From Nanobdellota archaeon (GTDB lineage Archaea; Nanobdellota; Nanobdellia; Pacearchaeales; GW2011-AR1): a stretch of DNA of 64,000 bases. The notes under the pieces are model-generated. The model ran no database searches. It was given only the letters and a program-made list of their open reading frames with translations, and had not been told where the DNA came from. The stretch spans positions 136,218 to 200,217 of the forward strand of contig JBBSXN010000005.1 in the NCBI GenBank assembly GCA_038045765.1. The letters run 5' to 3'. Shown in pieces: positions 1 through 64,000 of the stretch (position 1 is its first letter; the number at the start of each line of letters is the position of its first letter). The translations under genes and the position numbers were made by a program.

Positions 1-85
1 TGATGGAAATGGGAATAAGATTTCATCAAATTAGTATAATCTCTAGAGCAAAAAGATTTATAAACAATTGATTATTCTTTTGAAG

Positions 86-706
86 ATGGTGATGAATAAG
101 AGAGGAGCGGAAGCTGATTTAGGTTCAACTCTTTCCGTTATAGTTATTATAATTTTGAGTTTACTAGTTATCGGTGGCGCTGTTTATATGGTTGGACAAT
201 CTAATAAAGCGGTTTTCTCTCAAGCTCCTGATGATGTTAGTGCAATAGCTGCTTTTTGTAAAGGTGTTGCTGATGTTGATGCTGGTGCTGCTGCTGATTT
301 ATTACAGAGCCCTTATTGTAATCAAGCTAGAGAAGTTAATTATAAGGGATTTTTAGGTTTTATTGGTGGAAGTAAGCAGTTTGTTAATTGTGATTTCGCT
401 AAGGTTAATGGTTGGTTTACTCCTAAAGTAGGTGTAACTGCTCCATCATGTGATCAACAATGGGCATATAAATATTGTAATACTCTAAAAACTACACAAG
501 GTGTTAAGTATAAAGATACTGTAGTGGTAAATGGGCAGACCTGTTTATCTAGAACTGTTCCAGCTGATCCTAAACCTGTTGTTGCTTCTAATACTCCTCC
601 TGCTCCTATTGTGAAAGAACCTACAAATGATGCAGAAGCCGTTAAATTAGGTTTCACCGACTTAGCAGACTATAGGGCTAAGGGCGGAGTTAAGCCTACC
701 GATTAG
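86..706 (+). CDS. exported Cys-containing protein with pilin-like N-terminal signal/anchor
   Basis: Track ORF 68..706 starts on TTG. The first ATG (86) lies ~30 nt after TTTATAAA (53-60). N-terminus MVMNKRG-AEADLGSTLSVIVIIILSLLVIGGAVYMV is a basic K-R-G followed by ~20 hydrophobic residues. The rest is hydrophilic with six Cys and a Pro-rich tail. No family recognised. Confidence 0.5.
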   Translation: MVMNKRGAEADLGSTLSVIVIIILSLLVIGGAVYMVGQSNKAVFSQAPDDVSAIAAFCKGVADVDAGAAADLLQSPYCNQAREVNYKGFLGFIGGSKQFVNCDFAKVNGWFTPKVGVTAPSCDQQWAYKYCNTLKTTQGVKYKDTVVVNGQTCLSRTVPADPKPVVASNTPPAPIVKEPTNDAEAVKLGFTDLADYRAKGGVKPTD

Positions 707-752
707 TTTTTTCTGAAGATTTATAAATAGAGTTTGATTTTGTTTTATTGAT

Positions 753-905
753 ATGGCTGATGAATATGGCTTTAGTGAGAGAAGGAAGAATAAGAATGAT
801 AAACGTGCTAAAGGTAAGTTTAATAGATATAAGACTGGTGGGAAGCATAGAAGTGATGGTTTAGCTCAGGTTTCTGTTAGTAATGAGAATAATAGAAAGA
901 GTTAG
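753..905 (+). CDS. small basic protein (50 aa), hypothetical
   Basis: ATG at 753 about 25 nt after TTATAAATAG (721-730), TAG at 903-905. Translation MADEYGFSERRKNKNDKRAKGKFNRYKTGGKHRSDGLAQVSVSNENNRKS. Below the ORF-track length cutoff; no homology recognised. Confidence 0.25.
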   Translation: MADEYGFSERRKNKNDKRAKGKFNRYKTGGKHRSDGLAQVSVSNENNRKS

Positions 906-1052
906 TGATTCATTAGATTATTTTTAATTTAGGTATAATTGTGATAAAATAATTAGTTATCTATAATACGATATCAATATTGATTTATAAGATAATAGTT
1001 CTTTTTTAATTTTATTTTCTATTATTATGATATCTGTATATTAGTTTATATG

Positions 1053-1073
1053 ATGATTGATATTATCAATCAT
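1053..1073 (-). terminator. perfect 9-bp inverted repeat spanning the stop codon of the AI-2E transporter gene
   Basis: ATGATTGAT-att-ATCAATCAT, in the convergent gap after the transporter gene. Possible transcript-end hairpin. Confidence 0.25.
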
Positions 1074-2049
1074 CCATGGCTTCTTCTAATAGTTTTAGGG
1101 TGTAGATGAGTATAAGTGGACCGATTATAAATCCAAATACACCAAATAGAGTTATTCCTCCAAGAATACCTATAAGCATTATTAGTGGTTGCATTTTAGC
1201 TTGATCACCTAATATCTTTATTCTAAGAAGATTGTCTATGCCTACGCTTATTATTATTCCTATAACTAATGCTCCAATTGCTAGAGAGTATTGTTGTGTA
1301 ATTAGATAGTATAGTGCTACTGGTCCCCAGGCCATGGCTGGTCCGACGCCTGGAATGAATGCAAAGAAGAAGATAAGTGTAGCTAGAAGTAAAGAAATAC
1401 TTACTCCTAATAAACCAAATCCAATCATTGCAACTATTGCTTCAATAAATGCTAATAAGACTGTGCCGTAGACTAATCCCTTTGTTACGTCTCTAATATT
1501 GTTCATTGCTTTATTTTTATCTTTTACAGGAAGAAAGTCAGCTAGTTTAGAAGATAAGATTTCCCAATGAATTAAAATGTAATATATCCCTAAAATTAAT
1601 ATGAATAATGAGATTATGAATGCAGGAATATATGTTATTGAATTGGATAACATGGAGATAAGAAATTCTAATCCCTTTGATTTTATGCCATCTATATCAA
1701 TTTGTAAAGTATCAAATAATTTATAATCTGATATTTTTTCAAGTACTGCGCTTATTTTTTCATCATTTAGGGTAGAGTATGCTTGTTGTGTTATGCCTCC
1801 TAAAAGAACACCGATAGGTATTATTATTAGGATAAGAATGATTAGAACAGATATTATTGCAGATACTCTTTTATTTATTCCTTTAGAATTTAATATAGCA
1901 TAAATTGGTTTTATAAGAAATGCTAGGATAAATGCTGAGACTAAAGCAATTAAGTAAGGTTTTATTATAAAATAGGAGGAGATAAGAAGAAATAGAATGA
2001 CGCCCCAAAAGATGTATTTTCTTAAATCTGTTTTTGTCTCTTTTTGCAT
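1066..2049 (-). CDS. AI-2E (PerM/UPF0118) family membrane transporter
   Basis: 327 aa with about 7-8 hydrophobic spans. Central hydrophilic loop and FIPGVGPAMAWGPVAL-type segment are typical of UPF0118 permeases (recognised by eye). Confidence 0.6.
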   Translation of the reverse strand: MQKETKTDLRKYIFWGVILFLLISSYFIIKPYLIALVSAFILAFLIKPIYAILNSKGINKRVSAIISVLIILILIIIPIGVLLGGITQQAYSTLNDEKISAVLEKISDYKLFDTLQIDIDGIKSKGLEFLISMLSNSITYIPAFIISLFILILGIYYILIHWEILSSKLADFLPVKDKNKAMNNIRDVTKGLVYGTVLLAFIEAIVAMIGFGLLGVSISLLLATLIFFFAFIPGVGPAMAWGPVALYYLITQQYSLAIGALVIGIIISVGIDNLLRIKILGDQAKMQPLIMLIGILGGITLFGVFGFIIGPLILIYTLKLLEEAMDD

Positions 2050-2099
2050 AGAGTAACTAAAGAGAGAAGCTTAATAAATGTTATTTTCTTAAATTTAAT

Positions 2100-2957
2100 A
2101 TGTACGAATATCTCTTTTTATTTGCTGTTGCTTTGATTTGGATGATATTTGCTAGTGTGCAGGATTTGAAGGTTAGGGAAGTTGCTAATTGGCTTAACTT
2201 TTCATTGGTGTCTATTGCTTTAGCTTATAGACTATTTTATTCTATAGGAGTTGAGAATTATACTTTCTTTTTATCTGGAATTTTAGGAGTGTTGGTTTTT
2301 TTCCTAATTTCACAGGCATTTTACTACGGCAAGGTATTTGGAGGAGGAGATGCTAAATTACTTGTAGGTATGGGTGCAGTTTTACCTTTTAATAGTTTGA
2401 ATGAGTTTCTTTTACAAGGGTCTTTCTTTTTGTTATTGTTATTTTCTGTTGGTGCAGTTTACAGCTTAATTGCGAGTGTTGTATTTGCTTTTAAGAATAA
2501 AAATAAGTTTTTTAAGAGTTTTATGAAGTTTTTTAAGGAATTTGATTGGAGGTTTTATGGGCTTCTGTTTCTGTTTGTTTTTGGAATTGTTAGTTATGGA
2601 TATAAAGTAAGTTATGGCCTTATTTTTGCAGCAGTTTTATTAACATTAGCTCTTCTTTTTATTTACCTAAGAGCAGTTGATAAATCTTGTATGTTAGTTT
2701 ATGTTAAACCTAGAGATTTGAGAGAGGGAGATTGGATTGGTGAAGAGATAGTCATAAAAGGTAAAGAAATAGGAAATAGCGTTCATGGGTTGAGCTTGGA
2801 AGAGATAAAGAAATTGCTTAAACGTGGAAAGAGTGTTTTGATAAAGCAAGGAGTTCCATTTGTTCCTGTTTTCCTTATAGCATATATTATTACGCTATTC
2901 TTCTTTTTTTTGGAGGCAGATATTCTATCTCTTTTTCTTCGACTTTTTCAACTTTGA
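2100..2957 (+). CDS. A24-family prepilin/preflagellin aspartyl peptidase (PibD/FlaK-like)
   Basis: Polytopic membrane protein. First Asp lies in ASVQDLKVREVANW and the second in the GxGD-type motif FGGGDAKLLVGMG. Carries an extra C-terminal soluble extension. Confidence 0.7.
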   Translation: MYEYLFLFAVALIWMIFASVQDLKVREVANWLNFSLVSIALAYRLFYSIGVENYTFFLSGILGVLVFFLISQAFYYGKVFGGGDAKLLVGMGAVLPFNSLNEFLLQGSFFLLLLFSVGAVYSLIASVVFAFKNKNKFFKSFMKFFKEFDWRFYGLLFLFVFGIVSYGYKVSYGLIFAAVLLTLALLFIYLRAVDKSCMLVYVKPRDLREGDWIGEEIVIKGKEIGNSVHGLSLEEIKKLLKRGKSVLIKQGVPFVPVFLIAYIITLFFFFLEADILSLFLRLFQL

Positions 2958-3504
2958 TAGCTGGCTTTTTTTCAGGCCTTATTTTTTCAGCTACTTTTTC
3001 TAGATCTTCAGGAGAGGATTCTTTTCTTTCTGAGTGTAATGTTAAAGGTTCTTCATAACTAGGGATTATATGAATAATGTATTCTCCAAATTTCTTTTCT
3101 GTTTGAATTTCTACTGAAGAGGCATTAAGCTTTTTTTCTATTCTTTCAGCTATGCTTTGTGCAAGTATAAATGCTTCTGGAGAGATTTCTTTTGAAGTTG
3201 CAGAGAGTTTTTTAGGTATTACAATTGTATGGCCTTTTGAAATTGGGTTTATGTCTAGAACTGCTAGGGCTGATGGATTTTCTTCTATTTTAGTTGAAGA
3301 GATGTCTCCTGAAATTATCATTCTAAATATTGATTGTTTTGACTTTCCAGATGAAGTTTGCTCTTTTAACATATATTCAAGTGCATCTGGAGATAGAGAA
3401 TCTATCTGTTGTTGTGCTGCTTGTTTCTTTTCTGCTGGTAAGTTTTGAATTTGTTGAGACAATTGGAATTTGAGTTCTTTTATTTGTTCTTGTGTTAATG
3501 ACAT
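2890..3504 (-). CDS. HIT-like domain protein with degenerate histidine triad
   Basis: NPSALAVLDINPISKGHTIVIPKK matches the HIT-fold core, but the triad position reads EYIIHIIP (one His instead of HxHxH). Long charged N- and C-terminal extensions. The 3' end overlaps the convergent peptidase gene by ~68 nt. Confidence 0.5.
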   Translation of the reverse strand: MSLTQEQIKELKFQLSQQIQNLPAEKKQAAQQQIDSLSPDALEYMLKEQTSSGKSKQSIFRMIISGDISSTKIEENPSALAVLDINPISKGHTIVIPKKLSATSKEISPEAFILAQSIAERIEKKLNASSVEIQTEKKFGEYIIHIIPSYEEPLTLHSERKESSPEDLEKVAEKIRPEKKPAIKVEKVEEKEIEYLPPKKRRIA

Positions 3505-3544
3505 ATTAGTCTATGGGAAAATAGGTTTTTTATAGATTTAGGTT

Positions 3545-3817
3545 CTATCCGAAGGCTCTTCTATATTCTTCAATTGTAACTGAGGAAACTTCTGGGATGT
3601 TGGCTAGAAGGGATTCTACTGTATCTGTGCCTTTTTCCTCAGGCATATCCATCTTGATTATAACTGCTTTTAGACCAAAAGCAATAGGTCTTTCTTCAAA
3701 AGAGACATTTCTTGCTCCTTCTTTGTTTAGAATTACTGATGCATGATTTATTATCTTTGATAGATCTGCTTCAGGTGATGAAGGCATTAATTTTGTTACT
3801 ATAATTACTGTAGCCAT
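3545..3817 (-). CDS. ef1b: translation elongation factor aEF-1 beta
   Basis: 90 aa. MATVIIVTKLMPSSPEADL...FGLKAVIIKMDMPEEKGTDTVE...IPEVSSVTIEEYRR matches the archaeal EF-1beta length and pattern. Confidence 0.8.
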   Translation of the reverse strand: MATVIIVTKLMPSSPEADLSKIINHASVILNKEGARNVSFEERPIAFGLKAVIIKMDMPEEKGTDTVESLLANIPEVSSVTIEEYRRAFG

Positions 3818-3854
3818 CCTTGTTTTTATTTAGGACGGTTTATAAGTGTTTTGA

Positions 3855-4067
3855 TTATTTGCTTTTCTTCTTAGATTGTTTTTCATTCCAAATCATTCCG
3901 ACTAAAGCTAAAAGTGTAGGAATTAGTCCTTGGATTACATGTTCGTAATGTTCTGTTTCTTCTTCTACTCCAGTTATAGCTCCATGTGCTGCATGAGGGA
4001 GGAACATCCATAATAATCCTAGAAATAGGACTATTGTACAAATCCAGTATAATTTTTTAGAAAACAT
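3855..4067 (-). CDS. small membrane protein (2 TM), hypothetical
   Basis: 70 aa with two hydrophobic helices and a basic tail KQSKKKSK. Confidence 0.35.
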   Translation of the reverse strand: MFSKKLYWICTIVLFLGLLWMFLPHAAHGAITGVEEETEHYEHVIQGLIPTLLALVGMIWNEKQSKKKSK

Positions 4068-4097
4068 TAAAAAAAATAAAAATAAAAATTGGCAGAT

Positions 4098-4445
4098 TTA
4101 TTTATCTGCTGAGTAATACACGCCTAGTGCCACTACTCCAATTGCTAAGTGTAACCAAGTTGTAGCCATGTTTACATTTAATAGAGTGCCCAATAGAGCT
4201 GCTGTATAAGGTACGAAACCTAGAACTGCAAGAACTATTCCAATCCATCCAATTGATGAGTTGTAACCTGGACCCATTCCTTTAGTACCTACGTAGATAC
4301 CAAAGATACCAGCGATGACGTGTAAGACGCTTTGTGCTGCGTTTACTCCGATGCCTAATATGGAATCAGTAAAGAATCCCCAGACACCTACAAGAAGTAA
4401 AACAATACCTAGCACTAATGCGAAAGTCTTTTGTGTGTTTGCCAT
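4098..4445 (-). CDS. membrane protein (4 TM), hypothetical
   Basis: 115 aa with four Gly-rich hydrophobic helices. Confidence 0.45.
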   Translation of the reverse strand: MANTQKTFALVLGIVLLLVGVWGFFTDSILGIGVNAAQSVLHVIAGIFGIYVGTKGMGPGYNSSIGWIGIVLAVLGFVPYTAALLGTLLNVNMATTWLHLAIGVVALGVYYSADK

Positions 4446-4569
4446 TTTTTACCTCCTTTCATTAGATACAATAATCTATATTCTATACTAGGTTTTAGAG
4501 TATATAAATCTTTTTTAGAAAGTTAGGAGTATTATGCTGAAGAGGCATAATGCTTTTATAGTGTAGTTG

Positions 4570-5520
4570 ATGAAAAAGAGAATGGTGGACACATATATTC
4601 AACTGATTGATAGGATTGCTTTAGCTGCTGGATTACCTAAGGAAGATATTGAGAGAAAGATTGAAGCTAAAAGAGCTAAGTTATCTGGGCTTGTAAGCAA
4701 AGAAGGAGCTGCACAGATTGTTGCGGCTGAGCTAGGAATAAATTTTGAAAAAGAGAAATTGAAGATAAGCGAATTGTTACAAGGAATGAAGAGAGCAAAT
4801 GTTATTGCTAAGGTTATTGGTGTAGGAGCAGTTAGAGAGTTTAACAAAAATGGAAGAGAGGGGAAGGTTGCTAATTTAGTTTTAGCAGATGATAGTGGAA
4901 ATATCAAGACAGTTCTTTGGGATACTAATCATATTTCCTTAGTTGAGAAGGGAGAAGTCAAAGAAGGAGATGTTATAGAGATAAGTAATGGAAATATAAG
5001 AAATGGAGAACTTCATTTAGGAAGCTTTTCAGATATAAAAAAGAGTAAAGAAAAGATTGCAAATGTGCAGAGTGAGAAAGCATTTGAAAACAGGAAGCTT
5101 AATGATGCTAAATCAGGACAGAGTTTGAAGACAAGAGCATTTATTGTACAGATATTTGATCCTAGATATTTTGAAGTGTGCAAAGAGTGTGGAAAGAGAG
5201 TTGTTGAAGGAGAGTGTGCAAATCATGGTAAAACTGAGAGTGAGAAACGAGCTTTGTTGACCTTAGTTTTGGATGATGGAAATGAAAGTTTGAAAGCTGT
5301 CTTGTTTAAAGAACAGATAAAGATGCTAGGTATAAGTGAGGAAGAGGTAATGGCTATTGAAAATTTTGGAAGTGTTAAAAGTAAATATCTTGGTGAAGAA
5401 TTAGTATTTTCTGGAAGTATGAGAAGCAATCAATTATACAATACTAATGAAATGATGATTGAGAAGATTGAAAAGGTTATTACTGAAGAAATTATTAATT
5501 CTTTTCAGAAAACTGTTTAG
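4570..5520 (+). CDS. rpa: replication protein A-like ssDNA-binding protein (OB fold + Zn ribbon)
   Basis: Track start 4567 is TTG; ATG at 4570. The N-terminal segment GLVSKEGAAQIVAAELGINF is typical of archaeal RPA. OB-fold region (VIAKVIGV...GKVANLVLADDSGNIKTVLWD) and CKECGKRVVEGECANHG zinc ribbon. Confidence 0.7.
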   Translation: MKKRMVDTYIQLIDRIALAAGLPKEDIERKIEAKRAKLSGLVSKEGAAQIVAAELGINFEKEKLKISELLQGMKRANVIAKVIGVGAVREFNKNGREGKVANLVLADDSGNIKTVLWDTNHISLVEKGEVKEGDVIEISNGNIRNGELHLGSFSDIKKSKEKIANVQSEKAFENRKLNDAKSGQSLKTRAFIVQIFDPRYFEVCKECGKRVVEGECANHGKTESEKRALLTLVLDDGNESLKAVLFKEQIKMLGISEEEVMAIENFGSVKSKYLGEELVFSGSMRSNQLYNTNEMMIEKIEKVITEEIINSFQKTV

Positions 5521-5531
5521 TTTTTAATGAA

Positions 5532-5563
5532 CTAAAATACACTTTAGTGAAAGTGTATTTTAG
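5532..5563 (+). terminator. perfect 14-bp stem hairpin between RPA and radA
   Basis: CTAAAATACACTTT-agtg-AAAGTGTATTTTAG, 12 nt after the RPA stop and preceded by TTTTT. Confidence 0.35.
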
Positions 5564-5605
5564 AGTGCTGAAATATTTATATACTGGGTGAGAGGTATTT
5601 TTTAT

Positions 5606-6607
5606 ATGGCTAAGAAAGAAGAAGGTGAAAGCGAAAAGAAAGAAGAGAGTGATGGTCAGAAGTTAACTGATATTCCAGGTATTGGTCCAGGGATTGCGGT
5701 AAAATTAGAGGCTGCTGGTGTTTATGATTTAATGGGTTTAGCTGTTTTAAGTCCTAGTGCTTTATCTGAAATGGCTGGAGTTGGTGAAGCCGTTGCTAGA
5801 AAGGCTATTCAAGCTGCAAGAAGTATGATGAAGCTTGGTTTTGTTTCTGGAGATGAATTTGCAGAGCAAAGAAAAAATGTTCTTTATATTACTACAGGAA
5901 GTGCTAATTTGAATAATCTCTTGGGAGGAAAAGGTGTGGAAACTAAATCAATGACTGAGGCTTATGGGGCTTTCGGTTCTGGTAAAACGCAGTTAGGTTT
6001 GACTTTAGCTGTTAATGCTCAGATGCCTATTGAACAGGGCGGAGCAAATGGTAAAAGCGTGTGGATTGATACTGAAGGAACTTTTAGACCTGAGAGAATA
6101 AGGCAGATTGCTGAAGGTATTGGAGCAAATCCTGATAAAGTTTTAAAAAATATTTTAGTTGCAAGAGCTTTTAATTCAGATCATCAAATACTTCTTATTG
6201 ATAAGATAAATGAAATGATTAAAGATGGAGAGCCTATTAGGTTAGTTATTATAGATTCTTTAACTGCACATTTTAGAGCAGAATTTGCAGGAAGAGGACA
6301 GTTAGCTGATAGACAGCAAAAGTTGAATAAGTATTTACACAATTTGATTAAAATGGCCGAACAGCATAACATTGCAGTTTATGTTACTAACCAAGTTATG
6401 GCTAATCCTGCAATGATGTTTGGAGATCCAACTACAGCTATTGGTGGGAATATTGTTGGTCACGCATCTACTTATAGAATGTATTTGAGAAGAGGAAAAC
6501 AAGGAAGCAGAGTGGCAAAACTTATTGACTCACCTAACTTACCAGATAATGAATGTCAGTTTTATGTAACTATTAAAGGTGTTAGAGATGAAGAAGAAGC
6601 AGAATAA
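5606..6607 (+). CDS. radA: DNA repair and recombination protein RadA
   Basis: Track start 5588 is GTG; ATG 5606 lies ~30 nt after TATTTATATA. HhH N-domain (LTDIPGIGPGIAVKLEAAG), Walker A GAFGSGKTQ, and VIDSL...YVTNQV as in RecA/Rad51. Confidence 0.95.
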   Translation: MAKKEEGESEKKEESDGQKLTDIPGIGPGIAVKLEAAGVYDLMGLAVLSPSALSEMAGVGEAVARKAIQAARSMMKLGFVSGDEFAEQRKNVLYITTGSANLNNLLGGKGVETKSMTEAYGAFGSGKTQLGLTLAVNAQMPIEQGGANGKSVWIDTEGTFRPERIRQIAEGIGANPDKVLKNILVARAFNSDHQILLIDKINEMIKDGEPIRLVIIDSLTAHFRAEFAGRGQLADRQQKLNKYLHNLIKMAEQHNIAVYVTNQVMANPAMMFGDPTTAIGGNIVGHASTYRMYLRRGKQGSRVAKLIDSPNLPDNECQFYVTIKGVRDEEEAE

Positions 6608-6622
6608 GTCCAACTTAAGAGT

Positions 6623-7414
6623 TTAATTTTTTAAGCCAAAAGAACAGAATTTATTTTCATTACAAAGAGATCCATTTATATCGAGCCAGTAATCAAATTT
6701 TACAATAGACATTAAACTAGGGATCCTAATATCTATTTTATCTGAAGGAAGAGGACCTCTAAAATTATATCCTAATTTGAATTTTTTCACAGCTTCTTCA
6801 AGAAGAGATGCATTTTCTTCATTTCCAACTAAAGCAATAATGCCAGGATTTTGTGCAATAGAAATTTTTGATCGACCAAAGTATTTTCTAGATAAATTTG
6901 GAACAAATCTTATATCTCTATCTTCGCTGTGTAAAATTCCATTTTTATCTTGTGAAACTATTTGCCTATTTAGATTTTTTTCCATATCTATTACTTCTTT
7001 TGTATTTGTTTCAAAATAAGGGTTAGAGGGATAGTCTCTTCCAAGTAAAGAGATAATCTCTTTTCCAGGTTTATCAATAACATAAAAACCTTTTGGAGTC
7101 CAGACAGTTAATGTATTTCCAGTTATAGAATAATTATTAAGACTCTCAATAACTGGTTGTAAATCTTTATTTTTTATATTAATGACTGCAAATGATACGA
7201 GCCTCGCTATATCTGAAAATAGAGTTGTTTGCAATGATTTTTCTTCCCCAAATAGTTCATTGCTTATCTGAGTGGAGTCCACTATATCGTCTTTTTTCCA
7301 GTATCGTAGCCCTATCGGTTTTATGCCACCTATAGTAGCGTTTTTCCAGTGTAGTGGCCCTTTCGGTTTCAAGTCATAGATTATATTTCCATCTCGAAAT
7401 ATATTTTTTTCCAT
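6623..7414 (-). CDS. hypothetical protein (263 aa), translationally coupled to the upstream ORF
   Basis: Long clean ORF. ATG at 7414 shares one nt with the upstream TAA (TAATG); an alternative ATG at 7435 gives the track's 270 aa. No family recognised. Confidence 0.5.
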   Translation of the reverse strand: MEKNIFRDGNIIYDLKPKGPLHWKNATIGGIKPIGLRYWKKDDIVDSTQISNELFGEEKSLQTTLFSDIARLVSFAVINIKNKDLQPVIESLNNYSITGNTLTVWTPKGFYVIDKPGKEIISLLGRDYPSNPYFETNTKEVIDMEKNLNRQIVSQDKNGILHSEDRDIRFVPNLSRKYFGRSKISIAQNPGIIALVGNEENASLLEEAVKKFKLGYNFRGPLPSDKIDIRIPSLMSIVKFDYWLDINGSLCNENKFCSFGLKN

Positions 7415-8199
7415 TATATTTTTACACCAAACCATTTTCCAACAGATTCATCTTCTTTAGTAAGTTCTTTTTCTCCACCTAATTGAGAAAAAGCTAAACC
7501 TATGATATAAGATGTAGCAATTTGTCCTGCAATACCAAGTTTCATTATTTCTTCTTCTGATGTTTCAATTCCTCTTTCAATAAGCACAGCCTTTGCATCT
7601 TTAAGATTCTTAGGAATCCATTCACTTTGCAGATAGAAGGCAGGAAGTTCTTCTTTTAATTTTCTTAATCTATCAGTTAAATATCCTGCAGAATTAATAA
7701 ATGGCCATCCTGTAAATGGCAACCCTGGAAAAACAAGATTTCCCCTAATTTCAGGGCGCATAGCCATATCTTCATTATTTTGCATAGTATACCAGTCAGT
7801 AACAATACGAGATAAAGGTCTAAGAGAAGAGTTCTCGCAAAACCTCACACGAGGTTCATCCTCTCTCCAAGGTGTTCTGGATGATTCATAAACATGTGTT
7901 AGATAAGCCTCTCTGCTATAGCCAAAACTGCCCATTACTTTAATGCTAAACTCTTTTATTTCATTGAAATCAATTCCAAGAATATCAGTATTAACAAAGG
8001 CTCCTGAATAATTAATATAGTCTTCATCATACCGCTTTCTAAATAAATCCATAAAACAATCACTTAACGCTTTTGATACTATAGTCCCATCACGGCTAAT
8101 ACCTCCATCTCCATGTTTGATAAGAGAATTTTTCTGCCTATCTCTAGCTATATATCCTGCATTTATATTTCCTAAAGGTCTTTCTTGTTTATTTTCCAT
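7414..8199 (-). CDS. hypothetical protein (261 aa)
   Basis: Long clean ORF, divergent from the TrmB-like regulator gene. No motif recognised. Confidence 0.5.
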   Translation of the reverse strand: MENKQERPLGNINAGYIARDRQKNSLIKHGDGGISRDGTIVSKALSDCFMDLFRKRYDEDYINYSGAFVNTDILGIDFNEIKEFSIKVMGSFGYSREAYLTHVYESSRTPWREDEPRVRFCENSSLRPLSRIVTDWYTMQNNEDMAMRPEIRGNLVFPGLPFTGWPFINSAGYLTDRLRKLKEELPAFYLQSEWIPKNLKDAKAVLIERGIETSEEEIMKLGIAGQIATSYIIGLAFSQLGGEKELTKEDESVGKWFGVKI

Positions 8200-8292
8200 A
8201 GAATTCCTGCAAAAAGTAGATACTTAAAGTCTTGTCGTACAATAAAAAACGACAGTAGTAAAGATTAAAAATGAGGGTTTGTTTGATTATTC

Positions 8293-9027
8293 ATGGCAGA
8301 TGTACAGGAAATATTACGGAAGATTGGTCTTACTAATAATGAGATTTCTGTTTATTTGACTTTGCTTAGGATGGGTCCTTCAATTGTCTCTGATGTGGCT
8401 AAGAGTGCTGGATTGTATAGGCCTTACACTTATGATAATTTGAAGAAATTGCTTGAGAAAGGACTAGTTTCTTTTATAGTAAAAGATGGGAAAAATGTCT
8501 TTTCTGCTGTTGAACCTGAGAATTTGGTTGATGTACAGAAAAATAGACTTGAAGAGGTTAAGAGTATTTTACCTGAATTAAATAGTCTTAGTAGTAGTGT
8601 TAAGAATGAAGCTAAGGCAGAATTTTATCTCGGAAGTCAGGTTGTTAGAGTAGTTGTGGGAGATGTTTTTAGAACTTTAAAGAAAAAAGGTGGAGAGGCA
8701 TTAATAATTGGAGTTGATGAGAAGAAATTTATGGAAGCTGATGAATTGGCTATGCATAGATATTTCGAGGATATGAAGAAGAGTGGATTAAAGGAGAAAG
8801 TACTTGTAAGAGAAGGAGATAATTATTTACCTGCTCCAAGAAAGACAACCACTTATCGTTTTCTCTCTAAAGAGTTTTTTGAGCCTACTTCTACTATGAT
8901 TTATGGAAATAAAGTTGCGATTATTATATTTAGCCAACCTCTTCATGGAATTGTTATAGAAAATGAAGCACTGGCTAAAACATATAGAAAACAGTTTAAT
9001 GCTTTGTGGAAGATTGCTAAAGTTTAA
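8293..9027 (+). CDS. TrmB-family transcriptional regulator
   Basis: N-terminal wHTH LGLTNNEISVYLTLLRMGPSIVSDVAKSAGLYRPYTYDNLKKLLEKGLVS, followed by a coiled segment and a C-terminal effector-type domain. Confidence 0.75.
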   Translation: MADVQEILRKIGLTNNEISVYLTLLRMGPSIVSDVAKSAGLYRPYTYDNLKKLLEKGLVSFIVKDGKNVFSAVEPENLVDVQKNRLEEVKSILPELNSLSSSVKNEAKAEFYLGSQVVRVVVGDVFRTLKKKGGEALIIGVDEKKFMEADELAMHRYFEDMKKSGLKEKVLVREGDNYLPAPRKTTTYRFLSKEFFEPTSTMIYGNKVAIIIFSQPLHGIVIENEALAKTYRKQFNALWKIAKV

Positions 9028-9051
9028 ATCAGTTATTTTCTTCTTTAATTT

Positions 9052-9609
9052 ATGGATTTTGCTAAGAATATGCCTTTCCCCCATTTACTTATTGAAAGTT
9101 TTTTGGGTGAGAAAGAAGCTGAAAGATTGGCTTTGGCTTTGAAGAAAGAAGAATTTGAAGAGAAAGATAGCGATTTGTTTTCTTTTAAACAGACTCAAGA
9201 TTTACATTATAGTGAGAATAAGGAGATAAAGGAGTTTGTTAAGATGCTTGAAAGCAGGGAATTTGCAGAAAGGATTGAGAAGATTAGTGGAATTAAAGTT
9301 AAAAAAGGAGCCTTTGATTTGGCTGGTAGTTTGTATGAAAATACAGATTATCTTTTATGTCATGATGATGAACTTGAGGGGAGAAAGATAGCTTACGTAT
9401 ATTATTTATGTGAAGATTTCTCTGAAAAAGATGGAGGAGCTTTGGCTTTGCTTGAAGATGATAATGGAAAGCCTGGGAAGAGTGGAAAAAGATATTCTCC
9501 TAAATGGAATAGTTTAATGATTTTTGAAGTTTCAAAGAGGAGTTGGCATGAAGTTGAGGAAGTAATTGGTAAAAAGAAAAGGTATGCTATAGGGGGTTGG
9601 TTACATTGA
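9052..9609 (+). CDS. 2OG-Fe(II) oxygenase, Ofd1/Tpa1 (prolyl-hydroxylase)-like catalytic domain
   Basis: HxD in LLCHDDELEGRKIAYVYYL, distal His in SWHEVEEV, and Arg in RYAIGGWLH (compare R.S..GWFH of Tpa1/OGFOD1 N-domains). Confidence 0.7.
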   Translation: MDFAKNMPFPHLLIESFLGEKEAERLALALKKEEFEEKDSDLFSFKQTQDLHYSENKEIKEFVKMLESREFAERIEKISGIKVKKGAFDLAGSLYENTDYLLCHDDELEGRKIAYVYYLCEDFSEKDGGALALLEDDNGKPGKSGKRYSPKWNSLMIFEVSKRSWHEVEEVIGKKKRYAIGGWLH

Positions 9610-10172
9610 TTAATAAAAGTTATACTGATAAGGAAATTGTAGTGCAGATTAAAGATGCTTTTAGTGAAAATGGATTTGTTAGGTTGGAGAGTTTTATTGA
9701 TGTGAATGAGTATGGTAATTTGAATAGTAGGATAAATGATGAGGAAGGCGAAATTGCTAAAATTCCAGATAGATATTCTTATAGTTTGATTGATAACTTG
9801 GAAGTTGAAGGTTTATTTGCTAGCGATAAATTTAATGAATTCTTGGGAAAAGTTATTGGGAAGAAAGTTGGTAAGATGACTTTAAGTGTTAAAAGATTCG
9901 GGTGGAAAGATTATACTCTTGTTCATGATGATGAAGCTGGAAAGGAAGAAATTAGATTTTTCTTTATACTTACTGATAAATGGAATGTTGAATGGGGTGG
10001 AAATATTGTTTATTTGACTGATGATGGTGAAGGTCAACCTATTGTTTTTCCAATTACTGGAAATAGTTTTTGCATTGTGAAAAAGAGGAAGGATATGCAT
10101 TCATTTGTCAAGTATGTGAATAATCTGGCTGGAAAGAATAGTTTTGTGGTGGTTGAAGGGAAGATTAAATAG
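9597..10172 (+). CDS. second DSBH (2OG-oxygenase-like) domain protein, no ATG start
   Basis: YTLVHDDEAGKEEIRFFFIL and MHSFVKYV repeat the HxD...H pattern. Only TTG codons (9597, 9606) are available as starts. Frame is -1 relative to the preceding ORF and open from 9573. Confidence 0.55.
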   Translation: MVTLINKSYTDKEIVVQIKDAFSENGFVRLESFIDVNEYGNLNSRINDEEGEIAKIPDRYSYSLIDNLEVEGLFASDKFNEFLGKVIGKKVGKMTLSVKRFGWKDYTLVHDDEAGKEEIRFFFILTDKWNVEWGGNIVYLTDDGEGQPIVFPITGNSFCIVKKRKDMHSFVKYVNNLAGKNSFVVVEGKIK

Positions 10173-10206
10173 AGAATTTTATAAAGTCTAATTTGAAGCT
10201 ATTTTT

Positions 10207-11442
10207 ATGAGCAAAAAACATTTACCTAATCCTTTAAGTGATGATTTTGGAAAAGGAAGACCTGCTATAAGAATACTTAGTGATAGGGGAATAAAACAGG
10301 CAGTTAGAGAGGGTTTTTTGATTTTGAACCCTGCATTAGATTTTGATAATCTTGGAGAAAGATTGCAACCTGCTACTCTTGATCTTCGACTTAGGAAAAT
10401 TGATTCATACTTCAATCCTGGAACTGCGACAGGAGGTTATTGTGAAGATTTAACTTTGAGAGCAAATCAAGTTTCATGGGTAAGTTTTGTTGATGATATT
10501 AATTTTAGTGTAAAGAAAGGTATGACTCCACAAGGAAGTTGTTTTTTTGATAAATTCTTAGATGGTAGGAGTAGTCTATTGAGATTAGGAGGAGTAGTTT
10601 GCGGGAATCCAGATCCTTGTTATTTTTTAGGTTTAGAAAGCACTATATTTCATTATACTCCTAATGATTTACATTTTGATAGCGAAGAGAGAATTGCGCA
10701 GGCATTTATTAGAGTTGCGCCATTTGCTGAAACTTATTTAGTTCCATTTGATGTTGGAGATAAACCTCCATATACTAAACAAGGAGAAGCAGTTAGAGCA
10801 CTTGATATGGGCGTTCAGGCTAAAACTACTAGGCAGTTGAGAGGTTTAGCAGAAGCAGGATTAATGAAAGTTGAAAGAGGGAATGGGGGCGAATTTGATT
10901 CTTGGAACGGGCTTATTCTTTTACATGCTAAAGATGCCTTTAGAATGAAAAAAGTTGAGGGTGGAATTAAATTTTCAGAGAGATCAAAGTATAGTCATGA
11001 AAATTTATTTGAGCCAGTAGATATTAGAAATAAATATGACATAATAGAAGGAGAACATTTAGTTGTTGAAGTTGAGGAAAAATTTGAATTATCAGATAAA
11101 GTTGGAATCAGTGTTTTTAATAATCTGGTTGGAAGAAATGTTCCAGGTGCTCCAAAGTTAAGAGGATTTGCTCCCTTAGACTTAATTTCCGGTGATGAGA
11201 GGTTTAGACAAGGACAAGTTAATTTATCTTTAATTAATAAGAGAAATAGTTGGATAGATCCAGGATATAATGGAATGATGACTGCTTTTCCAAAATTGCT
11301 CGGTAAGAGTGTGCAAAGAGGAGATATTGTAGGTTATGGTCAAGTTTTCTACTTTCCAAAAGGTGTGGAAAGACCTTATGGAAATAAAGAATTAGGAAGT
11401 CAGTATCAGGGACAAGATAAATTTCAGGTTGCTGCTAAATAG
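10207..11442 (+). CDS. double-length dCTP deaminase/dUTPase-fold protein
   Basis: N-half has LQPATLDLRL, LDGRSSLLRLG and NPDP...GLESTIF, compare E. coli Dcd ATVDVRLG, LDGRSSLARLG and IDPGW...VLEF. C-half has SWIDPGYNGMMTAF plus YFPKGVERPYG...QYQGQ. Confidence 0.7.
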   Translation: MSKKHLPNPLSDDFGKGRPAIRILSDRGIKQAVREGFLILNPALDFDNLGERLQPATLDLRLRKIDSYFNPGTATGGYCEDLTLRANQVSWVSFVDDINFSVKKGMTPQGSCFFDKFLDGRSSLLRLGGVVCGNPDPCYFLGLESTIFHYTPNDLHFDSEERIAQAFIRVAPFAETYLVPFDVGDKPPYTKQGEAVRALDMGVQAKTTRQLRGLAEAGLMKVERGNGGEFDSWNGLILLHAKDAFRMKKVEGGIKFSERSKYSHENLFEPVDIRNKYDIIEGEHLVVEVEEKFELSDKVGISVFNNLVGRNVPGAPKLRGFAPLDLISGDERFRQGQVNLSLINKRNSWIDPGYNGMMTAFPKLLGKSVQRGDIVGYGQVFYFPKGVERPYGNKELGSQYQGQDKFQVAAK

Positions 11443-11902
11443 TCTTTTGAGAACTTTCCCAATTATTGATAATTTCAAGAGCTGATTCTTCTAAAGAAGG
11501 TATGTGTATTAATTCTATCTTGTTGTAATTCTTTTCATTTATTTCTTCTAGCTTTGTATCTCCTTGGAAATGTTGTTTTGAGACGCTTTCTTTTTTTACT
11601 GCATAGACTATTTTTTTTATTGACGCCCAGTTTGAAGCAGAGAAGCACATTAAGCAAGGTTCTAGTGAGGAGTATAATGTTAAATCTTTTAGGTTTCTTG
11701 TCTTTAACTTTTCACAGGCTTTTCTTATAGCATCTGTTTCTGCATGGCTTGTAGGATCATTAAGATTTTTTCCATTACTAATTCCTTCTGATATGATTTT
11801 ATTATCTTTAACTAAAATTGCTCCCACTGGAAAACCTTTTAGCCTTATCGAGTCTTTTGATTTACCTATTGCTATTTTTAGAAAATGTTTATCTTCTTTC
11901 AT
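11435..11902 (-). CDS. CMP/dCMP-type zinc deaminase (TadA/guanine-deaminase-like)
   Basis: HAETDAIRKA (H-A-E) and PCLMCFSA (PCxxC) zinc/catalytic motifs in 155 aa. Confidence 0.8.
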   Translation of the reverse strand: MKEDKHFLKIAIGKSKDSIRLKGFPVGAILVKDNKIISEGISNGKNLNDPTSHAETDAIRKACEKLKTRNLKDLTLYSSLEPCLMCFSASNWASIKKIVYAVKKESVSKQHFQGDTKLEEINEKNYNKIELIHIPSLEESALEIINNWESSQKTI

Positions 11903-11903
11903 T

Positions 11904-12155
11904 TTATTTATGATTTCCCCATTGCCATCTTGGCTTTTCTCCTTTGTAATATTGTATGAGCCAGGCTATTAGAGTTAATGTTAGTGCTGGAAGGACGAAA
12001 GAGTATAATGTGTCTGAGACTGAATGTGAGTTTTTGTCTATTTGTATGAATGTGAAAATGAGAGAAAATATCCAGATTGTTATAACTAAATAGGCTTGCC
12101 AAGTTGCTGGTTTCCAGCCCCAACCGTATGCTTTTCTTTTAAACCAATATTTCAC
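11904..12155 (-). CDS. small membrane protein, hypothetical
   Basis: 83 aa, two TM helices, Trp-rich ends. Abuts the deaminase gene. Confidence 0.4.
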   Translation of the reverse strand: MKYWFKRKAYGWGWKPATWQAYLVITIWIFSLIFTFIQIDKNSHSVSDTLYSFVLPALTLTLIAWLIQYYKGEKPRWQWGNHK

Positions 12156-12205
12156 CTAATATGAACCTCGGATAAATATAAATACTTTGTGGTTTTATAT
12201 AAAAT

Positions 12206-12934
12206 ATGTCTAGACTAAAATTTGAAGTTAAAAAGGAAATTATTGACTTGATTAAATCTGGTAGAAGTCTTAATCAAATTATTAAAGAAACAGGAATGGG
12301 AAAAACTACTATTTATTATTATATTAAGAAAATTAGAGGTAGGAAGTATAAATCTATAAAATTAAATCTAAGTAATGATGAATTAATTGGAGAAATTATC
12401 GGTCTTTTTGCTGGCGATGGTTACTATTTGAATAATGAAAATAGATACGATTACAGAATAAAGATATTCTTTAATTCTAAAGAAAATAAATTAATAGAAT
12501 ATTATCGAAATTCATTTTATAAGTTAACTGGTAAGTTTCCCGGAGTAGTGCGTAGTAGGTCTGTTAAGATTATGCAAATGTCTGGGAAGATTTTATGTAA
12601 TTTTGTTTTGGGTTATTTATCTTTTAGTAATAGAAAAACGGCCACAGTTGCTCTAAAAGATAAGTCTTACTATAAGAATAAAGAGTTTATGAGGGGTTTT
12701 TTGAGAGGTTTGGTAGATTCCGATGGTTACGTAAGAAAAGATAGAAAAGAAATTTATTATGGTTCTATTTCTAAAATGTTATTTAATGATTTTTTAAAAG
12801 GTTTAAATATTTTTAATTTTAAATATAAAACATATTTACAAAAAAGTAAATATTCTGATTTTTATAAAGTAAGAATTTCTGGAGATGAAGTTGATAGATT
12901 TAAATCTTTTATTAAGCCAGTAAAAAGATTATAA
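12206..12934 (+). CDS. free-standing LAGLIDADG-type homing endonuclease-like protein with N-terminal HTH
   Basis: Two LAGLIDADG motifs (IIGLFAGDGY, LRGLVDSDGYV). N-terminal HTH-like GRSLNQIIKETGMGKTTIYYYIKK. Confidence 0.7.
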   Translation: MSRLKFEVKKEIIDLIKSGRSLNQIIKETGMGKTTIYYYIKKIRGRKYKSIKLNLSNDELIGEIIGLFAGDGYYLNNENRYDYRIKIFFNSKENKLIEYYRNSFYKLTGKFPGVVRSRSVKIMQMSGKILCNFVLGYLSFSNRKTATVALKDKSYYKNKEFMRGFLRGLVDSDGYVRKDRKEIYYGSISKMLFNDFLKGLNIFNFKYKTYLQKSKYSDFYKVRISGDEVDRFKSFIKPVKRL

Positions 12935-12935
12935 A

Positions 12936-13012
12936 CGCCCCAGCTCGGATTTGAACCGAGGACCCCAACCTCCGCAAGGTTGTGCTCTAAATCCATGCTG
13001 AGCTACAGGGGC
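12936..13012 (-). tRNA. tRNA-Arg(GCG)
   Basis: Minus strand reads GCCCCTGTAGCTCAGCATGG.... Anticodon stem-loop CAACC-TTGCGGA-GGTTG, T-arm CTCGG-TTCAAAT-CCGAG, one U:U at 6:67. Confidence 0.85.
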
Positions 13013-13060
13013 ATATATAAGCTTAAGCAGAAAGAGGTATTAAAAATGTTGGGTTTTCAT

Positions 13061-14110
13061 TTAATGAAATGGGATAATTACTAATTCCTTTGTTGCTGTT
13101 GTTAAGACTTCTGCTTTGGCTTTTCTTATCACTATACAGTCTTCAATTCTTACTCCAAATTGGTTTTCTATATAACAGCCAGGTTCAACAGTTGTAAATA
13201 CATTTTCTTTTAAATTGTAGTCTATGGAACTCAATGTACTTGCTTCATGAACTTCATAACCTATTCCGTGTCCGAGAGAGTGGTTCATGACTCCTGGAGT
13301 GGTTTTTTCAATAGATTCCTTCGCATATTTGTAAATATCTTTGCCATTTCTACCTGGTTTTATCTTATTTATAGATTCTAGCTGAATGTTTTTAACAATG
13401 TTATAGACTTGCATGATTTCTTTATTCGGATTACCAAAGAAGAAGCATCTAGTCATATCCGAACAGATATTCTTGTATTTTGCTCCGAAGTCTATTAGTA
13501 TAATTTCATCTTTCTTTATTTTTCTGTCTGAAGTTGTGTGGTGTGGAACTGCTGAATTTTCTCCAAATGCTACTATTGTTTTGAAAGAAGGCTCACCTGA
13601 AAGGTCAATCATTCTTTTTTCTATTTCTTTTGCTAGAGATTTTTCAGTTAGGTCTTTATTTACCCAGGAAGGAATTTCCTTAGCTATTTGATTTACTATA
13701 TTGCATGCTTTTTTAAAGCGATGATATTCACTTTCATTCTTTTGGTCTAATATTTGAGAGATTAGTTTAGATATGTCAACTTTCTTAAAACGAAGTTTTT
13801 TGTTCCTAGATATGGAAATTAAGGAATAGTTTATACCTAAAGTTTTTATTTTTGGAAACTTTTTCTTTATATCTGATAGCTTTTTTATTACAAGATAGTT
13901 TAATCCAGTGCTTTTAGCTTCTAATTCTTCAAGTTCAGTTACTAAAAGTGTAGGTTTGTCTTTGTATAAAAGAAGACTAGAATATATGAATGAACCTTCT
14001 TCTATTCCTGAAAAAGCAAAGAAACTGCTATCTTTTAATGGTTCAATGTTCATTATTAAAACTGCATCAACTTTCGATTTAGAAAGAAGCTCTTTTATTC
14101 GATTCATCAA
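13061..14110 (-). CDS. M24 family Xaa-Pro aminopeptidase/dipeptidase
   Basis: Pita-bread motifs ILIDFGAKYKNICSDMTR, HSLGHGIGYEVHE and TVEPGCY...GVRIED. Confidence 0.85.
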   Translation of the reverse strand: MMNRIKELLSKSKVDAVLIMNIEPLKDSSFFAFSGIEEGSFIYSSLLLYKDKPTLLVTELEELEAKSTGLNYLVIKKLSDIKKKFPKIKTLGINYSLISISRNKKLRFKKVDISKLISQILDQKNESEYHRFKKACNIVNQIAKEIPSWVNKDLTEKSLAKEIEKRMIDLSGEPSFKTIVAFGENSAVPHHTTSDRKIKKDEIILIDFGAKYKNICSDMTRCFFFGNPNKEIMQVYNIVKNIQLESINKIKPGRNGKDIYKYAKESIEKTTPGVMNHSLGHGIGYEVHEASTLSSIDYNLKENVFTTVEPGCYIENQFGVRIEDCIVIRKAKAEVLTTATKELVIIPFH

Positions 14111-14129
14111 ACTTCAAACATTTTTAAGA

Positions 14130-14699
14130 TTAAAAATGTTTGTCTAATTCCTTTGAATATTTATGGAGTTCAGAATTATTAAACCAGACACTTATCTCTC
14201 TGTTTGCATTTTCTATAGTGTCTGAGGCATGAATTAGGTTTCTTAATACTCTTTTATTGTCATCTGCCAAAGTGTACGATTCGATCATTGCGTAATCTCC
14301 TCTTATTGTCCCTGGAGCTGCTTGTCTTGGTTCAGTATTACCTACTATCTTTCTTACTACTTCTATTGCATGAGGTCCTTCTAAGACTAAGGCTATTATC
14401 GGTCCTTCTTTTAAGAAAGTAACAAGCCAGGATTGAATTGTCTTACCCATTTCAATGTGATTTTTATAAGGCCAAGATTTACCTTTTTCATCATATACTA
14501 TTTTTGTTTTGTCATGGACTTTTTTAGCCCATTCTTCATCTAGTGGATAGTGATTTAGAGCAATTTCATCATCTGCCCAGATCATTTTCATTCCTGCAAG
14601 TTTTAATCCTGTCTCTTCAAAGCGAGTTATTATTTTTCCTACAAGATTTCTCTGAATGGCATCATGTTTCAATAAAACTAGTGTTTGTTCGTTGGCCAT
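14130..14699 (-). CDS. ndk: nucleoside diphosphate kinase (with insertion)
   Basis: TLVLLKHDAIQRNLVGKIITRFEETGLKLAGMKM and the active-site segment NLIHASD. Confidence 0.85.
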   Translation of the reverse strand: MANEQTLVLLKHDAIQRNLVGKIITRFEETGLKLAGMKMIWADDEIALNHYPLDEEWAKKVHDKTKIVYDEKGKSWPYKNHIEMGKTIQSWLVTFLKEGPIIALVLEGPHAIEVVRKIVGNTEPRQAAPGTIRGDYAMIESYTLADDNKRVLRNLIHASDTIENANREISVWFNNSELHKYSKELDKHF

Positions 14700-14751
14700 G
14701 ATTTATTTTAGAAAGGAAGGTTCATAAAGATTGTTGTAGTTTTAGATAAAT

Positions 14752-15354
14752 ATGGATAAAACACAATTATTGAAGGAAATAGAGTATAAATGCGGACAAG
14801 CAGATTTACCTTTAAAGCAAGGATCTACAAATCTAGTTTTTGGAAAGGGTAATCCTAAAGCTGAAATAATGTTTGTTGGGGAAGCGCCAGGTAATAATGA
14901 AGATTTACAGGGAATGCCTTTTGTTGGTGCCGCTGGTAAGAATCTCGATAAGTTGCTTGCCGGTGTGAGATTATCTATGGAAGATGTGTATATTGCAAAC
15001 ATATTGAAATATAGGCCTCCAGAGAATAGAGTGCCTTTAACTGAAGAGATAAAGGAGCATACTGTTTGGCTGTTAGAACAGATAAAATGTATAAAACCTA
15101 AAATTGTATGTTCCCTGGGAAATTATGCTACTAAGTTTTTTTTATCTCTGGGAGAGGTCGATAAAATGGATAAAGTTGAAGGAATTACTCAGTTGCATGG
15201 TGAAGTTAAAATTATTGATATGCAAGGGTTAAAGATAAAACTTATACCTTTATTTCATCCAGCAGCCATTATTTACAATAGAAAGTTGATAGGTTTATGG
15301 GAGGCAGATATGGAAATTGTTAAGAAAGAAATTGCGCAGGCGAGTTTAAGTTAA
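14752..15354 (+). CDS. udg: uracil-DNA glycosylase, family 4
   Basis: [27 protein letters not shown] and C-terminal HPAAIIYN motifs. Confidence 0.85.
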
Positions 15355-15466
15355 TTGATTTGATCTTTATGAATTTGTAATGTGCTGGTTTTGTTTCTTC
15401 TTTATCGATTTTATCTTTTAGAGTGTAGACTTTCTTATTATCTTTTAGATAGTATTTTAGGTTCAT
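15320..15466 (-). CDS. nop10: Nop10-like H/ACA RNP protein (48 aa, divergent C-terminus)
   Basis: Not in the ORF track (<60 aa). ATG overlaps the aIF2-alpha stop (ATGA). MNLKYYLKDNKKVYTLKDKIDKEETKPAHYKF... resembles Nop10 (YYL..g.rVYTLK....t.sAHPaRF). S27e-aIF2alpha-Nop10 gene order is conserved in archaea. Confidence 0.45.
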   Translation of the reverse strand: MNLKYYLKDNKKVYTLKDKIDKEETKPAHYKFIKIKSINLNSPAQFLS

Positions 15467-16161
15467 TTTAATTCAAAAGCCAATTTCTTTGATTTGGCGT
15501 TTGTGTTAATTCTAGAGGTTATTTCATTTAAAGTGATGTTTGCTTCTTTGAAATCTAGAGCCTTTACAGTAATTGAAAATTGAGATGAACCCAGGTATTT
15601 TATGTCTGCTTTTTTTGATTCAGGTGTTAATATTGATTTTATATCCTCTATTCCATTTGAAGAAAGTGATTTCAAGGTGAATACCTTTTTTACTTCTTTT
15701 TCTCTTGTTTCTTTTTCTTCTAAAAGAGGAATTAGCTTTTCAACTTCAGGCTTTGTGAAGAATTCTTCAAGCATTTTCTTATTCTTTCTTGATTCTTCAA
15801 TAAACTCTAATACAGTATATTTGGCCTTTATGTCTTTTATCTTTTTTTCAGGTTCTTTTGTAAATGTTTTAAATATACTAATAAGATTTCTTTCTTTTTT
15901 ATAATTCTCAAGAGCTTGTTCCCTTTCTTTACCCATAACTCTTCTTAGGCTTAATTGGACATGATCTTTATCTATGCTTAGCACTTTACAAACTACTTTT
16001 TTGTTAGGGGTGACATATTCTCTTATGTTTCTTATACGTCCAGCAGCTACTTCAGACATAGCCATGCTCCCTACTCCATGATCTTCTATTTGTAAGAATA
16101 CTGAGGCTCCTTCTACGCTTTTAACAGTACAAAGAACAATATCACTAACCTTTAATTGCAT
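15463..16161 (-). CDS. eif2a: translation initiation factor aIF2 alpha subunit
   Basis: S1 domain DIVLCTVKSVEGASVFLQIEDHGVGSMAMSEVAAGRIRNIREYV...KVLSIDKDHVQLSLRRV. I start at ATG 16161 because the track's 16257 start would overlap S27e. Confidence 0.85.
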   Translation of the reverse strand: MQLKVSDIVLCTVKSVEGASVFLQIEDHGVGSMAMSEVAAGRIRNIREYVTPNKKVVCKVLSIDKDHVQLSLRRVMGKEREQALENYKKERNLISIFKTFTKEPEKKIKDIKAKYTVLEFIEESRKNKKMLEEFFTKPEVEKLIPLLEEKETREKEVKKVFTLKSLSSNGIEDIKSILTPESKKADIKYLGSSQFSITVKALDFKEANITLNEITSRINTNAKSKKLAFELK

Positions 16162-16204
16162 AGTACAAACCTCCAGCGGGTTTCTACGAGTTCCAGCAAC
16201 CTTT

Positions 16205-16390
16205 CTAATTGCACAGTAGAACCTCCTTGATTGGGGCACGGATTTTAGCTTTTCCACCAGATGTTTTTGTTAAGAGATAATTGCATTTTGAGCATTTTTT
16301 ATTTGTAGAACATTTTCCATAGACTATTGTGCTAAAACTGCACCTTGGGCAGGTTATTTTGAGAAATGCAGTTCTTTTGGTTCTATCCAT
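16205..16390 (-). CDS. rps27e: ribosomal protein eS27 (S27e)
   Basis: 61 aa with C4 zinc ribbon FLKITCPRC...CSKCN. Confidence 0.85.
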   Translation of the reverse strand: MDRTKRTAFLKITCPRCSFSTIVYGKCSTNKKCSKCNYLLTKTSGGKAKIRAPIKEVLLCN

Positions 16391-16430
16391 AGTAGTGTAA
16401 TAAATACCTGTTTTTTAAAGGTTGTTGTGT

Positions 16431-16462
16431 CAAGATTCTGAAGAATCTTGAGCATCCTAAAA
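16431..16462 (+). repeat. hairpin (CAAGATTCT-ga-AGAATCTTG) + AGCATCCTAAAA motif, copy 1
   Basis: Perfect 9-bp arms followed by a 12-mer identical to 59508-59519, then a second small hairpin TATCAA-tttt-TTGATA. Lies between the RecJ-like stop and the S27e promoter. Confidence 0.4.
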
Positions 16463-16483
16463 TTTATCAATTTTTTGATATGT

Positions 16484-17803
16484 TTAAACTTGAATTAGTT
16501 CGGTTTCTAATTGTTTTTTTAGTTCTTCTATGAACAGAGATTCATGATCCTTTGAAATTAGGCAGCCGGCAGCGTTAGGATGCCCTCCAACTTCACCTCC
16601 AAGAGGGACAACTACTTTATGAAGGACTTCTCGAACATTTCTACCATTTTTCCCCGCTAACCTTGCTGAGACTTTTATTTTATCATTATTGTAAGCTAAA
16701 CCTATAAGTATTGTTCCTTCTTCATATGTAGAAGAGTGAGAAAGTATAGAAGTTACTGTTCCAATTATTGTGTCTTTTATTTGATCTTTTGCATTGAATA
16801 TAGTATAATTTTTACCAGATATTTTCTCATTTTCATTTACGTATTTTAATGCCGCTATTAGATGTTGTTTATATTGTATGTATATCTTTTCAGCTTCATC
16901 TTTAGAGTATTTATTTCCAAGACAGAGACCTAGAGCGGTTTGTGGAGAGTCCATTCTGCTACATGAATTTATAAGTGCGGAAAGTTCCCTTGCATCTTCT
17001 AGTCTATTAAAGAATTTTATCATGTATATGTTTCCAATTATATTTTGAGATTCTTTCCCATTTACACATCTTAACATAACTGCAGTTATTAGTGAAGACA
17101 TTTCTTCTTCTGTTAATTCATATAATGATTTGAACTTTCCATTTATTTTCTGAATATTTGCTTCTTTTAGAATTTCTATTACTCCTTTATATGAGCCTGA
17201 AACGCCTGGAATGTAAGGATTAGAGGAATATTCTAATGCTTTGTCTAAAGAACGTGTCGCAGGGTAAATTAGAAGACCTTTTTTTACTAGTGCTTCAGAT
17301 TCTGTTAAAACTGTATCATAGAACTTTCCTAAGTTTTTTTCAAACATATCTCCCACCATTCCGATTATTGCTAAATTTGCTAAATCTTTATTTTTTATAG
17401 ATAGAGTTTTTGCGAAGAGATAGCAAATTCCTGCTCCAGAAATTATTTCTTCTCTTGTTTTTATTGGATTTATCATCAATACGTTTTCAGGTATTTCTTG
17501 AACTATTTCATGATGATCAAAGATTATAATTGGGCATTTTTTATTTTTTAGGTAATCTAGAGAACCAGATGCAAGGTCTACAAAGATGAGAATATTATTT
17601 TCTGGAAGAGAGGCAATAAATTCTCCTTCAAGATTTTTTACAATGTTAAGAGAGAATCTTTTATTCCAGCGCTGTAATGTTCGAGACATAATTGCTGCAG
17701 AAGTTATGCCATCTGTATCAAAATGACTTATTACTTTGATAGGCATAGAATTAGATAATTCATCTATTTTTTTTATTGCTTCATTTATTGAATCTATTAG
17801 CAT
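16484..17803 (-). CDS. DHH-family RecJ/GAN (Cdc45-like) phosphoesterase
   Basis: DHH motifs HFDTDGITSAAI, FVDLASG, IIFDHHE; DHHA1-type GGHPNAAG near the C-terminus. Confidence 0.75.
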   Translation of the reverse strand: MLIDSINEAIKKIDELSNSMPIKVISHFDTDGITSAAIMSRTLQRWNKRFSLNIVKNLEGEFIASLPENNILIFVDLASGSLDYLKNKKCPIIIFDHHEIVQEIPENVLMINPIKTREEIISGAGICYLFAKTLSIKNKDLANLAIIGMVGDMFEKNLGKFYDTVLTESEALVKKGLLIYPATRSLDKALEYSSNPYIPGVSGSYKGVIEILKEANIQKINGKFKSLYELTEEEMSSLITAVMLRCVNGKESQNIIGNIYMIKFFNRLEDARELSALINSCSRMDSPQTALGLCLGNKYSKDEAEKIYIQYKQHLIAALKYVNENEKISGKNYTIFNAKDQIKDTIIGTVTSILSHSSTYEEGTILIGLAYNNDKIKVSARLAGKNGRNVREVLHKVVVPLGGEVGGHPNAAGCLISKDHESLFIEELKKQLETELIQV

Positions 17804-17856
17804 ATTTCCTCTTTTTCAAGCTGGAGAATGTAGAAATCTGGCTTTTTAAGTTTTAA

Positions 17857-18204
17857 CTATGCTTCAAGCTGTTTTTTTGCTCTATTTAAATCCCATAATT
17901 TTTTATGTAGGGTTTTTAGTGCAGTGTAATCGTGTTTGTTTTTTGCTATATGTCTTTCAAGATTTGCCTTGCTTTTTTCAATTTGAGGTACTTGAGTTTC
18001 AATAGTTTGTTTTTCTTCTTTTAGAAATGCAGTTATCTTCTTTCCAAGAAGCTTTGCTCTAGGAATTCCGTGTTGGTCTCTTAAAATTAATCCTATCTTA
18101 GCAGGAGAGTTACCTTCTTTATGCAGAGCTAAAATTATCTTAGATAATTCTGCTGGTTTTATTTTTACCCAATCAGGTTTTACTTTTTCTGTTTCTTTAC
18201 TCAT
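17857..18204 (-). CDS. rps15: ribosomal protein uS15 (S13e type), short N-terminus
   Basis: PDWVKIKPAELSKIILALHKEGNSPAKIGLILRDQHGIPRAK...HIAKNKHDYTALKTLHKK. Confidence 0.75.
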   Translation of the reverse strand: MSKETEKVKPDWVKIKPAELSKIILALHKEGNSPAKIGLILRDQHGIPRAKLLGKKITAFLKEEKQTIETQVPQIEKSKANLERHIAKNKHDYTALKTLHKKLWDLNRAKKQLEA

Positions 18205-18373
18205 GGTTTGTTGAGAAAAATAGGCATTAAAAAGGTTGTGGTTTTCTAAAAATGGATAGGAAGTAAAGATTTAAAAAGCGTTTTTCTTATGCATAATTGC
18301 TTAGACCCAGAACCACACTGGTCGGTGACTGGCGAGCACGAAGTTTTGACCTTACTATAATAGTACAAACAAA

Positions 18374-18703
18374 ATGAAGATACCAAAAGAAATGAATCGA
18401 TACTGCCCGTATTGCAGGAAGCATACATCTCAGACTGTGGCTACTGCTAAACAGCGTTCTAGATCGGCTACACACCCATTATCTAGAGGTTCAACGTCTA
18501 GACTTGAGTCAAGAGGATTAAGAGTAGGTTATGGTAACCAAGGAAGATATTCTAGAAAAGGTCCTAAAGACTGGAAGAGAAAGACTAAGATTACTAAGAG
18601 AATTACTTTAATGTATAAGTGTAAAACATGTAATAAGATGAAGGGTATAAAGAAAGCTATAAGAACAGGAAGAATTGAAATAGGAGATAAAATAAGTAAA
18701 TAA
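18374..18703 (+). CDS. rpl44e: ribosomal protein eL42 (L44e)
   Basis: MKIPKEMNRYCPYCRKHTSQTV...KCKTCNK zinc-ribbon pattern, very basic. Confidence 0.85.
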   Translation: MKIPKEMNRYCPYCRKHTSQTVATAKQRSRSATHPLSRGSTSRLESRGLRVGYGNQGRYSRKGPKDWKRKTKITKRITLMYKCKTCNKMKGIKKAIRTGRIEIGDKISK

Positions 18704-18704
18704 A

Positions 18705-19259
18705 ATGGCACAAGAAATAAAGAAAAAGAAAAATGTACAGAAACAGTTCTTCGAAGTGAAAGCTCCGTTAACTAGCACAAAGATAATGCTTTATGCAGCT
18801 TCTACTGAAGAGCTTGAAGGAAGAACTATAAAATTAGATATGACTAAAAATTTGAGAGGAAAGAATCTTGAATTGATTATGAAAGTGAAGAAGGGAGAAA
18901 ATGGATTGGAAGCTTATCCTGTTTCTAGCAGGTTAGTAAGCGCTTATATGAGAAGAATGGTTAGAAAGGGAACTGATTATGTAGAAGATTCTTTTACAAC
19001 TAAGTGTAAGGATTATGAACTTGTCGTAAAGCCATTTTTGATAACAAGAAAGAAAGTTTCAAGAGCAGTTAGAAATGAATTAAGAAAGAGCGCCCAAGAA
19101 TATCTTAAAGGAATTATGACTCCTAAGACTTCTCTAGAATTGTTTAGTGATATTATGGTTGGAAAGATACAGAAAGAATTGTCTTTGAGATTAAAGAAGA
19201 TTTATCCATTAGCTTTGTGCGAAATAAGAATCTTTGAGATAATTGATAAGAAAGATTAA
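18705..19259 (+). CDS. rps3ae: ribosomal protein eS1 (S3Ae)
   Basis: KKKKNVQKQFFEVKAPLTS...LEGRTIKLDMTKNL pattern; starts 2 nt after eL42. Confidence 0.8.
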   Translation: MAQEIKKKKNVQKQFFEVKAPLTSTKIMLYAASTEELEGRTIKLDMTKNLRGKNLELIMKVKKGENGLEAYPVSSRLVSAYMRRMVRKGTDYVEDSFTTKCKDYELVVKPFLITRKKVSRAVRNELRKSAQEYLKGIMTPKTSLELFSDIMVGKIQKELSLRLKKIYPLALCEIRIFEIIDKKD

Positions 19260-19268
19260 AATTTTAAA

Positions 19269-19421
19269 ATGAGCTCAACATATAACCCATGTCCAAAATG
19301 CAAGGGAACTAGGAGAATTATGAATTCTAAAGGTATTGTGCATCCATGTTGGGATTGCTTAAATGCTGGACAGATGGATCAACATGATAAAAACCCTAAA
19401 GATTCTGGGATAAAAATTTAG
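19269..19421 (+). CDS. small zinc-ribbon protein (50 aa), hypothetical
   Basis: MSSTYNPCPKCKGTRRIMNSKGIVHPCWDCLNAG... has CxxC...CxxC with a DnaJ-CR-like CPKCKGTR. Directly follows eS1; below the track cutoff. Confidence 0.35.
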   Translation: MSSTYNPCPKCKGTRRIMNSKGIVHPCWDCLNAGQMDQHDKNPKDSGIKI

Positions 19422-19501
19422 ATAATATCTTTTAGTGAATTAGATTAGTTTTTAAATAATATGTCTCTTTTACTTTGATAATAAACTAGTGAAATATCAA
19501 A

Positions 19502-20140
19502 ATGTTTTTACAACAACCTGCTGTAGCTATTACTGATTTTATTTTAACTTTAGAGACAATTATTTTAGCTTTTATTATATTAAATATATCTGTAAAAAGT
19601 AAATTAAAAGGAGTATCCTTTCTTTTTTATATTTCTCTAGCCTTAGGTTCTCTTATAGGTGGAATAGTTCATGGTTTCTTTCCTGACATAGGCTCTTTTT
19701 GGAATCTTATCTTATGGAAAGTTACTATGATCTCAATAGGTTTGGTAGCGCTCTTTGCTTGGTTAATAGCAGGAAACTTAGTTTTACCTAAATATAATAA
19801 ATTAATTTTATATGTTGCATCTTTAGAATTTATATTTTATTCTATTTTTGTACTATTTGTTGATAGTCAATTCAAAATTGCTATACTAAACTATTTTCCA
19901 GCAATTATCTTCCTTTTTATTTCTTTTGGGATTTTATGTTTTAGGAAGAATTATTCATCTTTATGGGGGTTAGCTGGAATCATATTAACCTTTGTAGCTG
20001 TTTGGATTCAAGAAGCCCAAATAAGTTTACACTCAATTTACTTTAATCATAACGCACTTTATCATTTAGTTCAAGGTATAGCTCTTTTACTAATATTTTT
20101 TGCTTTGAAGAGGATTATCTCGAAAAAGATAAAATCATAA
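19502..20140 (+). CDS. polytopic membrane protein (about 7 TM), hypothetical
   Basis: 212 aa, almost entirely hydrophobic helices. No motif recognised. Confidence 0.5.
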   Translation: MFLQQPAVAITDFILTLETIILAFIILNISVKSKLKGVSFLFYISLALGSLIGGIVHGFFPDIGSFWNLILWKVTMISIGLVALFAWLIAGNLVLPKYNKLILYVASLEFIFYSIFVLFVDSQFKIAILNYFPAIIFLFISFGILCFRKNYSSLWGLAGIILTFVAVWIQEAQISLHSIYFNHNALYHLVQGIALLLIFFALKRIISKKIKS

Positions 20141-20144
20141 TAAA

Positions 20145-20217
20145 TAGCCCCGCCCGGATTCGAACCGGGGTCCCGAGCGCCAAAGGCTCGTATCCTAGAC
20201 CGCTAGACTACGGGGCT
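20145..20217 (-). tRNA. tRNA-Gln(TTG)
   Basis: Minus strand AGCCCCGTAGTCTAGCGGTC.... Anticodon stem-loop CGAGC-CTTTGGC-GCTCG, T-arm CCCGG-TTCGAAT-CCGGG. Confidence 0.85.
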
Positions 20218-20273
20218 AATGATAATTAATGGCTTAAAAGGATTTAAAAGGGTTTGGATTTTTTGTATTAGAT

Positions 20274-20891
20274 ATGGGGAAGGTTATTCTTTTTGACTAT
20301 GATGGTACTATTTTGAATAGTATGGATGTAGTCTATAAAGAGTACAATAAGATTGCTGTCAAGTACAAAATGAAAAAAGTAGCTAGTTTTACGGATTTTA
20401 TGAACTTATACGATACTAATATTTATGATTCTTTTTTTAAACTAGGTTTAGATAAAAATAAGACGAAAGAATTTATATCTGATTTTAGAAGGCCTTTAAT
20501 AGAGGCAGATGATAAACTTCACTTATTTGATAAAATGGATGAAGTTGTTGAAAAGATTTCTAAAAAGCACTTAGTAATAGTCATAACTTCAAATGTGACT
20601 GAAGTAGTGGAGTATTCTATCAAAAATCATGCTGTTAAAGGTGTTAGTGAAGTTATTGGAGGCGATAAAGAGATAAGTAAAGTTAAGAAGATAAAATCTA
20701 TTATTGAAAAGTATCCTAAATCTCAGATTTATTATGTTGGAGATACAAAAGGAGACATTGTCGAGTCTAAAAAAATAGGAGCTATTGCAGTAGCAGTTAC
20801 TTGGGGGCATCATTCAAAGAAAAAATTAAGTGACGCTGGAGCAGATTATATTGTTGATAAGCCTGAGGAATTGTTGAATATCCTTTGCTAG
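20274..20891 (+). CDS. HAD-superfamily hydrolase (phosphoglycolate phosphatase-like)
   Basis: Motif I LFDYDGTILNS, motif II VITSN, motif IV YVGDTKGDI. Confidence 0.8.
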   Translation: MGKVILFDYDGTILNSMDVVYKEYNKIAVKYKMKKVASFTDFMNLYDTNIYDSFFKLGLDKNKTKEFISDFRRPLIEADDKLHLFDKMDEVVEKISKKHLVIVITSNVTEVVEYSIKNHAVKGVSEVIGGDKEISKVKKIKSIIEKYPKSQIYYVGDTKGDIVESKKIGAIAVAVTWGHHSKKKLSDAGADYIVDKPEELLNILC

Positions 20892-21514
20892 TATTGAGCT
20901 TTGTATCTTCCTCTAGATTCTACTTTATCCAATTGTTTTAGAACTGTTTTTGAGTTTGATGATGTTTTTTTGTATGCTTTAAGAATAGATTTCCAGACTT
21001 GATTTGCGTGTTTGTAATGTTTTGCTTCTAGGGCTTCTTTTAATACATGTAAGTCTGTGGCTTTATCTTCGGCTCTTTTGGATTCAAAACCTAGTCCAAA
21101 ATCTATGAAATACAAGTAAGGCACCAAGGTTCCTTTACATTCAACCTCCTTCAAAATCATATTACTAGTAGTTAAGTCTCCGTGAATTATATTTTTGTCA
21201 TGTAATTTTGCTAGATTTTCTCCTATTAGCTTTGCTATTTTCGATTTGTTTTTGGAAGTGTTTAGATATTGTGCAAGTTTCTTACCTTTTATGTATTCAA
21301 GTTCAATCTGACTAGAATTGTGTTTTATAACTTTTGGAACAGGAATTAGAAAAGATGCTTTTCCAAGAAGTTTAAATTCTTTTTTTGTTCTTATTCTTCT
21401 AAGCTTTTCATCTAATTCAGGTAATCTGTATGATTTTTTAATTCTATCTTTTAGAATTATATTCTTCTTTAAGGAGATGATTGCTTCTGCTCCTTGCGCT
21501 ATTACTTTTCCCAT
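20888..21514 (-). CDS. bud32: Bud32/PRPK-type KEOPS kinase
   Basis: GAEAII glycine loop, IIHGDLTTSNMIL catalytic loop, FIDFGL; 208 aa. Confidence 0.8.
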   Translation of the reverse strand: MGKVIAQGAEAIISLKKNIILKDRIKKSYRLPELDEKLRRIRTKKEFKLLGKASFLIPVPKVIKHNSSQIELEYIKGKKLAQYLNTSKNKSKIAKLIGENLAKLHDKNIIHGDLTTSNMILKEVECKGTLVPYLYFIDFGLGFESKRAEDKATDLHVLKEALEAKHYKHANQVWKSILKAYKKTSSNSKTVLKQLDKVESRGRYKAQY

Positions 21515-21900
21515 CTTGCTAGAATTATAATGAGGCCGATAACAAGCCCGATATCCACAACTATGCAGTATTTGCAGTACGCATTAAGAACAAATTGTTG
21601 TAAATATAGGAAATATATTGCGATTATTGCTCCAATAATTGTTCCGATTTGTATGGTGGCCTTTTTTATTTCATGAGGGTCTCTTATGTGAAGATATGTT
21701 AAAAGTGCAAGGAATGCGAAAATGAATATCCCATATTCGCTATTTTTTATTCCAAAGGTATAGGCATATTTTGAGCTGGTTACTAAATTGCATCCAGTTT
21801 CTTCTCCACAGAATAGTGGCGTTTCTTGTGTTGCAAGCATCACTGAGCTAATGAAGCTTATTACAAAAATTGCAAGTAATAAATGATATTTATGTTTCAT
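21502..21900 (-). CDS. VKOR-like (vitamin K epoxide reductase family) membrane thiol oxidoreductase
   Basis: Four TM helices, loop Cys pair FCGEETGC, and CKYC (CxxC) at the start of the last helix. Confidence 0.5.
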   Translation of the reverse strand: MKHKYHLLLAIFVISFISSVMLATQETPLFCGEETGCNLVTSSKYAYTFGIKNSEYGIFIFAFLALLTYLHIRDPHEIKKATIQIGTIIGAIIAIYFLYLQQFVLNAYCKYCIVVDIGLVIGLIIILARWEK

Positions 21901-21943
21901 GTTAATAATAAATAACTTAGGGTTTTAAACTCTTTCCAATCAC

Positions 21944-23314
21944 TTAAAATCTAGCTTTCTTGCTGAATTTCTTTGCAAGTTTCATCATTGTTTTTTGATC
22001 TAGTGAACCTGATTCAATTCCTTTCATAGAACCAGACATTGAAGTCATTTCCTTTAACATTTTGAATTGTTTTATTAAAGCACGAATGTCAGAAGTTGAA
22101 GTACCTGAGCCGTGAGAAATTCTTTGCAGTCTAGACGTTTGTTTTTCTATTATTTCAGGATTTTCTCTTTCCTCTTTAGTCATTGAGCTAATTGCGTGTT
22201 TCCAGCGTTTAGTCTTTTTTTCTTGCTGTTCCATCATTTCAGGCGACAGTTTATCCTTTATCTTTCCTAGACCAGGAATCATAGACATTATTTTATCCAT
22301 ACTACCCATTGAGCTCATTGATTCTAACTGAGTTGCTAAATCGTCTAGCGTGAATTTTCCTTCTGAAAGCCTTTGTTGCTGGGAAGCTATTTCATCTTTA
22401 TCCATTACTGAATGGATTTTTTCCATTAATGTTTTTAGATCGCCCATGCCTAGAAGCCTTGAAAGGAAAGATTCTGGATCGAATGATTCTAAGTCTGAAT
22501 TTTTCTCACCTGTTCCTAAGAAAATAACTGGAGCTTTAACTTCTGCACAAGCAGTTAATGCTCCTCCTGCTTTTGCAGTTGAGTCCATTTTGGTTATTAT
22601 TACTCCAGACATATCTACTGCTTCTTTGAATTTTGATGCTTGCGTTCTAGCTGTTTGTCCTACATCTGCAGACATTACAAGTATTGTTTCAGTAGGTTTT
22701 GAGAGTTTAGATATATCTTTTATTTCTTTTATCAAATCAGAGGAGAGCGCATCTCTTCCTGCTGTATCTACTAGAACTAAATCGTATTTATCTAAATCTT
22801 TTTGATATTTTTTCCAGATCTTAACTGCTGATTTTTCTTCTTTATCTATAAAAACTGGCAAATTTAATTTGTCAAATAATTGCTTTAACTGCTCTGAGGC
22901 TGCTGGGCGATGGACGTCTAGTCCTATTGCGCAGACCTTGCTTCCACGCTTTGCATAGTAACTAGCTAATTTACTTATAGTTGTAGTTTTTCCTTGACCA
23001 TATAAACCAAGCATAAGCCAAACATTATGTTTTTGCAATTGAATTTGCTTGCTTTCTCCCAGTATTTTGACAAGTTCATCATGTAATAATTTTATTATAT
23101 GTTCTTTCTTTTCAAGGCCTGAAATCCTTTCATCTAAAGCAGCTTGTTTTATCTTTTTTGTAATTTCAAGGACTAGTCTTACATTTACATCTGCCTCAAT
23201 TAAAGCCCTTTGAATGTCTTTTATTATTGAATCTACTAAATTCTTATCAAGAAATATAGCATTAGCTATCTTGTCTGTTGTTTTTCGTAATACTTCTGAT
23301 AACTTATCTAACAT
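21944..23314 (-). CDS. srp54: signal recognition particle protein SRP54
   Basis: GLYGQGKTTTISKLA, DTAGR, TKMDSTAKAGGAL and a Met-rich M domain. Confidence 0.95.
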   Translation of the reverse strand: MLDKLSEVLRKTTDKIANAIFLDKNLVDSIIKDIQRALIEADVNVRLVLEITKKIKQAALDERISGLEKKEHIIKLLHDELVKILGESKQIQLQKHNVWLMLGLYGQGKTTTISKLASYYAKRGSKVCAIGLDVHRPAASEQLKQLFDKLNLPVFIDKEEKSAVKIWKKYQKDLDKYDLVLVDTAGRDALSSDLIKEIKDISKLSKPTETILVMSADVGQTARTQASKFKEAVDMSGVIITKMDSTAKAGGALTACAEVKAPVIFLGTGEKNSDLESFDPESFLSRLLGMGDLKTLMEKIHSVMDKDEIASQQQRLSEGKFTLDDLATQLESMSSMGSMDKIMSMIPGLGKIKDKLSPEMMEQQEKKTKRWKHAISSMTKEERENPEIIEKQTSRLQRISHGSGTSTSDIRALIKQFKMLKEMTSMSGSMKGIESGSLDQKTMMKLAKKFSKKARF

Positions 23315-23353
23315 GAAAAAAGGAGTCTTATAAAGGTATTAAAGGTTTTGGGT

Positions 23354-23764
23354 TTAATTTTCTAGAGGCAAATTCTTTCCTTTCCAGATTTGATCTTTTT
23401 GTTTTCTAGTATCTATCATTATTTCTATACCGTTGTTGTCTGGGTCGGAAAAGTATATTGCTTTGCTTATTACATGATCTATTAAGCCATAATCTATGTT
23501 GTTTTCTTTTAGCTTTTTCATTATTTCTTGAAATTCTTTCTTAGTTTGCACTTCAAGTGCAAAATGGTATAGCCCTAGAGTATTTTCATCTACGGGATTT
23601 GCATCATCTCTTTCCTGTAATGCTAATGCATGATGTTCTTCTCCCAAATGTAAGAATAGAAAAGGACCTACTCTTTCTCTAACTTTAAAACCTAGAATAT
23701 TAATATAGAATGCTTCTGATTTCTTTAGACTTGAAATTTTGAGATGGATATGATTGAGTTTCAT
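23354..23764 (-). CDS. VOC/glyoxalase-bleomycin resistance family protein
   Basis: LNHIHLKISSLKKSEAFYINILGFKV...YHFALEV...DPDNNGIEI pattern. Confidence 0.7.
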   Translation of the reverse strand: MKLNHIHLKISSLKKSEAFYINILGFKVRERVGPFLFLHLGEEHHALALQERDDANPVDENTLGLYHFALEVQTKKEFQEIMKKLKENNIDYGLIDHVISKAIYFSDPDNNGIEIMIDTRKQKDQIWKGKNLPLEN

Positions 23765-23838
23765 TTAGATTAGATTTACTAATTGTTAATAAAGTTGTGG
23801 TTTAGGTATATTTAAAAGCACATTGTTTTGATAATTTT

Positions 23839-24414
23839 ATGATCCAACAAGATAATGTAATAAGCCATTTAACTGAGTTAGCTAAGCTTCCTCAGAGAGG
23901 AGTTATTGGTAGATTAAATGTTAATGATTTAGTTAATAAAAGTAGTGGACTTTCTTACAGTATAGATGATTTAGGTATTTCTAGAGTTCTTGGTAATTTT
24001 CCTTTAGATGCATTACCTTATGGACCAGTTTATCGTTCTTTTAGAAATCCAAAACAAGATATATTGGGCCTTTTTGGAAAAGATACAAATATTCCTTTTT
24101 CAAGAGCGGTTGAATCTAGCGTTGGAGAATGTTTAGAAAAAGCTACTTTGCTTCAATTGGCCGTTCAAGATAACATGCCCTCTTTTTTAGTTAACGGAGC
24201 TATGTCTGAAGGAGATTCTTTAGATGGTTATCACGCTTTTAATGTGGTTTTTTCTTCTGGAAAGCCTTTTCTAGTTGATGTACAAAATCCTTTAAGAAAA
24301 GAAGAAGCTGGAAAACCTATTCGCCCATTTGTAGCCCCTATTTTAGGTATTGAACATGACTGGTTTGAGTTACCTGAGAATTGGAGACAAGGTAGAGCAT
24401 ATTATTTATCTTAA
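23839..24414 (+). CDS. hypothetical protein, possible transglutaminase-like Cys-His-Asp fold
   Basis: GECLEKATLLQLAVQDNMPSFLVNG ... GYHAFNVVF ... FLVDVQNP matches the spacing of transglutaminase-core Cys/His/Asp segments. Weak, by eye. Confidence 0.4.
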   Translation: MIQQDNVISHLTELAKLPQRGVIGRLNVNDLVNKSSGLSYSIDDLGISRVLGNFPLDALPYGPVYRSFRNPKQDILGLFGKDTNIPFSRAVESSVGECLEKATLLQLAVQDNMPSFLVNGAMSEGDSLDGYHAFNVVFSSGKPFLVDVQNPLRKEEAGKPIRPFVAPILGIEHDWFELPENWRQGRAYYLS

Positions 24415-25388
24415 TTATGTATTATATTATGTTGTATAAATTCTAAAGTTTTAAGGTCAGACCAGTATCTCTCTTTCTTGCTTTTTCCTAAGAAACCTGC
24501 ATGGCCTCCATGATTAGTTATTATTAAATTAATATGTTTGTTTTTCCTTATATCTTTATTGTAGAATGAGTTAACTGGAACTAGAGGATCATCCTTAGAG
24601 GTAATTATAAGTGTTGGAATATGGATATTTTTTATATATTTGATAGCACTCGCTCTATCATAATAGTCTCTTATTGACATGTAGCCCGTGTTTTTTGTTT
24701 GATAAATAGAGTCGAAATCTTTTACTGATGAAATGTCTGATAAGGGTGTTAAATCGTATAGGTTTGGAAGATGAATGTGTTTTTGTTTTATCAGAGATTT
24801 TAAACTTAGAAGAATTTTAAGTTTGTATAGCCAGTTTTCAGTCTTTTCAGATGCCTTTCCTGCTTCTTCTAAGTCTATTGCTGGAGAGATTGCAGTAAGA
24901 GAAAATACTTGCTTTGGAGAGATATATTCTCCAGCCCACTTTAGAGCAAGATTTCCTCCAAGAGAGTATGATACTATTGAAATGTTATTGTGTTTATTTT
25001 TAATAAGGTAAGAAATAACTGCTTGTAAGTCTGAGCTTTGACCAGCATTATAAATTGAAGGAGTTAGATTAGCAGTATTTCCACATCCGCGCATATTCAT
25101 TCTTATTATATTAAATCCATCAGTATATGCATGGCGGCTCATGCGTTCTACATAGGCCGAATTACTGCTACCCGTTAAACCGTGAATAATAAGGAGAGTT
25201 GGAGAGTTTTTCTTTTTTTGAAATGTACAATCTATCGCTAGCTTTCCTTCTTTTATATTTATTAGAATTCTTTTATTTTTATAAGAATCAGGAGGCCTTG
25301 GGCCTTTAGCTATTAAACCTAAAATTGTTTGTATATGTCTATTATCGAATAAGGGTATAAATTTTGATGTTGGTTTATGAATGTGCAT
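24411..25388 (-). CDS. alpha/beta hydrolase (YheT/ABHD-type)
   Basis: LLIIHGLTGSSNS, nucleophile elbow VSYSLGG, C-terminal DPLVP and HGGH. I start at MHIHKP (25388); the track start 25451 would overlap the NUDIX gene. Confidence 0.75.
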   Translation of the reverse strand: MHIHKPTSKFIPLFDNRHIQTILGLIAKGPRPPDSYKNKRILINIKEGKLAIDCTFQKKKNSPTLLIIHGLTGSSNSAYVERMSRHAYTDGFNIIRMNMRGCGNTANLTPSIYNAGQSSDLQAVISYLIKNKHNNISIVSYSLGGNLALKWAGEYISPKQVFSLTAISPAIDLEEAGKASEKTENWLYKLKILLSLKSLIKQKHIHLPNLYDLTPLSDISSVKDFDSIYQTKNTGYMSIRDYYDRASAIKYIKNIHIPTLIITSKDDPLVPVNSFYNKDIRKNKHINLIITNHGGHAGFLGKSKKERYWSDLKTLEFIQHNIIHN

Positions 25389-25438
25389 TGTTATTTTTAA
25401 GTAGAAGGATTTTTTAATGGTTTGTGTTATTAGAATTA

Positions 25439-25906
25439 ATGAAAAAAACAAGTGCAGGTATTTTGATATATAAAATAGTTGAGGGGAAGTTGAAAGTTTT
25501 TATCGTTCATCCTGGAGGGCCTTTCTGGAAAGGTAAGGATGAGAAATCTTGGGATTTTCCTAAGGGAGAGTTAGATGAGGGAGAGGATTTACTTGAAGCA
25601 GGAATAAGGGAACTTAAAGAGGAGACTGGAATAGATTTTTCTAATAAAAAGAGGGAAGAATTTTTATCTTTGGGAAATATAGTTAGAAAAGATGGGAAGA
25701 CAGTCCATATTTTCGCAATTGAAGGAGACTGGTCAGGGATATTAATGGGAAGCAGTTATGTGACTGTTGTAGATGGGAAAAGCGGGAAACAAATAAGATT
25801 CTTAGAAGTTGATAATGCTGGTTTTTTCAGTGTTGAAGATGCAAGGAAGAAAGTTTTTGCTAGTTTAGTTGAATTTTTGGACAGATTGGAAGATAAGTTA
25901 AAGTGA
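25439..25906 (+). CDS. NUDIX hydrolase
   Basis: Nudix box GELDEGEDLLEAGIRELKEETGI. Track start 25424 is GTG; ATG at 25439. Confidence 0.8.
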   Translation: MKKTSAGILIYKIVEGKLKVFIVHPGGPFWKGKDEKSWDFPKGELDEGEDLLEAGIRELKEETGIDFSNKKREEFLSLGNIVRKDGKTVHIFAIEGDWSGILMGSSYVTVVDGKSGKQIRFLEVDNAGFFSVEDARKKVFASLVEFLDRLEDKLK

Positions 25907-27040
25907 TTATTCCAATCCTAGGTTTTTCAGGATTGTTTTCTTTGTAAAAGGCGTGAGATCTTTGTAATCTTGTCCGGTACCTAGGAAGTAAATTGGTTTT
26001 TTGGTTATGTGGGAGACTGATAGGATGGTACCTGCTTTCTTATCTATATCTGCTTTGCTCAAAATTATTCCATCAATTCCTGCGGTTTCATTGAATGTTC
26101 TTGCTTGTTCAATTGCATCATTTCCAGTTATTGATTCTCCTACAAATATTTTTAGATCTGGTTTTGAGACGCGTATAATTTTTTCCATTTCTTTTAATAA
26201 GTTTGATTTTGTGTACATTCTTCCTGCTGTGTCTATTAGAACACATTGTATCTTATGAGATTTTGCGTATGAAATTGCATCAAATGCTACTGAAGAAGGG
26301 TCTGAACCATATTGGCTTGAAACAATTGGAACTTTCAATTTGTTTGCGTGTGTTTGAAGCTGTTCTATGCTAGCTGCACGAAAAGTGTCTGCAGCTGCTA
26401 ATACGCATGAAATTTTCTCTTCTTTTAGATAATGTGCTAGTTTCGCAATGGAAGTTGTTTTTCCAGTTCCATTTATTCCAAAGAAGAGAATGACGAAGGG
26501 TCCATCTTTCTTTTCTTTTATTTGTTTTATAATACTCGGAGGTTCTTGCAGAAGAGAAAGAATTGCTTCCTTTAAGGCAGCTAAGATTCTTGCAGGTGCT
26601 TCTGTTTTCTTTATCTGTTGATCTACTAAAGATTGTGATAGAGAAGCACGAATAGCATCCACTGCTTCTAATGCTACATTGTTTTCTAGTAAAGTTATTT
26701 CTAGGTCCTCAAAGGCCTCATCAAAATCAGTTTGTGAAAGTTTTGATGTTGATATTTTCCTTAGAAGTTTAGTGAAGAAGTTGCCTGATTCTTTTTCAGT
26801 TTCCTGGCTTTTTTCTATTTTTTCTGTTTGAATGGGCGTTTCAGATTCGGTTATCAGTTGATCTACTTCTTTATCGAGTTTTCTTTCTGAATATGTTTGA
26901 GATTTTGAGCTTTTTACAGATTTCGGCTTTTCTTTAATGCTCTTGCTCTCTGCTTTAGCTTTCTTTTTAGGTTTTTTCTCTACTTTTTCAGGCTTATTAG
27001 CTACCCAGCCTTGAATCTTTTTCTTTAGGAAATCAAACAT
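25907..27040 (-). CDS. ftsY: SRP receptor FtsY
   Basis: Charged Lys/Glu-rich N-terminal region, then GINGTGKTTSIAKLA, DTAGR, SKADIDKKAGT. Confidence 0.9.
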   Translation of the reverse strand: MFDFLKKKIQGWVANKPEKVEKKPKKKAKAESKSIKEKPKSVKSSKSQTYSERKLDKEVDQLITESETPIQTEKIEKSQETEKESGNFFTKLLRKISTSKLSQTDFDEAFEDLEITLLENNVALEAVDAIRASLSQSLVDQQIKKTEAPARILAALKEAILSLLQEPPSIIKQIKEKKDGPFVILFFGINGTGKTTSIAKLAHYLKEEKISCVLAAADTFRAASIEQLQTHANKLKVPIVSSQYGSDPSSVAFDAISYAKSHKIQCVLIDTAGRMYTKSNLLKEMEKIIRVSKPDLKIFVGESITGNDAIEQARTFNETAGIDGIILSKADIDKKAGTILSVSHITKKPIYFLGTGQDYKDLTPFTKKTILKNLGLE

Positions 27041-27156
27041 ATTTGAGGATATGCACAGGGTTTTATAAATATAGAGAATTCAAGTAAATTGAGCCTTGAA
27101 GTTATCACCCATGAGAGTACAATCATTTTTATAAAGAGTTTTTGACCTCTTTTAAT

Positions 27157-27714
27157 ATGCTTAATTATAATGATGTTTACGAGATATTGAGAAAAGAAAA
27201 GTATAGTGAGATTCTACAGCCATTACCTAAGGATTTTCTTAAGGATGTTGGAGAGTACTTGAATGATAGGAAAGAACAGAGTGCAAAGGATGAGGATATG
27301 TTCAATGAAAGCGTTTTAAAGAATAAGAAACAGCTTGAGAATTCTATAGCTTTGTTTAAGGAGATTATACTTAGAAGGAAAAAGAAGCTATTGAATTTGG
27401 TCTTTGTGGCTACTGAAACGGGCATAATGAAGAGAGATTATGAGAATATGATGCCTTTTGAGAAGGAGATGTTTGATAATTTAGTAAGGGCTTTTGAAGA
27501 AGGAGATAAGATGCTTACTAGAATAATGCAGGGAAAGAATGAAACTTATAAAGAGGAAAATACTATGATCATCTTTAGCCAGAATGTTGATAAGTTCGTA
27601 GATATGTCTGGGAATACTATTGGGCCTTTTTCTTCTGGGGAACTAGCTAATTTAGATAGAGTTGTTTCAGAGATATTGATTTCAGATGGAAAGGCTAGAA
27701 AGGTTGATGATTAG
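27157..27714 (+). CDS. GINS-like replication complex subunit (Gins51-type), tentative
   Basis: The N-terminus YEILRKEKYSEILQPLPKDFLKDVGEYLNDRKEQ resembles archaeal GINS A-domains. ATG lies ~27 nt after TTTTATAAAG. Assigned by pattern only. Confidence 0.5.
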   Translation: MLNYNDVYEILRKEKYSEILQPLPKDFLKDVGEYLNDRKEQSAKDEDMFNESVLKNKKQLENSIALFKEIILRRKKKLLNLVFVATETGIMKRDYENMMPFEKEMFDNLVRAFEEGDKMLTRIMQGKNETYKEENTMIIFSQNVDKFVDMSGNTIGPFSSGELANLDRVVSEILISDGKARKVDD

Positions 27715-28325
27715 TTTCTTTTTGGGAATGCTTCTTTTCTATTTCTAATGAATATAGTTATTGCATAAATTATTGAGCCTATGTAACCCAGTATTAGGTC
27801 ATTCATTGTATCACTTAATGGTTCTTGAAGAAGGTTGAATTTTTCAAAACCTGCTAAATCTCTAATATATACTCCTTGAAGTTTTAGGTCAAATAGTCTG
27901 TCTAGTATAAATTCAGTTATTTCAAATAATCCTAAAATTCCCGCTGTTATGAAGAAAGTGTAGGTTATTTTCCATTTCAGTTCTAGATTTAATTTATCCA
28001 CCATATGGTATGTAATTATACTCATTAAAATTGGAATTATGAAGTGCTGTATTTTGTCATAATTAGGATATAAGTAATATAATGGACTTAGCATTAAAGT
28101 CACTAATGCAATTATAATAACTATTAGGTAATGATGCATTTTATATCTTAGATCAAAGAAATGGTCTATGAAGTAGAAAAATGAAAGAGCGAATATTGTG
28201 GCTATTACTCTTAATATAAATGATGCATTTTGGAAGAAATATATAGCAAGAAGAAGGGCAATTGATAAACCAATTACTGTTCTTCTTTTGTGCTGGTAAA
28301 TATAAGATTGTTTATTAGTGTGCAT
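27711..28325 (-). CDS. polytopic membrane protein, hypothetical
   Basis: 204 aa with about 6 TM helices. No motif recognised. Confidence 0.5.
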   Translation of the reverse strand: MHTNKQSYIYQHKRRTVIGLSIALLLAIYFFQNASFILRVIATIFALSFFYFIDHFFDLRYKMHHYLIVIIIALVTLMLSPLYYLYPNYDKIQHFIIPILMSIITYHMVDKLNLELKWKITYTFFITAGILGLFEITEFILDRLFDLKLQGVYIRDLAGFEKFNLLQEPLSDTMNDLILGYIGSIIYAITIFIRNRKEAFPKRN

Positions 28326-28364
28326 CTAATATATATGTTTGAGTGATATTAAATAGGTTATCAT

Positions 28365-28390
28365 TAGAACCAAGGTTCTAAGACTCCTTT
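28365..28390. repeat. 26-nt element TAGAACCAAGGTTCTAAGACTCCTTT, copy 1
   Basis: Contains the near-palindrome AGAACCAAGGTTCT (28366-28379). Lies just upstream of TTTTATAC and the ATG at 28438. Confidence 0.6.
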
Positions 28391-28437
28391 TTATACTGAA
28401 CCACAATCTTTAAGTATTATTTCTTGACCTAAATTTT

Positions 28438-29658
28438 ATGGATAGATTAAGACCCGTAACTCCAAGTTTTTCGCATGCATTTACAAGATTATTAAATGAT
28501 GTAGAGATAGAGAGAGCAATTAGAGATCGATCTATTTATTTAGACAGGCCGGAAGTTTATCTTGATAAACGCAGAAAAGATTTAATTCAGCCAGCAAGTA
28601 TGGATTTATTGCTTTTAAGAGAAGAAGAAACTGAGCCTATTTTATCTGAGGAATTTTTAGAATCTAGAGGAAGAAAAGAAGTTAAAGAACATTATGTTTG
28701 TGATGTTCATCCGAATTTAAGTAGAGATTTTATAACTTTTTGGCCAGGGCATCAAACAGAAGTGGCTGTAATGCATCTTCAAGATTGGAGTCATGATATT
28801 CTAGCTGCTGAAATAGAATTGAGAAGTACCTTAAGGAGAGCTGGATTAGATATAGGTTTTAACCCATTTGGATTAGGTAGGCAAGGTCTAAATGATTATT
28901 GCTTTTTCTCAATAAGAAATCCTCAGTCATATCCCGTTTCAATAGAAAAAGGAGCAAAAATCGCTCAATTATTATGGTTAGATAGGCGTTTACAAGATAA
29001 ACAAGATTTCGTTTTTGTTGATGGAGTAAATTATCTTAAAGATGTTTGTCCAATTAAATTTGGTTCTGGAATTCCAATTTGTAATAATCAAGGTCTATTA
29101 AAATTAATAGAATCAGGAGACTTAGGAATTTCACCTAGAGCTACACTAGAATCAGGAGTAGTCGTATTTCATTCGGGAAATATTGCAAGTTACAATGGAC
29201 AACAGCACGTAGTAATGAAAAGAGAAGGTAAGCCTGAAGGTATTTCTGTTGTTCAAAGAAATCAAGCCATTTTTAATATTGAGCCAGGTCAATTTGTAGA
29301 TATAGAAACAAGAGAAAAAATTAGACTGAGCAATAAGGTGGGAATGCATGTATATTATTCTTTTAATCAATCAAATGATATGTTAGAAGGTTGGAGTATT
29401 GAAGATGTAATAAATGATATTTCTACAAAATCCTCTTCTGGTGGTTGGGTAGATCCAGGTTATGGTTCAAAAACACCAGAGGGTGCAGTCTTCTCAGCTC
29501 AAAGAAAAGCATTTACAAAACCAATAACTATCAGAGAAGGAGATCCAATTGCAGTAGGTATTGTTTATTATTTTCCAAAGGGAGTTGGATTAGAATATGG
29601 GTGTGGAAGAGGATCACATTATGATGGTGCGAGCAAATTTCTAGCACCGAAAGGATAA
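28438..29658 (+). CDS. double-length dCTP deaminase/dUTPase-fold paralogue, catalytic Glu apparently absent
   Basis: IQPASMDLLL, ELRSTLRRAGL, FFSIRNPQSYP (Ser where Dcd has the LEF Glu). C-half GGWVDPGYGS...AVFSAQR and YYFPKGVGLEYG...HYDG parallel ORF 10207-11442. Confidence 0.6.
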   Translation: MDRLRPVTPSFSHAFTRLLNDVEIERAIRDRSIYLDRPEVYLDKRRKDLIQPASMDLLLLREEETEPILSEEFLESRGRKEVKEHYVCDVHPNLSRDFITFWPGHQTEVAVMHLQDWSHDILAAEIELRSTLRRAGLDIGFNPFGLGRQGLNDYCFFSIRNPQSYPVSIEKGAKIAQLLWLDRRLQDKQDFVFVDGVNYLKDVCPIKFGSGIPICNNQGLLKLIESGDLGISPRATLESGVVVFHSGNIASYNGQQHVVMKREGKPEGISVVQRNQAIFNIEPGQFVDIETREKIRLSNKVGMHVYYSFNQSNDMLEGWSIEDVINDISTKSSSGGWVDPGYGSKTPEGAVFSAQRKAFTKPITIREGDPIAVGIVYYFPKGVGLEYGCGRGSHYDGASKFLAPKG

Positions 29659-29668
29659 TCAGATTTAT

Positions 29669-30172
29669 TTAATTTTCTATTTTAGGCAGGCGATTTAAAA
29701 TTTCCTTTACAACTTGGTTTTTATTTTTTCTATTAGTATCTATTACGATGCCGTAATTAAATCGAGATACAAGATTATAGACTGCGTGTGCGGCTCCTTG
29801 ACCATAAACTTTACTTCTTTTACTATCTCTATTTATACAAACTTCAACAGGAGCTTTTAAGTCAAAAACAATTTGCTTAAATTTCAAGCTTTTCTCTAAA
29901 TGGGAGATTTGTTCTTTATGATAAAAGCAACCGTCCAAAATAACGATTTTCTTATTTTTTAGAGCTTTTTTTATTTCAGGAAGAATGATATTATTAGCTT
30001 TAATAAAATTCCTTACGGGAATGCAAGGCTCTTTTCCTCTTTTGTCTAAGTTATTATCTGAGAGGATTTTATCCATAGAGAAATATTTCGCTTTTAACTG
30101 TTTGCTTAAAAGTTTAGAGATTGTAGTCTTACCAATTCCTAATGGTCCTCTAATTATAATATAATATGACAT
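29669..30172 (-). CDS. P-loop NTPase / small-molecule kinase-like protein
   Basis: Walker A IIIRGPLGIGKTTISKLL at the extreme N-terminus, Walker-B-like IVILDGCF, 167 aa. Confidence 0.6.
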   Translation of the reverse strand: MSYYIIIRGPLGIGKTTISKLLSKQLKAKYFSMDKILSDNNLDKRGKEPCIPVRNFIKANNIILPEIKKALKNKKIVILDGCFYHKEQISHLEKSLKFKQIVFDLKAPVEVCINRDSKRSKVYGQGAAHAVYNLVSRFNYGIVIDTNRKNKNQVVKEILNRLPKIEN

Positions 30173-30216
30173 ATAAGAAGATATTCTGCTTTAATTTTAA
30201 ATCTATTTAAAATAAA

Positions 30217-30306
30217 AGCCTCCAGGGGGAATCGAACCCCCGACCCCTAGTTTTTTTGGTCGATTCTTACAAAACTAGTGCTCTAAGCCAACTGAGCTAT
30301 GGAGGC
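30217..30306 (-). tRNA. tRNA-Thr(TGT) with 15-nt intron at 37/38
   Basis: Minus strand GCCTCCATAGCTCAGTTGGCTTAGAGCA-CTAGT-TTTGTA[agaatcgaccaaaaa]A-ACTAG-GGGTC-GGGGGTTCGATTCCCCC-TGGAGGC-T. Intron CAAAA can pair with the TTTTG of the anticodon region. Confidence 0.8.
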
Positions 30307-30310
30307 AAAC

Positions 30311-30350
30311 TAGAACCAAGGTTCTAAGGTTTTTATCCTAAGACTCCTTT
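30311..30350. repeat. 26-nt element, copy 2 (with 14-nt internal insertion)
   Basis: TAGAACCAAGGTTCTAAG[gtttttatcctaag]ACTCCTTT; begins 5 nt upstream of the tRNA-Thr 5' end. Confidence 0.6.
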
Positions 30351-30432
30351 ATTCCAACTATTATATTGATTATAATGCTATTAAAAAGGTTTTGATTAAG
30401 CTTAAATAGACTTTAATTGTGGTAAAATAGTT

Positions 30433-30504
30433 GGCACTATAGTCTATCGGTTAGGACACATCTTTGACGTGGATGGAGGCCCAGTTCAACTCTGGGTAGT
30501 GCCA
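30433..30504 (+). tRNA. tRNA-Val(GAC)
   Basis: GGCACTATAGTCTATCGGTTAGGAC..., anticodon stem-loop CATCT-TTGACGT-GGATG, T-arm CCCAG-TTCAACT-CTGGG, 3' strand TAGTGCC-A. Confidence 0.85.
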
Positions 30505-30564
30505 TTTTCCTCTTTTGCGAAAATTTATATACTAGAAAGGTGTTGTTGTAGGATATACATTAGT

Positions 30565-31062
30565 ATGAGTTGGAAAGAGTTTTACTTTATAGGGTGTATG
30601 TTTCTTTTAGTTGTTGGAGTGTTTGTTTTTTCATCTTTTAGCTTTGTTAGTGCTGTGAGCAATAGTACTATCAATTTTAAAGTGGATATATTTGCTCCAC
30701 CTGCACCTGTTGTTAGGTTATCTTTGCCAGATAATATATATCTTGGAAATGTTTCTAAGGGAACGGAAACTGAGAAAGTGAAAGTTGAGTTTAATAATAC
30801 TGGAACTGTAGCAATTATAATAACTCCGCAGTTGAATGATAATAGTGAAAATATATTCAATTATACCTATTTTGCTAGAAGAACAACAGATAGTTATCAG
30901 AGAATAGGTCTTTGGAGCATGAATGTATCTGCTCCAGGTACTTCAGGTATCGAGGGAGATTACTTTTATGCTAAATTAGATTTAAGAAACTATCCTGGAA
31001 ACTTTACATCTGATTTAATCGCATATACAGTACCAATTAAGATATTAGCTGTTTCACAATGA
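30565..31062 (+). CDS. exported beta-rich protein (165 aa), first gene of surface operon A
   Basis: The track ORF starts at 30469 inside tRNA-Val. ATG 30565 gives Sec-type signal MSWKEFYFIGCMFLLVVGVFVFSSFSFVSA. Several NxS/T sequons; no family recognised. Confidence 0.55.
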   Translation: MSWKEFYFIGCMFLLVVGVFVFSSFSFVSAVSNSTINFKVDIFAPPAPVVRLSLPDNIYLGNVSKGTETEKVKVEFNNTGTVAIIITPQLNDNSENIFNYTYFARRTTDSYQRIGLWSMNVSAPGTSGIEGDYFYAKLDLRNYPGNFTSDLIAYTVPIKILAVSQ

Positions 31063-31622
31063 GATTATTTGTTTTTTTGGTTGCTTTTTTATTAATGATT
31101 GGATTTGTTTCTGGAGTTGAAATAGGAGTTAGTCCACCTGAACTGATATTTTCAGATAGTGTAGGGGAGAGTTGTCAGGAAATTAAGATAATGTCTGAAG
31201 ATAAGCTATTGTTTAATCTTGAAGATAAGTGGAATACTATTTCTAATAGTAGAAGTCCGGTATTTTATACTGGAAATAGTGATGAGGCTGGAGTGGTCGT
31301 TAGTTATGAAAGACAAGTTGTTGTTAGTGATGGCTTTAAGATTGTGAAAGTATGTTTAAAGAGTGTTGAAGAGGGTAAAAAGCACGGAATTTTGATATTT
31401 GAGAGTAATGGAGCAAGTTTGGGAGTTAGAATTCAGGTCAAAAGTGAGGAAAATAAGGAAATTGAAAGATTAATTGGAATTACTGGGGGCGTTGTTAATA
31501 ATGATGGAGATAATATCTTCTTTGAAGGTAATAGGATAGTTTTATACCTCTTATTGTTTGACTTGGTTTTATTTGTAGTATTAATATATCTACTTTATAT
31601 GCTAAATAGAAGAAAGACTTAG
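31059..31622 (+). CDS. exported protein with C-terminal TM anchor (187 aa)
   Basis: ATGA overlap with the previous gene. Signal MRLFVFLVAFLLMIGFVSG, beta-rich body, C-terminal IVLYLLLFDLVLFVVLIYLLYML-NRRKT anchor. Confidence 0.55.
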   Translation: MRLFVFLVAFLLMIGFVSGVEIGVSPPELIFSDSVGESCQEIKIMSEDKLLFNLEDKWNTISNSRSPVFYTGNSDEAGVVVSYERQVVVSDGFKIVKVCLKSVEEGKKHGILIFESNGASLGVRIQVKSEENKEIERLIGITGGVVNNDGDNIFFEGNRIVLYLLLFDLVLFVVLIYLLYMLNRRKT

Positions 31623-31693
31623 TTACTTAGTAAGTAATTAAGTTAATAAGCAAGATTTATATAGAGTTATTGATTTGTTTGCTGATAGTTATT

Positions 31694-31828
31694 ATGAAGA
31701 AATATTTACTTTTAATAGAGGATGAGAAGCTTTGGGAGAGATTTAAAGAGAATAATCAGAGTGATTTAAACACTGAGATAATTGATTTAATTAAAAGAAG
31801 AGTGGAGAGTAGAAATGTTAAGAAATAA
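31694..31828 (+). CDS. 44-aa ORF, possible ribbon-helix-helix-like mini-protein
   Basis: MKKYLLLIEDEKLWERFKENNQSDLNTEIIDLIKRRVESRNVKK. Overlaps the start of the 611-aa ORF; preceded by palindrome TTACTTAGTAAGTAA and GATTTATATAG. Speculative. Confidence 0.2.
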   Translation: MKKYLLLIEDEKLWERFKENNQSDLNTEIIDLIKRRVESRNVKK

Positions 31829-33650
31829 TTTAATAGGTAAAAAAGGACAGGTGAGTTTATTTGTAGTTGTGGCTTTAGTGTTGGTAATTGGTGTGGGAGT
31901 TTATTTTGGGATAAGCAAAGGAATATTCTCTTTTGATGAAAGTGAGAGTTTTACAGAAGTTTACAATTATTATGATGAATGTGTGAAACAAGATGGATTG
32001 AAGGCGTTAGATATAGCTGGAAGTCAGGGTGGGAGAATAGAGGTTGGAGAGTATGTGCCTGGAAGTGATTATGCTCCATTTTCTTCTCAGTTGAATTTTC
32101 TTGGTTTTCCTGTTCCTTACTGGTATTATATAGGTGGAAATGGGCTCGTAAAAGAGAATGTTCCAAGCAAGGCAGATGTTGAAAAAGAAATTGAAAATTA
32201 TCTTGTGCAGAGAACATTAGATTGTGATTTTACCCCTTTAGCTGAGAGAGGATTTAGTGTTGGTTTGAATGATGTAGATTTTGATGTTAGTATTAATGAT
32301 GATTTTATTCAGGTTAAGTCTAATACTGTATTAAATGTTGAGAAGGATGGGAAAAGTGCAGAGACAAAAGGAAGAACTTTGCAGATAAATAGTAATTTTG
32401 GTAAAATGCTAACTACTGCTCAGGATTTATATGAAAAACAGATAAATGAAGCAATACTTGAAAATTATAGCGTGGATGTTTTGAGACTTTATGCTCCTGT
32501 TGATGGGGTAGAAATACAATGCAGTCCTAAAATATGGAAAGCACAAGAAGTTGTTGATGAATTGCAAAATGCTTTGCAGAGTAATATTAATAGCATAAAA
32601 TTTAATACTGAGAAAGATAGTTATTTCTCTGTTAATTATCAGAGCGAATTTGAGATAAATACTCTTTACTCAAGACAGTGGCCTTGGAAAGTAGAGGTAT
32701 ATGGTGCTGAAGATGGCTTAATGATTGCTGAACCTGTCGGAAATCAGAATGGAATGGGTTTAATGGGCTTTTGTTATGTTCCATATCATTATGTCTATGA
32801 TGTAAGTTATCCTGTGATGTTTCAGATAAGTTCTGGAGAGGAATTATTTCAATTTCCAGTTGCTGTTGTAATAGATAAAAATGTTCCTAGGCAAGCTGAG
32901 CAGGTTGAGTTATTTGATGATAATTCTAACTTCGATTTGTGTAAGGATAAAACTCAAGACATTCAGATAAGAACTTTTGATAGTAATTTGAATAGTGTTG
33001 AGGCTGATTTAAGTTATGAATGCTTTAATCAGAAGTGTGCTTTAGGAAAGACGAATAATGGTGTGTTTAGTGGTAAATCTCCTGCATGTGTAAATGGAAG
33101 GATAATTGCAAAAGCTGAAGGTTATCAGGATTATAGTGAATTGTTTTCAAGTAATGAAGAAAGTAGTAAGGATTTGATTATGGATAAATTGTATGATGTA
33201 GATATTGAAGTTAGTGTTTCGGGTAAGAATGTAAATGATATGGCTATAGTAGTATTTAATGGAAAGAGGACTGCTTTTGCTTCTCTTCCAGATAATAATA
33301 AAGTTAGAATTGCTGAAGGATCGTATAATGTAAGTGTGTATATTTATTCTAATTCAAGTTTGAAGATACCTGAAAGTAAGAAAACTGAATGCAGGGAAGT
33401 TTTTAAGTCAGGAATACAAGGAGCGCTTGGATTTACAGAAGAGAAGTGCTTTGATATTGTAATTCCAGCTACTAATCTTGATTTTGCTTTGGTTGGAGGT
33501 GGAAAATCGGAAAGCTATGTTCTTGCTTCACAATTGGAAAGTGGAAAGATAAAAATAGATGCTGATAGTTTACCTTTGCCTGATTCAATTGAGAAATTGC
33601 AACAGAATTATGCTACTTTTGAAACTTTGAATTTGGAGGTTGGAGCATGA
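31815..33650 (+). CDS. large exported protein (611 aa) with type-IV-pilin-like (class III) signal
   Basis: MLRNNLIGKKGQ-VSLFVVVALVLVIGVGVYFGI has K-G-Q followed by a ~20-residue hydrophobic helix. The rest is hydrophilic with scattered Cys. No family recognised. Confidence 0.6.
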   Translation: MLRNNLIGKKGQVSLFVVVALVLVIGVGVYFGISKGIFSFDESESFTEVYNYYDECVKQDGLKALDIAGSQGGRIEVGEYVPGSDYAPFSSQLNFLGFPVPYWYYIGGNGLVKENVPSKADVEKEIENYLVQRTLDCDFTPLAERGFSVGLNDVDFDVSINDDFIQVKSNTVLNVEKDGKSAETKGRTLQINSNFGKMLTTAQDLYEKQINEAILENYSVDVLRLYAPVDGVEIQCSPKIWKAQEVVDELQNALQSNINSIKFNTEKDSYFSVNYQSEFEINTLYSRQWPWKVEVYGAEDGLMIAEPVGNQNGMGLMGFCYVPYHYVYDVSYPVMFQISSGEELFQFPVAVVIDKNVPRQAEQVELFDDNSNFDLCKDKTQDIQIRTFDSNLNSVEADLSYECFNQKCALGKTNNGVFSGKSPACVNGRIIAKAEGYQDYSELFSSNEESSKDLIMDKLYDVDIEVSVSGKNVNDMAIVVFNGKRTAFASLPDNNKVRIAEGSYNVSVYIYSNSSLKIPESKKTECREVFKSGIQGALGFTEEKCFDIVIPATNLDFALVGGGKSESYVLASQLESGKIKIDADSLPLPDSIEKLQQNYATFETLNLEVGA

Positions 33651-36600
33651 AAATAATTTATTTATTGGTTTTAGCTGGATTGGTATTTGCTAGTATTGCT
33701 GGTGTTTATGCACAATCAACTGGATTTTATGGTGGAGTTGGAAGCAGTTCCTTTGTGAATCAACAGCTTTCTAGACCTAGTTTTCAAACATATTACGGAG
33801 AAGATAATCGATTAGGAACTTACTGGCCTATTTTGAATGATAAGGCTAGTTGTGAAGGAAGAGAAGATTTCATATTACAAGTTTCTCCAGGTGGTTGCCA
33901 GCCAGCAGTTGTTAGAAGCGATTTACTAGAAGATCAGAACGTTCCAGTATTTTGTCAAGTAGATGCTTTACAAATTAATCCTTTAATCGATGTTAAGGAA
34001 ATAAGAAATATAAGATTTAGTGGAAAGTATCCTGATAATGTTGCAGGTGTTGGTTTTCATCCTGCTAAGGCTGCTTTGAGAACAAACGATATATTGCTAG
34101 GAAGCCCAGTAATAAATAATATTGGATATGTGGTTGTTGTTTTGAAGAGAGTGCAGAATGAATCTTCTATAAAAGATGTATTAAATATGAATTTAACTGC
34201 ACAGTTAGATTATCAAGCAGGAAATGCTTATGGAATTGGAAAGAGCGAGTATTATTTAGAACCTAGTGATGATAAATCTTGGAACGAGAATAGACATAAG
34301 CAAGGATTTTTCCAAGGACAGTATTTTGTAAGATTAGATGATGTAGATGCTAATTTTGCACAAGTTTCTTTGTATAAGGGAGATGTTAGAATAACAAGTA
34401 CTAAGGTACAATTAGGAAGAGAATCTGCAGATATATTTTTACCAGGATTTTATTGTGGTGCAGGTTTGAAAGTTGCTTATGATGGTTTTGTTGCTAAGCA
34501 AGATAAAGCAAGAATTGAAATAAGAGATGAGAGAGGAGTTGATAGTTTCGATGCTTACAGAGGAAGCACATTTTTAGATGGTAATTGCAGAGTTGATAAT
34601 TTGAATGTTAATGGTGATGGAAGTACAGGTATTTTAGAAGCAAGTTGTTATGGTAAGAGATTTGTTTTGAGTTTAGGTGTGAAAGATCCTCTTAATAAGA
34701 CTGGCGAGTCAAATGTTAAGAATGATGATAAGATTAGACCAGAAGTATTAAATTATTTAACTGAGACTTTGAAAGCTTATGAAAATGTTGCTGATGATTA
34801 TCCTCAGGAAACTAAAAAGGATAGTGCAGGAGTTAGGACTTATGGAGAAGCAGCACTTAGTCAAGCTATCCAAATAGCTAATGATAATAAGCAGTTTAGT
34901 ACTGAAGTAAGATTGAGAAATAAGTTTATTGAATTGTATCCTAATTCATTAGAAGCTGATGGTTATAAGAAAATTGTGCAAGATAGATTGAATTTTGATT
35001 ATGTTGATGCTGTTAAAGTTATTGATATTGGAAGTAGGCCTAGAACTGTGAGTTTAATTAGATTTGAGAAATTACAGAGTCAAGAGAGTAAGGCTAAAGC
35101 ATTATTTTTAATTGGAGGAAGTCAAAGGACATTAAGACTTGGAGAGGAAAGCAAAGAGGGAGATAAAACATTAAGATTAGTTTATATTGATTCGAGCAAT
35201 GCTAAAATTGATTGTAGCAGTGTTAAAAATAATAATGTGGTGAAGAGTCCTACTCTTTCTTTGAGAATTGGGCAGAATGGTAATTTATGTGGAGATGCAG
35301 GTAATAAGATTACATTATTAGAAGTTCAGGATGTGGATAGAGTAGCAAGAATAAGATTAATTCCACATGCAAAGAATCCTACTACTCAAACTAACTTAAG
35401 TTTAAGTATTGGAATTGAGAAAAGAGCAATTCAGTTGAGTCCTGAGAAAACTGAATTAAAGATAAAGAATTTAAATAAGAGCATTGAGAATTGGGAAAAG
35501 ATTTCTAAGAGTCTTGGAAAAGTAGTTACTGGATTGAAAACAGCTTGTTTTGCTACTGCTGGAGTTTTAACTATAAAGAATTTGCTTGATGGTGTTGGAG
35601 GAGAAGCACTTGCTAGACAACAGACAATGACTGGACCTGGAGGATGGACTGAGAAGTGCGGACAGATGGTTGCTAAGAAAGAGAAAGGATATACTAGTAT
35701 GACTCAATGTTATAATGGTGAAGCTGATAAAATAAATGCAGATGTTAAAACTAGAACAGATGCTTTGACGAAAGTTAATGAGAATATAGCTCAAGTAGAA
35801 AAAGATCCTAGTATTGTTACTAAGGGTGTTTTGGAATCAACTGTTAATGTTGATAAGGCTAAATTAGCTTATGCTCAAAAGTTGAAGAATCAAGGATTGG
35901 ATGTTCCAACTGATGAGAAGACTTTGAAATATATTACCTATAGTGATTTAAGGGAACTAGAATATAATTCAATATTAAAGAGTAAAGGTCTTTCTGTTAA
36001 TCAAGATAAAGTTAATAGTGATTATGATTTAGTCAGTAATAAAATTAAAGCTAGTAGAGAAATGACTGAGCTCGCTAGTCAATCTCAACTTGTTAGTAAT
36101 AGTCTTACTGGTGATAGTGCTGGTAAAATTGGTGATTTACCTAATGCGAATGTTGCAAGAACAAGAGTTTACAAGTTGTCTGATGGCAAAGTTGAAGGAA
36201 AAGAAATTAAGGCTTTACCTGTTGATGTTAAACCTAGCGCAGTTTCATTTTTAATAGGAAGTAAAGCTATATATGACAAAAATGGAAATTCTGAAGGGTA
36301 TACAAATCCTCAGAAATTTATGGTTGTTGGAACTCTAGATGGCAAAGGAGTTTTACAAGGACAACAAGTCTACAATATTACTGAAACTAATGATAAAATA
36401 GAAATAACTGGTCAACCTAAAGACGGTAATAATGTAAATGCATTTTTAGCTAGTTATAAAGTAGCACAGATAAAAGATACTGGTGCGCAGAAGTTTGGAA
36501 ATCCAATTATATCTGCGAATCAAGAAGTTAGATATTTTGGAAGTGGGACTTATGATGGTTTTGCTGCTACAGTTCCATTTGATATAATAGAGGGTTGGTA

Positions 36601-38854
36601 TGTTAATGTTAAACCTACTCTTGGAGTTGGTAATCAGCAAGTGAATTATGATAAATCTGGAGCACCAAGAGTATTTGATATATGTAATGTTGGAGATGAT
36701 TCTACTATTGATTCTAAAGATGAATGTCAGACAATCCATGTCGGAGTTAATGATAATGAACCTGTTCTTGGATTGGCTGCAGATAAATCGAGAAGTTTAA
36801 TTTCTAAAGCTAAACAAGCACTTATTGAGGCTGCTAGTCAGAGAGGAAGTAGTGTTGTAAGTGTTAATGGCCAGAAGATGAGAGTTGGAGAAAGAATGGC
36901 TGCTGTTTCAGGAATGCAGTGTCAAGACTTTATGAAACCTGAAGATTGTAAGTTATTGTTTAATGTTTGTGATCCAGTTATATGTCCTGCAAGTAGATGT
37001 AATTTTGGAGGGAAGTATCAAGTTGATGATGTAATTCAGACCGGAATTGTTGGAGGAGCATTGCTATGTTTACCAAATGCTCAAGAAGGAATAATTGCAC
37101 CCGTTTGTTTATCAGGTATACAGGCAGGTGTTGATGGATATTTGAGCGTTATGAAATCTTATAGAAGTTGTTTGCAGGAGAACTTGAAGACTGGAAAGTT
37201 GATTGGAGTTTGTGATCAGATACATTCTATTTATATGTGTGATTTCTTCTGGAGACAGTTTAGTCCATTAGCTAATGTTTTAGTTCCTAAAGTAGTTGAA
37301 TCGCTTTATTCAGGAAAAGCTGGAGGAGAAGTAAGAAATGGTGGAGAGTATCTTACTACTAAAACTGCTTTTGATAATACTAAGAAATCAGTAGACTTCT
37401 TTACTCAGAGCTATGCAGTTAATTCATTAAAAGCATTTCAAGCAAGATCAAGTGTGGAAGTTGGTGCTTTGGTTTGTAAGAGTTTTGTTTCTTCACAGTC
37501 TCCTAAGTCCTTTAAGAATTTAGTTGAGCCAGATAGTCCTCCTCAGTTTTTCGCACAGTTTGATTCAATTAGATTTACAGATACTACCATTCCTCCAACT
37601 GCACAGTATAAAGTATTTTATCATATATTTGCAGGAAAGGATAGGGGAGTTCAGTATAATATTTATTTGAAGAATCCTCCTACATCTAGTGAATATTTTG
37701 CAAATCCAACTATACAAGTTGAATCTGGTTTTATTGGATTAGGGCAGACAGTAGATAAAGCAAAAGACTTTACAGCTCCAGAAGGATATAAAGAGTTGTG
37801 TGTAAGAATAAATGATAGAGAGTATTGCGGATTTAAGCAAGTTACAACTGATTTTGGTTTGAATTATCTTAAGGATGAGTATGTTAAAGATCAGCTTCAA
37901 AATACAAATATTCAGAATGCTGAAGAGTGTATATACGGAACTCCTGATTTGAAAGGCGCATTAGCAAATACAAATCCTCAATTTGCTGGAGAAGAAGCAG
38001 GACTACCTCAAATATACAAGAGAGGAATAGTTAGGATATGTGCAAGTAGTAATCCAGGTGCTTCAACTAATTCTGAAAGATATCAAGCAGTAGGAAAGTG
38101 TGATGATAATAAGCAGTGCTGGCTTGATAAGCAGAGCGTAAATAATGCTTTGATAGATACAAACGCAGTTAAGAATATTGGCGCAAGGAATGAAACTTTG
38201 GATAAATTAAGTAAAGAACAGATTGCAAATCTCGGAAAGGATAATGCTGAACTTTATATAAAAGCTGAAGATAGTGAGAAAATAAAATTGAAAGTTAACG
38301 ATATAAAGACAAATACTAATGCTTTAGTAGATAACGGTGATTTGAAAAATATAGTTAAAAAAATAGTTGACGATATTGATTCATTTGTTGTAAAACATTT
38401 ATTTTATAACGAACATAAAGCTGAGTTTCTTTATTTGAAAGCTGAAGTTTATGGAAAAGCATTGAGTATTGTTAATCCAAAGAAAGCAGATGCTCAACTT
38501 TCAGCAACTGGTTCAACTATTGATTCTACGTCTGCTAGTAATAATCAAGTTAGTAATGTTCCTGTCGTTGAGGATAAATTAAGTTTTGATGAGGAATTTA
38601 GTTTGAGTGGAGGGAAGTCATATTTAGTATATTTAAATGATAAAGAATCAGGAGTATTAATAAATAATAAAGGAGTTTATTTTAATGCGAACAAGATTGG
38701 TAGTTTTAAAGTATCTGGAGATTTACTTATAATAAATCTTGATTATGATCTAGATGATGTTGTTCTTGTTTCTTTAGGATTAGACCAAAGAGTTGGAAAG
38801 CTGTTAGAAGGCGCAACAATTAAGCTTGGAAGTAAAGAGATCGTTAAGAAATAA
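33647..38854 (+). CDS. giant secreted Cys-rich protein (1735 aa)
   Basis: Uninterrupted 5.2-kb ORF with ATGA overlap to the previous gene. Signal MKIIYLLVLAGLVFASIAGVYA-Q. Roughly thirty Cys, including the cluster CQDFMKPEDCKLLFNVCDPVICPASRC. No family recognised. Confidence 0.75.
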   Translation: MKIIYLLVLAGLVFASIAGVYAQSTGFYGGVGSSSFVNQQLSRPSFQTYYGEDNRLGTYWPILNDKASCEGREDFILQVSPGGCQPAVVRSDLLEDQNVPVFCQVDALQINPLIDVKEIRNIRFSGKYPDNVAGVGFHPAKAALRTNDILLGSPVINNIGYVVVVLKRVQNESSIKDVLNMNLTAQLDYQAGNAYGIGKSEYYLEPSDDKSWNENRHKQGFFQGQYFVRLDDVDANFAQVSLYKGDVRITSTKVQLGRESADIFLPGFYCGAGLKVAYDGFVAKQDKARIEIRDERGVDSFDAYRGSTFLDGNCRVDNLNVNGDGSTGILEASCYGKRFVLSLGVKDPLNKTGESNVKNDDKIRPEVLNYLTETLKAYENVADDYPQETKKDSAGVRTYGEAALSQAIQIANDNKQFSTEVRLRNKFIELYPNSLEADGYKKIVQDRLNFDYVDAVKVIDIGSRPRTVSLIRFEKLQSQESKAKALFLIGGSQRTLRLGEESKEGDKTLRLVYIDSSNAKIDCSSVKNNNVVKSPTLSLRIGQNGNLCGDAGNKITLLEVQDVDRVARIRLIPHAKNPTTQTNLSLSIGIEKRAIQLSPEKTELKIKNLNKSIENWEKISKSLGKVVTGLKTACFATAGVLTIKNLLDGVGGEALARQQTMTGPGGWTEKCGQMVAKKEKGYTSMTQCYNGEADKINADVKTRTDALTKVNENIAQVEKDPSIVTKGVLESTVNVDKAKLAYAQKLKNQGLDVPTDEKTLKYITYSDLRELEYNSILKSKGLSVNQDKVNSDYDLVSNKIKASREMTELASQSQLVSNSLTGDSAGKIGDLPNANVARTRVYKLSDGKVEGKEIKALPVDVKPSAVSFLIGSKAIYDKNGNSEGYTNPQKFMVVGTLDGKGVLQGQQVYNITETNDKIEITGQPKDGNNVNAFLASYKVAQIKDTGAQKFGNPIISANQEVRYFGSGTYDGFAATVPFDIIEGWYVNVKPTLGVGNQQVNYDKSGAPRVFDICNVGDDSTIDSKDECQTIHVGVNDNEPVLGLAADKSRSLISKAKQALIEAASQRGSSVVSVNGQKMRVGERMAAVSGMQCQDFMKPEDCKLLFNVCDPVICPASRCNFGGKYQVDDVIQTGIVGGALLCLPNAQEGIIAPVCLSGIQAGVDGYLSVMKSYRSCLQENLKTGKLIGVCDQIHSIYMCDFFWRQFSPLANVLVPKVVESLYSGKAGGEVRNGGEYLTTKTAFDNTKKSVDFFTQSYAVNSLKAFQARSSVEVGALVCKSFVSSQSPKSFKNLVEPDSPPQFFAQFDSIRFTDTTIPPTAQYKVFYHIFAGKDRGVQYNIYLKNPPTSSEYFANPTIQVESGFIGLGQTVDKAKDFTAPEGYKELCVRINDREYCGFKQVTTDFGLNYLKDEYVKDQLQNTNIQNAEECIYGTPDLKGALANTNPQFAGEEAGLPQIYKRGIVRICASSNPGASTNSERYQAVGKCDDNKQCWLDKQSVNNALIDTNAVKNIGARNETLDKLSKEQIANLGKDNAELYIKAEDSEKIKLKVNDIKTNTNALVDNGDLKNIVKKIVDDIDSFVVKHLFYNEHKAEFLYLKAEVYGKALSIVNPKKADAQLSATGSTIDSTSASNNQVSNVPVVEDKLSFDEEFSLSGGKSYLVYLNDKESGVLINNKGVYFNANKIGSFKVSGDLLIINLDYDLDDVVLVSLGLDQRVGKLLEGATIKLGSKEIVKK

Positions 38855-38870
38855 TTCTTAGAAATTAAAA

Positions 38871-38954
38871 TGCGGGGACAAGGATTCGAACCTTGGAAGG
38901 CACTAAGCCATGGGAGCCTAAATCCCACCCGTTAGACCACTCCGGCATCCCCGC
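38871..38954 (-). tRNA. tRNA-Leu(TAG)
   Basis: Minus strand GCGGGGATGCCGGAGTGGTCTAACGG..., anticodon stem-loop TGGGA-TTTAGGC-TCCCA, long variable arm, T-arm CAAGG-TTCGAAT-CCTTG. Confidence 0.85.
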
Positions 38955-39013
38955 ACAATTAAGGTGAGATTAGAAGTATTTTAAATGTTTAGATTAAAGT
39001 AAAAGCAATTAGA

Positions 39014-39733
39014 TTATCTCTTTGGAGAAATCGTTGTTCCTCGGTATGCTCTTCCAGAAAGAATAGCTTCAAGATTACTAAGGTTTTTTCCGTCTGCTAT
39101 TATTACAGTCATATTATGTTCTTCTGCTAATATACTTGCTATGGGGTCGAAAGGAGTATTCATCCCTGGTATCCATTTATCTCCAACTATTTTTCTAAAA
39201 TCTCCCCAATGAATATCTATTAATCTTTTGGCATCAGTATGTTTTTTTGGGTCTTTATCATAGGCGTAAGGAATATTACTTAAGTTAATAACTCTCTTAA
39301 CTCCATTTACCTGGGCCATCTTTACAGCTATGTAATCTGTGCTGTTTCCAGGTTTATAACCTGCTCCAACAACTACTGGATAATTTGTTTCTAATTTTCT
39401 TCCAGGGAAAGTTACTATTTCAGGTCTAGCTATATCTTGAAATATTGTTCTTACAAATTGCGCATTGTTTCTTGTCGCATGAATACCTATCCAATCTTCA
39501 TCTTCTTTAGTTATATTAGGGTTTACCAATTTAGCTGCATTAATGTAGCTTCTAGCAGTTATACCTCCACCAGCTATTAAGTAGAATTGTTGATCTTTAG
39601 TATACCTCCTTATTAATGTACTAAACTCTTTTAGATATTCGAAATCAACATTTGTCCCTGAGTCTGGAACGATTTCACCTAGAACTGGTACGATCAAAGA
39701 ACCGCCTAGACTAATGACTGTTTTATCTTTCAT
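39014..39733 (-). CDS. pyrH: archaeal-type UMP kinase (amino-acid kinase fold)
   Basis: VISLGGSLIVP N-terminus and IAGGGITARSYINAAK, as in archaeal PyrH (GGG..AR.YI). Confidence 0.7.
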   Translation of the reverse strand: MKDKTVISLGGSLIVPVLGEIVPDSGTNVDFEYLKEFSTLIRRYTKDQQFYLIAGGGITARSYINAAKLVNPNITKEDEDWIGIHATRNNAQFVRTIFQDIARPEIVTFPGRKLETNYPVVVGAGYKPGNSTDYIAVKMAQVNGVKRVINLSNIPYAYDKDPKKHTDAKRLIDIHWGDFRKIVGDKWIPGMNTPFDPIASILAEEHNMTVIIADGKNLSNLEAILSGRAYRGTTISPKR

Positions 39734-39782
39734 TTCGTTAAGCTGGCAAATAAACTGTTATAAACTTTTAGGTGGTGTAATT

Positions 39783-40718
39783 TCACTCTTTTTTCTTTGT
39801 CTTATCAACTGCTAGAACCTTTGCTTTTAACTTATCTTCAAGTTTTAATCTGTCTATTAATTCTTTGTATCTGTTTCTTATTGTGACTTCAGTTATGCCT
39901 GCTACATCGGCTACTTCTCTTTGTGTTTTCTTTTCATCATTGATTAAGGCTGCTACGTATAGTGCTGCTGCTGCTATTCCTGCAGGTCCACGGCCGGAGG
40001 TTAATTCAGATACATCTGCTCTTTTTAAGATTTTAAGGGCTTCATTTTGTGCTTTTGGAGATAAGTGTAAGATTGAAGAGAAACGAGAGATATAGTCTTT
40101 TGGAGAGCTAGGCGTGACTTTTATTTTTATCTTTCTTACTATGAAACGATATGTTCTACCTATTTCTTTTCTTTCTACATCGGATGCTGAAGCGATTTCA
40201 TCTAATGTTCTAGGAATGTTATATGAACGACAGGCTGCATAAATACAAGCAGCAATTACTGATTCCATAGATCTTCCTCTTACGAGACCTCTTTGCAAAA
40301 CATAGTTGTATACTCTCGATGCTTCATCTCTTACTACTGATGGTAGGCTTAGGAATGAGGCTACACGTCTTAATTCAGCCATTGCTAATCTAAGGTTTCT
40401 TTCAATAGAAGTTGATACTCTTTCCTGCCATTTCTTTAAACGAAGGAATTTTCTTGTTTGACCTGCTTCTAATCTGTAAATGTCCGAGATTTCTCCTACG
40501 TTTGTTGTAAGACCCTTATCGAATTTTTGCATAGACATAGGAGCACCACCACGACCTTTCTTGTCAGATTTGTCAAATTGCCCACCCATATCCTGGCCAG
40601 TGTCAACCATTTTTTCTTCTACAATAAGTCCGCATTCATTACAAATTATTTCTCCTTTGTGATCGTCGTAAGTTAAGTTTACGCTTCCACATTCAGGGCA
40701 TCTTTTTACATAGCTCAT
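39783..40718 (-). CDS. tfb: transcription initiation factor TFB (TFIIB)
   Basis: N-terminal Zn ribbon CPECGS...CNECG, B-finger/linker, two cyclin-fold repeats, C-terminal HTH QREVADVAGITEVTIRNRYKEL. Confidence 0.95.
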   Translation of the reverse strand: MSYVKRCPECGSVNLTYDDHKGEIICNECGLIVEEKMVDTGQDMGGQFDKSDKKGRGGAPMSMQKFDKGLTTNVGEISDIYRLEAGQTRKFLRLKKWQERVSTSIERNLRLAMAELRRVASFLSLPSVVRDEASRVYNYVLQRGLVRGRSMESVIAACIYAACRSYNIPRTLDEIASASDVERKEIGRTYRFIVRKIKIKVTPSSPKDYISRFSSILHLSPKAQNEALKILKRADVSELTSGRGPAGIAAAALYVAALINDEKKTQREVADVAGITEVTIRNRYKELIDRLKLEDKLKAKVLAVDKTKKKE

Positions 40719-40805
40719 AGAATTTTTACCAAAAGGTTTAAAAGCTTATGTCAAAGGAGAGTATTTAAGGCTTTCGGTAGGTGTTTTTAGATATAGACGA
40801 GAAAA

Positions 40806-41138
40806 TTATCGAGAGTCTAACAATTCATCTCCAAATTTACGATATATAGTAGGATTAATTAGCATATCTTCAAAGGTTGTTAATATTCCAGTCCATGCTT
40901 CCAGTAATGATTTTGCATTATATGTTGATGCTTGATAAGTATTAAATTTTCTCCCAGTTGTATGGAAGTTTACACAATACGGTTTACCAGTATGATCTGC
41001 TAAAACTTCTAATTTAGAATTTATTGGTTTGAATCCCTCATTTCCTGCTTTTTGAATTGGAAGATTTGTAATTTGAGCAGGGCTTACCATTTCACCTGTT
41101 AATTCAGATATTCTAGAGGCTATTTGTTCTATGTTCAT
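40806..41138 (-). CDS. hypothetical protein (110 aa) co-transcribed with eS8
   Basis: ATGA-type 4-nt overlap with the eS8 stop. No family recognised. Confidence 0.45.
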   Translation of the reverse strand: MNIEQIASRISELTGEMVSPAQITNLPIQKAGNEGFKPINSKLEVLADHTGKPYCVNFHTTGRKFNTYQASTYNAKSLLEAWTGILTTFEDMLINPTIYRKFGDELLDSR

Positions 41139-41497
41139 TCTTTTATTAAGATGCCGTTAATTTGACCTTCTTGATTTGGACGATTGGTTATTCTAGCTTT
41201 TCCTAGAGATGTTTCAATTATTGCTGATTTTAAAAGCCTGTTTTGTCTTGAAAAGAATTTGTTTTGAGGAGTTTCTATTACATTGATTATTTTTGCTTGT
41301 TTAGATTTACCATTTTCCATAATGTTAATTGTATCTGCTTTAAGAGTAATTGTTTTCATTTTTCCAGATCTTATTCTTATTTGCTTTGTTTTAGGCTCGC
41401 CTAATGTTGCATGTCTTGCTTGACCTGATCTAGCATAGAGCTTACTCTTCTTCTGCTTATGATATCTTCCGCCTGATATTTTTCTTCCTCGGTTCAT
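41135..41497 (-). CDS. rps8e: ribosomal protein eS8 (S8e)
   Basis: MNRGRKISGGRYHKQKKSKLYARSGQARHATLGE... is the typical S8e N-terminus. Confidence 0.9.
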   Translation of the reverse strand: MNRGRKISGGRYHKQKKSKLYARSGQARHATLGEPKTKQIRIRSGKMKTITLKADTINIMENGKSKQAKIINVIETPQNKFFSRQNRLLKSAIIETSLGKARITNRPNQEGQINGILIKE

Positions 41498-41523
41498 AAA
41501 TATGAGTTAGAAATATGGTATAT

Positions 41524-41547
41524 AAAGATTTCCCTAGGGAAATCTTT
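41524..41547. promoter_or_regulatory. perfect 24-bp palindrome fused to the TATA box of the eS8 promoter
   Basis: AAAGATTTCCCT|AGGGAAATCTTT. Module TATAAAGATTTCC recurs at 41575-41587, followed by hairpin ATTTCC-ttc-GGAAAT. Confidence 0.4.
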
Positions 41548-41675
41548 AACCTTCTATTCTCATGAATCTTCAAGTATAAAGATTTCCTTCGGAAATATTT
41601 GAGTATTTTTCTCCAGTGGAAAAATAGGTATTTTAGTTGCGATAAGTTTAAATATGAATGAAATGAAAAAGAAAT

Positions 41676-41930
41676 ATGGCCACAAAAATTGAGAGACCTC
41701 TAGACCTTTTGAACGCATCAAAGGGAAAAGAAGTCCTTGTTCAATTAAAAGGTGACAAGCAGTTTGTAGGCACATTGATGGCGTTTGATATACACATCAA
41801 TGTTGTTCTTGACAACGCTAAAGAACTAGAAAATGGAGGAGTAAAGAAAAATATTGGTATAACCTTCTTAAGAGGCGATACAATAATCTTTATCTCACCT
41901 GCTTCAACTTCTCACTCGCTGAACAAGTAA
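41676..41930 (+). CDS. Sm-like archaeal protein (SmAP/LSm)
   Basis: Sm1/Sm2 motifs: PLDLLNASKGKEVLVQLKGDKQFVGTLMAFDIHINVVLDNA ... FLRGDTIIFISP. Confidence 0.9.
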   Translation: MATKIERPLDLLNASKGKEVLVQLKGDKQFVGTLMAFDIHINVVLDNAKELENGGVKKNIGITFLRGDTIIFISPASTSHSLNK

Positions 41931-42033
41931 TTTAGGTTTATTATTGATTTACCTGTAAGTTCAACTTATATGGGTTTTAGATTAGTTTGGACTTTGCAAT
42001 AATACTTAAATAGCCTTTTATGAATATTTTTTT

Positions 42034-42531
42034 ATGCATGAAAATGTAAGAAGAGATTGTTTAACTTTAATGAGAAAATATCCTTCTTTAGAAGAATTTG
42101 CTCGAAGTTTTGGTCAAGTAAAAGAATTGCCTTCTTCAGATGAGTTAGCTAGATTAGTTAATTCTAGAATTAAATATGTTGATTTTTCAGGACTTTCCAA
42201 GTTAGGAAGCCATATCGGATTTATTATTCAAGATGAAGCAGATTTTAGAGAAGAATGGGGATATATTAGCAACCATTCTGGAGAACTTTTCGGTATTATT
42301 CGCCTTTCTCTTAAATCCAGGTTAAGAGAATATGTATTAGCACACGAATTAGGTCATGTAATTGTACCTGCTTTGGCCGTTGTTAATAATTTTATTTATT
42401 TTCCAGATAAATTAGATATGATGAGCAGGGATTATAATGAAGAAAGATATTTGCATCAATTTGCCGCGAAATTGACTAAAACTCCTTTAGAGAGTTTGCC
42501 TAAAGACTTCCAAGATAATTATTTTAAATAG
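42034..42531 (+). CDS. zincin-like protein with HExxH (ImmA/IrrE-like), tentative
   Basis: REYVLAHELGHVIVP motif in a 165-aa soluble protein. No partner HTH gene adjacent. Confidence 0.45.
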   Translation: MHENVRRDCLTLMRKYPSLEEFARSFGQVKELPSSDELARLVNSRIKYVDFSGLSKLGSHIGFIIQDEADFREEWGYISNHSGELFGIIRLSLKSRLREYVLAHELGHVIVPALAVVNNFIYFPDKLDMMSRDYNEERYLHQFAAKLTKTPLESLPKDFQDNYFK

Positions 42532-43432
42532 TAATGACTTCCAGGTCATGTGCGATTTCAGTGTTTTTGAAGACTTTCTTTGCTTCTTCTTTTAGTGGTT
42601 GTGAATCATTACTGTGTCTTTCAGAAATATGTGTTAAAATTAATTTCTTTGATTTTGATTGTTTCGCTATAGTTGCTGACTGTTTTGCAGTTAAGTGTTT
42701 GTAATCATTTGCTAGTTTTGCTCCTTTTTCCGAACTTTCTAAAAAGCTTGATTCAGCTATCAGTAGGTCTGAATCTTTTGCAATACTTATGGCATTTTTA
42801 TTGAATAGAGTGTCTAGAATAATTGTTAATTTCTTTCCTTTTTCTTTGTAAGTTACTTGCTTAGATTTAATTGTTTTATTTTCTATCTTTATGTTTTTTC
42901 CTTTCAATAATTCCCTCATTATTGGAGAATTTGGAATTTTTAGCTTTTTTAGCTTGTTTTTGTCTAGTCTTAATTTGTCTTTTAAAACTATAGAATATGC
43001 TAGAGAAGGAGTGCCATGAGACATAGCAGAAGCTTCAATAAAGTAGTTTTCATTTTCAAATATCTTGCCAGGATTTACTTCGTGCAATTTATATGCTATT
43101 TTATGATGTCCTAAAAGAATGTTAATGCTATTCATAAAATCTTTTGAGCCTTTTGGTCCATATATCTCTAATGTCTTTGAATAATCTGATAATGCTAGTG
43201 TTTGAAATAAACCTGGGATTCCTAGGATGTGGTCTCCGTGCCAGTGTGTGATAAGTAGTTTTGTTAGTTTATGAGGACTAATGGCTGCTTTTCTAAATTG
43301 AATCTGAGTTCCTTCTCCACAATCAATTAGAATTGATTCATTTAGTAGTTGAGCTAAGATTGCTGTGTGGTTTCTTGTAGGACTAGGCACCGCGCTTCCT
43401 GTTCCTAAGAAGGTTACTTTTATATCTTCCAT
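42524..43432 (-). CDS. rnz: ribonuclease Z (tRNA 3' endonuclease, metallo-beta-lactamase)
   Basis: VTFLGTGSAVPS...NHTAI, LIDCGEGTQ, ITHWHGDH, C-terminal LTHIS. Confidence 0.85.
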   Translation of the reverse strand: MEDIKVTFLGTGSAVPSPTRNHTAILAQLLNESILIDCGEGTQIQFRKAAISPHKLTKLLITHWHGDHILGIPGLFQTLALSDYSKTLEIYGPKGSKDFMNSINILLGHHKIAYKLHEVNPGKIFENENYFIEASAMSHGTPSLAYSIVLKDKLRLDKNKLKKLKIPNSPIMRELLKGKNIKIENKTIKSKQVTYKEKGKKLTIILDTLFNKNAISIAKDSDLLIAESSFLESSEKGAKLANDYKHLTAKQSATIAKQSKSKKLILTHISERHSNDSQPLKEEAKKVFKNTEIAHDLEVITI

Positions 43433-43470
43433 TATTGAATTAAGAAACTAGCTTTTATATAGATTCCGAG

Positions 43471-44145
43471 ATGCTTACGCATAAGGTTTATAAGAAACTT
43501 AATCTATTTATAATAATGGTAAGAGAAAGAGTTATAGCTATATTTTTAGGCCTTATGTTATTTACTGGAGCTATTTTTTTCATTCAGTTAAATACTGAAC
43601 AAGGTTTTACTGGTTCTATAGTTCAGGATGCTAGATTAAAGCTGAGCGATAGTAAAGATGTTGGAGAGGGTTTTTCTTTAGATATAAATAGTTATGATAT
43701 TAGGTCTAACTTTATCGATGTTAGTTATAGTATTAAAGATAATTCTGGTGATAATCATGAATTAGAAATAAATTATTTTATCCATGATGAAGCTACAAAG
43801 GTAATCAAATCTGGAAGGGAAAGCGTAATTCTTCAAGCTGGAAAGGAAATGGATTATACATTATCAATTCCATTTAATAAAGAGGTAAAAGATAGTTTAT
43901 TTCTCACAATATTAGCAGATGATGGAATTAATGAGCGAAGAGCTAGAGTTCCTATTACTGTCTCATCGGGAAGTATTACTGGTAGTACAATAGGAGAAGA
44001 TAAAATCACTGCAACAAATTACTTTTTTATTATGTTTATTGCTTTGGCAGTTTTATTTTATTGTGTAAGAGCAATTTATTCTTATAGGCTGGGAAAGAAG
44101 ATTTCTAATAATGGTAATGATAGGTTCATATCTATACATCATTAA
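43471..44145 (+). CDS. bitopic envelope protein (N-terminal and C-terminal TM), hypothetical
   Basis: N-terminal helix VIAIFLGLMLFTGAIFFIQL, beta-rich middle, C-terminal helix YFFIMFIALAVLFYCV. The real start may be the ATG at 43516. Confidence 0.45.
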   Translation: MLTHKVYKKLNLFIIMVRERVIAIFLGLMLFTGAIFFIQLNTEQGFTGSIVQDARLKLSDSKDVGEGFSLDINSYDIRSNFIDVSYSIKDNSGDNHELEINYFIHDEATKVIKSGRESVILQAGKEMDYTLSIPFNKEVKDSLFLTILADDGINERRARVPITVSSGSITGSTIGEDKITATNYFFIMFIALAVLFYCVRAIYSYRLGKKISNNGNDRFISIHH

Positions 44146-44249
44146 GCATATAGGTAATTCTAAAGATTATAAATAATCTTTAGCCCATTTAGCTTCAAGG
44201 AAGCTAAAGTTTTAAATAACGTCTTTTTGTGATTATAGAGTTAGGCTAT

Positions 44250-44324
44250 GCTCCCGTAGCTCAGCCTGGATAGAGCATCAGACTTCTAATCTGAGGGTCG
44301 CAGGTTCAAATCCTGTCGGGAGCG
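44250..44324 (+). tRNA. tRNA-Arg(TCT)
   Basis: GCTCCCGTAGCTCAGCCTGGATAGAGCA-TCAGA-CTTCTAA-TCTGA-GGGTC-GCAGGTTCAAATCCTGT-CGGGAGC-G. Confidence 0.9.
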
Positions 44325-44408
44325 CTTCGTTTTATAGGATTTGAATATCTCTTGCTTTTATGCTTGGAGTAAATATTTATAAGTCATTAGTATTAAACTC
44401 AGATGTAC

Positions 44409-44481
44409 GCACAGGTGGCGAAGTGGTTAACGCGCTCGGCTGCAACCCGAGTATTCGGGGGTTCAATTCCCTCCCTGTGCT
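44409..44481 (+). tRNA. tRNA-Cys(GCA)
   Basis: GCACAGGTGGCGAAGTGGTTAACGCG-CTCGG-CTGCAAC-CCGAG-..-GGGGGTTCAATTCCCTC-CCTGTGC-T. Confidence 0.85.
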
Positions 44482-45311
44482 TTTTGTATATTAAGATATC
44501 TATCAATTATTCCAAGATCATGTCTATCTACATCATCTTGTTTTTTCCTTTTTTCCTTTACTAGTCTTATCCAAGGTAACCCTGCGATTCTGATTGTGAA
44601 GTAACCTATTTTTAATTCAATTGGTGAGTACAGACTTGCCGGTAGGCTTAAATCTTGTTTATCCCAAGAAGTTACTTTTACTTCACTAGCTGATAAAATT
44701 TTATGATCTTCCATTATTGCAAACTGATTATTATGCCAGGGAGTTACTTTTTTTCCTTCTCTTGTTTCATAGAAAAATGGATAAACATCAAGATAGCTTA
44801 GTCTTGTTTTATGAGGCCAGAGGATATCTCCCGCTTTATCTATTTCTACAAACCTTAAATTATGGACTTTTTCATCAATAGCTTGCTTTGCAGTTATTTT
44901 TTCATATCTATCAACTTTCCAATGTATTGCTTTTAAACCAGTACTAAATAAGTGAGTTACTAAGGTATATTTACTTGGAGTATGAGAAGGATTTGTTAAA
45001 ACTCTTTCAAGATTTAAAAGTTCTGGAGCATACATACTCAAATGAAATGCATTATGATTTCTATAAATTCCTTTTTGTTCAACCGGAAGACCTAAAAATT
45101 TAGAAATATCTGGACTTTGAGAGATAGTTAGAGGGATTGCTAAACCTCCAGATAACTCTACTTTCAATTGCTTATTGTCTAATTTTATATGCGTTCCTAC
45201 TCTTCTTGAGAGTATTTCTATATCTTTTAGAATTTCTAAAGCTTTTTTTTGTTCGATAACTCTTCCATTTTCTAAAGCTTTTCTATGAATCTGATTAAAT
45301 GTCAGAACCAT
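44463..45311 (-). CDS. hypothetical protein (282 aa); 3' end overlaps tRNA-Cys
   Basis: Clean ORF with no recognised motif. The last ~6 codons plus stop are antisense to the 3' 19 nt of tRNA-Cys. Confidence 0.5.
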   Translation of the reverse strand: MVLTFNQIHRKALENGRVIEQKKALEILKDIEILSRRVGTHIKLDNKQLKVELSGGLAIPLTISQSPDISKFLGLPVEQKGIYRNHNAFHLSMYAPELLNLERVLTNPSHTPSKYTLVTHLFSTGLKAIHWKVDRYEKITAKQAIDEKVHNLRFVEIDKAGDILWPHKTRLSYLDVYPFFYETREGKKVTPWHNNQFAIMEDHKILSASEVKVTSWDKQDLSLPASLYSPIELKIGYFTIRIAGLPWIRLVKEKRKKQDDVDRHDLGIIDRYLNIQKAQGGN

Positions 45312-45421
45312 AAAAATTCATCATTTACCTCTTTTTAAGCTTATATCTCCTATTTTCTCGAGTGAATAAGTTTATAAGGGTGGAATTTTATCTCTATATA
45401 GGAAGGTATAAGGAGGTTAAA

Positions 45422-45571
45422 ATGGCAACACAAGGTTATTGCGTAAAGTGCAAGAAGAAAGTTGACATCAAGAATCCTGTAGAATCTAAGACTTCAAAAG
45501 GCACTAAAATTGCAAAAGGAAAGTGTCCTGACTGCGGAACAACTGTTTGTAGAATGGGCGGATTGAAGTAA
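45422..45571 (+). CDS. small zinc-ribbon protein (49 aa)
   Basis: AAGGAGG 6 nt upstream of ATG 45422. MATQGYCVKCKKKVDIKNPVESKTSKGTKIAKGKCPDCGTTVCRMGGLK has CxxC...CxxC. Confidence 0.55.
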   Translation: MATQGYCVKCKKKVDIKNPVESKTSKGTKIAKGKCPDCGTTVCRMGGLK

Positions 45572-45608
45572 CTTCACACTTTTATTTTTTATACTTTTAA
45601 ATATTATT

Positions 45609-47255
45609 TTATTTTTTCTTTAGAATTCTTATTAGTATTAATCCGATTATTATAAGGGAAATAATGGTTAGGAGAGGTATTTTTAATCTCTCCAGAGTTA
45701 TCTCCTTTTGACTTTTGACTGTAAACCAGACACTACTGCTAGCAATTTCTTGGTCATATTCAATGGTCACATATAATATATGCTGCCCAGACCTAACATT
45801 ATCTGGAAGTTTGAATACCTTTTCTAAAGATAATTCTTTATTTACATAGAGAGTTTCATTTTCAGTTAGTATGATTTTATTATACTGATCTTTGAGGTAG
45901 TAAGTTGCTTTAACTTGAGTTTCTTTTTCACCTAAATTATATAATTTTAATGAAGAGATAAGGTCTTCTCCAGGAGATGCAGTAAGATGGCTATTTTTGA
46001 TACTTATTTTAACATCAAATAAAGACTTTACCGAACTGATAGTTATAGAAACCGGTACACTAATATCTGCAATTCTAGATTTTATTAGTATATTTCCTAT
46101 GTAGTTATCTTCTGATAAGTTTTCACCAGCTATGAAATTTAAGTTAATCTCTTTTGATTGCCCTTTTGTTAAGTTAAATGATTTTTCATTAATTACCAGT
46201 ATATTTTCTAAGTTGGAGGATAATTCGATAGAAATATCTGATCTGTTGGAATTAATTATAGTTAAATTATATTTAGTTAATTCTCCTTTCTTTAAATTAA
46301 CAGCTAGATTATCTGGTTGGACTGTAAATGGAGGGTTTTGTGCTATTCCTCCTGCTCCAGAACCCTCTGAAGAACTACCAGAACTGCTGCTAGAGGAGCT
46401 ACTTCCTCCTGAATCTCCACTTCCTGAAGATGAAGTAGTTTCTTCTGCAGAATATGTCGAGAATGAAGTTACATTAAAGGTTAATGTTCCTGAAGAATAA
46501 GTTATCTTTGCACATTCACTTGATGAACATAAAGACCCATCTTTTAGTATTCTCGGGTTTGAAAAAGTTAAGTTATATAGCGTTAGAATTGCCGATTTGT
46601 TGAAGTTAGGCAAGGCTGAGGAGTTTAATTCAATTCTATTAAAACTTATATTCACATTATTTGATAGGTCGCATAAGTTATTAGAGCATTGTGTAAGATT
46701 GATTGTTTCCTGGAAATTAATCTTCCCAAAATTGCTTTTTTCTAAAGATATATTGCTTAAATTTTGAATTTCTTCATAACCGTAGTCATAAAAATCAGTT
46801 GTTTCTCCTTCAGTTATAAATTCATTATAACTAACATTAAATCTAGTATTATTTATTGTAAAATTAATATTTTTAACAACAACATTATTATCAGTATCAT
46901 TGGCATAGATGCGTAGGGAATGAGCGCCATTTGAAGATATATTAAATAAAATCGGAGCAGTGATAGTTATGTTTGTACCACCATCTAAAGCATACCAAAA
47001 AGCCATTTCATTAACTGAAGTATAATTTAGAAGGATGTTCTCTTTCGTAAAATAAGTCACGTTTCTCGGGCTTATTAGAGCAGTATTTGGTAAAAGAGCA
47101 GTAATTTGAACAGATATAGAAGCATATTGTACTGTTGCTTTGCCCGTAATGGCCTTTCCAGTAATAGTATTATTTGAAGAAGAGATACTAGATGAATTTG
47201 TAGATAATATTATAATCAATAGTAATATTATCAGACAATTAGTATATTGTTTCAT
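45609..47255 (-). CDS. NxS/T-rich surface protein (548 aa) with Ig-like domain, Ser/Gly linker and C-terminal TM anchor
   Basis: Signal MKQYTNCLIILLLIIILS. Domain NVTYFTKENILLNYTSVNE..YALDGGTN...HSLRIYANDTDNN is related to the Ig-like repeats of the giant. Linker SSSGSGDSGGSSSSSSSSGSSSEGSGAGG. Anchor IPLLTIISLIIIGLILIRIL-KKK. Confidence 0.65.
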   Translation of the reverse strand: MKQYTNCLIILLLIIILSTNSSSISSSNNTITGKAITGKATVQYASISVQITALLPNTALISPRNVTYFTKENILLNYTSVNEMAFWYALDGGTNITITAPILFNISSNGAHSLRIYANDTDNNVVVKNINFTINNTRFNVSYNEFITEGETTDFYDYGYEEIQNLSNISLEKSNFGKINFQETINLTQCSNNLCDLSNNVNISFNRIELNSSALPNFNKSAILTLYNLTFSNPRILKDGSLCSSSECAKITYSSGTLTFNVTSFSTYSAEETTSSSGSGDSGGSSSSSSSSGSSSEGSGAGGIAQNPPFTVQPDNLAVNLKKGELTKYNLTIINSNRSDISIELSSNLENILVINEKSFNLTKGQSKEINLNFIAGENLSEDNYIGNILIKSRIADISVPVSITISSVKSLFDVKISIKNSHLTASPGEDLISSLKLYNLGEKETQVKATYYLKDQYNKIILTENETLYVNKELSLEKVFKLPDNVRSGQHILYVTIEYDQEIASSSVWFTVKSQKEITLERLKIPLLTIISLIIIGLILIRILKKK

Positions 47256-47305
47256 ATCTTTTTATGAGGCCATTTATATTTAAATGTGTTTAGAATAGAA
47301 TATAA

Positions 47306-47866
47306 TTATTTATTCTTTGACTTTCTAACAAACCAAATAATTATTGCAATCAAAATTATTATTCCCACTAACATGTAAATATAAGAATTATTAGATTTTA
47401 CTGGTTTTTCTTCTATGATTGTTTTTTCTGTTGGCACTACTATATCGAATGACTTGTCAAATACGCTTCCTAAGCTAAATCCAGAGGCTGAAGGGTTTAC
47501 TGCTGAGAAAGATAAGATAACATTATGTCTCTCTCCTATTTTGGCTGTTGCAGGCATAGTAACTTTTATATTTACTTTGATGTTTTGAGTTTGTGCTGGG
47601 ACATTGTAAACTTCATTTGAATCAATTAATTCAATAAATTCAGCTCCTTTAGTTATACTTACTTTAAAATTAAGATCATCAGTCCCAACCATGTTCTGCA
47701 ATTCAAAAAATATTTCCTTTGATTCTCCTGGTTGAAGGTAAAGTGGTCTTTCGTTATCTCCATCCCAGTAAAATGAAGTGACTCCTGATGCTGAAACAAA
47801 TGAGAGTGTTAAAGCTAGAGCTAAAAGAGAAAACAATGCAAGATTTATTGATTTATTGATTTCCAT
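47306..47866 (-). CDS. surface beta-sandwich protein (186 aa) with C-terminal TM anchor
   Basis: Signal ...LALTLSFVSASG; C-terminal YIYMLVGIIILIAIIIWFV-RKSKNK. Same architecture as ORF 31059-31622. Confidence 0.6.
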   Translation of the reverse strand: MEINKSINLALFSLLALALTLSFVSASGVTSFYWDGDNERPLYLQPGESKEIFFELQNMVGTDDLNFKVSITKGAEFIELIDSNEVYNVPAQTQNIKVNIKVTMPATAKIGERHNVILSFSAVNPSASGFSLGSVFDKSFDIVVPTEKTIIEEKPVKSNNSYIYMLVGIIILIAIIIWFVRKSKNK

Positions 47867-47868
47867 TT

Positions 47869-48831
47869 TTAAACTATTTTAATTGTCCAAGGACCTTGAG
47901 TAGTATTTGTTGTATAAGCTTGAGAGATTATTTCAGTTCCAATTGTTCTTATACAGAAGTATAGCTGTTCTTGACCTGTTGAACCATCATTAGCAGAATG
48001 ATTTCCTATAAGGAGTCTTGATTGATTTATACTAGTAAATATGCTTTTATTCATACTAGTTGCGTTGTTTAATCCGCCAGAAATATCACATTCTCCACTA
48101 CTTCCAGTTGTAACTCCTACAGATATATTAGCAGCCCAAATACCATATACTGCGTTTGTTTCTCCTATCAAGTCTGTTGCGTTAATTTGAACATTACCTG
48201 CAGTAATGTTCTTGTTACCTGTGTTGTTTAAAAGAAGAGGATCGTTATTTGAAGTCTGGTTAGATGAACCTCTAGATAGTGTTGCGAAAGTCAAGTTACC
48301 TGGACTAGATACAAAGGCAGAAGTTTGACCAAGAGTGAATGTTGCTGTATGATTAACTACGTTTGTACTACTTAAGTCTCCTGCAGACACATTAACAGAC
48401 CAAAGTCCAGATGCGTCAAAATAGTTAATTGCTATAGAACAAGTAAAGTTTGCATAGTCGGTTGAAAAATTAGCAGTGCCTACGCAACCAGTTGAATTTG
48501 ATTGTCTAGTTACTTCATTTGTTTTATTGAACTGTGCTTTAGCGTTAGTTCCATTAATATTGGTAAAACCATCTACATCGTGTACAGTGAAATTTAACAT
48601 TACTAATGTAACTCCATTTTCAGTAATAGAAGGAGCTGCATTAATAATCACCATAGTTATATTTGGAGGAGTACCTGCTATGCTAATATTTAATCCAACA
48701 TTTTGACTTGTTGCTCTACCCGTTATAGAACTAAAAAAATCTGATAAATCTGCTGAAACGAATGAAATCATTAAAATTGAAAATAGTAAAAATCCAAAAA
48801 TAAAACTAGCTCCTCTTTTTTTGTTTTCCAT
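47869..48831 (-). CDS. surface protein paralogous to the C-terminal ectodomain module of the 2210-aa giant
   Basis: Track start 48846 is GTG. ATG 48831 lies ~25 nt after TTTAAATATAAAA. N-terminus MENKKRG-ASFIFGFLLFSILMISFV is pilin-like K-R-G-A-S. Shares long identical runs with the giant (NDPLLLNNTGNKNITAGNVQINATDLIGETNA; NDGSTGQEQLYFCIRTIGTE) and ends ...GPWTIKIV-stop. Confidence 0.65.
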   Translation of the reverse strand: MENKKRGASFIFGFLLFSILMISFVSADLSDFFSSITGRATSQNVGLNISIAGTPPNITMVIINAAPSITENGVTLVMLNFTVHDVDGFTNINGTNAKAQFNKTNEVTRQSNSTGCVGTANFSTDYANFTCSIAINYFDASGLWSVNVSAGDLSSTNVVNHTATFTLGQTSAFVSSPGNLTFATLSRGSSNQTSNNDPLLLNNTGNKNITAGNVQINATDLIGETNAVYGIWAANISVGVTTGSSGECDISGGLNNATSMNKSIFTSINQSRLLIGNHSANDGSTGQEQLYFCIRTIGTEIISQAYTTNTTQGPWTIKIV

Positions 48832-48865
48832 CACTCCATTAATCACATATTTTTATATTTAAACC

Positions 48866-51800
48866 TTACTGTGGTGCGATGTATTCTTTTTCTTCTCTAT
48901 TTTCTGTTGCTTTTTTGTATGTTGTCCAAATATTTCTTTGATCCCTATTCAATAACTTAGCAATTTCCACATATTTTAGACCTTTTTCTTTAAGATATAT
49001 TATAGATGATTCAATTATAGTATGATCTCTATTTCCAATGAATGAAAGTGGAAGTAATGGAGTGTTTTCATTTATCTCTAAGCTATAACTTATCTTTTTA
49101 CTCGCTTTATTATATGCAGTCCAGATAGTTCTTTGATCTCTATTCAACAATCTAGCAATTTCCACATAACTTAGACCTTTGTTTTCTTTAAGATATTTAC
49201 ATACTGCTTCTAATCCTCCAAGACCTTTTGTAAATATACTTACAGGAATAGTATCATTTATATTTTCATTTATAATTTGAAGTAATTCTTGTTTGGTAAT
49301 GGAGTATTTCTTTTGTATTTCTTCAAATAAGATATTTATTACTTCAGATTGTGGAACTGATTCTTTAATTGTTATTTCTGTTTTAGTTATTAATAATGCT
49401 TTTAGCAATTTATCTTTAGTTATTTTCTTCTTCTTTCTTGAAAGAGAGCCAAATGCAAATGCTACTGCTAATATTTTTATTGTCCAAGGACCTTGAGTGG
49501 TGTTTGTAGAATACGCTTGTCCTATGTTTTCAGTTCCAATTGTTCTTATGCAGAAGTACAATTGTTCTTGGCCTGTTGAACCATCATTAGTAGAATGATT
49601 ACCTACAAGAAGAATAGATTGGTTTACGGCGTTAAAATAGCTTTTATTCATACTTGAAGCGTTCCCATTAATTCCAATATCGCATTCTTTATTGCTTCCA
49701 GTGAAGATTCCTACAGAGATATTAGCCGCATAGATTCTATAGGCTGCATTCGTTTCTCCTATCAAGTCTGTTGCATTAATCTGAACATTACCTGCAGTAA
49801 TGTTCTTGTTACCAGTATTATTCAAAAGAAGAGGATCGTTTGATGCTGTTTGGTTAGATGCCCCCCTAGATAATGTTCCAAATGTTAAATTACCCGGACT
49901 AGTTACAAATGCTGAAGTTTGACCTAGAGTGAATAATCCAGTTTGATTAACTGCATTCGCACTGCTTAAATCGCCGATAGATGCATTAACTGTCCAATCA
50001 CCAGAACCATCAAAATACCATATATTAACTGTACATGAGAAATTAGCATAGTTTGTTGACCAATTAGCAGTGTTTATACATGAAGGATCTTTTCTTGTTG
50101 TTTCAAGAGTTCTATTAAATGAAGCTTTAGCGTTGCTTCCATTTATATCTGTAAAACCGTCAGCATCATAGACTGTAAAGTTTAATTTTGCAGAAGTGAA
50201 AGAGTTTTCAGTTATTGAGAATGAGGAAGAGATAGTAACATTTGTTATAACTGGTGCAGTATTACCTGAACTTATTGTTACAGTTCTTGATCTGCTGTTT
50301 CTATTTGCTGCTGAATCAACTGCATAAGATGTGAATGAATGGGAACCAGTTGATAGGTTTGTGAAGTTATTATAATATTTATTTGCAGAAGCATTGTATA
50401 ATGACTTTATTTCTGCTAAGGATAAAGATCTATTGAAAATCATAATTTCATCCATCGAACCATTGAAATACTCCACTGCTCTTCCTGGGCTGTTGATAGA
50501 TATGACATTAAAACTCGATGTTCTTGTTGGATTAATACTAGATTTAATACCATTTAAATAAGCACTACTTACATTACTGCTATTCTGACTTATAACTATA
50601 TGAAACCAATTAGTAGTATCAATCGTGAGATCGGTGTACGTAGTTGGCGAAGAACTCTCAAAATAGAGTTTATTTGTAGTTTGAGTAATAAAAATACCAT
50701 CTCCTCCTCCGAAACCTATTAAAGTTTTCCAGTTATTAGATGTTAATTCATTTCTTTTTATCCAAAAAGAAAAAGTAAATTCTTGTGGAGGAGCAAGGGA
50801 AATAGCGGGGACGCTAACCCAATCATCGCCACCATCAAATACAAAACTTTTTCCGAATCTTCCAGAACCTTGGCTTGAGTTCTGTGAAGCTCCATTTTTA
50901 GCAGAACCATTATTTATTCCAGTTAAATCAATGGGATCGCTGCTCGCATTTAAATCATCCATTGTCCACCAGCCTACAAGTGAATTGTCAAAGTTTGTTA
51001 CGACATAGTGGTCTGGGTCTGATAAGCCTGACAATGAACCATTAGATGAAACATTTACTACTATTGCTGTTGCTGATTGCGAAGAAGCATCTGCAGGAGT
51101 ATTTCCTATAAATGAAATTGCAGGTTTTGTTGTATCTACATAGAAAGTAATATTTGATGTTAAATTAGTATTTCCAGCAGTATCATTTGAATATACTTTG
51201 AAGTTATATGTTCCATCAGCTATTGAAGTATTTGTTGCATTGAAGCCTGTTCCGGATGCATTTCCAGTCATAGAATAGTTTGTTAATCCATTATCTAATG
51301 AATATCTAACAGAACCATTTTCATTCAGACTTACATTGAAAGTTATAGAGGATGAATTGTAAAATGCAGTCTGTGGATTTATTATTGTAACAATTGGGCT
51401 TGTTAAGTCTATACTGAATGTAACATTCGCTGTATTGTTATTATTTCCAGCAGTGTCATTAGCATAAACTTTGAAAGTGTAGCTTCCTGCAGCTATGCTT
51501 CCATTGCTTCTGTTAAGCATTGATCCTATTGTTCCTCCAGTAGAATTTAGAAGAGTATAATTATTCAATCCATTATCTAAAGAATATTTTGCTGAACCTT
51601 GCTCATTCAAGCTCACATTGAACATTAGAGGTAGATGAATTGTGCTGTAAGTAGTGTTGGCTGGGAAGTTTATTGTTATTACTGGTGAGGTTGTGTCTGG
51701 TGTTATTAGATAGTCTGTTGTTGCATTAGCAGGATTTGTTGTTGTTGCTTGCAGTATCGGAGTGAAGAATCTATTTGAATCTGATGTTAAAAGAAAGTTT

Positions 51801-54800
51801 GGAAGGACATGAGTTGCTGTTGTGGGAATTGTAAAATTGTTTAATGACCAGTTATCGTTACTATTTCTTGCAGTAATGTTTTGATAGTCTGTAAAAGTCC
51901 AGAGTGCACGTCCTTTAACATAAATCTCTGAAACTTCTCCAGCTGTTAAAGAACGATTGAAAATCATAACTTCGTCGATTGATCCTTGGAAATCTTTTGC
52001 TGTTGCGCCAGGAGATACTCCATCTGTTCCTATTTTTACTGCTGTTGATGAAGAGTCCCAAGTTGCTTTTGTATCTGAAGCAACAACTGAACCATCTAAA
52101 TATATTGTAACATTACCTGCATTTATTGTACACACAACATGCTGCCAGACACCTGCAGTGACTGTTCCGCCAAGTAATTCATCTATTCCATATTTTCCAC
52201 AGCTTATAGCTTGAGCAGTATCAATTCCAAAAGCGTAACTGTTTGTTGTCCTTTCAATTATTCCTTCTCTTTGTGCGCCTAAAGAGGAAGGTTTTATCCA
52301 AGCCATTAGTGTCCCTTGAGTCATTAAGTTAAGTCTTGAATCTGAAGAAGCCGGAACGTTAACATAATCTCCTGAGCCGTCAAATTGCAATGCTCTGTCA
52401 TAAACAGAATCAGTTATTGTTGTGTTGCCTCCAATTATTGTCCCGTTGTGAAGACTTCTTCTGTCTACTGCAAGAGTTTGATTTTCATTTAAATTTGAAC
52501 GATTATCAAAATTGAAATATGCTCCAAGCAAATTTAAAGATGAATCTATATCTGAAGTGTTGTAGTCATATGAAATGTCCCAAGTTCCTATTCTAGCGCT
52601 GATATTGGTTCCAAATTTTCTATTATAGTTTTGAAGAGAAAGGTTGAAATTATTTACATTTGAGGTTATGTTGAAAGCTCTTATTTCCTGAATACCTGAT
52701 GAGACATATCTTCTTGAAGTGTTTTGATATATTTGAGAAACTTGGGTATCATTTAATGAAATGTTTAGGAACATAAATTCATCAATGGCTCCTTTCCAGG
52801 TTTGACCACCGTTAAACCAGTCACCAATACTTATCAATGTGTCTGGAGCTCCTATGCTTCCAGGAGTGTTTGTTAAATGATAATATGTTGTGTTTATGTA
52901 TAGGCCCAGACCCGAATCATTTTTTACTAAAGTATAATATTGCCAGCCAGTCCCTGCAGGATTTATAGTTGTATCTATTTGACCTATACCATTACCCAGT
53001 TCAACTCCTATAAAATTTTGAGAGGTATAACCTAAAGTAACCCATTCAGCATTTCCAGGTCTATTTGTAAAGATACCTATTCCGGCAGCTGCATCTGCAT
53101 CTAGTCTTGCCCAGACACTCGCTGACCAGTTTCTATTTGTCCAGTCTATAGGAATAAGGTCTACACTTATATAATCCCCTGCTCCGTTTAATTGGAAGCA
53201 ATTATTAATTACACAGTTTGTTGAGTTAGTTATATTGTTAGCTATAAATGTACCATTGTAATTATTTGCAAAATCATATGAAGTGGTTGCATCATCTTTG
53301 TCAAAAGGATAGTAGGCAATTATATTATCGCTTATTTCATGAACAGAAGATGTTTTATCAGTAGATAAGTGGGAATATTGGGAATTGGCTAAGCCTTCGA
53401 TGCTAATATTATTTCCAGGTGTTGAACTATTTTCTCTTGAGAAAATAAGAGTGAATGTTTGATTTGATAAATGTGGAACTACCCATTCAATGTAATCAAG
53501 GTTTCCATTTCCATCTAAGTCGTAAGAATCAAAAGGCATTTCCTGTAGAATGTAATTTTGGTTTTGTATTGAGTTTGTTAAATTTGTAAAATTATTTTCT
53601 AAATTGATGTAAGGTATGTTTGAAACTGGTATTTCAGAGTTTTCTATTAGATTTGTTTCTGAAATATTATTAACTTCTTTTAATTGAATTGAATTGTTTT
53701 CATAGTTGTGCCAGAAAAGCTTAATGTTTTCAGAAGAGCTAATCGGAATAGAATTTGGTATATTTGTTGAAGCTATTACGTCTGTGTAATGTAAAGAATC
53801 TGGACCAGAAATTAAGATTTCTTTTCCTGCTTCAGTTTCTTTTTCTTGTGAAGTTGGAGCTTCGGTTTCGTATTCAATTGTATAATCCTTGGAATTGTCA
53901 TCAAGAATTATATTAACTTCAGGATTGACTTGTTCTGAAGAGTCAGATATAGCATATCCTGTGAATGCGCTTCTTAATTTATTAAAGAAGTTTTTGAAGA
54001 AGCTAGGTTTGTTCGAGTTGAAATTACTTATTACATTACCAGTTATTGTATTTGAAACTCTTTGAGAATTTTCTTCTTTGGAAGTTTCAGTGACTTTGAT
54101 ATTTTCAGCATTTTCAGGCAAAGAAAGAGTTAAGTTTTCTACATCATCAAATGAAATATTCTTTTCCCATTTGACTGGTTCTCCAACAGTTATTTTACTT
54201 CTTGTTGTTGAAATGCTGACTGTGTTAGAAGAGATTAAAACTAGGAATTCATTGCTTTCTAGACTTTCATTTTCTCTGTAGGCAATTATCTTTCCCTTTG
54301 TTGCACCTTTGAAGTTTTCTAAAGGAGTTAATGATATGATGTCTCCAGTGATGGAAGAGTTTAGATTATTACCTATAAATTCATAGAAGTAAGAATTTTC
54401 AAAGTAATCAGTCAGAGTGAGATTAATTGTTTGGTTTATTGATATTCTTTGAGTAGGTATTTCTTTTATTAGTTTTAAGGTGGAATTTGATATTTCAGTT
54501 ATATTAGATATAGTTTCATTTAGTATTGTTTCGTTTGTTTGTGTTTGGTTAAATGTATCTGTAAGGTTTAAGATTTCTGAGTTGTTTAGTAAATCTTCTG
54601 TTTGGTTGAGTTCTTGCTCAATATTGTCTAATTCTATTATTTGATAGTTTAATGAATCGATGTTTATTTCAGAATTGTCTAATTCTATTCTTATTGTGTA
54701 GATTGATTTGTTTAAGTTTAAATTTTCTAAGTCGCAAGTATCTTGACAGTAATCTGTGAAAGTTATCTCATTTAAAATCTCATTAGGAGCGGAGGTAGAG

Positions 54801-55498
54801 TCGCTTGGGGAAGGGCTCACTTCCTCTTTTGGGCTATCTACCTCCTTCTCCTTGGTTTGAGTGGGATTTGTGATGTCTTCAGTTACTTCAGAATTGTAGC
54901 CTGTTTGAACTGCGAAACCTGTTAAGAAACTATTTTTATTTTTTTCGGCTTTGAGAGAATTTGAATCAAGAATCAAAATGTCATCTAAGTATATTTTTGC
55001 TGAACCAGAATCCAACATTTTTCCAGAAATCTTTAGAGAAGTTAATTGACCTAGATTCTTTATTTGCCAGGCATAACTTGAAGAATTTCCTAAATTAAGA
55101 TTTATATCTTCAGTATAAGTTTGAGAGTTATCTTGCGTAGCGAAACCAATTATTTTCCCGCCTTGCGTTGCAAATAATAATATGAAAATGGAAATAAAAA
55201 AGAAACTTGCGAGAGAAGAAATTATATTGCTTCTTTTTATTATACCTCTTTCGCTTTCAATTATATTTTTACATTCTAAAATATAGTTGTCGTAATATTT
55301 AATCCATTCTTCAAAGGTCTTTTCGCCTTGTTTTTTTGAAGCTAAATTTTCGTATTCTTCGTAAGAAATTTCTCGGTTAAGACATTTATTTTTTAGTACT
55401 TGTAATTGATTTACAAAGTGCTTTCTATAACCTTCACAAGTCTTAATTCTGCTTTCGTAACTAACAATCCTACGTCTAGCAAGGTGAGCCCTTCCCAT
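48866..55498 (-). CDS. giant (2210 aa) membrane-anchored surface protein: 3x LamG/ConA-like lectin modules, Ig-like repeats, C-terminal tandem HTH tail
   Basis: Uninterrupted 6.6-kb ORF. N-terminal ~90 hydrophilic aa, then TM IISSLASFFFISIFILLFA. Three Laminin_G_3-like signatures: CFQLNGAGDYISV...WKGAIDEFMFLNISL; ALQFDGSGDYVNVP...FQGSIDEVMIFNRSL; SFVFDGGDDWVSVP...FNGSMDEIMIFNRSL. Tail after ILAVAFAFGSLS-RKKKK has two LSYVEIARLLNRDQRTIWTAYNKA-type HTH motifs. Confidence 0.8.
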   Translation of the reverse strand: MGRAHLARRRIVSYESRIKTCEGYRKHFVNQLQVLKNKCLNREISYEEYENLASKKQGEKTFEEWIKYYDNYILECKNIIESERGIIKRSNIISSLASFFFISIFILLFATQGGKIIGFATQDNSQTYTEDINLNLGNSSSYAWQIKNLGQLTSLKISGKMLDSGSAKIYLDDILILDSNSLKAEKNKNSFLTGFAVQTGYNSEVTEDITNPTQTKEKEVDSPKEEVSPSPSDSTSAPNEILNEITFTDYCQDTCDLENLNLNKSIYTIRIELDNSEINIDSLNYQIIELDNIEQELNQTEDLLNNSEILNLTDTFNQTQTNETILNETISNITEISNSTLKLIKEIPTQRISINQTINLTLTDYFENSYFYEFIGNNLNSSITGDIISLTPLENFKGATKGKIIAYRENESLESNEFLVLISSNTVSISTTRSKITVGEPVKWEKNISFDDVENLTLSLPENAENIKVTETSKEENSQRVSNTITGNVISNFNSNKPSFFKNFFNKLRSAFTGYAISDSSEQVNPEVNIILDDNSKDYTIEYETEAPTSQEKETEAGKEILISGPDSLHYTDVIASTNIPNSIPISSSENIKLFWHNYENNSIQLKEVNNISETNLIENSEIPVSNIPYINLENNFTNLTNSIQNQNYILQEMPFDSYDLDGNGNLDYIEWVVPHLSNQTFTLIFSRENSSTPGNNISIEGLANSQYSHLSTDKTSSVHEISDNIIAYYPFDKDDATTSYDFANNYNGTFIANNITNSTNCVINNCFQLNGAGDYISVDLIPIDWTNRNWSASVWARLDADAAAGIGIFTNRPGNAEWVTLGYTSQNFIGVELGNGIGQIDTTINPAGTGWQYYTLVKNDSGLGLYINTTYYHLTNTPGSIGAPDTLISIGDWFNGGQTWKGAIDEFMFLNISLNDTQVSQIYQNTSRRYVSSGIQEIRAFNITSNVNNFNLSLQNYNRKFGTNISARIGTWDISYDYNTSDIDSSLNLLGAYFNFDNRSNLNENQTLAVDRRSLHNGTIIGGNTTITDSVYDRALQFDGSGDYVNVPASSDSRLNLMTQGTLMAWIKPSSLGAQREGIIERTTNSYAFGIDTAQAISCGKYGIDELLGGTVTAGVWQHVVCTINAGNVTIYLDGSVVASDTKATWDSSSTAVKIGTDGVSPGATAKDFQGSIDEVMIFNRSLTAGEVSEIYVKGRALWTFTDYQNITARNSNDNWSLNNFTIPTTATHVLPNFLLTSDSNRFFTPILQATTTNPANATTDYLITPDTTSPVITINFPANTTYSTIHLPLMFNVSLNEQGSAKYSLDNGLNNYTLLNSTGGTIGSMLNRSNGSIAAGSYTFKVYANDTAGNNNNTANVTFSIDLTSPIVTIINPQTAFYNSSSITFNVSLNENGSVRYSLDNGLTNYSMTGNASGTGFNATNTSIADGTYNFKVYSNDTAGNTNLTSNITFYVDTTKPAISFIGNTPADASSQSATAIVVNVSSNGSLSGLSDPDHYVVTNFDNSLVGWWTMDDLNASSDPIDLTGINNGSAKNGASQNSSQGSGRFGKSFVFDGGDDWVSVPAISLAPPQEFTFSFWIKRNELTSNNWKTLIGFGGGDGIFITQTTNKLYFESSSPTTYTDLTIDTTNWFHIVISQNSSNVSSAYLNGIKSSINPTRTSSFNVISINSPGRAVEYFNGSMDEIMIFNRSLSLAEIKSLYNASANKYYNNFTNLSTGSHSFTSYAVDSAANRNSRSRTVTISSGNTAPVITNVTISSSFSITENSFTSAKLNFTVYDADGFTDINGSNAKASFNRTLETTRKDPSCINTANWSTNYANFSCTVNIWYFDGSGDWTVNASIGDLSSANAVNQTGLFTLGQTSAFVTSPGNLTFGTLSRGASNQTASNDPLLLNNTGNKNITAGNVQINATDLIGETNAAYRIYAANISVGIFTGSNKECDIGINGNASSMNKSYFNAVNQSILLVGNHSTNDGSTGQEQLYFCIRTIGTENIGQAYSTNTTQGPWTIKILAVAFAFGSLSRKKKKITKDKLLKALLITKTEITIKESVPQSEVINILFEEIQKKYSITKQELLQIINENINDTIPVSIFTKGLGGLEAVCKYLKENKGLSYVEIARLLNRDQRTIWTAYNKASKKISYSLEINENTPLLPLSFIGNRDHTIIESSIIYLKEKGLKYVEIAKLLNRDQRNIWTTYKKATENREEKEYIAPQ
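49469..50265 (-). repeat. about 0.8-kb coding segment duplicated in neighbouring gene (47872-48675)
   Basis: Nucleotide and protein similarity is visible over the whole module. Mismatches are spread over all four bases. Confidence 0.7.
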
Positions 55499-55500
55499 TA

Positions 55501-55548
55501 CTTATCTTATATGTAAAAGAGCTTATAAATCTTATCTAATATGTAAAA
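55501..55548. promoter_or_regulatory. two 18-nt direct repeats bracketing the TATA box of the giant gene
   Basis: CTTATCTTATATGTAAAA (55501-55518) and CTTATCTAATATGTAAAA (55531-55548) are 17/18 identical and 30 nt apart. ATTTATAAG lies between them on the gene strand. Repeat 1 ends 3 nt from the ATG. Confidence 0.5.
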
Positions 55549-55580
55549 TAATACTTACTATTTATGTAATTAGAAAGGTA

Positions 55581-55663
55581 AAGTAGTGCCTAATTTGTTT
55601 ATTTTTTAAGTTTATGTAGTGGGTAATTGGGAAGATTTATAAATTTATAAGTAGTGCCTAATT
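55581..55663. promoter_or_regulatory. three spaced copies of GTAGTG-NN-TAATT upstream of ORF 55665
   Basis: AAGTAGTGCCTAATT at 55581-55595 and 55649-55663 (identical); degenerate TATGTAGTGGGTAATT at 55613-55628. The last copy ends 1 nt before the ATG. Confidence 0.45.
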
Positions 55664-55664
55664 C

Positions 55665-55895
55665 ATGGAGATAAAAAAGAAAATTTTGAAAGGTTTCTTT
55701 GAGAATCTTTTAAGTGGTAAAAAGAAGTTTGAAATTAGATTAAATGATGAAGATTTTAAAGGAGTTAAAGAAGGAGATTTTCTTATTCTAGAAGAATGGG
55801 ATGAAATTAATAAAAAATACACTGGAAGAAAGCTTAGAAAGAAGATTAGCTATTTTTTAAGATCTAAAGATTTGACTTTTTTTAGTCAAAAATAA
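55665..55895 (+). CDS. ASCH/DUF3850-like small protein
   Basis: FFENLLSGKKKFEIRLNDEDFKGVKEGDFLILEEWD resembles the DUF3850 pattern (sGkKtfEiRkND.df.vGD.l.L.E). From memory. Confidence 0.5.
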   Translation: MEIKKKILKGFFENLLSGKKKFEIRLNDEDFKGVKEGDFLILEEWDEINKKYTGRKLRKKISYFLRSKDLTFFSQK

Positions 55896-55939
55896 GTTAA
55901 TGAAAAAGGATTTATTGTTATGTCTTTGGAGGATTGTTG

Positions 55940-57655
55940 ATGGCATTCATAGTTAAGAAAAAAATAAATGGAAATGAATACTTTTACTTAAGAGAAAGTG
56001 TTAGAACTGGAAACAAAGTTAAGGCGCGGACGATTGCTTATTTAGGGAAAGATAAAGTTGAAGCTGAAAAAAAGGCTAACTTATTTTTGAAAATACCTGA
56101 GAAGAAAGATTTAAAGGTGGAAGTTGTTGAGTTAAATAATATGGATAAAAGTCAATCAAAAGAAAATATGGAAAAGAAAGAATCCAGTGAATTAACAATT
56201 GAAGAATTGGCTGTTTTTTGTAAGAGAAAGGGATTCGTTTTTAGAAGTAGTGAGGTTTATGGAGGTTTTTCAGGATTTTGGGATTATGGTCCGTTAGGTT
56301 CAGAATTATTTAATAATATCAAGCAAGACTTTTGGAAGTTTTTTGTTCATCAGAAAGATAATATGGTGGGAATAGAAGCTTCAATTATTTCTCATCCTAA
56401 AACTTGGAAGGCTTCTGGACATTTGGCTTCTTTTTCAGATATCGCAGTTACTTGTAAAAAATGTAAAAAAGCTACTAAGATAGATAAATCTGAACTTGGA
56501 AAAGTTAAGTGTGAATGTGGTGGCGAATATGAATCGCAGGGAGAATTTAATTTAATGTTTAAGACGAGTGTTGGAGCTTTGAATCCTGTTGATGCTTATT
56601 TGCGTGGAGAGACTGCACAAGCAATGTTTATGGATTTTAAGTTGGTTCATGAAACTGCAAGAAAGCAATTACCTTTTGGAATTTTACAAGTTGGAAGATG
56701 CTTTAGAAATGAGATTGCTCCTAGAGATTTTATTTTTAGATTAAGAGAGTTAACAATTGGAGAATTTGAATTTTTCATTCATCCAGAAGAAAAGAATTGT
56801 AATTTATTAGATAGTGAGCATAAAAATGTTAAGCTTAGATTGCTTGATGCTGAAAATCAGGTAAAAGGAAAAAATAATCTTAAAGAAATTACAATTGGAG
56901 AAATGGTAAAAGAAAATAAATTAGATGAATGGCATGCTTATTGGCTAGCTGAACAAGTTTTATGGTTTAAGAGACTTGGATTGGAAAAAGAAATAAAAAT
57001 TAGAGAGCATATGAAAGATGAACTTAGTCATTATTCTTCTGCAACTTTTGATTTAGATTATGAATATCCTTTTGGAAGTAAGGAAGTTGGAGGTAATGCT
57101 AATCGTGGTCAATATGATTTAGGACAGCATGCAAAAGAATCTGGTGCAAATTTTGAGATTTTTGATGAAAAGAGTAAAAAGATGATTTTACCGAAGGTAA
57201 TTGAACCTACTTTCGGAATGGATAGAGTTTTTCTCGCTATGCTTTGTAAAGCGTATCATAAAGATGCTAAGAGAGAGAATATTGTTTTAAGATTGCCTGC
57301 AAGATATGCTCCAGTGAAAGCAGCAGTTTTTCCAATAATTAAAAGTGAAGAGTATGAATTAATTGCTGAGAAAATTGTAAAAGACTTAAGAGAAGAGTGG
57401 AATGTAAATTATGATAAGTCTGGAAGCATTGGAAAGAGATATGCAAGAAATGATGAGATTGGAACTCCTATGTGCATTACAATTGATGAAGAAACTTTGA
57501 AAGATGAAAGTGTTACAATAAGAGATAGAGATACGACACAACAGGTTAGAGTTAAGATTAAAGATTTAAGAGAGGTAATGTGGAAAGTTGTAAATGAAGG
57601 GAAAAATGTTTTGGATTTTGGTAAGAAGGTTGAGACTAGAGTTAAAGAAAAATGA
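55940..57655 (+). CDS. glyS: glycyl-tRNA synthetase (archaeal/eukaryotic alpha2 type) with ~85-aa N-terminal extension
   Basis: Class II motifs FRSSEVYGGFSGFWDYGPLG, YLRGETAQ, GRCFRNEIAPR, FGMDR; anticodon-binding C-domain. ATG 55940 is preceded by GGAGG; the track start is TTG at 55934. Confidence 0.9.
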   Translation: MAFIVKKKINGNEYFYLRESVRTGNKVKARTIAYLGKDKVEAEKKANLFLKIPEKKDLKVEVVELNNMDKSQSKENMEKKESSELTIEELAVFCKRKGFVFRSSEVYGGFSGFWDYGPLGSELFNNIKQDFWKFFVHQKDNMVGIEASIISHPKTWKASGHLASFSDIAVTCKKCKKATKIDKSELGKVKCECGGEYESQGEFNLMFKTSVGALNPVDAYLRGETAQAMFMDFKLVHETARKQLPFGILQVGRCFRNEIAPRDFIFRLRELTIGEFEFFIHPEEKNCNLLDSEHKNVKLRLLDAENQVKGKNNLKEITIGEMVKENKLDEWHAYWLAEQVLWFKRLGLEKEIKIREHMKDELSHYSSATFDLDYEYPFGSKEVGGNANRGQYDLGQHAKESGANFEIFDEKSKKMILPKVIEPTFGMDRVFLAMLCKAYHKDAKRENIVLRLPARYAPVKAAVFPIIKSEEYELIAEKIVKDLREEWNVNYDKSGSIGKRYARNDEIGTPMCITIDEETLKDESVTIRDRDTTQQVRVKIKDLREVMWKVVNEGKNVLDFGKKVETRVKEK

Positions 57656-57954
57656 TTTTGATTTATTGTCCTTGCAAGAATAATAAAGAAGCTGATAAAA
57701 TTTCTAGACATTTGTTAAAAATGAAATTAATTGCATGCTCTAATTTATTTCCAATTAAGAGTTTATATAATTGGAAAGGTAAAATAAAGAATTCTAAGGA
57801 AATTGTTATGCTTGCTAAAACTAATAATAAGAATTTTGTTGGTTGTGTTAAAGAGATAAAGAAATTACATTCTTATGAAATTCCATGTATAATAAAGTTA
57901 GATGTTAAGTCCAATAGAGAATATTTTAATTGGGTTGAAAATGAACTGAGTTAG
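57652..57954 (+). CDS. cutA: CutA1 divalent-cation tolerance protein
   Basis: LIACSNLFPIKSLYNWKGKI...HSYEIPCII...YFNWV pattern; ATGA overlap with glyS. Confidence 0.8.
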   Translation: MILIYCPCKNNKEADKISRHLLKMKLIACSNLFPIKSLYNWKGKIKNSKEIVMLAKTNNKNFVGCVKEIKKLHSYEIPCIIKLDVKSNREYFNWVENELS

Positions 57955-57984
57955 TTTTATATACTTCTTTTACATGTAATAAAT

Positions 57985-58227
57985 ATGATGGATAGTATAT
58001 TTTGGTTTCCTTTTATGGCAGCTGGATTTGGACTTATGATGATATTAGGAATATTAGTAGTTCTTTTCTGGCTTTGGATGATAGTAGATTGTGCAAAAAG
58101 AAGTTTCCAAAATGATGTTGAAAAAATAATATGGTTAGTTGTGATTGTATTTGGAAGTTGGATTGGAGCACTTGTTTATTTTATAGTTGTTAGAAGTATA
58201 AACCATAAAGGTTTGTTTAAGAAGTAA
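57985..58227 (+). CDS. small membrane protein, PLD-N-terminal-domain-like
   Basis: Two TM helices with WMIVDCAKR...KIIWLVVIVFGSWIGALVYFIV. Confidence 0.5.
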   Translation: MMDSIFWFPFMAAGFGLMMILGILVVLFWLWMIVDCAKRSFQNDVEKIIWLVVIVFGSWIGALVYFIVVRSINHKGLFKK

Positions 58228-58230
58228 GAT

Positions 58231-58602
58231 TTATTTTTTACATTTATCACAAATTCCAGTTATATCGATTTGAAAGTGGCAAATCTCTCCAGATATATTG
58301 TTTTTTAAGAAGTCTATTTTGTCTATATCTATATGCTCTGTTTTTCCGCATTTTTCACAGATAAAATGGCAGTGATTCTTTTTTGATAGAGAGTAGAGAG
58401 TTTTTCTATTGCATAAATAGTGGTGTATCTCTCTTTTATTCCTTAATTCTTTAAGGAAACGATATATCGTGGCTATGCCTATTTCAGGATTTTTTATCTT
58501 TATTTTTTTAAATAAGTCTTCCCCCGTAAAGAAAGAGGGCTGATTTTCTATTTCTTTTCTAATTATCTGCTTTTGAATAGTATTTCTTGATAGTTTAGCC
58601 AT
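58231..58602 (-). CDS. Fur-family metal-responsive regulator (probably Zur)
   Basis: wHTH IATIYRFLKEL, CxxC pairs CEKCGK and CDKC. I start at MAKLS (58602) so that the Fur-box-like palindrome is intergenic; the track start is 58626. Confidence 0.75.
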   Translation of the reverse strand: MAKLSRNTIQKQIIRKEIENQPSFFTGEDLFKKIKIKNPEIGIATIYRFLKELRNKREIHHYLCNRKTLYSLSKKNHCHFICEKCGKTEHIDIDKIDFLKNNISGEICHFQIDITGICDKCKK

Positions 58603-58609
58603 TTTCTTA

Positions 58610-58626
58610 TTGATAATTACAATCAA
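58610..58626. promoter_or_regulatory. Fur-box-like inverted repeat between the Fur-family gene and the ZIP transporter gene
   Basis: TTGATAATTACAATCAA (TTGAT...ATCAA arms, GATAAT core) in the short divergent region. Confidence 0.3.
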
Positions 58627-58660
58627 TTAGGTTTTTAAATTAGCTTTAGTTAACTTGATT

Positions 58661-59425
58661 ATGCAAATAAGTGGCGCTTTTTTTTATACGATTGTTAGTG
58701 TGTTAATTGTTAGCTTAGTCAGTTTAGTCGGAGTTATTGGGTTAAGTGTGAAGCATGAAAAGCTGAGCAAGGTTTTAATTTATCTTATAAGTTTTAGTGC
58801 AGGTGCTTTGCTTGGTGATGCATTCATACATTTACTTCCAGAAGTTGTAGAGAAGAACGGCCTGACCTTAAGTATTAGCTTTTCAATTCTTGGAGGTATA
58901 TTAATATTTTTTATCCTTGAAAAGCTAATTCATTGGAATCATTGTCATACTGAAATTATAAGCGATAAGAAACATATACATCCTTTTACCTATACTAACT
59001 TAGTAGGTGATGGTTTACATAATTTTATTGATGGAACGATTATTGCTGCAAGTTACTTGATAAGCTTTGAAGCAGGTTTAGCTACAACTATTGCTGTAGT
59101 CTTACATGAAATACCTCAGGAGATAGGAGATTTCGCAGTTTTATTACATGGAGGATTTTCTAAAGGTAAAGCATTGTTTGCTAATTTCCTTTCTGCGCTT
59201 TTAGCTTTGGTTGGAGCTTTGCTAGTTTTCTTTGTTCAAGGATTTATGGAAAGCATAGAATTTATATTGGTTCCGATAGCTGCAGGAGGATTCATTTATA
59301 TTGCAAGTAGTGATTTAATTCCTGAATTACATAAACATTCCCATAAGTTCTCAAGAAATATTTTACAGTTGATTGCATTTGTGGCAGGTATTGCAGTAAT
59401 GTGTTTACTTCTTTTGTTAGAATGA
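58661..59425 (+). CDS. ZIP-family zinc/metal transporter
   Basis: HNFIDG and HEIPQEIGDFAVLL signature helices; about 8 TM. ATG 58661 (track TTG 58655). Confidence 0.85.
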   Translation: MQISGAFFYTIVSVLIVSLVSLVGVIGLSVKHEKLSKVLIYLISFSAGALLGDAFIHLLPEVVEKNGLTLSISFSILGGILIFFILEKLIHWNHCHTEIISDKKHIHPFTYTNLVGDGLHNFIDGTIIAASYLISFEAGLATTIAVVLHEIPQEIGDFAVLLHGGFSKGKALFANFLSALLALVGALLVFFVQGFMESIEFILVPIAAGGFIYIASSDLIPELHKHSHKFSRNILQLIAFVAGIAVMCLLLLLE

Positions 59426-59458
59426 TAAATTTATAATGCTAATTTTTTCTAATTGTGT

Positions 59459-59545
59459 CAAGGAACTTGAAAGAAAAACCTGCCTTTTAAGGCGTGTTAG
59501 TTCCTTGAGCATCCTAAAAACGAGTGTCTAACACATCGTTTTTTT
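59459..59545 (+). ncRNA. candidate structured RNA element: long-range stem + AGCATCCTAAAA motif (copy 2) + terminator-like hairpin/U-tract
   Basis: CAAGGAACT (59459-67) pairs with AGTTCCTTG (59499-507). This is followed by AGCATCCTAAAA (59508-19), then stem ACGAGTGT/ACACATCGT and T7 (59539-45). Lies between the ZIP gene and tRNA-Ala. Confidence 0.3.
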
Positions 59546-59552
59546 GATTTAA

Positions 59553-59623
59553 GGGCCTGTGTTTCAATGGTAGAATTTTTCCATGGCATGGAAGAGATCC
59601 GAGTTCGATTCTCGGCAGGTCCA
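59553..59623 (+). tRNA. tRNA-Ala(GGC)
   Basis: GGGCCTG...CAGGTCC-A with the G3:U70 Ala identity pair. Anticodon stem-loop TTTCC-ATGGCAT-GGAAG, T-arm CCGAG-TTCGATT-CTCGG. Confidence 0.85.
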
Positions 59624-59627
59624 TTCA

Positions 59628-59652
59628 AGAACCAAGGTTCTTCTGAACTCCT
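59628..59652. repeat. palindrome element, copy 3 (AGAACCAAGGTTCT + ..ACTCCT)
   Basis: AGAACCAAGGTTCT at 59628-59641, 4 nt after the tRNA-Ala 3' end, followed by TCTGAACTCCT. TTTTATAC and ATG 59719 lie downstream. Confidence 0.55.
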
Positions 59653-59718
59653 AAAGTCATAATTAAATTTAGAAACGCTTTTATACTACTTTAAACTTAC
59701 AACTTTCAAGAGGAAAAG

Positions 59719-60564
59719 ATGAGCAAGACATTAGGAATAATTTCTATAAAAGGAGGAGTAGGCAAGACTAGTGTAGCTAGTTCGCTTGCTACTGATTTGG
59801 TTAATAATTATGGTAAAAGAGTTTTGTTGGTTGATGCAAATTATTCTGCTCCTAATTTAGGATTACATATGGATATTGTTGAACCTGAGAAGACAATTCA
59901 TGAGGTTTTGGCTGGAAAGGTAAGAATTGAGAGTGCAATACATAGTAAGTATGGTGTTGATGTTATTCCTGGAAGTTATTTACATCATGGTGAAATTGAT
60001 TGTATGAAGTTGAAAGATAGAATAAACAAGATAAAAAACAATTATGATTATGTAGTGATTGATTCTTCTCCTAATTTGAATGATGAGGTTTTGAGTGCTA
60101 TGGTGGCTTCAGATGCTTTATTTGTTGTTACAACTGGAGATTATCCTACTCTTTCGTGTAGTTTGAAAGCTGCTGAATTAGCTAGAAATAGAGGTAAGCC
60201 AATTGCTGGATTGATATTAAATAAAATAAGAAATCCAGATTATGAAATGAGTGTTAAGGAGATTGAGAACATATCTGGAATTCCTGTGGTTGCGAAAATT
60301 CCTGATGAAGGAGATCATGTAAAATCAGTATTTACAAGAATACCTATGAGTATTTACAATAGAAATAGTAAATTTTCAAGAGAGATAAATGATTTATCCG
60401 GAGCTATCACTGGAGAGAAGAAAAGTTTAAGGTGGTTTCATAAATTGTTACCTTTAGATTTGAAGAGAGAGAAAGTTAATAGAGAAATTATGAAACAAAA
60501 ATTTTATAATTCAGTATTTAGTAATAAGATTGATTTGTCCGAGGAGATGGGAAGTAATGAGTGA
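59719..60564 (+). CDS. MinD/ParA-family P-loop ATPase
   Basis: Deviant Walker A ISIKGGVGKTSVAS, VLLVDAN, VVIDSSP. Confidence 0.8.
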   Translation: MSKTLGIISIKGGVGKTSVASSLATDLVNNYGKRVLLVDANYSAPNLGLHMDIVEPEKTIHEVLAGKVRIESAIHSKYGVDVIPGSYLHHGEIDCMKLKDRINKIKNNYDYVVIDSSPNLNDEVLSAMVASDALFVVTTGDYPTLSCSLKAAELARNRGKPIAGLILNKIRNPDYEMSVKEIENISGIPVVAKIPDEGDHVKSVFTRIPMSIYNRNSKFSREINDLSGAITGEKKSLRWFHKLLPLDLKREKVNREIMKQKFYNSVFSNKIDLSEEMGSNE

Positions 60565-61021
60565 TAAGTGTATTTTCTGTGAGATTGTTGCAGGGAAAAT
60601 ACCTAGTTTTAAGATTTGGGAAGATGATAAGCATTTGGCTTTTTTATCTATATTTCCTAATACTGAAGGATTTAGTGTTGTAATACCAAAAAAACATTAC
60701 TCTAGTTATTTTGGAGATTTAGAGGATAATGTATTGAAAGATTTGATAATCGCTAGTAAGAAAGTTGCTAAATTAATTGACAATAAGTTGGAGGATGTTG
60801 GAAGAACTGGATTAATATTCGAAGGTTTTGGTGTTGATCATATACATGTTAAATTATTTCCAATGCATGGAACAAAAGATGTGAAGAAGTGGAAACCTCT
60901 TAAATCTAATATTGATAAATACTTTGAAAAATATGAAGGATATATTTCAAGTCACGATTATAAGAGGGCAGATGATAAAGATTTAGCTAAATTAGCCGAG
61001 AAGATAAAGGGTAAGAAATAA
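60557..61021 (+). CDS. HIT-family hydrolase
   Basis: CIFCEIVAGKIPS...DDKHLAFLSIFPNTEGFSVVIPKKH and VDHIHVKLFP. ATG 60557 overlaps the ParA-like stop by 8 nt. Confidence 0.8.
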   Translation: MSDKCIFCEIVAGKIPSFKIWEDDKHLAFLSIFPNTEGFSVVIPKKHYSSYFGDLEDNVLKDLIIASKKVAKLIDNKLEDVGRTGLIFEGFGVDHIHVKLFPMHGTKDVKKWKPLKSNIDKYFEKYEGYISSHDYKRADDKDLAKLAEKIKGKK

Positions 61022-61022
61022 A

Positions 61023-61898
61023 ATGGAGCAGTGGGTAATATTTATTCTTATAGCAACTGTTTTTACAGCTTTTGAGTCTTTAATTTCTAAAAAAATATTA
61101 TATAAAGAACATGCTATGGAGTTTACTGCTGTTTTTGGATTGTTTTTTCTTGTGGTCTCAGCCCCATTATTCTTTTTTGTAGATTATGATATAATAAATT
61201 TTAAAGTTCTTGCTTTGGTATTTATAGCAACGCTCTTATCAGTTATGGGTTCCATATTTATGCATAAAAGCATGAGGCATACTGATGTTGGAACTGTAAT
61301 GTCTTTGTGGGTATTAGGTCCTGGTTTTGCGGCTTTATCAGCATTTATTTTTCTTGGAGAAAAATTAAGTTATGTACAAATGAGCGGTATAGCTTTATTG
61401 ATAGTAGGTGCTTATATATTAGAATCTAAGAATCATCAAAGAATTTTTGATCCTTTCAAAATGTTATTTAAAAAGAAATATCTTAGATATGTATTAATTG
61501 CTTTAGTTATTTATGCTTTTGCAGCTACTCTTAATAGATATCTTCTTTCTGATTTAAACATGCAAGTAGAAAGCTTTATCGCTTTTTCGGCTTTATTTTA
61601 TGCTTTCTTTGGTTTCACAGCTCTTAATTTATTTCATAATGGTCTTAAAGGAATGAAAAATGGTATTAGTAATGTTGGATGGTGGGTTTTGATAGTTGCT
61701 TTATTTTCTTTGTTGACTTCATATTATCAGGCTGAAGCTATGGTACTTGCACCAGTAGGACTTGTTTTAACTGTTAAAAGGTTGGCTACGTTAATTGTTA
61801 TTGTAATTGGTGGAGAGATGTTCCATGAAAAAGATCTACTAAAGAAATGTATTTCTGCAGTAATAATGATTGCTGGTGTTTTGTTAATTGTAAGTTGA
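61023..61898 (+). CDS. EamA/DMT-superfamily transporter
   Basis: 10 TM helices in two 5-TM halves, 291 aa. Confidence 0.7.
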   Translation: MEQWVIFILIATVFTAFESLISKKILYKEHAMEFTAVFGLFFLVVSAPLFFFVDYDIINFKVLALVFIATLLSVMGSIFMHKSMRHTDVGTVMSLWVLGPGFAALSAFIFLGEKLSYVQMSGIALLIVGAYILESKNHQRIFDPFKMLFKKKYLRYVLIALVIYAFAATLNRYLLSDLNMQVESFIAFSALFYAFFGFTALNLFHNGLKGMKNGISNVGWWVLIVALFSLLTSYYQAEAMVLAPVGLVLTVKRLATLIVIVIGGEMFHEKDLLKKCISAVIMIAGVLLIVS

Positions 61899-61932
61899 TT
61901 ATATTTAAATAGAAGATTTATTAGTGTTTTTT

Positions 61933-62433
61933 ATGTATAATTCTGAGAAAGCACATTATATTGCAGTTACTGGAATAATTTTGAAAGATGGTAAATATCT
62001 TATTGCTAAAAGAGCTGAATGGGAGCCTGATTTTCCTGGAAAGTGGACTGTGCCTGGAGGAAAAGTAAGTATGACAGATTATTCTCATAGAAAGCCAGAC
62101 ACTGAAGGCGGTAAACAATGGTATAATGTACTTGAAGAAGCTTTGAGAAGAGAAGTAAGAGAGGAAGTAGGATTAGAGATAAGAGATATAGGTTATGTTA
62201 CAAATTTAGTCTTTATTAGGAAAGATAATATTCCATGCATGGTTGTAAGTTTGTTTGGTTATGCTGTTTCTGATGATGTTAAATTGAATAAAGATTTGTC
62301 TGAATATAAATGGGTAAGTGTTGAAGAAGCTAAGAAGTATGATATGATTGAAGGAATTGCTGAAGAGATCGAAATGGTCGATAATTTTCTTAAAACTGGA
62401 AAAGTTCCTGAGTGGAAGAGTTTGAGGAAATAG
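61933..62433 (+). CDS. NUDIX hydrolase
   Basis: Nudix box GGKVSMTD...EEALRREVREEVGLE. ATG 61933 (track GTG 61924). Confidence 0.8.
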   Translation: MYNSEKAHYIAVTGIILKDGKYLIAKRAEWEPDFPGKWTVPGGKVSMTDYSHRKPDTEGGKQWYNVLEEALRREVREEVGLEIRDIGYVTNLVFIRKDNIPCMVVSLFGYAVSDDVKLNKDLSEYKWVSVEEAKKYDMIEGIAEEIEMVDNFLKTGKVPEWKSLRK

Positions 62434-62490
62434 CACTAACTACTTTAGAATTAAAATAAAAGTATAAAAATAATCTTGCAGTTTATTATT

Positions 62491-63312
62491 ATGGATTTTA
62501 AAATAGACAAAGATTTTGCATTACTGTATGGAATAATGCTGGGAGATGGGTGCTTGTCTTTATGTAATAGAAAAAATAGACGAACTAAAATGAAGATTCT
62601 CACAATTACTGGTTCTTCTATTGATGATGTTCCTTTCTTTGAAAATGTTATTCATCCCATCTTGCGAAGACTTCGAGGTAAGGATACAAATATAAAATTT
62701 GTAAAAAATGAAAATACTATTACTTTTAACTTTAGTGACGAGAAACTTTTTGATTTCTTATCTCAGACTGGTTTTCCGATAGGAAAAAAGCTAGATAGAT
62801 TATTTATTCCTAAAATCTTTTATGATATGAATTTAGTTAAATATGTTGTTGCAGGATTCTTTGCTACTGATGGAAGTTTAGTTTTAACTAAAAATCCAAA
62901 TAAATATTATCCTCGACTTGAAATTCATGTAATCTCAAAGATTTTACTTAAAGAAGTTTATGACTATCTTTTATCTCTCGGTTTTAAAGGAGCTTTATAT
63001 AAATGCAAGAGAGTGAATGTATCTCCAGGAGCTTATAGAGAAATGAATCAAAAATATAGAGTACAATTTAACGGTAAAGATAATCTTTTATTATTTGAAA
63101 ATAAAATTGGATTTGTAAATCCTAAATATAAGGAAAAGTTTGATAATTTTTTATTATATGATCAAGATTATGATTTACTATCTCTTAATTTAACTAAAGA
63201 AAATCTTAAATCTGCTAAATTGAAAGTTAATAGTATTTACGGAAATAAAATGGCACTGGGGAGAATTGAACTCCCGACCCCTAGCTTTCTCAAGCCTTCT
63301 TCATCTCCATGA
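62491..63312 (+). CDS. free-standing LAGLIDADG-type homing endonuclease-like protein
   Basis: Motifs LLYGIMLGDGCL and VVAGFFATDGSL. The last ~20 codons run antisense through tRNA-Met. Confidence 0.7.
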   Translation: MDFKIDKDFALLYGIMLGDGCLSLCNRKNRRTKMKILTITGSSIDDVPFFENVIHPILRRLRGKDTNIKFVKNENTITFNFSDEKLFDFLSQTGFPIGKKLDRLFIPKIFYDMNLVKYVVAGFFATDGSLVLTKNPNKYYPRLEIHVISKILLKEVYDYLLSLGFKGALYKCKRVNVSPGAYREMNQKYRVQFNGKDNLLLFENKIGFVNPKYKEKFDNFLLYDQDYDLLSLNLTKENLKSAKLKVNSIYGNKMALGRIELPTPSFLKPSSSP

Positions 63313-63343
63313 GACTAGTGCTCTACCACTGAGCTACAGTGCC
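63251..63343 (-). tRNA. tRNA-Met/CAT-anticodon tRNA with ~21-nt intron
   Basis: Minus strand GGCACTGTAGCTCAGTGGTAGAGCA-CTAGT-CTCATG[gagatgaagaaggcttgagaa]A-GCTAG-GGGTC-GGGAGTTCAATTCTCCC-CAGTGCC-A. Intron ATGA can pair with the TCAT of the anticodon loop. Confidence 0.8.
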
Positions 63344-63393
63344 GAAAGTTGGAAAATAAGAAGATTTATAAGTTTACTGGAAAGTTGAATTTT

Positions 63394-63732
63394 ATGGACT
63401 TGAATGGAGTTATATCTGATATGGCTAGAGATATAAGAGAAGTTGAACCTAGACTATTAGAATATTGGGAGCAATGTGACTATTTAATGGCAAGAGCAGA
63501 ATTTCTTGGTTTTTTAGCAAGGAGCAATTATCATCATTTTGCAACAAGGATTTCAGAAGGATTTGACAGAGGTGTTGCTGTTGTTGGTAGTATAACTTAT
63601 ATTAGTGATCTTTTAAATCGAGGTAAAGATTTTTCTACTAGAAGTGTTGAAAGCTCTTTGAAACAACTGAAAGCAAGTTTAGCACAGACTGCTTTGTCTG
63701 ATGGGCCTAGAGATTTAACAATAAAATTATAA
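63394..63732 (+). CDS. hypothetical protein (112 aa)
   Basis: ATG 63394 lies ~28 nt after GATTTATAAG; the track TTG start is 63349. No family recognised. Confidence 0.4.
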   Translation: MDLNGVISDMARDIREVEPRLLEYWEQCDYLMARAEFLGFLARSNYHHFATRISEGFDRGVAVVGSITYISDLLNRGKDFSTRSVESSLKQLKASLAQTALSDGPRDLTIKL

Positions 63733-63754
63733 ACTGATTTATCTTGTTTTATTT

Positions 63755-63985
63755 ATGGTTGTTGAAATAGCTCAGAATGTTTCTAATTTGCCTGGGATAA
63801 TTGGAAGTATAGGTGGAATCGCTTTATGGCTGCAGGCTGTTGGAGTTGTAGTAATTTTATGGATGATATTTGAAGCTTTCGCCCTTTATTTTGCTACTAA
63901 GAGGATGAAGGAAATTCACGTTATAAAGAAAGATATGGCTAGAATAGAAGGTAAGATTGATAGGATATTGAGTAGGAAGAAATAG
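63755..63985 (+). CDS. small membrane protein with C-terminal amphipathic helix
   Basis: One or two TM helices (GIIGSIGGIALWLQAVGVVVILWMIFEAFALYF) followed by a charged helix. Confidence 0.4.
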   Translation: MVVEIAQNVSNLPGIIGSIGGIALWLQAVGVVVILWMIFEAFALYFATKRMKEIHVIKKDMARIEGKIDRILSRKK

Positions 63986-64000
63986 TAAAATATTAATTGC

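What the first reader, a model, noticed from the sequence alone, without database searches (positions are those of the whole stretch)
48866..55498. Giant LamG-lectin surface protein with an in-frame tail carrying two sigma70-r4/LuxR-like HTH motifs
Seen in the 2210-aa ORF, in order: (1) About 90 hydrophilic residues. (2) A strong TM helix (IISSLASFFFISIFILLFA, about nt 55166-55225). (3) About 1900 aa very rich in NxS/T sequons. This contains three modules with the Laminin_G_3/ConA-like signature (about 52720-53210, 51900-52400, 50395-50860) and two tandem ~95-aa Ig-like repeats (about 51125-51700). (4) A short hydrophobic stretch ILAVAFAFGSLS followed by RKKKK. (5) A 200-aa tail (48866-49468) containing no Met at all. 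The tail holds two near-identical segments: GLSYVEIARLLNRDQRTIWTAYNKASKK (about 49094-49174) and GLKYVEIAKLLNRDQRNIWTTYKKATEN (about 48899-48976). Their pattern (L-x-x-x-EIA-x-x-L-x-x-x-x-x-T-I/V-x-x-x-x-x-x-A) is that of sigma-70 region 4 / LuxR-type helix-turn-helix. The paralogous neighbour gene stops exactly where the tail begins (...GPWTIKIV-stop versus ...GPWTIKIL-AVAF...). Inference: the tail was gained by fusion to a downstream HTH gene. The product could be a ToxR/CadC-like two-pass protein coupling extracellular carbohydrate or host-surface binding to DNA binding, or a tethered regulator released by proteolysis. I know of no described archaeal giant adhesin with this architecture. 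Caveat: the second hydrophobic segment is short (about 12-16 residues), so the topology is uncertain. An internal TTG (about 49406-49408) could also initiate a separate ~180-aa HTH protein.
Basis: partly seen in the sequence, partly recalled or inferred. Interest (0 to 1): 0.8.

Follow-up and report, generated by a model that had tools for sequence, protein, structure and literature searches.

The report
Giant surface protein with DNA-binding tail
A 2210-residue lectin-rich surface protein of a tiny DPANN archaeon ends in a double DNA-binding module. The same design recurs in dozens of related species, and a conserved 17-base site always sits on the gene's own promoter, so the protein probably links the cell surface directly to gene control.

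Summary
The fusion is real. In 61 of 80 Woese-/Pace-/Nanoarchaeota species genomes the same 2xHTH module ends a giant ORF of 1200-3540 aa, behind the same junction: ...GxW-T-I-[RK]-I, a short hydrophobic run, then 4-10 K/R.

In 16 further species the module is a separate ~180-aa gene. It lies immediately upstream of the surface-protein gene, not downstream, and those giants end at ...WTIKV* with no hydrophobic or polybasic segment.

Fused and split giants share an undescribed ~90-aa cytoplasmic N-domain plus TM1, and a conserved downstream operon (paralogue, ~190-aa and ~550-aa anchored proteins).

New here: a 17-bp imperfect palindrome, TACAyAnATArTAAGTA, flanks the TATA box of every such operon. 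There were 93 hits in 1.27 Mb against ~1 expected, all at these promoters, including standalone HTH genes not used to build the matrix. The window sites are 55499-55515 and 55552-55568.

N-glycosylation sequons are enriched 2.3-fold in ectodomains but not in N-domains or tails, which supports a two-pass topology.

Best reading: an autoregulatory, membrane-tethered transcription regulator whose logic resembles a sigma/anti-sigma pair. It is not a sigma factor. DNA binding, tail topology and the signal are inferred, and the second membrane crossing is anomalously short. No paper describing this was found.

The parts
55552..55568 (-). Distal operator-like site TACATAAATAGTAAGTA, upstream of the TATA box. 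It ends 53 nt before the ATG.
   Evidence: Exact match to the pattern. PSSM score 24.3 bits. Same position (-52/-53) in most of the 33 orthologous promoters.
55529..55545 (-). Weaker middle copy TACATATTAGATAAGAT. Its 3' end overlaps the TATA box.
   Evidence: Read from the sequence. It scores below the 17-bit threshold. A similar weak middle copy is visible in several orthologues.
55522..55529 (-). TATA-box-like TTTATAAG, 24-31 nt before the ATG. This implies a leaderless or near-leaderless mRNA (inferred).
   Evidence: TTTATAAG or a one-base variant is at the same place in most of the 33 orthologous promoters.
55499..55515 (-). Proximal operator-like site TACATATAAGATAAGTA. It ends 1 nt before the ATG, between the TATA box and the start codon.
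   Evidence: 19.0 bits. Orthologues have a site ending at -1/0 in most loci.
48866..55498 (-). Coding sequence of the 2210-aa giant protein.
55226..55498 (-). Conserved cytoplasmic N-domain (residues 1-91; consensus MGRTRLAKAxIxEL...ISYxxYxE...DGKTIxEWIxYYDxYIKECE). It has no Pfam, NCBIfam or PDB relative.
   Evidence: Alignment A2, 41% mean column identity over 33 species. No family or structure hits. Also present in split-form partners.
55169..55225 (-). TM1, a signal-anchor helix (residues 92-110).
   Evidence: KD 2.54. Present in 32 of 33 full-length orthologues (KD 2.0-3.1).
52736..53185 (-). Laminin_G_3 domain 1 (residues 772-921).
   Evidence: E 6.9e-14.
51929..52381 (-). Laminin_G_3 domain 2 (residues 1040-1190).
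   Evidence: E 2.1e-25.
51113..51715 (-). Two Big_13 Ig-like repeats (within residues 1262-1462).
   Evidence: E 2.8e-13.
50405..50836 (-). Laminin_G_3 domain 3 (residues 1555-1698).
   Evidence: E 2.9e-20.
49469..50296 (-). Conserved C-terminal ectodomain (residues 1735-2010), paralogous to the next gene. Its last beta strand is WTIKIL.
   Evidence: tblastn 70.7% identity. The same domain precedes the junction in orthologues whose ectodomains otherwise differ. AF2 models residues 2006-2010 as a strand.
49439..49474 (-). Short hydrophobic segment ILAVAFAFGSLS (residues 2009-2020), the candidate second membrane crossing.
   Evidence: Conserved in 61 fused orthologues and absent from split-form giants.
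49424..49438 (-). Polybasic stop-transfer-like run RKKKK (residues 2021-2025).
   Evidence: Orthologues have a median of 8 K/R in the next 12 residues. AAG codons are enriched there.
49253..49423 (-). Helical linker (residues 2026-2082, three helices). It is also present at the N-terminus of standalone family members.
   Evidence: Alignment A1. AF2 helices.
49094..49252 (-). HTH1 (residues 2083-2135), recognition helix RDQRTIWTAY.
   Evidence: Pfam Sigma70_r4_2 and HTH_23. AF2 pLDDT >90. Nearly invariant R, T, I, W, Y.
48878..49057 (-). HTH2 (residues 2148-2207), recognition helix RDQRNIWTTY.
   Evidence: Pfam DUF2774 and Sigma70_r4_2. AF2 pLDDT >90.
47869..48846 (-). Operon gene 2: 325-aa secreted paralogue of the giant's C-terminal ectodomain, ending GPWTIKIV*.
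   Evidence: Homologue in 70 loci.
47306..47866 (-). Operon gene 3: 186-aa surface protein with a normal-length C-terminal TM plus a basic end.
   Evidence: In ~50 of the 57 HTH-scan loci with a hit, the homologue starts ~1.0-1.3 kb after the giant's stop.
45609..47255 (-). Operon gene 4: 548-aa surface protein with a C-terminal TM plus KKK.
   Evidence: In most of the 61 HTH-scan loci with a hit, the homologue starts ~1.6-2.2 kb after the giant's stop.

Best explanation
The gene encodes a two-pass membrane protein that is both a giant glycosylated surface lectin or adhesin and a transcription regulator of its own operon.

Topology: the ~90-aa N-domain stays in the cytoplasm. TM1 exports ~1900 aa of ectodomain (three LamG domains, Ig-like repeats and a conserved C-terminal domain). 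A short hydrophobic run followed by RKKKK stops transfer, so the last ~190 aa stay inside. That tail is a three-helix linker plus two sigma-r4-like HTH domains.

DNA target: the tail, acting as a pseudo-dimer of two non-identical HTHs, recognises the 17-bp imperfect palindrome TACwTA-N5-TAwGTA. The site occurs once between the TATA box and the start codon, and once about five helical turns upstream.

Consequence: occupancy of the proximal site should block TFB/RNA polymerase recruitment. Each finished giant molecule would then feed back negatively on the operon from the membrane. A change at the surface (ligand or host contact, or proteolysis) or sequestration by the N-domain would modulate that feedback.

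The split form found in relatives has the same layout as a bacterial ECF sigma/anti-sigma operon: an autoregulated promoter, then the HTH gene, then a gene for N-domain + TM + ectodomain.

Shown: the architecture, its conservation, the fused-versus-split alternation, the promoter-specific motif, the sequon and charge asymmetry, and the HTH fold.

Inferred: DNA binding to that motif, the sign of regulation, the cytoplasmic location of the tail, N-domain/HTH contact, and the signal.
For: Conserved fusion
- 61 of 80 species loci are fused, with an identical junction.
- The representative library holds 2259 clusters. Many are 1000-5919 aa with the match at the extreme C-terminus.
- The frame is preserved without any conserved internal start.
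- Lys codon AAG makes up 49.8% inside the polybasic run against 21.9% elsewhere (Fisher p 2e-23). A-runs there are at most 8 nt, which suggests avoidance of slippery poly(A).

HTH module
- Pfam Sigma70_r4_2 scores 35.7 bits against a 25.7 cut-off.
- The AF2 model has mean pLDDT 84 and both HTH domains exceed 90.
- Domain-level structural neighbours are SigE r4 on -35 DNA, SigR r4, RcsB (0.8 A over 41 residues), Cbp1 and Tc3.

Cytoplasmic tail
- Split-form giants end at ...WTIKV* with no hydrophobic or polybasic segment. That segment appears only when the HTH is fused.
- Sequons, observed/expected: ectodomain 2.30 (2528/1101), N-domain 1.14, tail 0.96.
- Net charge: N-domain +6, ectodomain -89, tail +10.
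- Standalone relatives have no signal peptide or TM.

Operator
- 93 PSSM hits in 1.27 Mb against 1.1 in shuffles. All are on the coding strand at promoters of HTH-tailed giants, or of standalone HTH genes that were not in the training set (L066, L067 x6, L070, L071, L075-L078, L080, L085).
- In the 64-kb window the exact pattern occurs only at 55499-55515 and 55552-55568.
- An unbiased 8-mer enrichment recovers the same words, e.g. TAATAAGT in 28/33 promoters against 0.34 expected.

N-domain coupling
- An HMM built from fused giants only hits the protein encoded right after the standalone HTH gene in L075, L078, L080, L067 and L081 (E 1e-10 to 2e-18).
Against: - The second hydrophobic segment is too short for a canonical TM helix. 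In the window the 19-residue KD mean is 0.99. Across orthologues the uncharged run has a median of 8 residues, with 12-17 from the conserved Trp to the first K/R, against a median of 24 for TM1.
- Its first residues form the last beta strand of the ectodomain. AF2 gives the rest pLDDT <50.
- No dedicated topology predictor was available.
- No experiment links the HTH to the motif. The motif could be bound by another factor, and its proximal copy could act in the 5' end of the mRNA.
- In some orthologues HTH1 starts only 13-22 residues after the polybasic run. That would hold DNA hard against the membrane unless the tail is cleaved.
- Whole-model Foldseek E-values are weak (best 0.025) and the PDB profile search is marginal (E 0.03).
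- The N-domain/HTH contact could not be tested.
Confidence: 0.6

Rival explanations
1. The tethered regulator is released. The architecture is as in the main model, but the tail works only after regulated proteolysis at or near the polybasic junction (as with Notch, SREBP or RseA). It is then a soluble 2xHTH regulator equivalent to the standalone family members. The giant ectodomain is the sensor whose engagement triggers the cut.
For: - Standalone relatives show that the module works as a soluble ~180-aa protein.
- In about ten orthologues HTH1 begins only 13-22 residues from the polybasic run, which is awkward for DNA binding at the membrane.
- The junction is disordered in both AF2 models, so it would be accessible to a protease.
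Against: - No protease gene is part of the conserved operon.
- No conserved cleavage motif is seen beyond the K/R run.
- DPANN cells are small, so a tethered tail could plausibly reach the chromosome (general knowledge, not tested here).
Confidence: 0.2
2. The tail is extracellular. The hydrophobic run is too short to span the membrane, so the polybasic stretch and the HTH-like domains are exported with the ectodomain. There they would bind an anionic ligand outside the cell, such as extracellular or host DNA, or host envelope polymers. The promoter motif would belong to some other regulator.
For: - The hydrophobic stretch is sub-threshold (KD 0.99 over 19 residues; median 8 uncharged residues across orthologues).
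- AF2 gives no confident helix there.
- DPANN archaea are thought to depend on host-derived biomolecules (general knowledge).
Against: - The hydrophobic + polybasic unit appears only when the HTH is fused, and is absent when the giant ends in the same domain without it.
- Sequons are enriched 2.3-fold in ectodomains but sit at chance level in tails.
- The tail is basic while the ectodomain is strongly acidic.
- Five to ten consecutive K/R are a strong barrier to Sec export (established positive-inside rule).
- The closest relatives are cytoplasmic proteins whose own promoters carry the motif.
Confidence: 0.1
3. The tail is a protein-interaction module, not a DNA binder. The r4-like domains bind the conserved cytoplasmic N-domain, or another partner, to close or oligomerise the giant. 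The 17-bp motif is then the site of an unrelated factor or a core-promoter/initiator element specific to this operon.
For: - Sigma region 4 domains are well-known protein-binding surfaces for anti-sigma factors. Structural neighbours include r4/anti-sigma complexes 3hug, 8z6g and 1or7.
- The N-domain always accompanies the HTH, either in one chain or in the next gene.
Against: - The most conserved residues are in the third (recognition) helices: R, T, I, W, Y of RDxRTIWTxY.
- The motif is a 6-5-6 imperfect palindrome spaced for two HTHs, and it tracks HTH genes even when the next gene has no clear N-domain match (L066, L070, L076).
- Protein binding and DNA binding are not mutually exclusive.
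Confidence: 0.07
4. It is an artefact. A missed stop, a frameshift or a mis-assembly joins a surface-protein gene to a separate HTH gene. Alternatively, the tail is normally made alone from an internal start such as TTG 49406-49408.
For: - The tail has no Met, and an in-frame TTG exists.
- Metagenome assemblies do contain breaks in such long genes (L001 N-gap, L002 frameshift, L027, L054).
Against: - The same in-frame junction occurs in 61 independent species genomes and many metagenome contigs.
- There is no conserved internal start. 14 of 53 orthologues have no ATG/GTG/TTG at all in the interval.
- No operator or TATA lies inside the gene.
- Codon choice in the K-run avoids slippery A tracts.
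Confidence: 0.03

Closest known systems
Transmembrane transcription regulators / membrane-bound one-component systems (ToxR, CadC, TcpP; archaeal ArnR/ArnR1). Census in Demey et al. 2023, PMC10269533; ArnR in PMC6396743.
   Same: One polypeptide combines a DNA-binding domain on the cytoplasmic side with a membrane anchor and an extracytoplasmic part. Regulation is presumed to occur from the membrane. It meets the operational definition used in the census (a DNA-binding domain plus at least one TM).
   Different: - ToxR and CadC have an N-terminal OmpR-type winged helix, one TM and a small periplasmic sensor.
- Here the HTH is a tandem sigma-r4-like pair at the C-terminus, behind a second and unusually short membrane crossing.
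- The outside part is a 1900-aa (up to >5000-aa) glycosylated LamG/Ig adhesin-like ectodomain.
- There is an extra conserved cytoplasmic N-domain and a conserved four-gene surface-protein operon.
- A text search of the census paper for 'DPANN' and 'Nanoarchaeota' found neither term.
Bacterial ECF sigma / anti-sigma pairs (SigE-RseA, AlgU-MucA, SigW-RsiW).
   Same: - The split form has the same operon logic: an autoregulated promoter, then a small r4-type HTH gene, then a translationally coupled gene for a protein with an N-terminal cytoplasmic helical domain, one TM and an extracytoplasmic domain.
- The HTH fold matches region 4.
   Different: - There is no region 2, and TIGR02937 scores below cut-off (21.7 against 42.9).
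- Archaea use TBP/TFB, not sigma factors.
- The module has two r4-like domains.
- The N-domain has no similarity to known anti-sigma domains and no HxxxCxxC motif.
- In the window, regulator and 'anti-regulator' are one chain.
Sigma-70-like proteins reported in Woesearchaeota (fam00359; Castelle et al. 2021, PMC8204110).
   Same: Same lineages. That paper notes sigma-like proteins with no identifiable anti-sigma partner and an unclear control mechanism.
   Different: I could not establish whether fam00359 is this family. The tail matches only region 4, twice. That paper does not mention fusion to giant surface proteins or a promoter motif.
Giant membrane-anchored surface proteins of Nanohaloarchaeota (SPEARE; SVXNc_0300, BNXNv_0298; PMC10266531).
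   Same: They are very large DPANN surface proteins with Ig-like adhesion modules, thought to mediate host contact. They also carry a domain type normally found in the cytoplasm (a VirB4/TraG-like ATPase).
   Different: They come from a different lineage, with no HTH tail, no shared N-domain and no shared operon. They are proposed to be secretion devices, not regulators.
Archaeal Tfx family and tandem-HTH DNA binders (Cbp1 2lvs; Tc3 transposase bipartite domain 1u78).
   Same: Tfx is the nearest curated archaeal r4/LuxR-like HTH family. Cbp1 and Tc3 show that several HTHs in one chain can read one extended DNA site. They are among the top structural neighbours.
   Different: Tfx scores 20.7 bits against a cut-off of 60.25. 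These are soluble proteins with no membrane or surface-protein context.

Membership tests
Sigma-70 family (ECF) sigma factor | Region 4 HTH (-35 recognition) | tested here: met
   Pfam PF08281 Sigma70_r4_2 scores 35.7 bits against a cut-off of 25.7, with two stretches. Foldseek domain-level matches to SigE r4 (2h27) and SigR r4 (5fgm) have TM 0.55-0.60 normalised by target.
Sigma-70 family (ECF) sigma factor | Region 2 (core RNA polymerase binding, -10 recognition) and the whole-protein family score | tested here: not met
   No Sigma70_r2 hit at E<=1. TIGR02937 sigma70-ECF scores 21.7 bits against a cut-off of 42.9, covering only profile positions 128-162. It is not a sigma factor.
LuxR/GerE-type HTH (PF00196) | Match to the GerE model | tested here: not met
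   GerE is absent from the Pfam hit list at E<=1 for the tail. Only structural resemblance to the RcsB DNA-binding domain was seen.
Transmembrane transcription regulator (operational class of Demey et al. 2023) | A predicted DNA-binding domain plus at least one predicted TM region in one protein | tested here: met
   HTH domains. TM1 with KD 2.54.
Transmembrane transcription regulator (operational class of Demey et al. 2023) | The DNA-binding domain lies on the cytoplasmic side | tested here: inconclusive
   Indirect support comes from sequon depletion, charge, and co-occurrence of the hydrophobic + polybasic unit with the fusion. However, the second crossing is sub-threshold and poorly modelled.
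ToxR/CadC-like receptors | N-terminal OmpR-type winged HTH, single TM, C-terminal periplasmic sensor | tested here: not met
   No Trans_reg_C hit. The HTH is C-terminal and r4-like, and the chain needs two crossings.
Anti-sigma factor (ZAS / RseA-like) for the N-domain | Recognisable anti-sigma domain, or an HxxxCxxC zinc motif, at the cytoplasmic N-terminus | tested here: not met
   No Pfam or NCBIfam hit. The best PDB profile E-value is 0.09, to coiled coils. Only one conserved Cys. Topology and gene order resemble an anti-sigma factor, but the sequence does not.
Anti-sigma factor (functional sense) | Physical binding of the N-domain to the HTH module | not testable with these tools
Only genetic coupling is shown.
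Laminin_G_3 / concanavalin-A-like lectin superfamily (ectodomain) | Match to PF13385 above the gathering score | tested here: met
   Three domains at 52.7, 90.0 and 73.4 bits against a cut-off of 27.6.
Tfx family (TIGR00721) | Whole-protein score above the cut-off | tested here: not met
   20.7 bits against 60.25.
Autoregulated operon with cognate operator | A conserved, promoter-specific DNA motif that co-occurs with the regulator gene | tested here: met
   93 hits against 1.1 expected, all at promoters of HTH-encoding operons, including loci outside the training set.
Autoregulated operon with cognate operator | Direct binding of the regulator to the motif | not testable with these tools
   Needs EMSA, footprinting or DAP-seq.

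The most novel reading that the evidence does not exclude
Woese-, Pace- and Nanoarchaeota have an undescribed surface-to-promoter signalling device. A giant glycosylated adhesin has two cytoplasmic ends that form a built-in regulator/anti-regulator pair, with the tandem r4-like HTH tail held by the conserved N-domain. Contact of the ectodomain with a host or substrate frees or re-positions the tail. The tail then switches the adhesin operon through the TACwTA-N5-TAwGTA operators. This would be an archaeal analogue of ECF sigma/anti-sigma signalling collapsed into one polypeptide. It would also use an unusually short (about 8-12 residue) hydrophobic plus poly-K/R segment as a membrane crossing.
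Probability: 0.25. Interest if true: 0.88.

Novelty: new variant of a known kind. Interest (0 to 1): 0.76.

Why it matters
DPANN archaea are mostly uncultured episymbionts. How they sense and respond to host contact is an open question, and their gene regulation is almost unknown.

This analysis turns one odd ORF into a defined, widespread system. It has 2259 sequence clusters and 61 fused examples among 80 species genomes. Its parts are concrete and testable: a regulator module, a candidate operator with exact coordinates, a partner domain and a conserved four-gene surface operon.

It may help explain the sigma-like proteins with no anti-sigma partner noted in Woesearchaeota (PMC8204110), although I could not show that they are the same family. 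It extends membrane-tethered transcription regulators to adhesin-scale proteins. It also raises a membrane-biology puzzle: how a hydrophobic run of about 8-12 residues plus poly-K/R returns a chain to the cytoplasm.

The DNA-binding prediction can be tested in vitro without culturing the organism.

Tried and rejected
- The bacterial-type promoter/terminator scan over 44300-55800 gave chance-level counts (54 against 53.1; 4 against 4.2). It is irrelevant for an archaeon.
- Rfam on 55300-55900 found no RNA family, so the upstream motif is not a known RNA element.
- tblastn of the tail against the window found no second HTH copy.
- The 1735-aa ORF 33647-38854 was first suspected to be the 'paralogous neighbour'. 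It is unrelated and has no Pfam hit.
- The whole-model Foldseek search gave no hit at E<=1e-3. Only domain-level resemblance is usable. PDB sequence-profile searches were marginal for the tail (E 0.03) and null for the N-domain.
- Two protein-database searches with the N-domain returned only 2 relatives (word-index limits), so no deep permitted alignment could be made for it.
- Poly(A) ribosome sliding or programmed frameshifting at the K-run, as a way to make a tail-less form, was considered. It was rejected as a general mechanism because A-runs are short and AAG is enriched.
- An archaeosortase-type C-terminal sorting signal was considered for the hydrophobic + basic unit. It was rejected because 190 conserved residues follow it and no PGF-like motif precedes it (sequence).
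- Six literature searches found no description of the architecture.

Full report
**1. What is in the window.**
ORF 48866..55498 (-) encodes 2210 aa. In order it contains:
- Residues 1-91: hydrophilic, net charge +6.
- Residues 92-110: the strongest hydrophobic segment of the protein (Kyte-Doolittle 19-residue mean 2.54).
- About 1900 aa that are acidic (net -89). This part carries 97 NxS/T sequons against ~52 expected.
- Three Laminin_G_3 domains at residues 772-921, 1040-1190 and 1555-1698 (E 7e-14, 2e-25, 3e-20).
- Two Big_13 Ig-like repeats in residues 1262-1462.
- A 276-aa C-terminal ectodomain (1735-2010) with no Pfam match. It is 70.7% identical to the product of the next gene, 47869..48846, which ends GPWTIKIV-stop.
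- ILAVAFAFGSLS, then RKKKK, then a 185-aa Met-free tail.

The tail alone hits Pfam Sigma70_r4_2 at 35.7 bits (cut-off 25.7), in two stretches. It also hits HTH_23 and DUF2774 above cut-off.

**2. The fusion is real, old and common.**
A database search with the tail found 175 relatives, all from DPANN archaea. The most similar ones show the same junction: the end of the ectodomain (...QEQLYFCI...GxWTI[KR]I), a short hydrophobic run, 5-10 K/R, then two or four HTH units.

A scan of one genome per GTDB species found 277 encoded relatives, and I analysed the best 80 loci. Nearly all are Woese-, Pace- or Nanoarchaeota MAGs.
- In 61 loci the module is the C-terminus of a stop-to-stop ORF of up to 3540 aa, with that junction.
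- In 16 loci it is a free-standing 148-188-aa gene (174-188 aa in 15 of the 16).
- 3 loci are unresolved.

A profile search of 1.84 billion representative proteins found 2259 clusters (1396 at E<=1e-30). Many of the listed proteins are 1000-5919 aa with the match at the extreme C-terminus.

The ectodomains in front of the junction differ. L001, for example, has beta-helix-like repeats instead of LamG. What is conserved is therefore the C-terminal ectodomain, the junction and the tail.

No internal start is conserved. 14 of 53 orthologues have no ATG, GTG or TTG between the K/R run and HTH1. Only 23 have an ATG, at varying positions.

Within the K/R run, AAG makes up 49.8% of Lys codons against 21.9% elsewhere in the same genes (Fisher p 2e-23). 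The longest A-run there is at most 8 nt. This fits selection against slippery poly(A), that is, for faithful read-through.

Assembly artefact and separate translation of the tail are therefore effectively excluded.

**3. A fused form and a split form of one system.**
Thirty-three fused giants are complete. At least 28 of them start with a conserved ~90-aa domain followed by TM1. The consensus is MGRTRLAKAxIxELKxRI...ISYxxYxE...DGKTIxEWIxYYDxYIKECE. This domain has no Pfam, NCBIfam or PDB relative.

In the split form the ~180-aa HTH gene lies immediately upstream of the surface-protein gene and usually overlaps its start (L004/L059, L067, L075, L078, L082).

An HMM of the N-domain, built from fused giants only, hits the protein encoded right after the standalone HTH gene. 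The hits are in L075, L078, L080, L067 and L081 (E 2e-18 to 1e-10), and weakly in three more loci.

Split-form giants end ...GGAWTIQVI*...GGSWSIQVALEP* or ...GGSWTIKVDPQN*. They stop at the last strand of the same C-terminal ectodomain, with no hydrophobic or polybasic segment. The hydrophobic + polybasic unit therefore exists only where an HTH module follows it.

Downstream, the operon is conserved:
- A ~320-aa secreted paralogue of the C-terminal ectodomain.
- A ~190-aa C-terminally anchored protein, starting ~1.0-1.3 kb after the giant's stop.
- A ~550-aa C-terminally anchored protein, starting ~1.6-2.2 kb after the stop.

In the tblastn, the window's paralogue, 186-aa and 548-aa proteins hit 70, 58 and 62 loci respectively. 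The spacing above holds in most of the fused loci.

**4. A promoter-specific DNA motif.**
Aligning the 130 nt upstream of the 33 complete giants and of the window revealed a 17-bp element, TACAyAnATArTAAGTA. It can be read as the imperfect palindrome TACwTA-N5-TAwGTA. It occurs in two to four direct copies:
- One copy ends 0-1 nt before the ATG, just downstream of a TTTATAAG TATA box.
- One copy lies 51-52 bp further upstream.
- A weak copy sometimes lies between them.

A matrix built from these sites was scanned over 1.27 Mb (85 loci plus the window, both strands) at 17 bits. It gave 93 hits against a mean of 1.1 in ten block-shuffles. Every hit is on the coding strand, just upstream of one of three kinds of gene:
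- An HTH-tailed giant.
- A standalone HTH gene that was not used to build the matrix: L066, L070, L071, L075, L076, L077, L078, L080, L085, and L067 with six copies at a 32-bp period.
- A gene that turned out to be the true start of a broken giant or a second giant, beginning MGRTRLAKA... (L027, L035, L054, L061).

In the 64-kb window the exact pattern occurs only at 55499-55515 and 55552-55568. An unbiased 8-mer enrichment recovers the same words; TAATAAGT is in 28 of 33 promoters against 0.34 expected. No Rfam family matches the region.

The motif tracks the gene for the HTH module whether that module is fused or free. The third (recognition) helices, RDxRTIWTxY and RDQRNIWTxY, are the most conserved part of the family. 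The economical inference is that this is the module's operator and that the operon is autoregulated. This is an inference, not a demonstration.

**5. Fold of the tail.**
With a 51-sequence alignment, AF2 gives mean pLDDT 84.4 and pTM 0.69. The model has three linker helices, then two four-helix HTH units with pLDDT >90.

Foldseek against the PDB gives no hit at E<=1e-3 for the whole two-domain model. Nearly all the best neighbours are HTH DNA binders:
- Cbp1, the CRISPR-repeat-binding multi-HTH protein (E 0.025).
- ECF sigma factors (AlgU, SigE, SigH).
- SigE region 4 on -35 DNA and SigR region 4 (TM 0.55-0.60 normalised by target).
- The RcsB DNA-binding domain (0.8 A over 41 residues).
- The bipartite Tc3 transposase domain.

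It is not a sigma factor. There is no region 2, TIGR02937 scores below cut-off, and archaea do not use sigma factors. GerE/LuxR and Tfx also fail their cut-offs.

**6. Topology.**
Evidence for a cytoplasmic tail:
- The co-occurrence rule in section 3.
- Sequon statistics over 33 giants, observed/expected: ectodomain 2528/1101 (2.30), N-domain 13/11.4 (1.14), tail 37/38.6 (0.96).
- The charge pattern of +6 / -89 / +10.
- Five to ten K/R directly after the hydrophobic run (positive-inside rule, established knowledge).
- Closest relatives are soluble cytoplasmic proteins.

Evidence against:
- The hydrophobic run is anomalously short. The uncharged stretch has a median of 8 residues, with 12-17 from the conserved Trp to the first K/R, against a median of 24 for TM1.
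- In the window the 19-residue KD mean is only 0.99.
- AF2 models residues 2006-2010 (TIKIL) as the last beta strand of the ectodomain. It leaves residues 2010-2027 unstructured with pLDDT <50. The tail-only model draws a low-confidence helix there.

How so short a segment crosses a membrane is unexplained. It is the weakest link in the model.

**7. Most likely mechanism.**
The protein is a giant surface lectin or adhesin whose C-terminal tail is a membrane-tethered regulator of its own operon.

The proximal operator lies between the TATA box and the start of a probably leaderless mRNA. In characterised archaeal systems, bound repressors at that position block RNA polymerase recruitment (established knowledge for regulators such as MDR1, Phr and TrmB; not tested here). 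Negative feedback by finished protein is therefore the simplest reading. The distal site, five helical turns away, could act cooperatively. Tails with four HTHs (L044, L052, P0002, P0003, P0010) could span both sites.

The split form's layout is promoter, then r4-like HTH gene, then a coupled gene for a cytoplasmic N-domain + TM + ectodomain. This is the layout of bacterial ECF sigma/anti-sigma operons. It suggests that the N-domain holds the HTH until something happens at the surface.

Whether the fused tail acts while tethered or after cleavage is open. In about ten orthologues HTH1 begins only 13-22 residues from the membrane, which favours release.

**8. Comparison with what is known, and novelty.**
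- The protein fits the operational class of transmembrane transcription regulators (PMC10269533). It differs from all described members in HTH type and position, pass number, ectodomain scale and operon.
- Archaeal membrane-bound regulators such as ArnR/ArnR1 (PMC6396743) are unrelated in architecture.
- Castelle et al. 2021 (PMC8204110) noted sigma-70-like proteins in Woesearchaeota with no anti-sigma partner. Whether that family is this one could not be checked.
- Giant nanohaloarchaeal SPEARE-type proteins (PMC10266531) are the nearest precedent for a DPANN giant surface protein carrying a cytoplasmic-type domain. They are unrelated in sequence.
- Six full-text searches found no description of the tail fusion, the N-domain, the operon or the motif.

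I rate it a new variant of a known kind. It is well supported as an architecture and as a regulon signature. Biochemical proof of DNA binding and of topology is still missing.

Noticed in passing
window 55583-55592 and 55651-55660 (- strand); also L021, L025, L026, L038, L044, L048, L049 at -131 to -89 from the giant's ATG: A second conserved upstream word, TAGGCACTAC, occurs twice in the window's giant promoter region and nowhere else in the 64 kb without a mismatch. Across the loci, 11 of 23 exact GGCACTAC occurrences lie 89-131 nt upstream of giants in 7 species, usually as two copies flanking a TTTAAAT-like box. It could be a site for a second regulator or an upstream or divergent promoter.
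   Followed up: partly
L067 6649-6846: The standalone HTH gene of this Woesearchaeota MAG is preceded by six copies of the 17-bp motif. Five sit at an exact 32-bp period and one lies next to the start codon, an unusually large operator array.
   Followed up: no
window 49424-49438 and the equivalent K/R runs of 53 orthologues: Lys codon AAG is used 49.8% of the time in the polybasic run against 21.9% elsewhere in the same genes (p 2e-23). No A-run there exceeds 8 nt, which looks like selection against ribosome sliding on poly(A).
   Followed up: yes
P0002, P0003, P0005, P0010; L044, L052, L063, L064: Some giants carry a duplicated tail with four HTH units (tails of 278-382 aa). Others have lost the helical linker, so HTH1 starts 13-22 residues after the K/R run.
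   Followed up: partly
L061 5558-10462 and from 20256; L035 from 1681: Some genomes have a second N-domain giant gene with its own operator pair on the same contig: ~10 kb further along in L061, and ~140 nt after the first giant's stop in L035.
   Followed up: partly
window 33647-38854 (+): Another giant ORF (1735 aa) has an N-terminal signal-like segment, many Cys residues and no Pfam hit at E<=1. It is unrelated to the finding.
   Followed up: no
window 44250-44325 and 44409-44481 (+): tRNA-Arg(TCT) and tRNA-Cys(GCA) genes lie just beyond the end of the surface-protein operon. The 282-aa ORF 44463-45311 (-) overlaps tRNA-Cys and has no homologue in any related locus, so it may not be a real gene.
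   Followed up: partly
L021 (labelled Bacillota) and L077 (labelled Methanosarcinales): Two contigs carrying typical members of this DPANN-specific system are filed under non-DPANN bins. They are probably mis-binned.
   Followed up: no
window 48847-48865: The 19-nt gap between the giant's stop and the paralogue contains TTTAAATATAAAAATA, about 30 nt before the ATG of MENKKRG. This is a possible internal TATA box that would give the paralogue its own leaderless transcript.
   Followed up: no
L053, L066, L070, L071, L083, L085: In a further variant the parts are split three ways into separate genes: the HTH gene, then a 131-337-aa coiled-coil protein (a weak N-domain match in L071 and L085), then a ~300-aa TM protein. 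That TM protein resembles the membrane-proximal start of the giants' ectodomain (...ITGKVIQGKE..FSENLNLxVxESGxYEWNV).
   Followed up: partly
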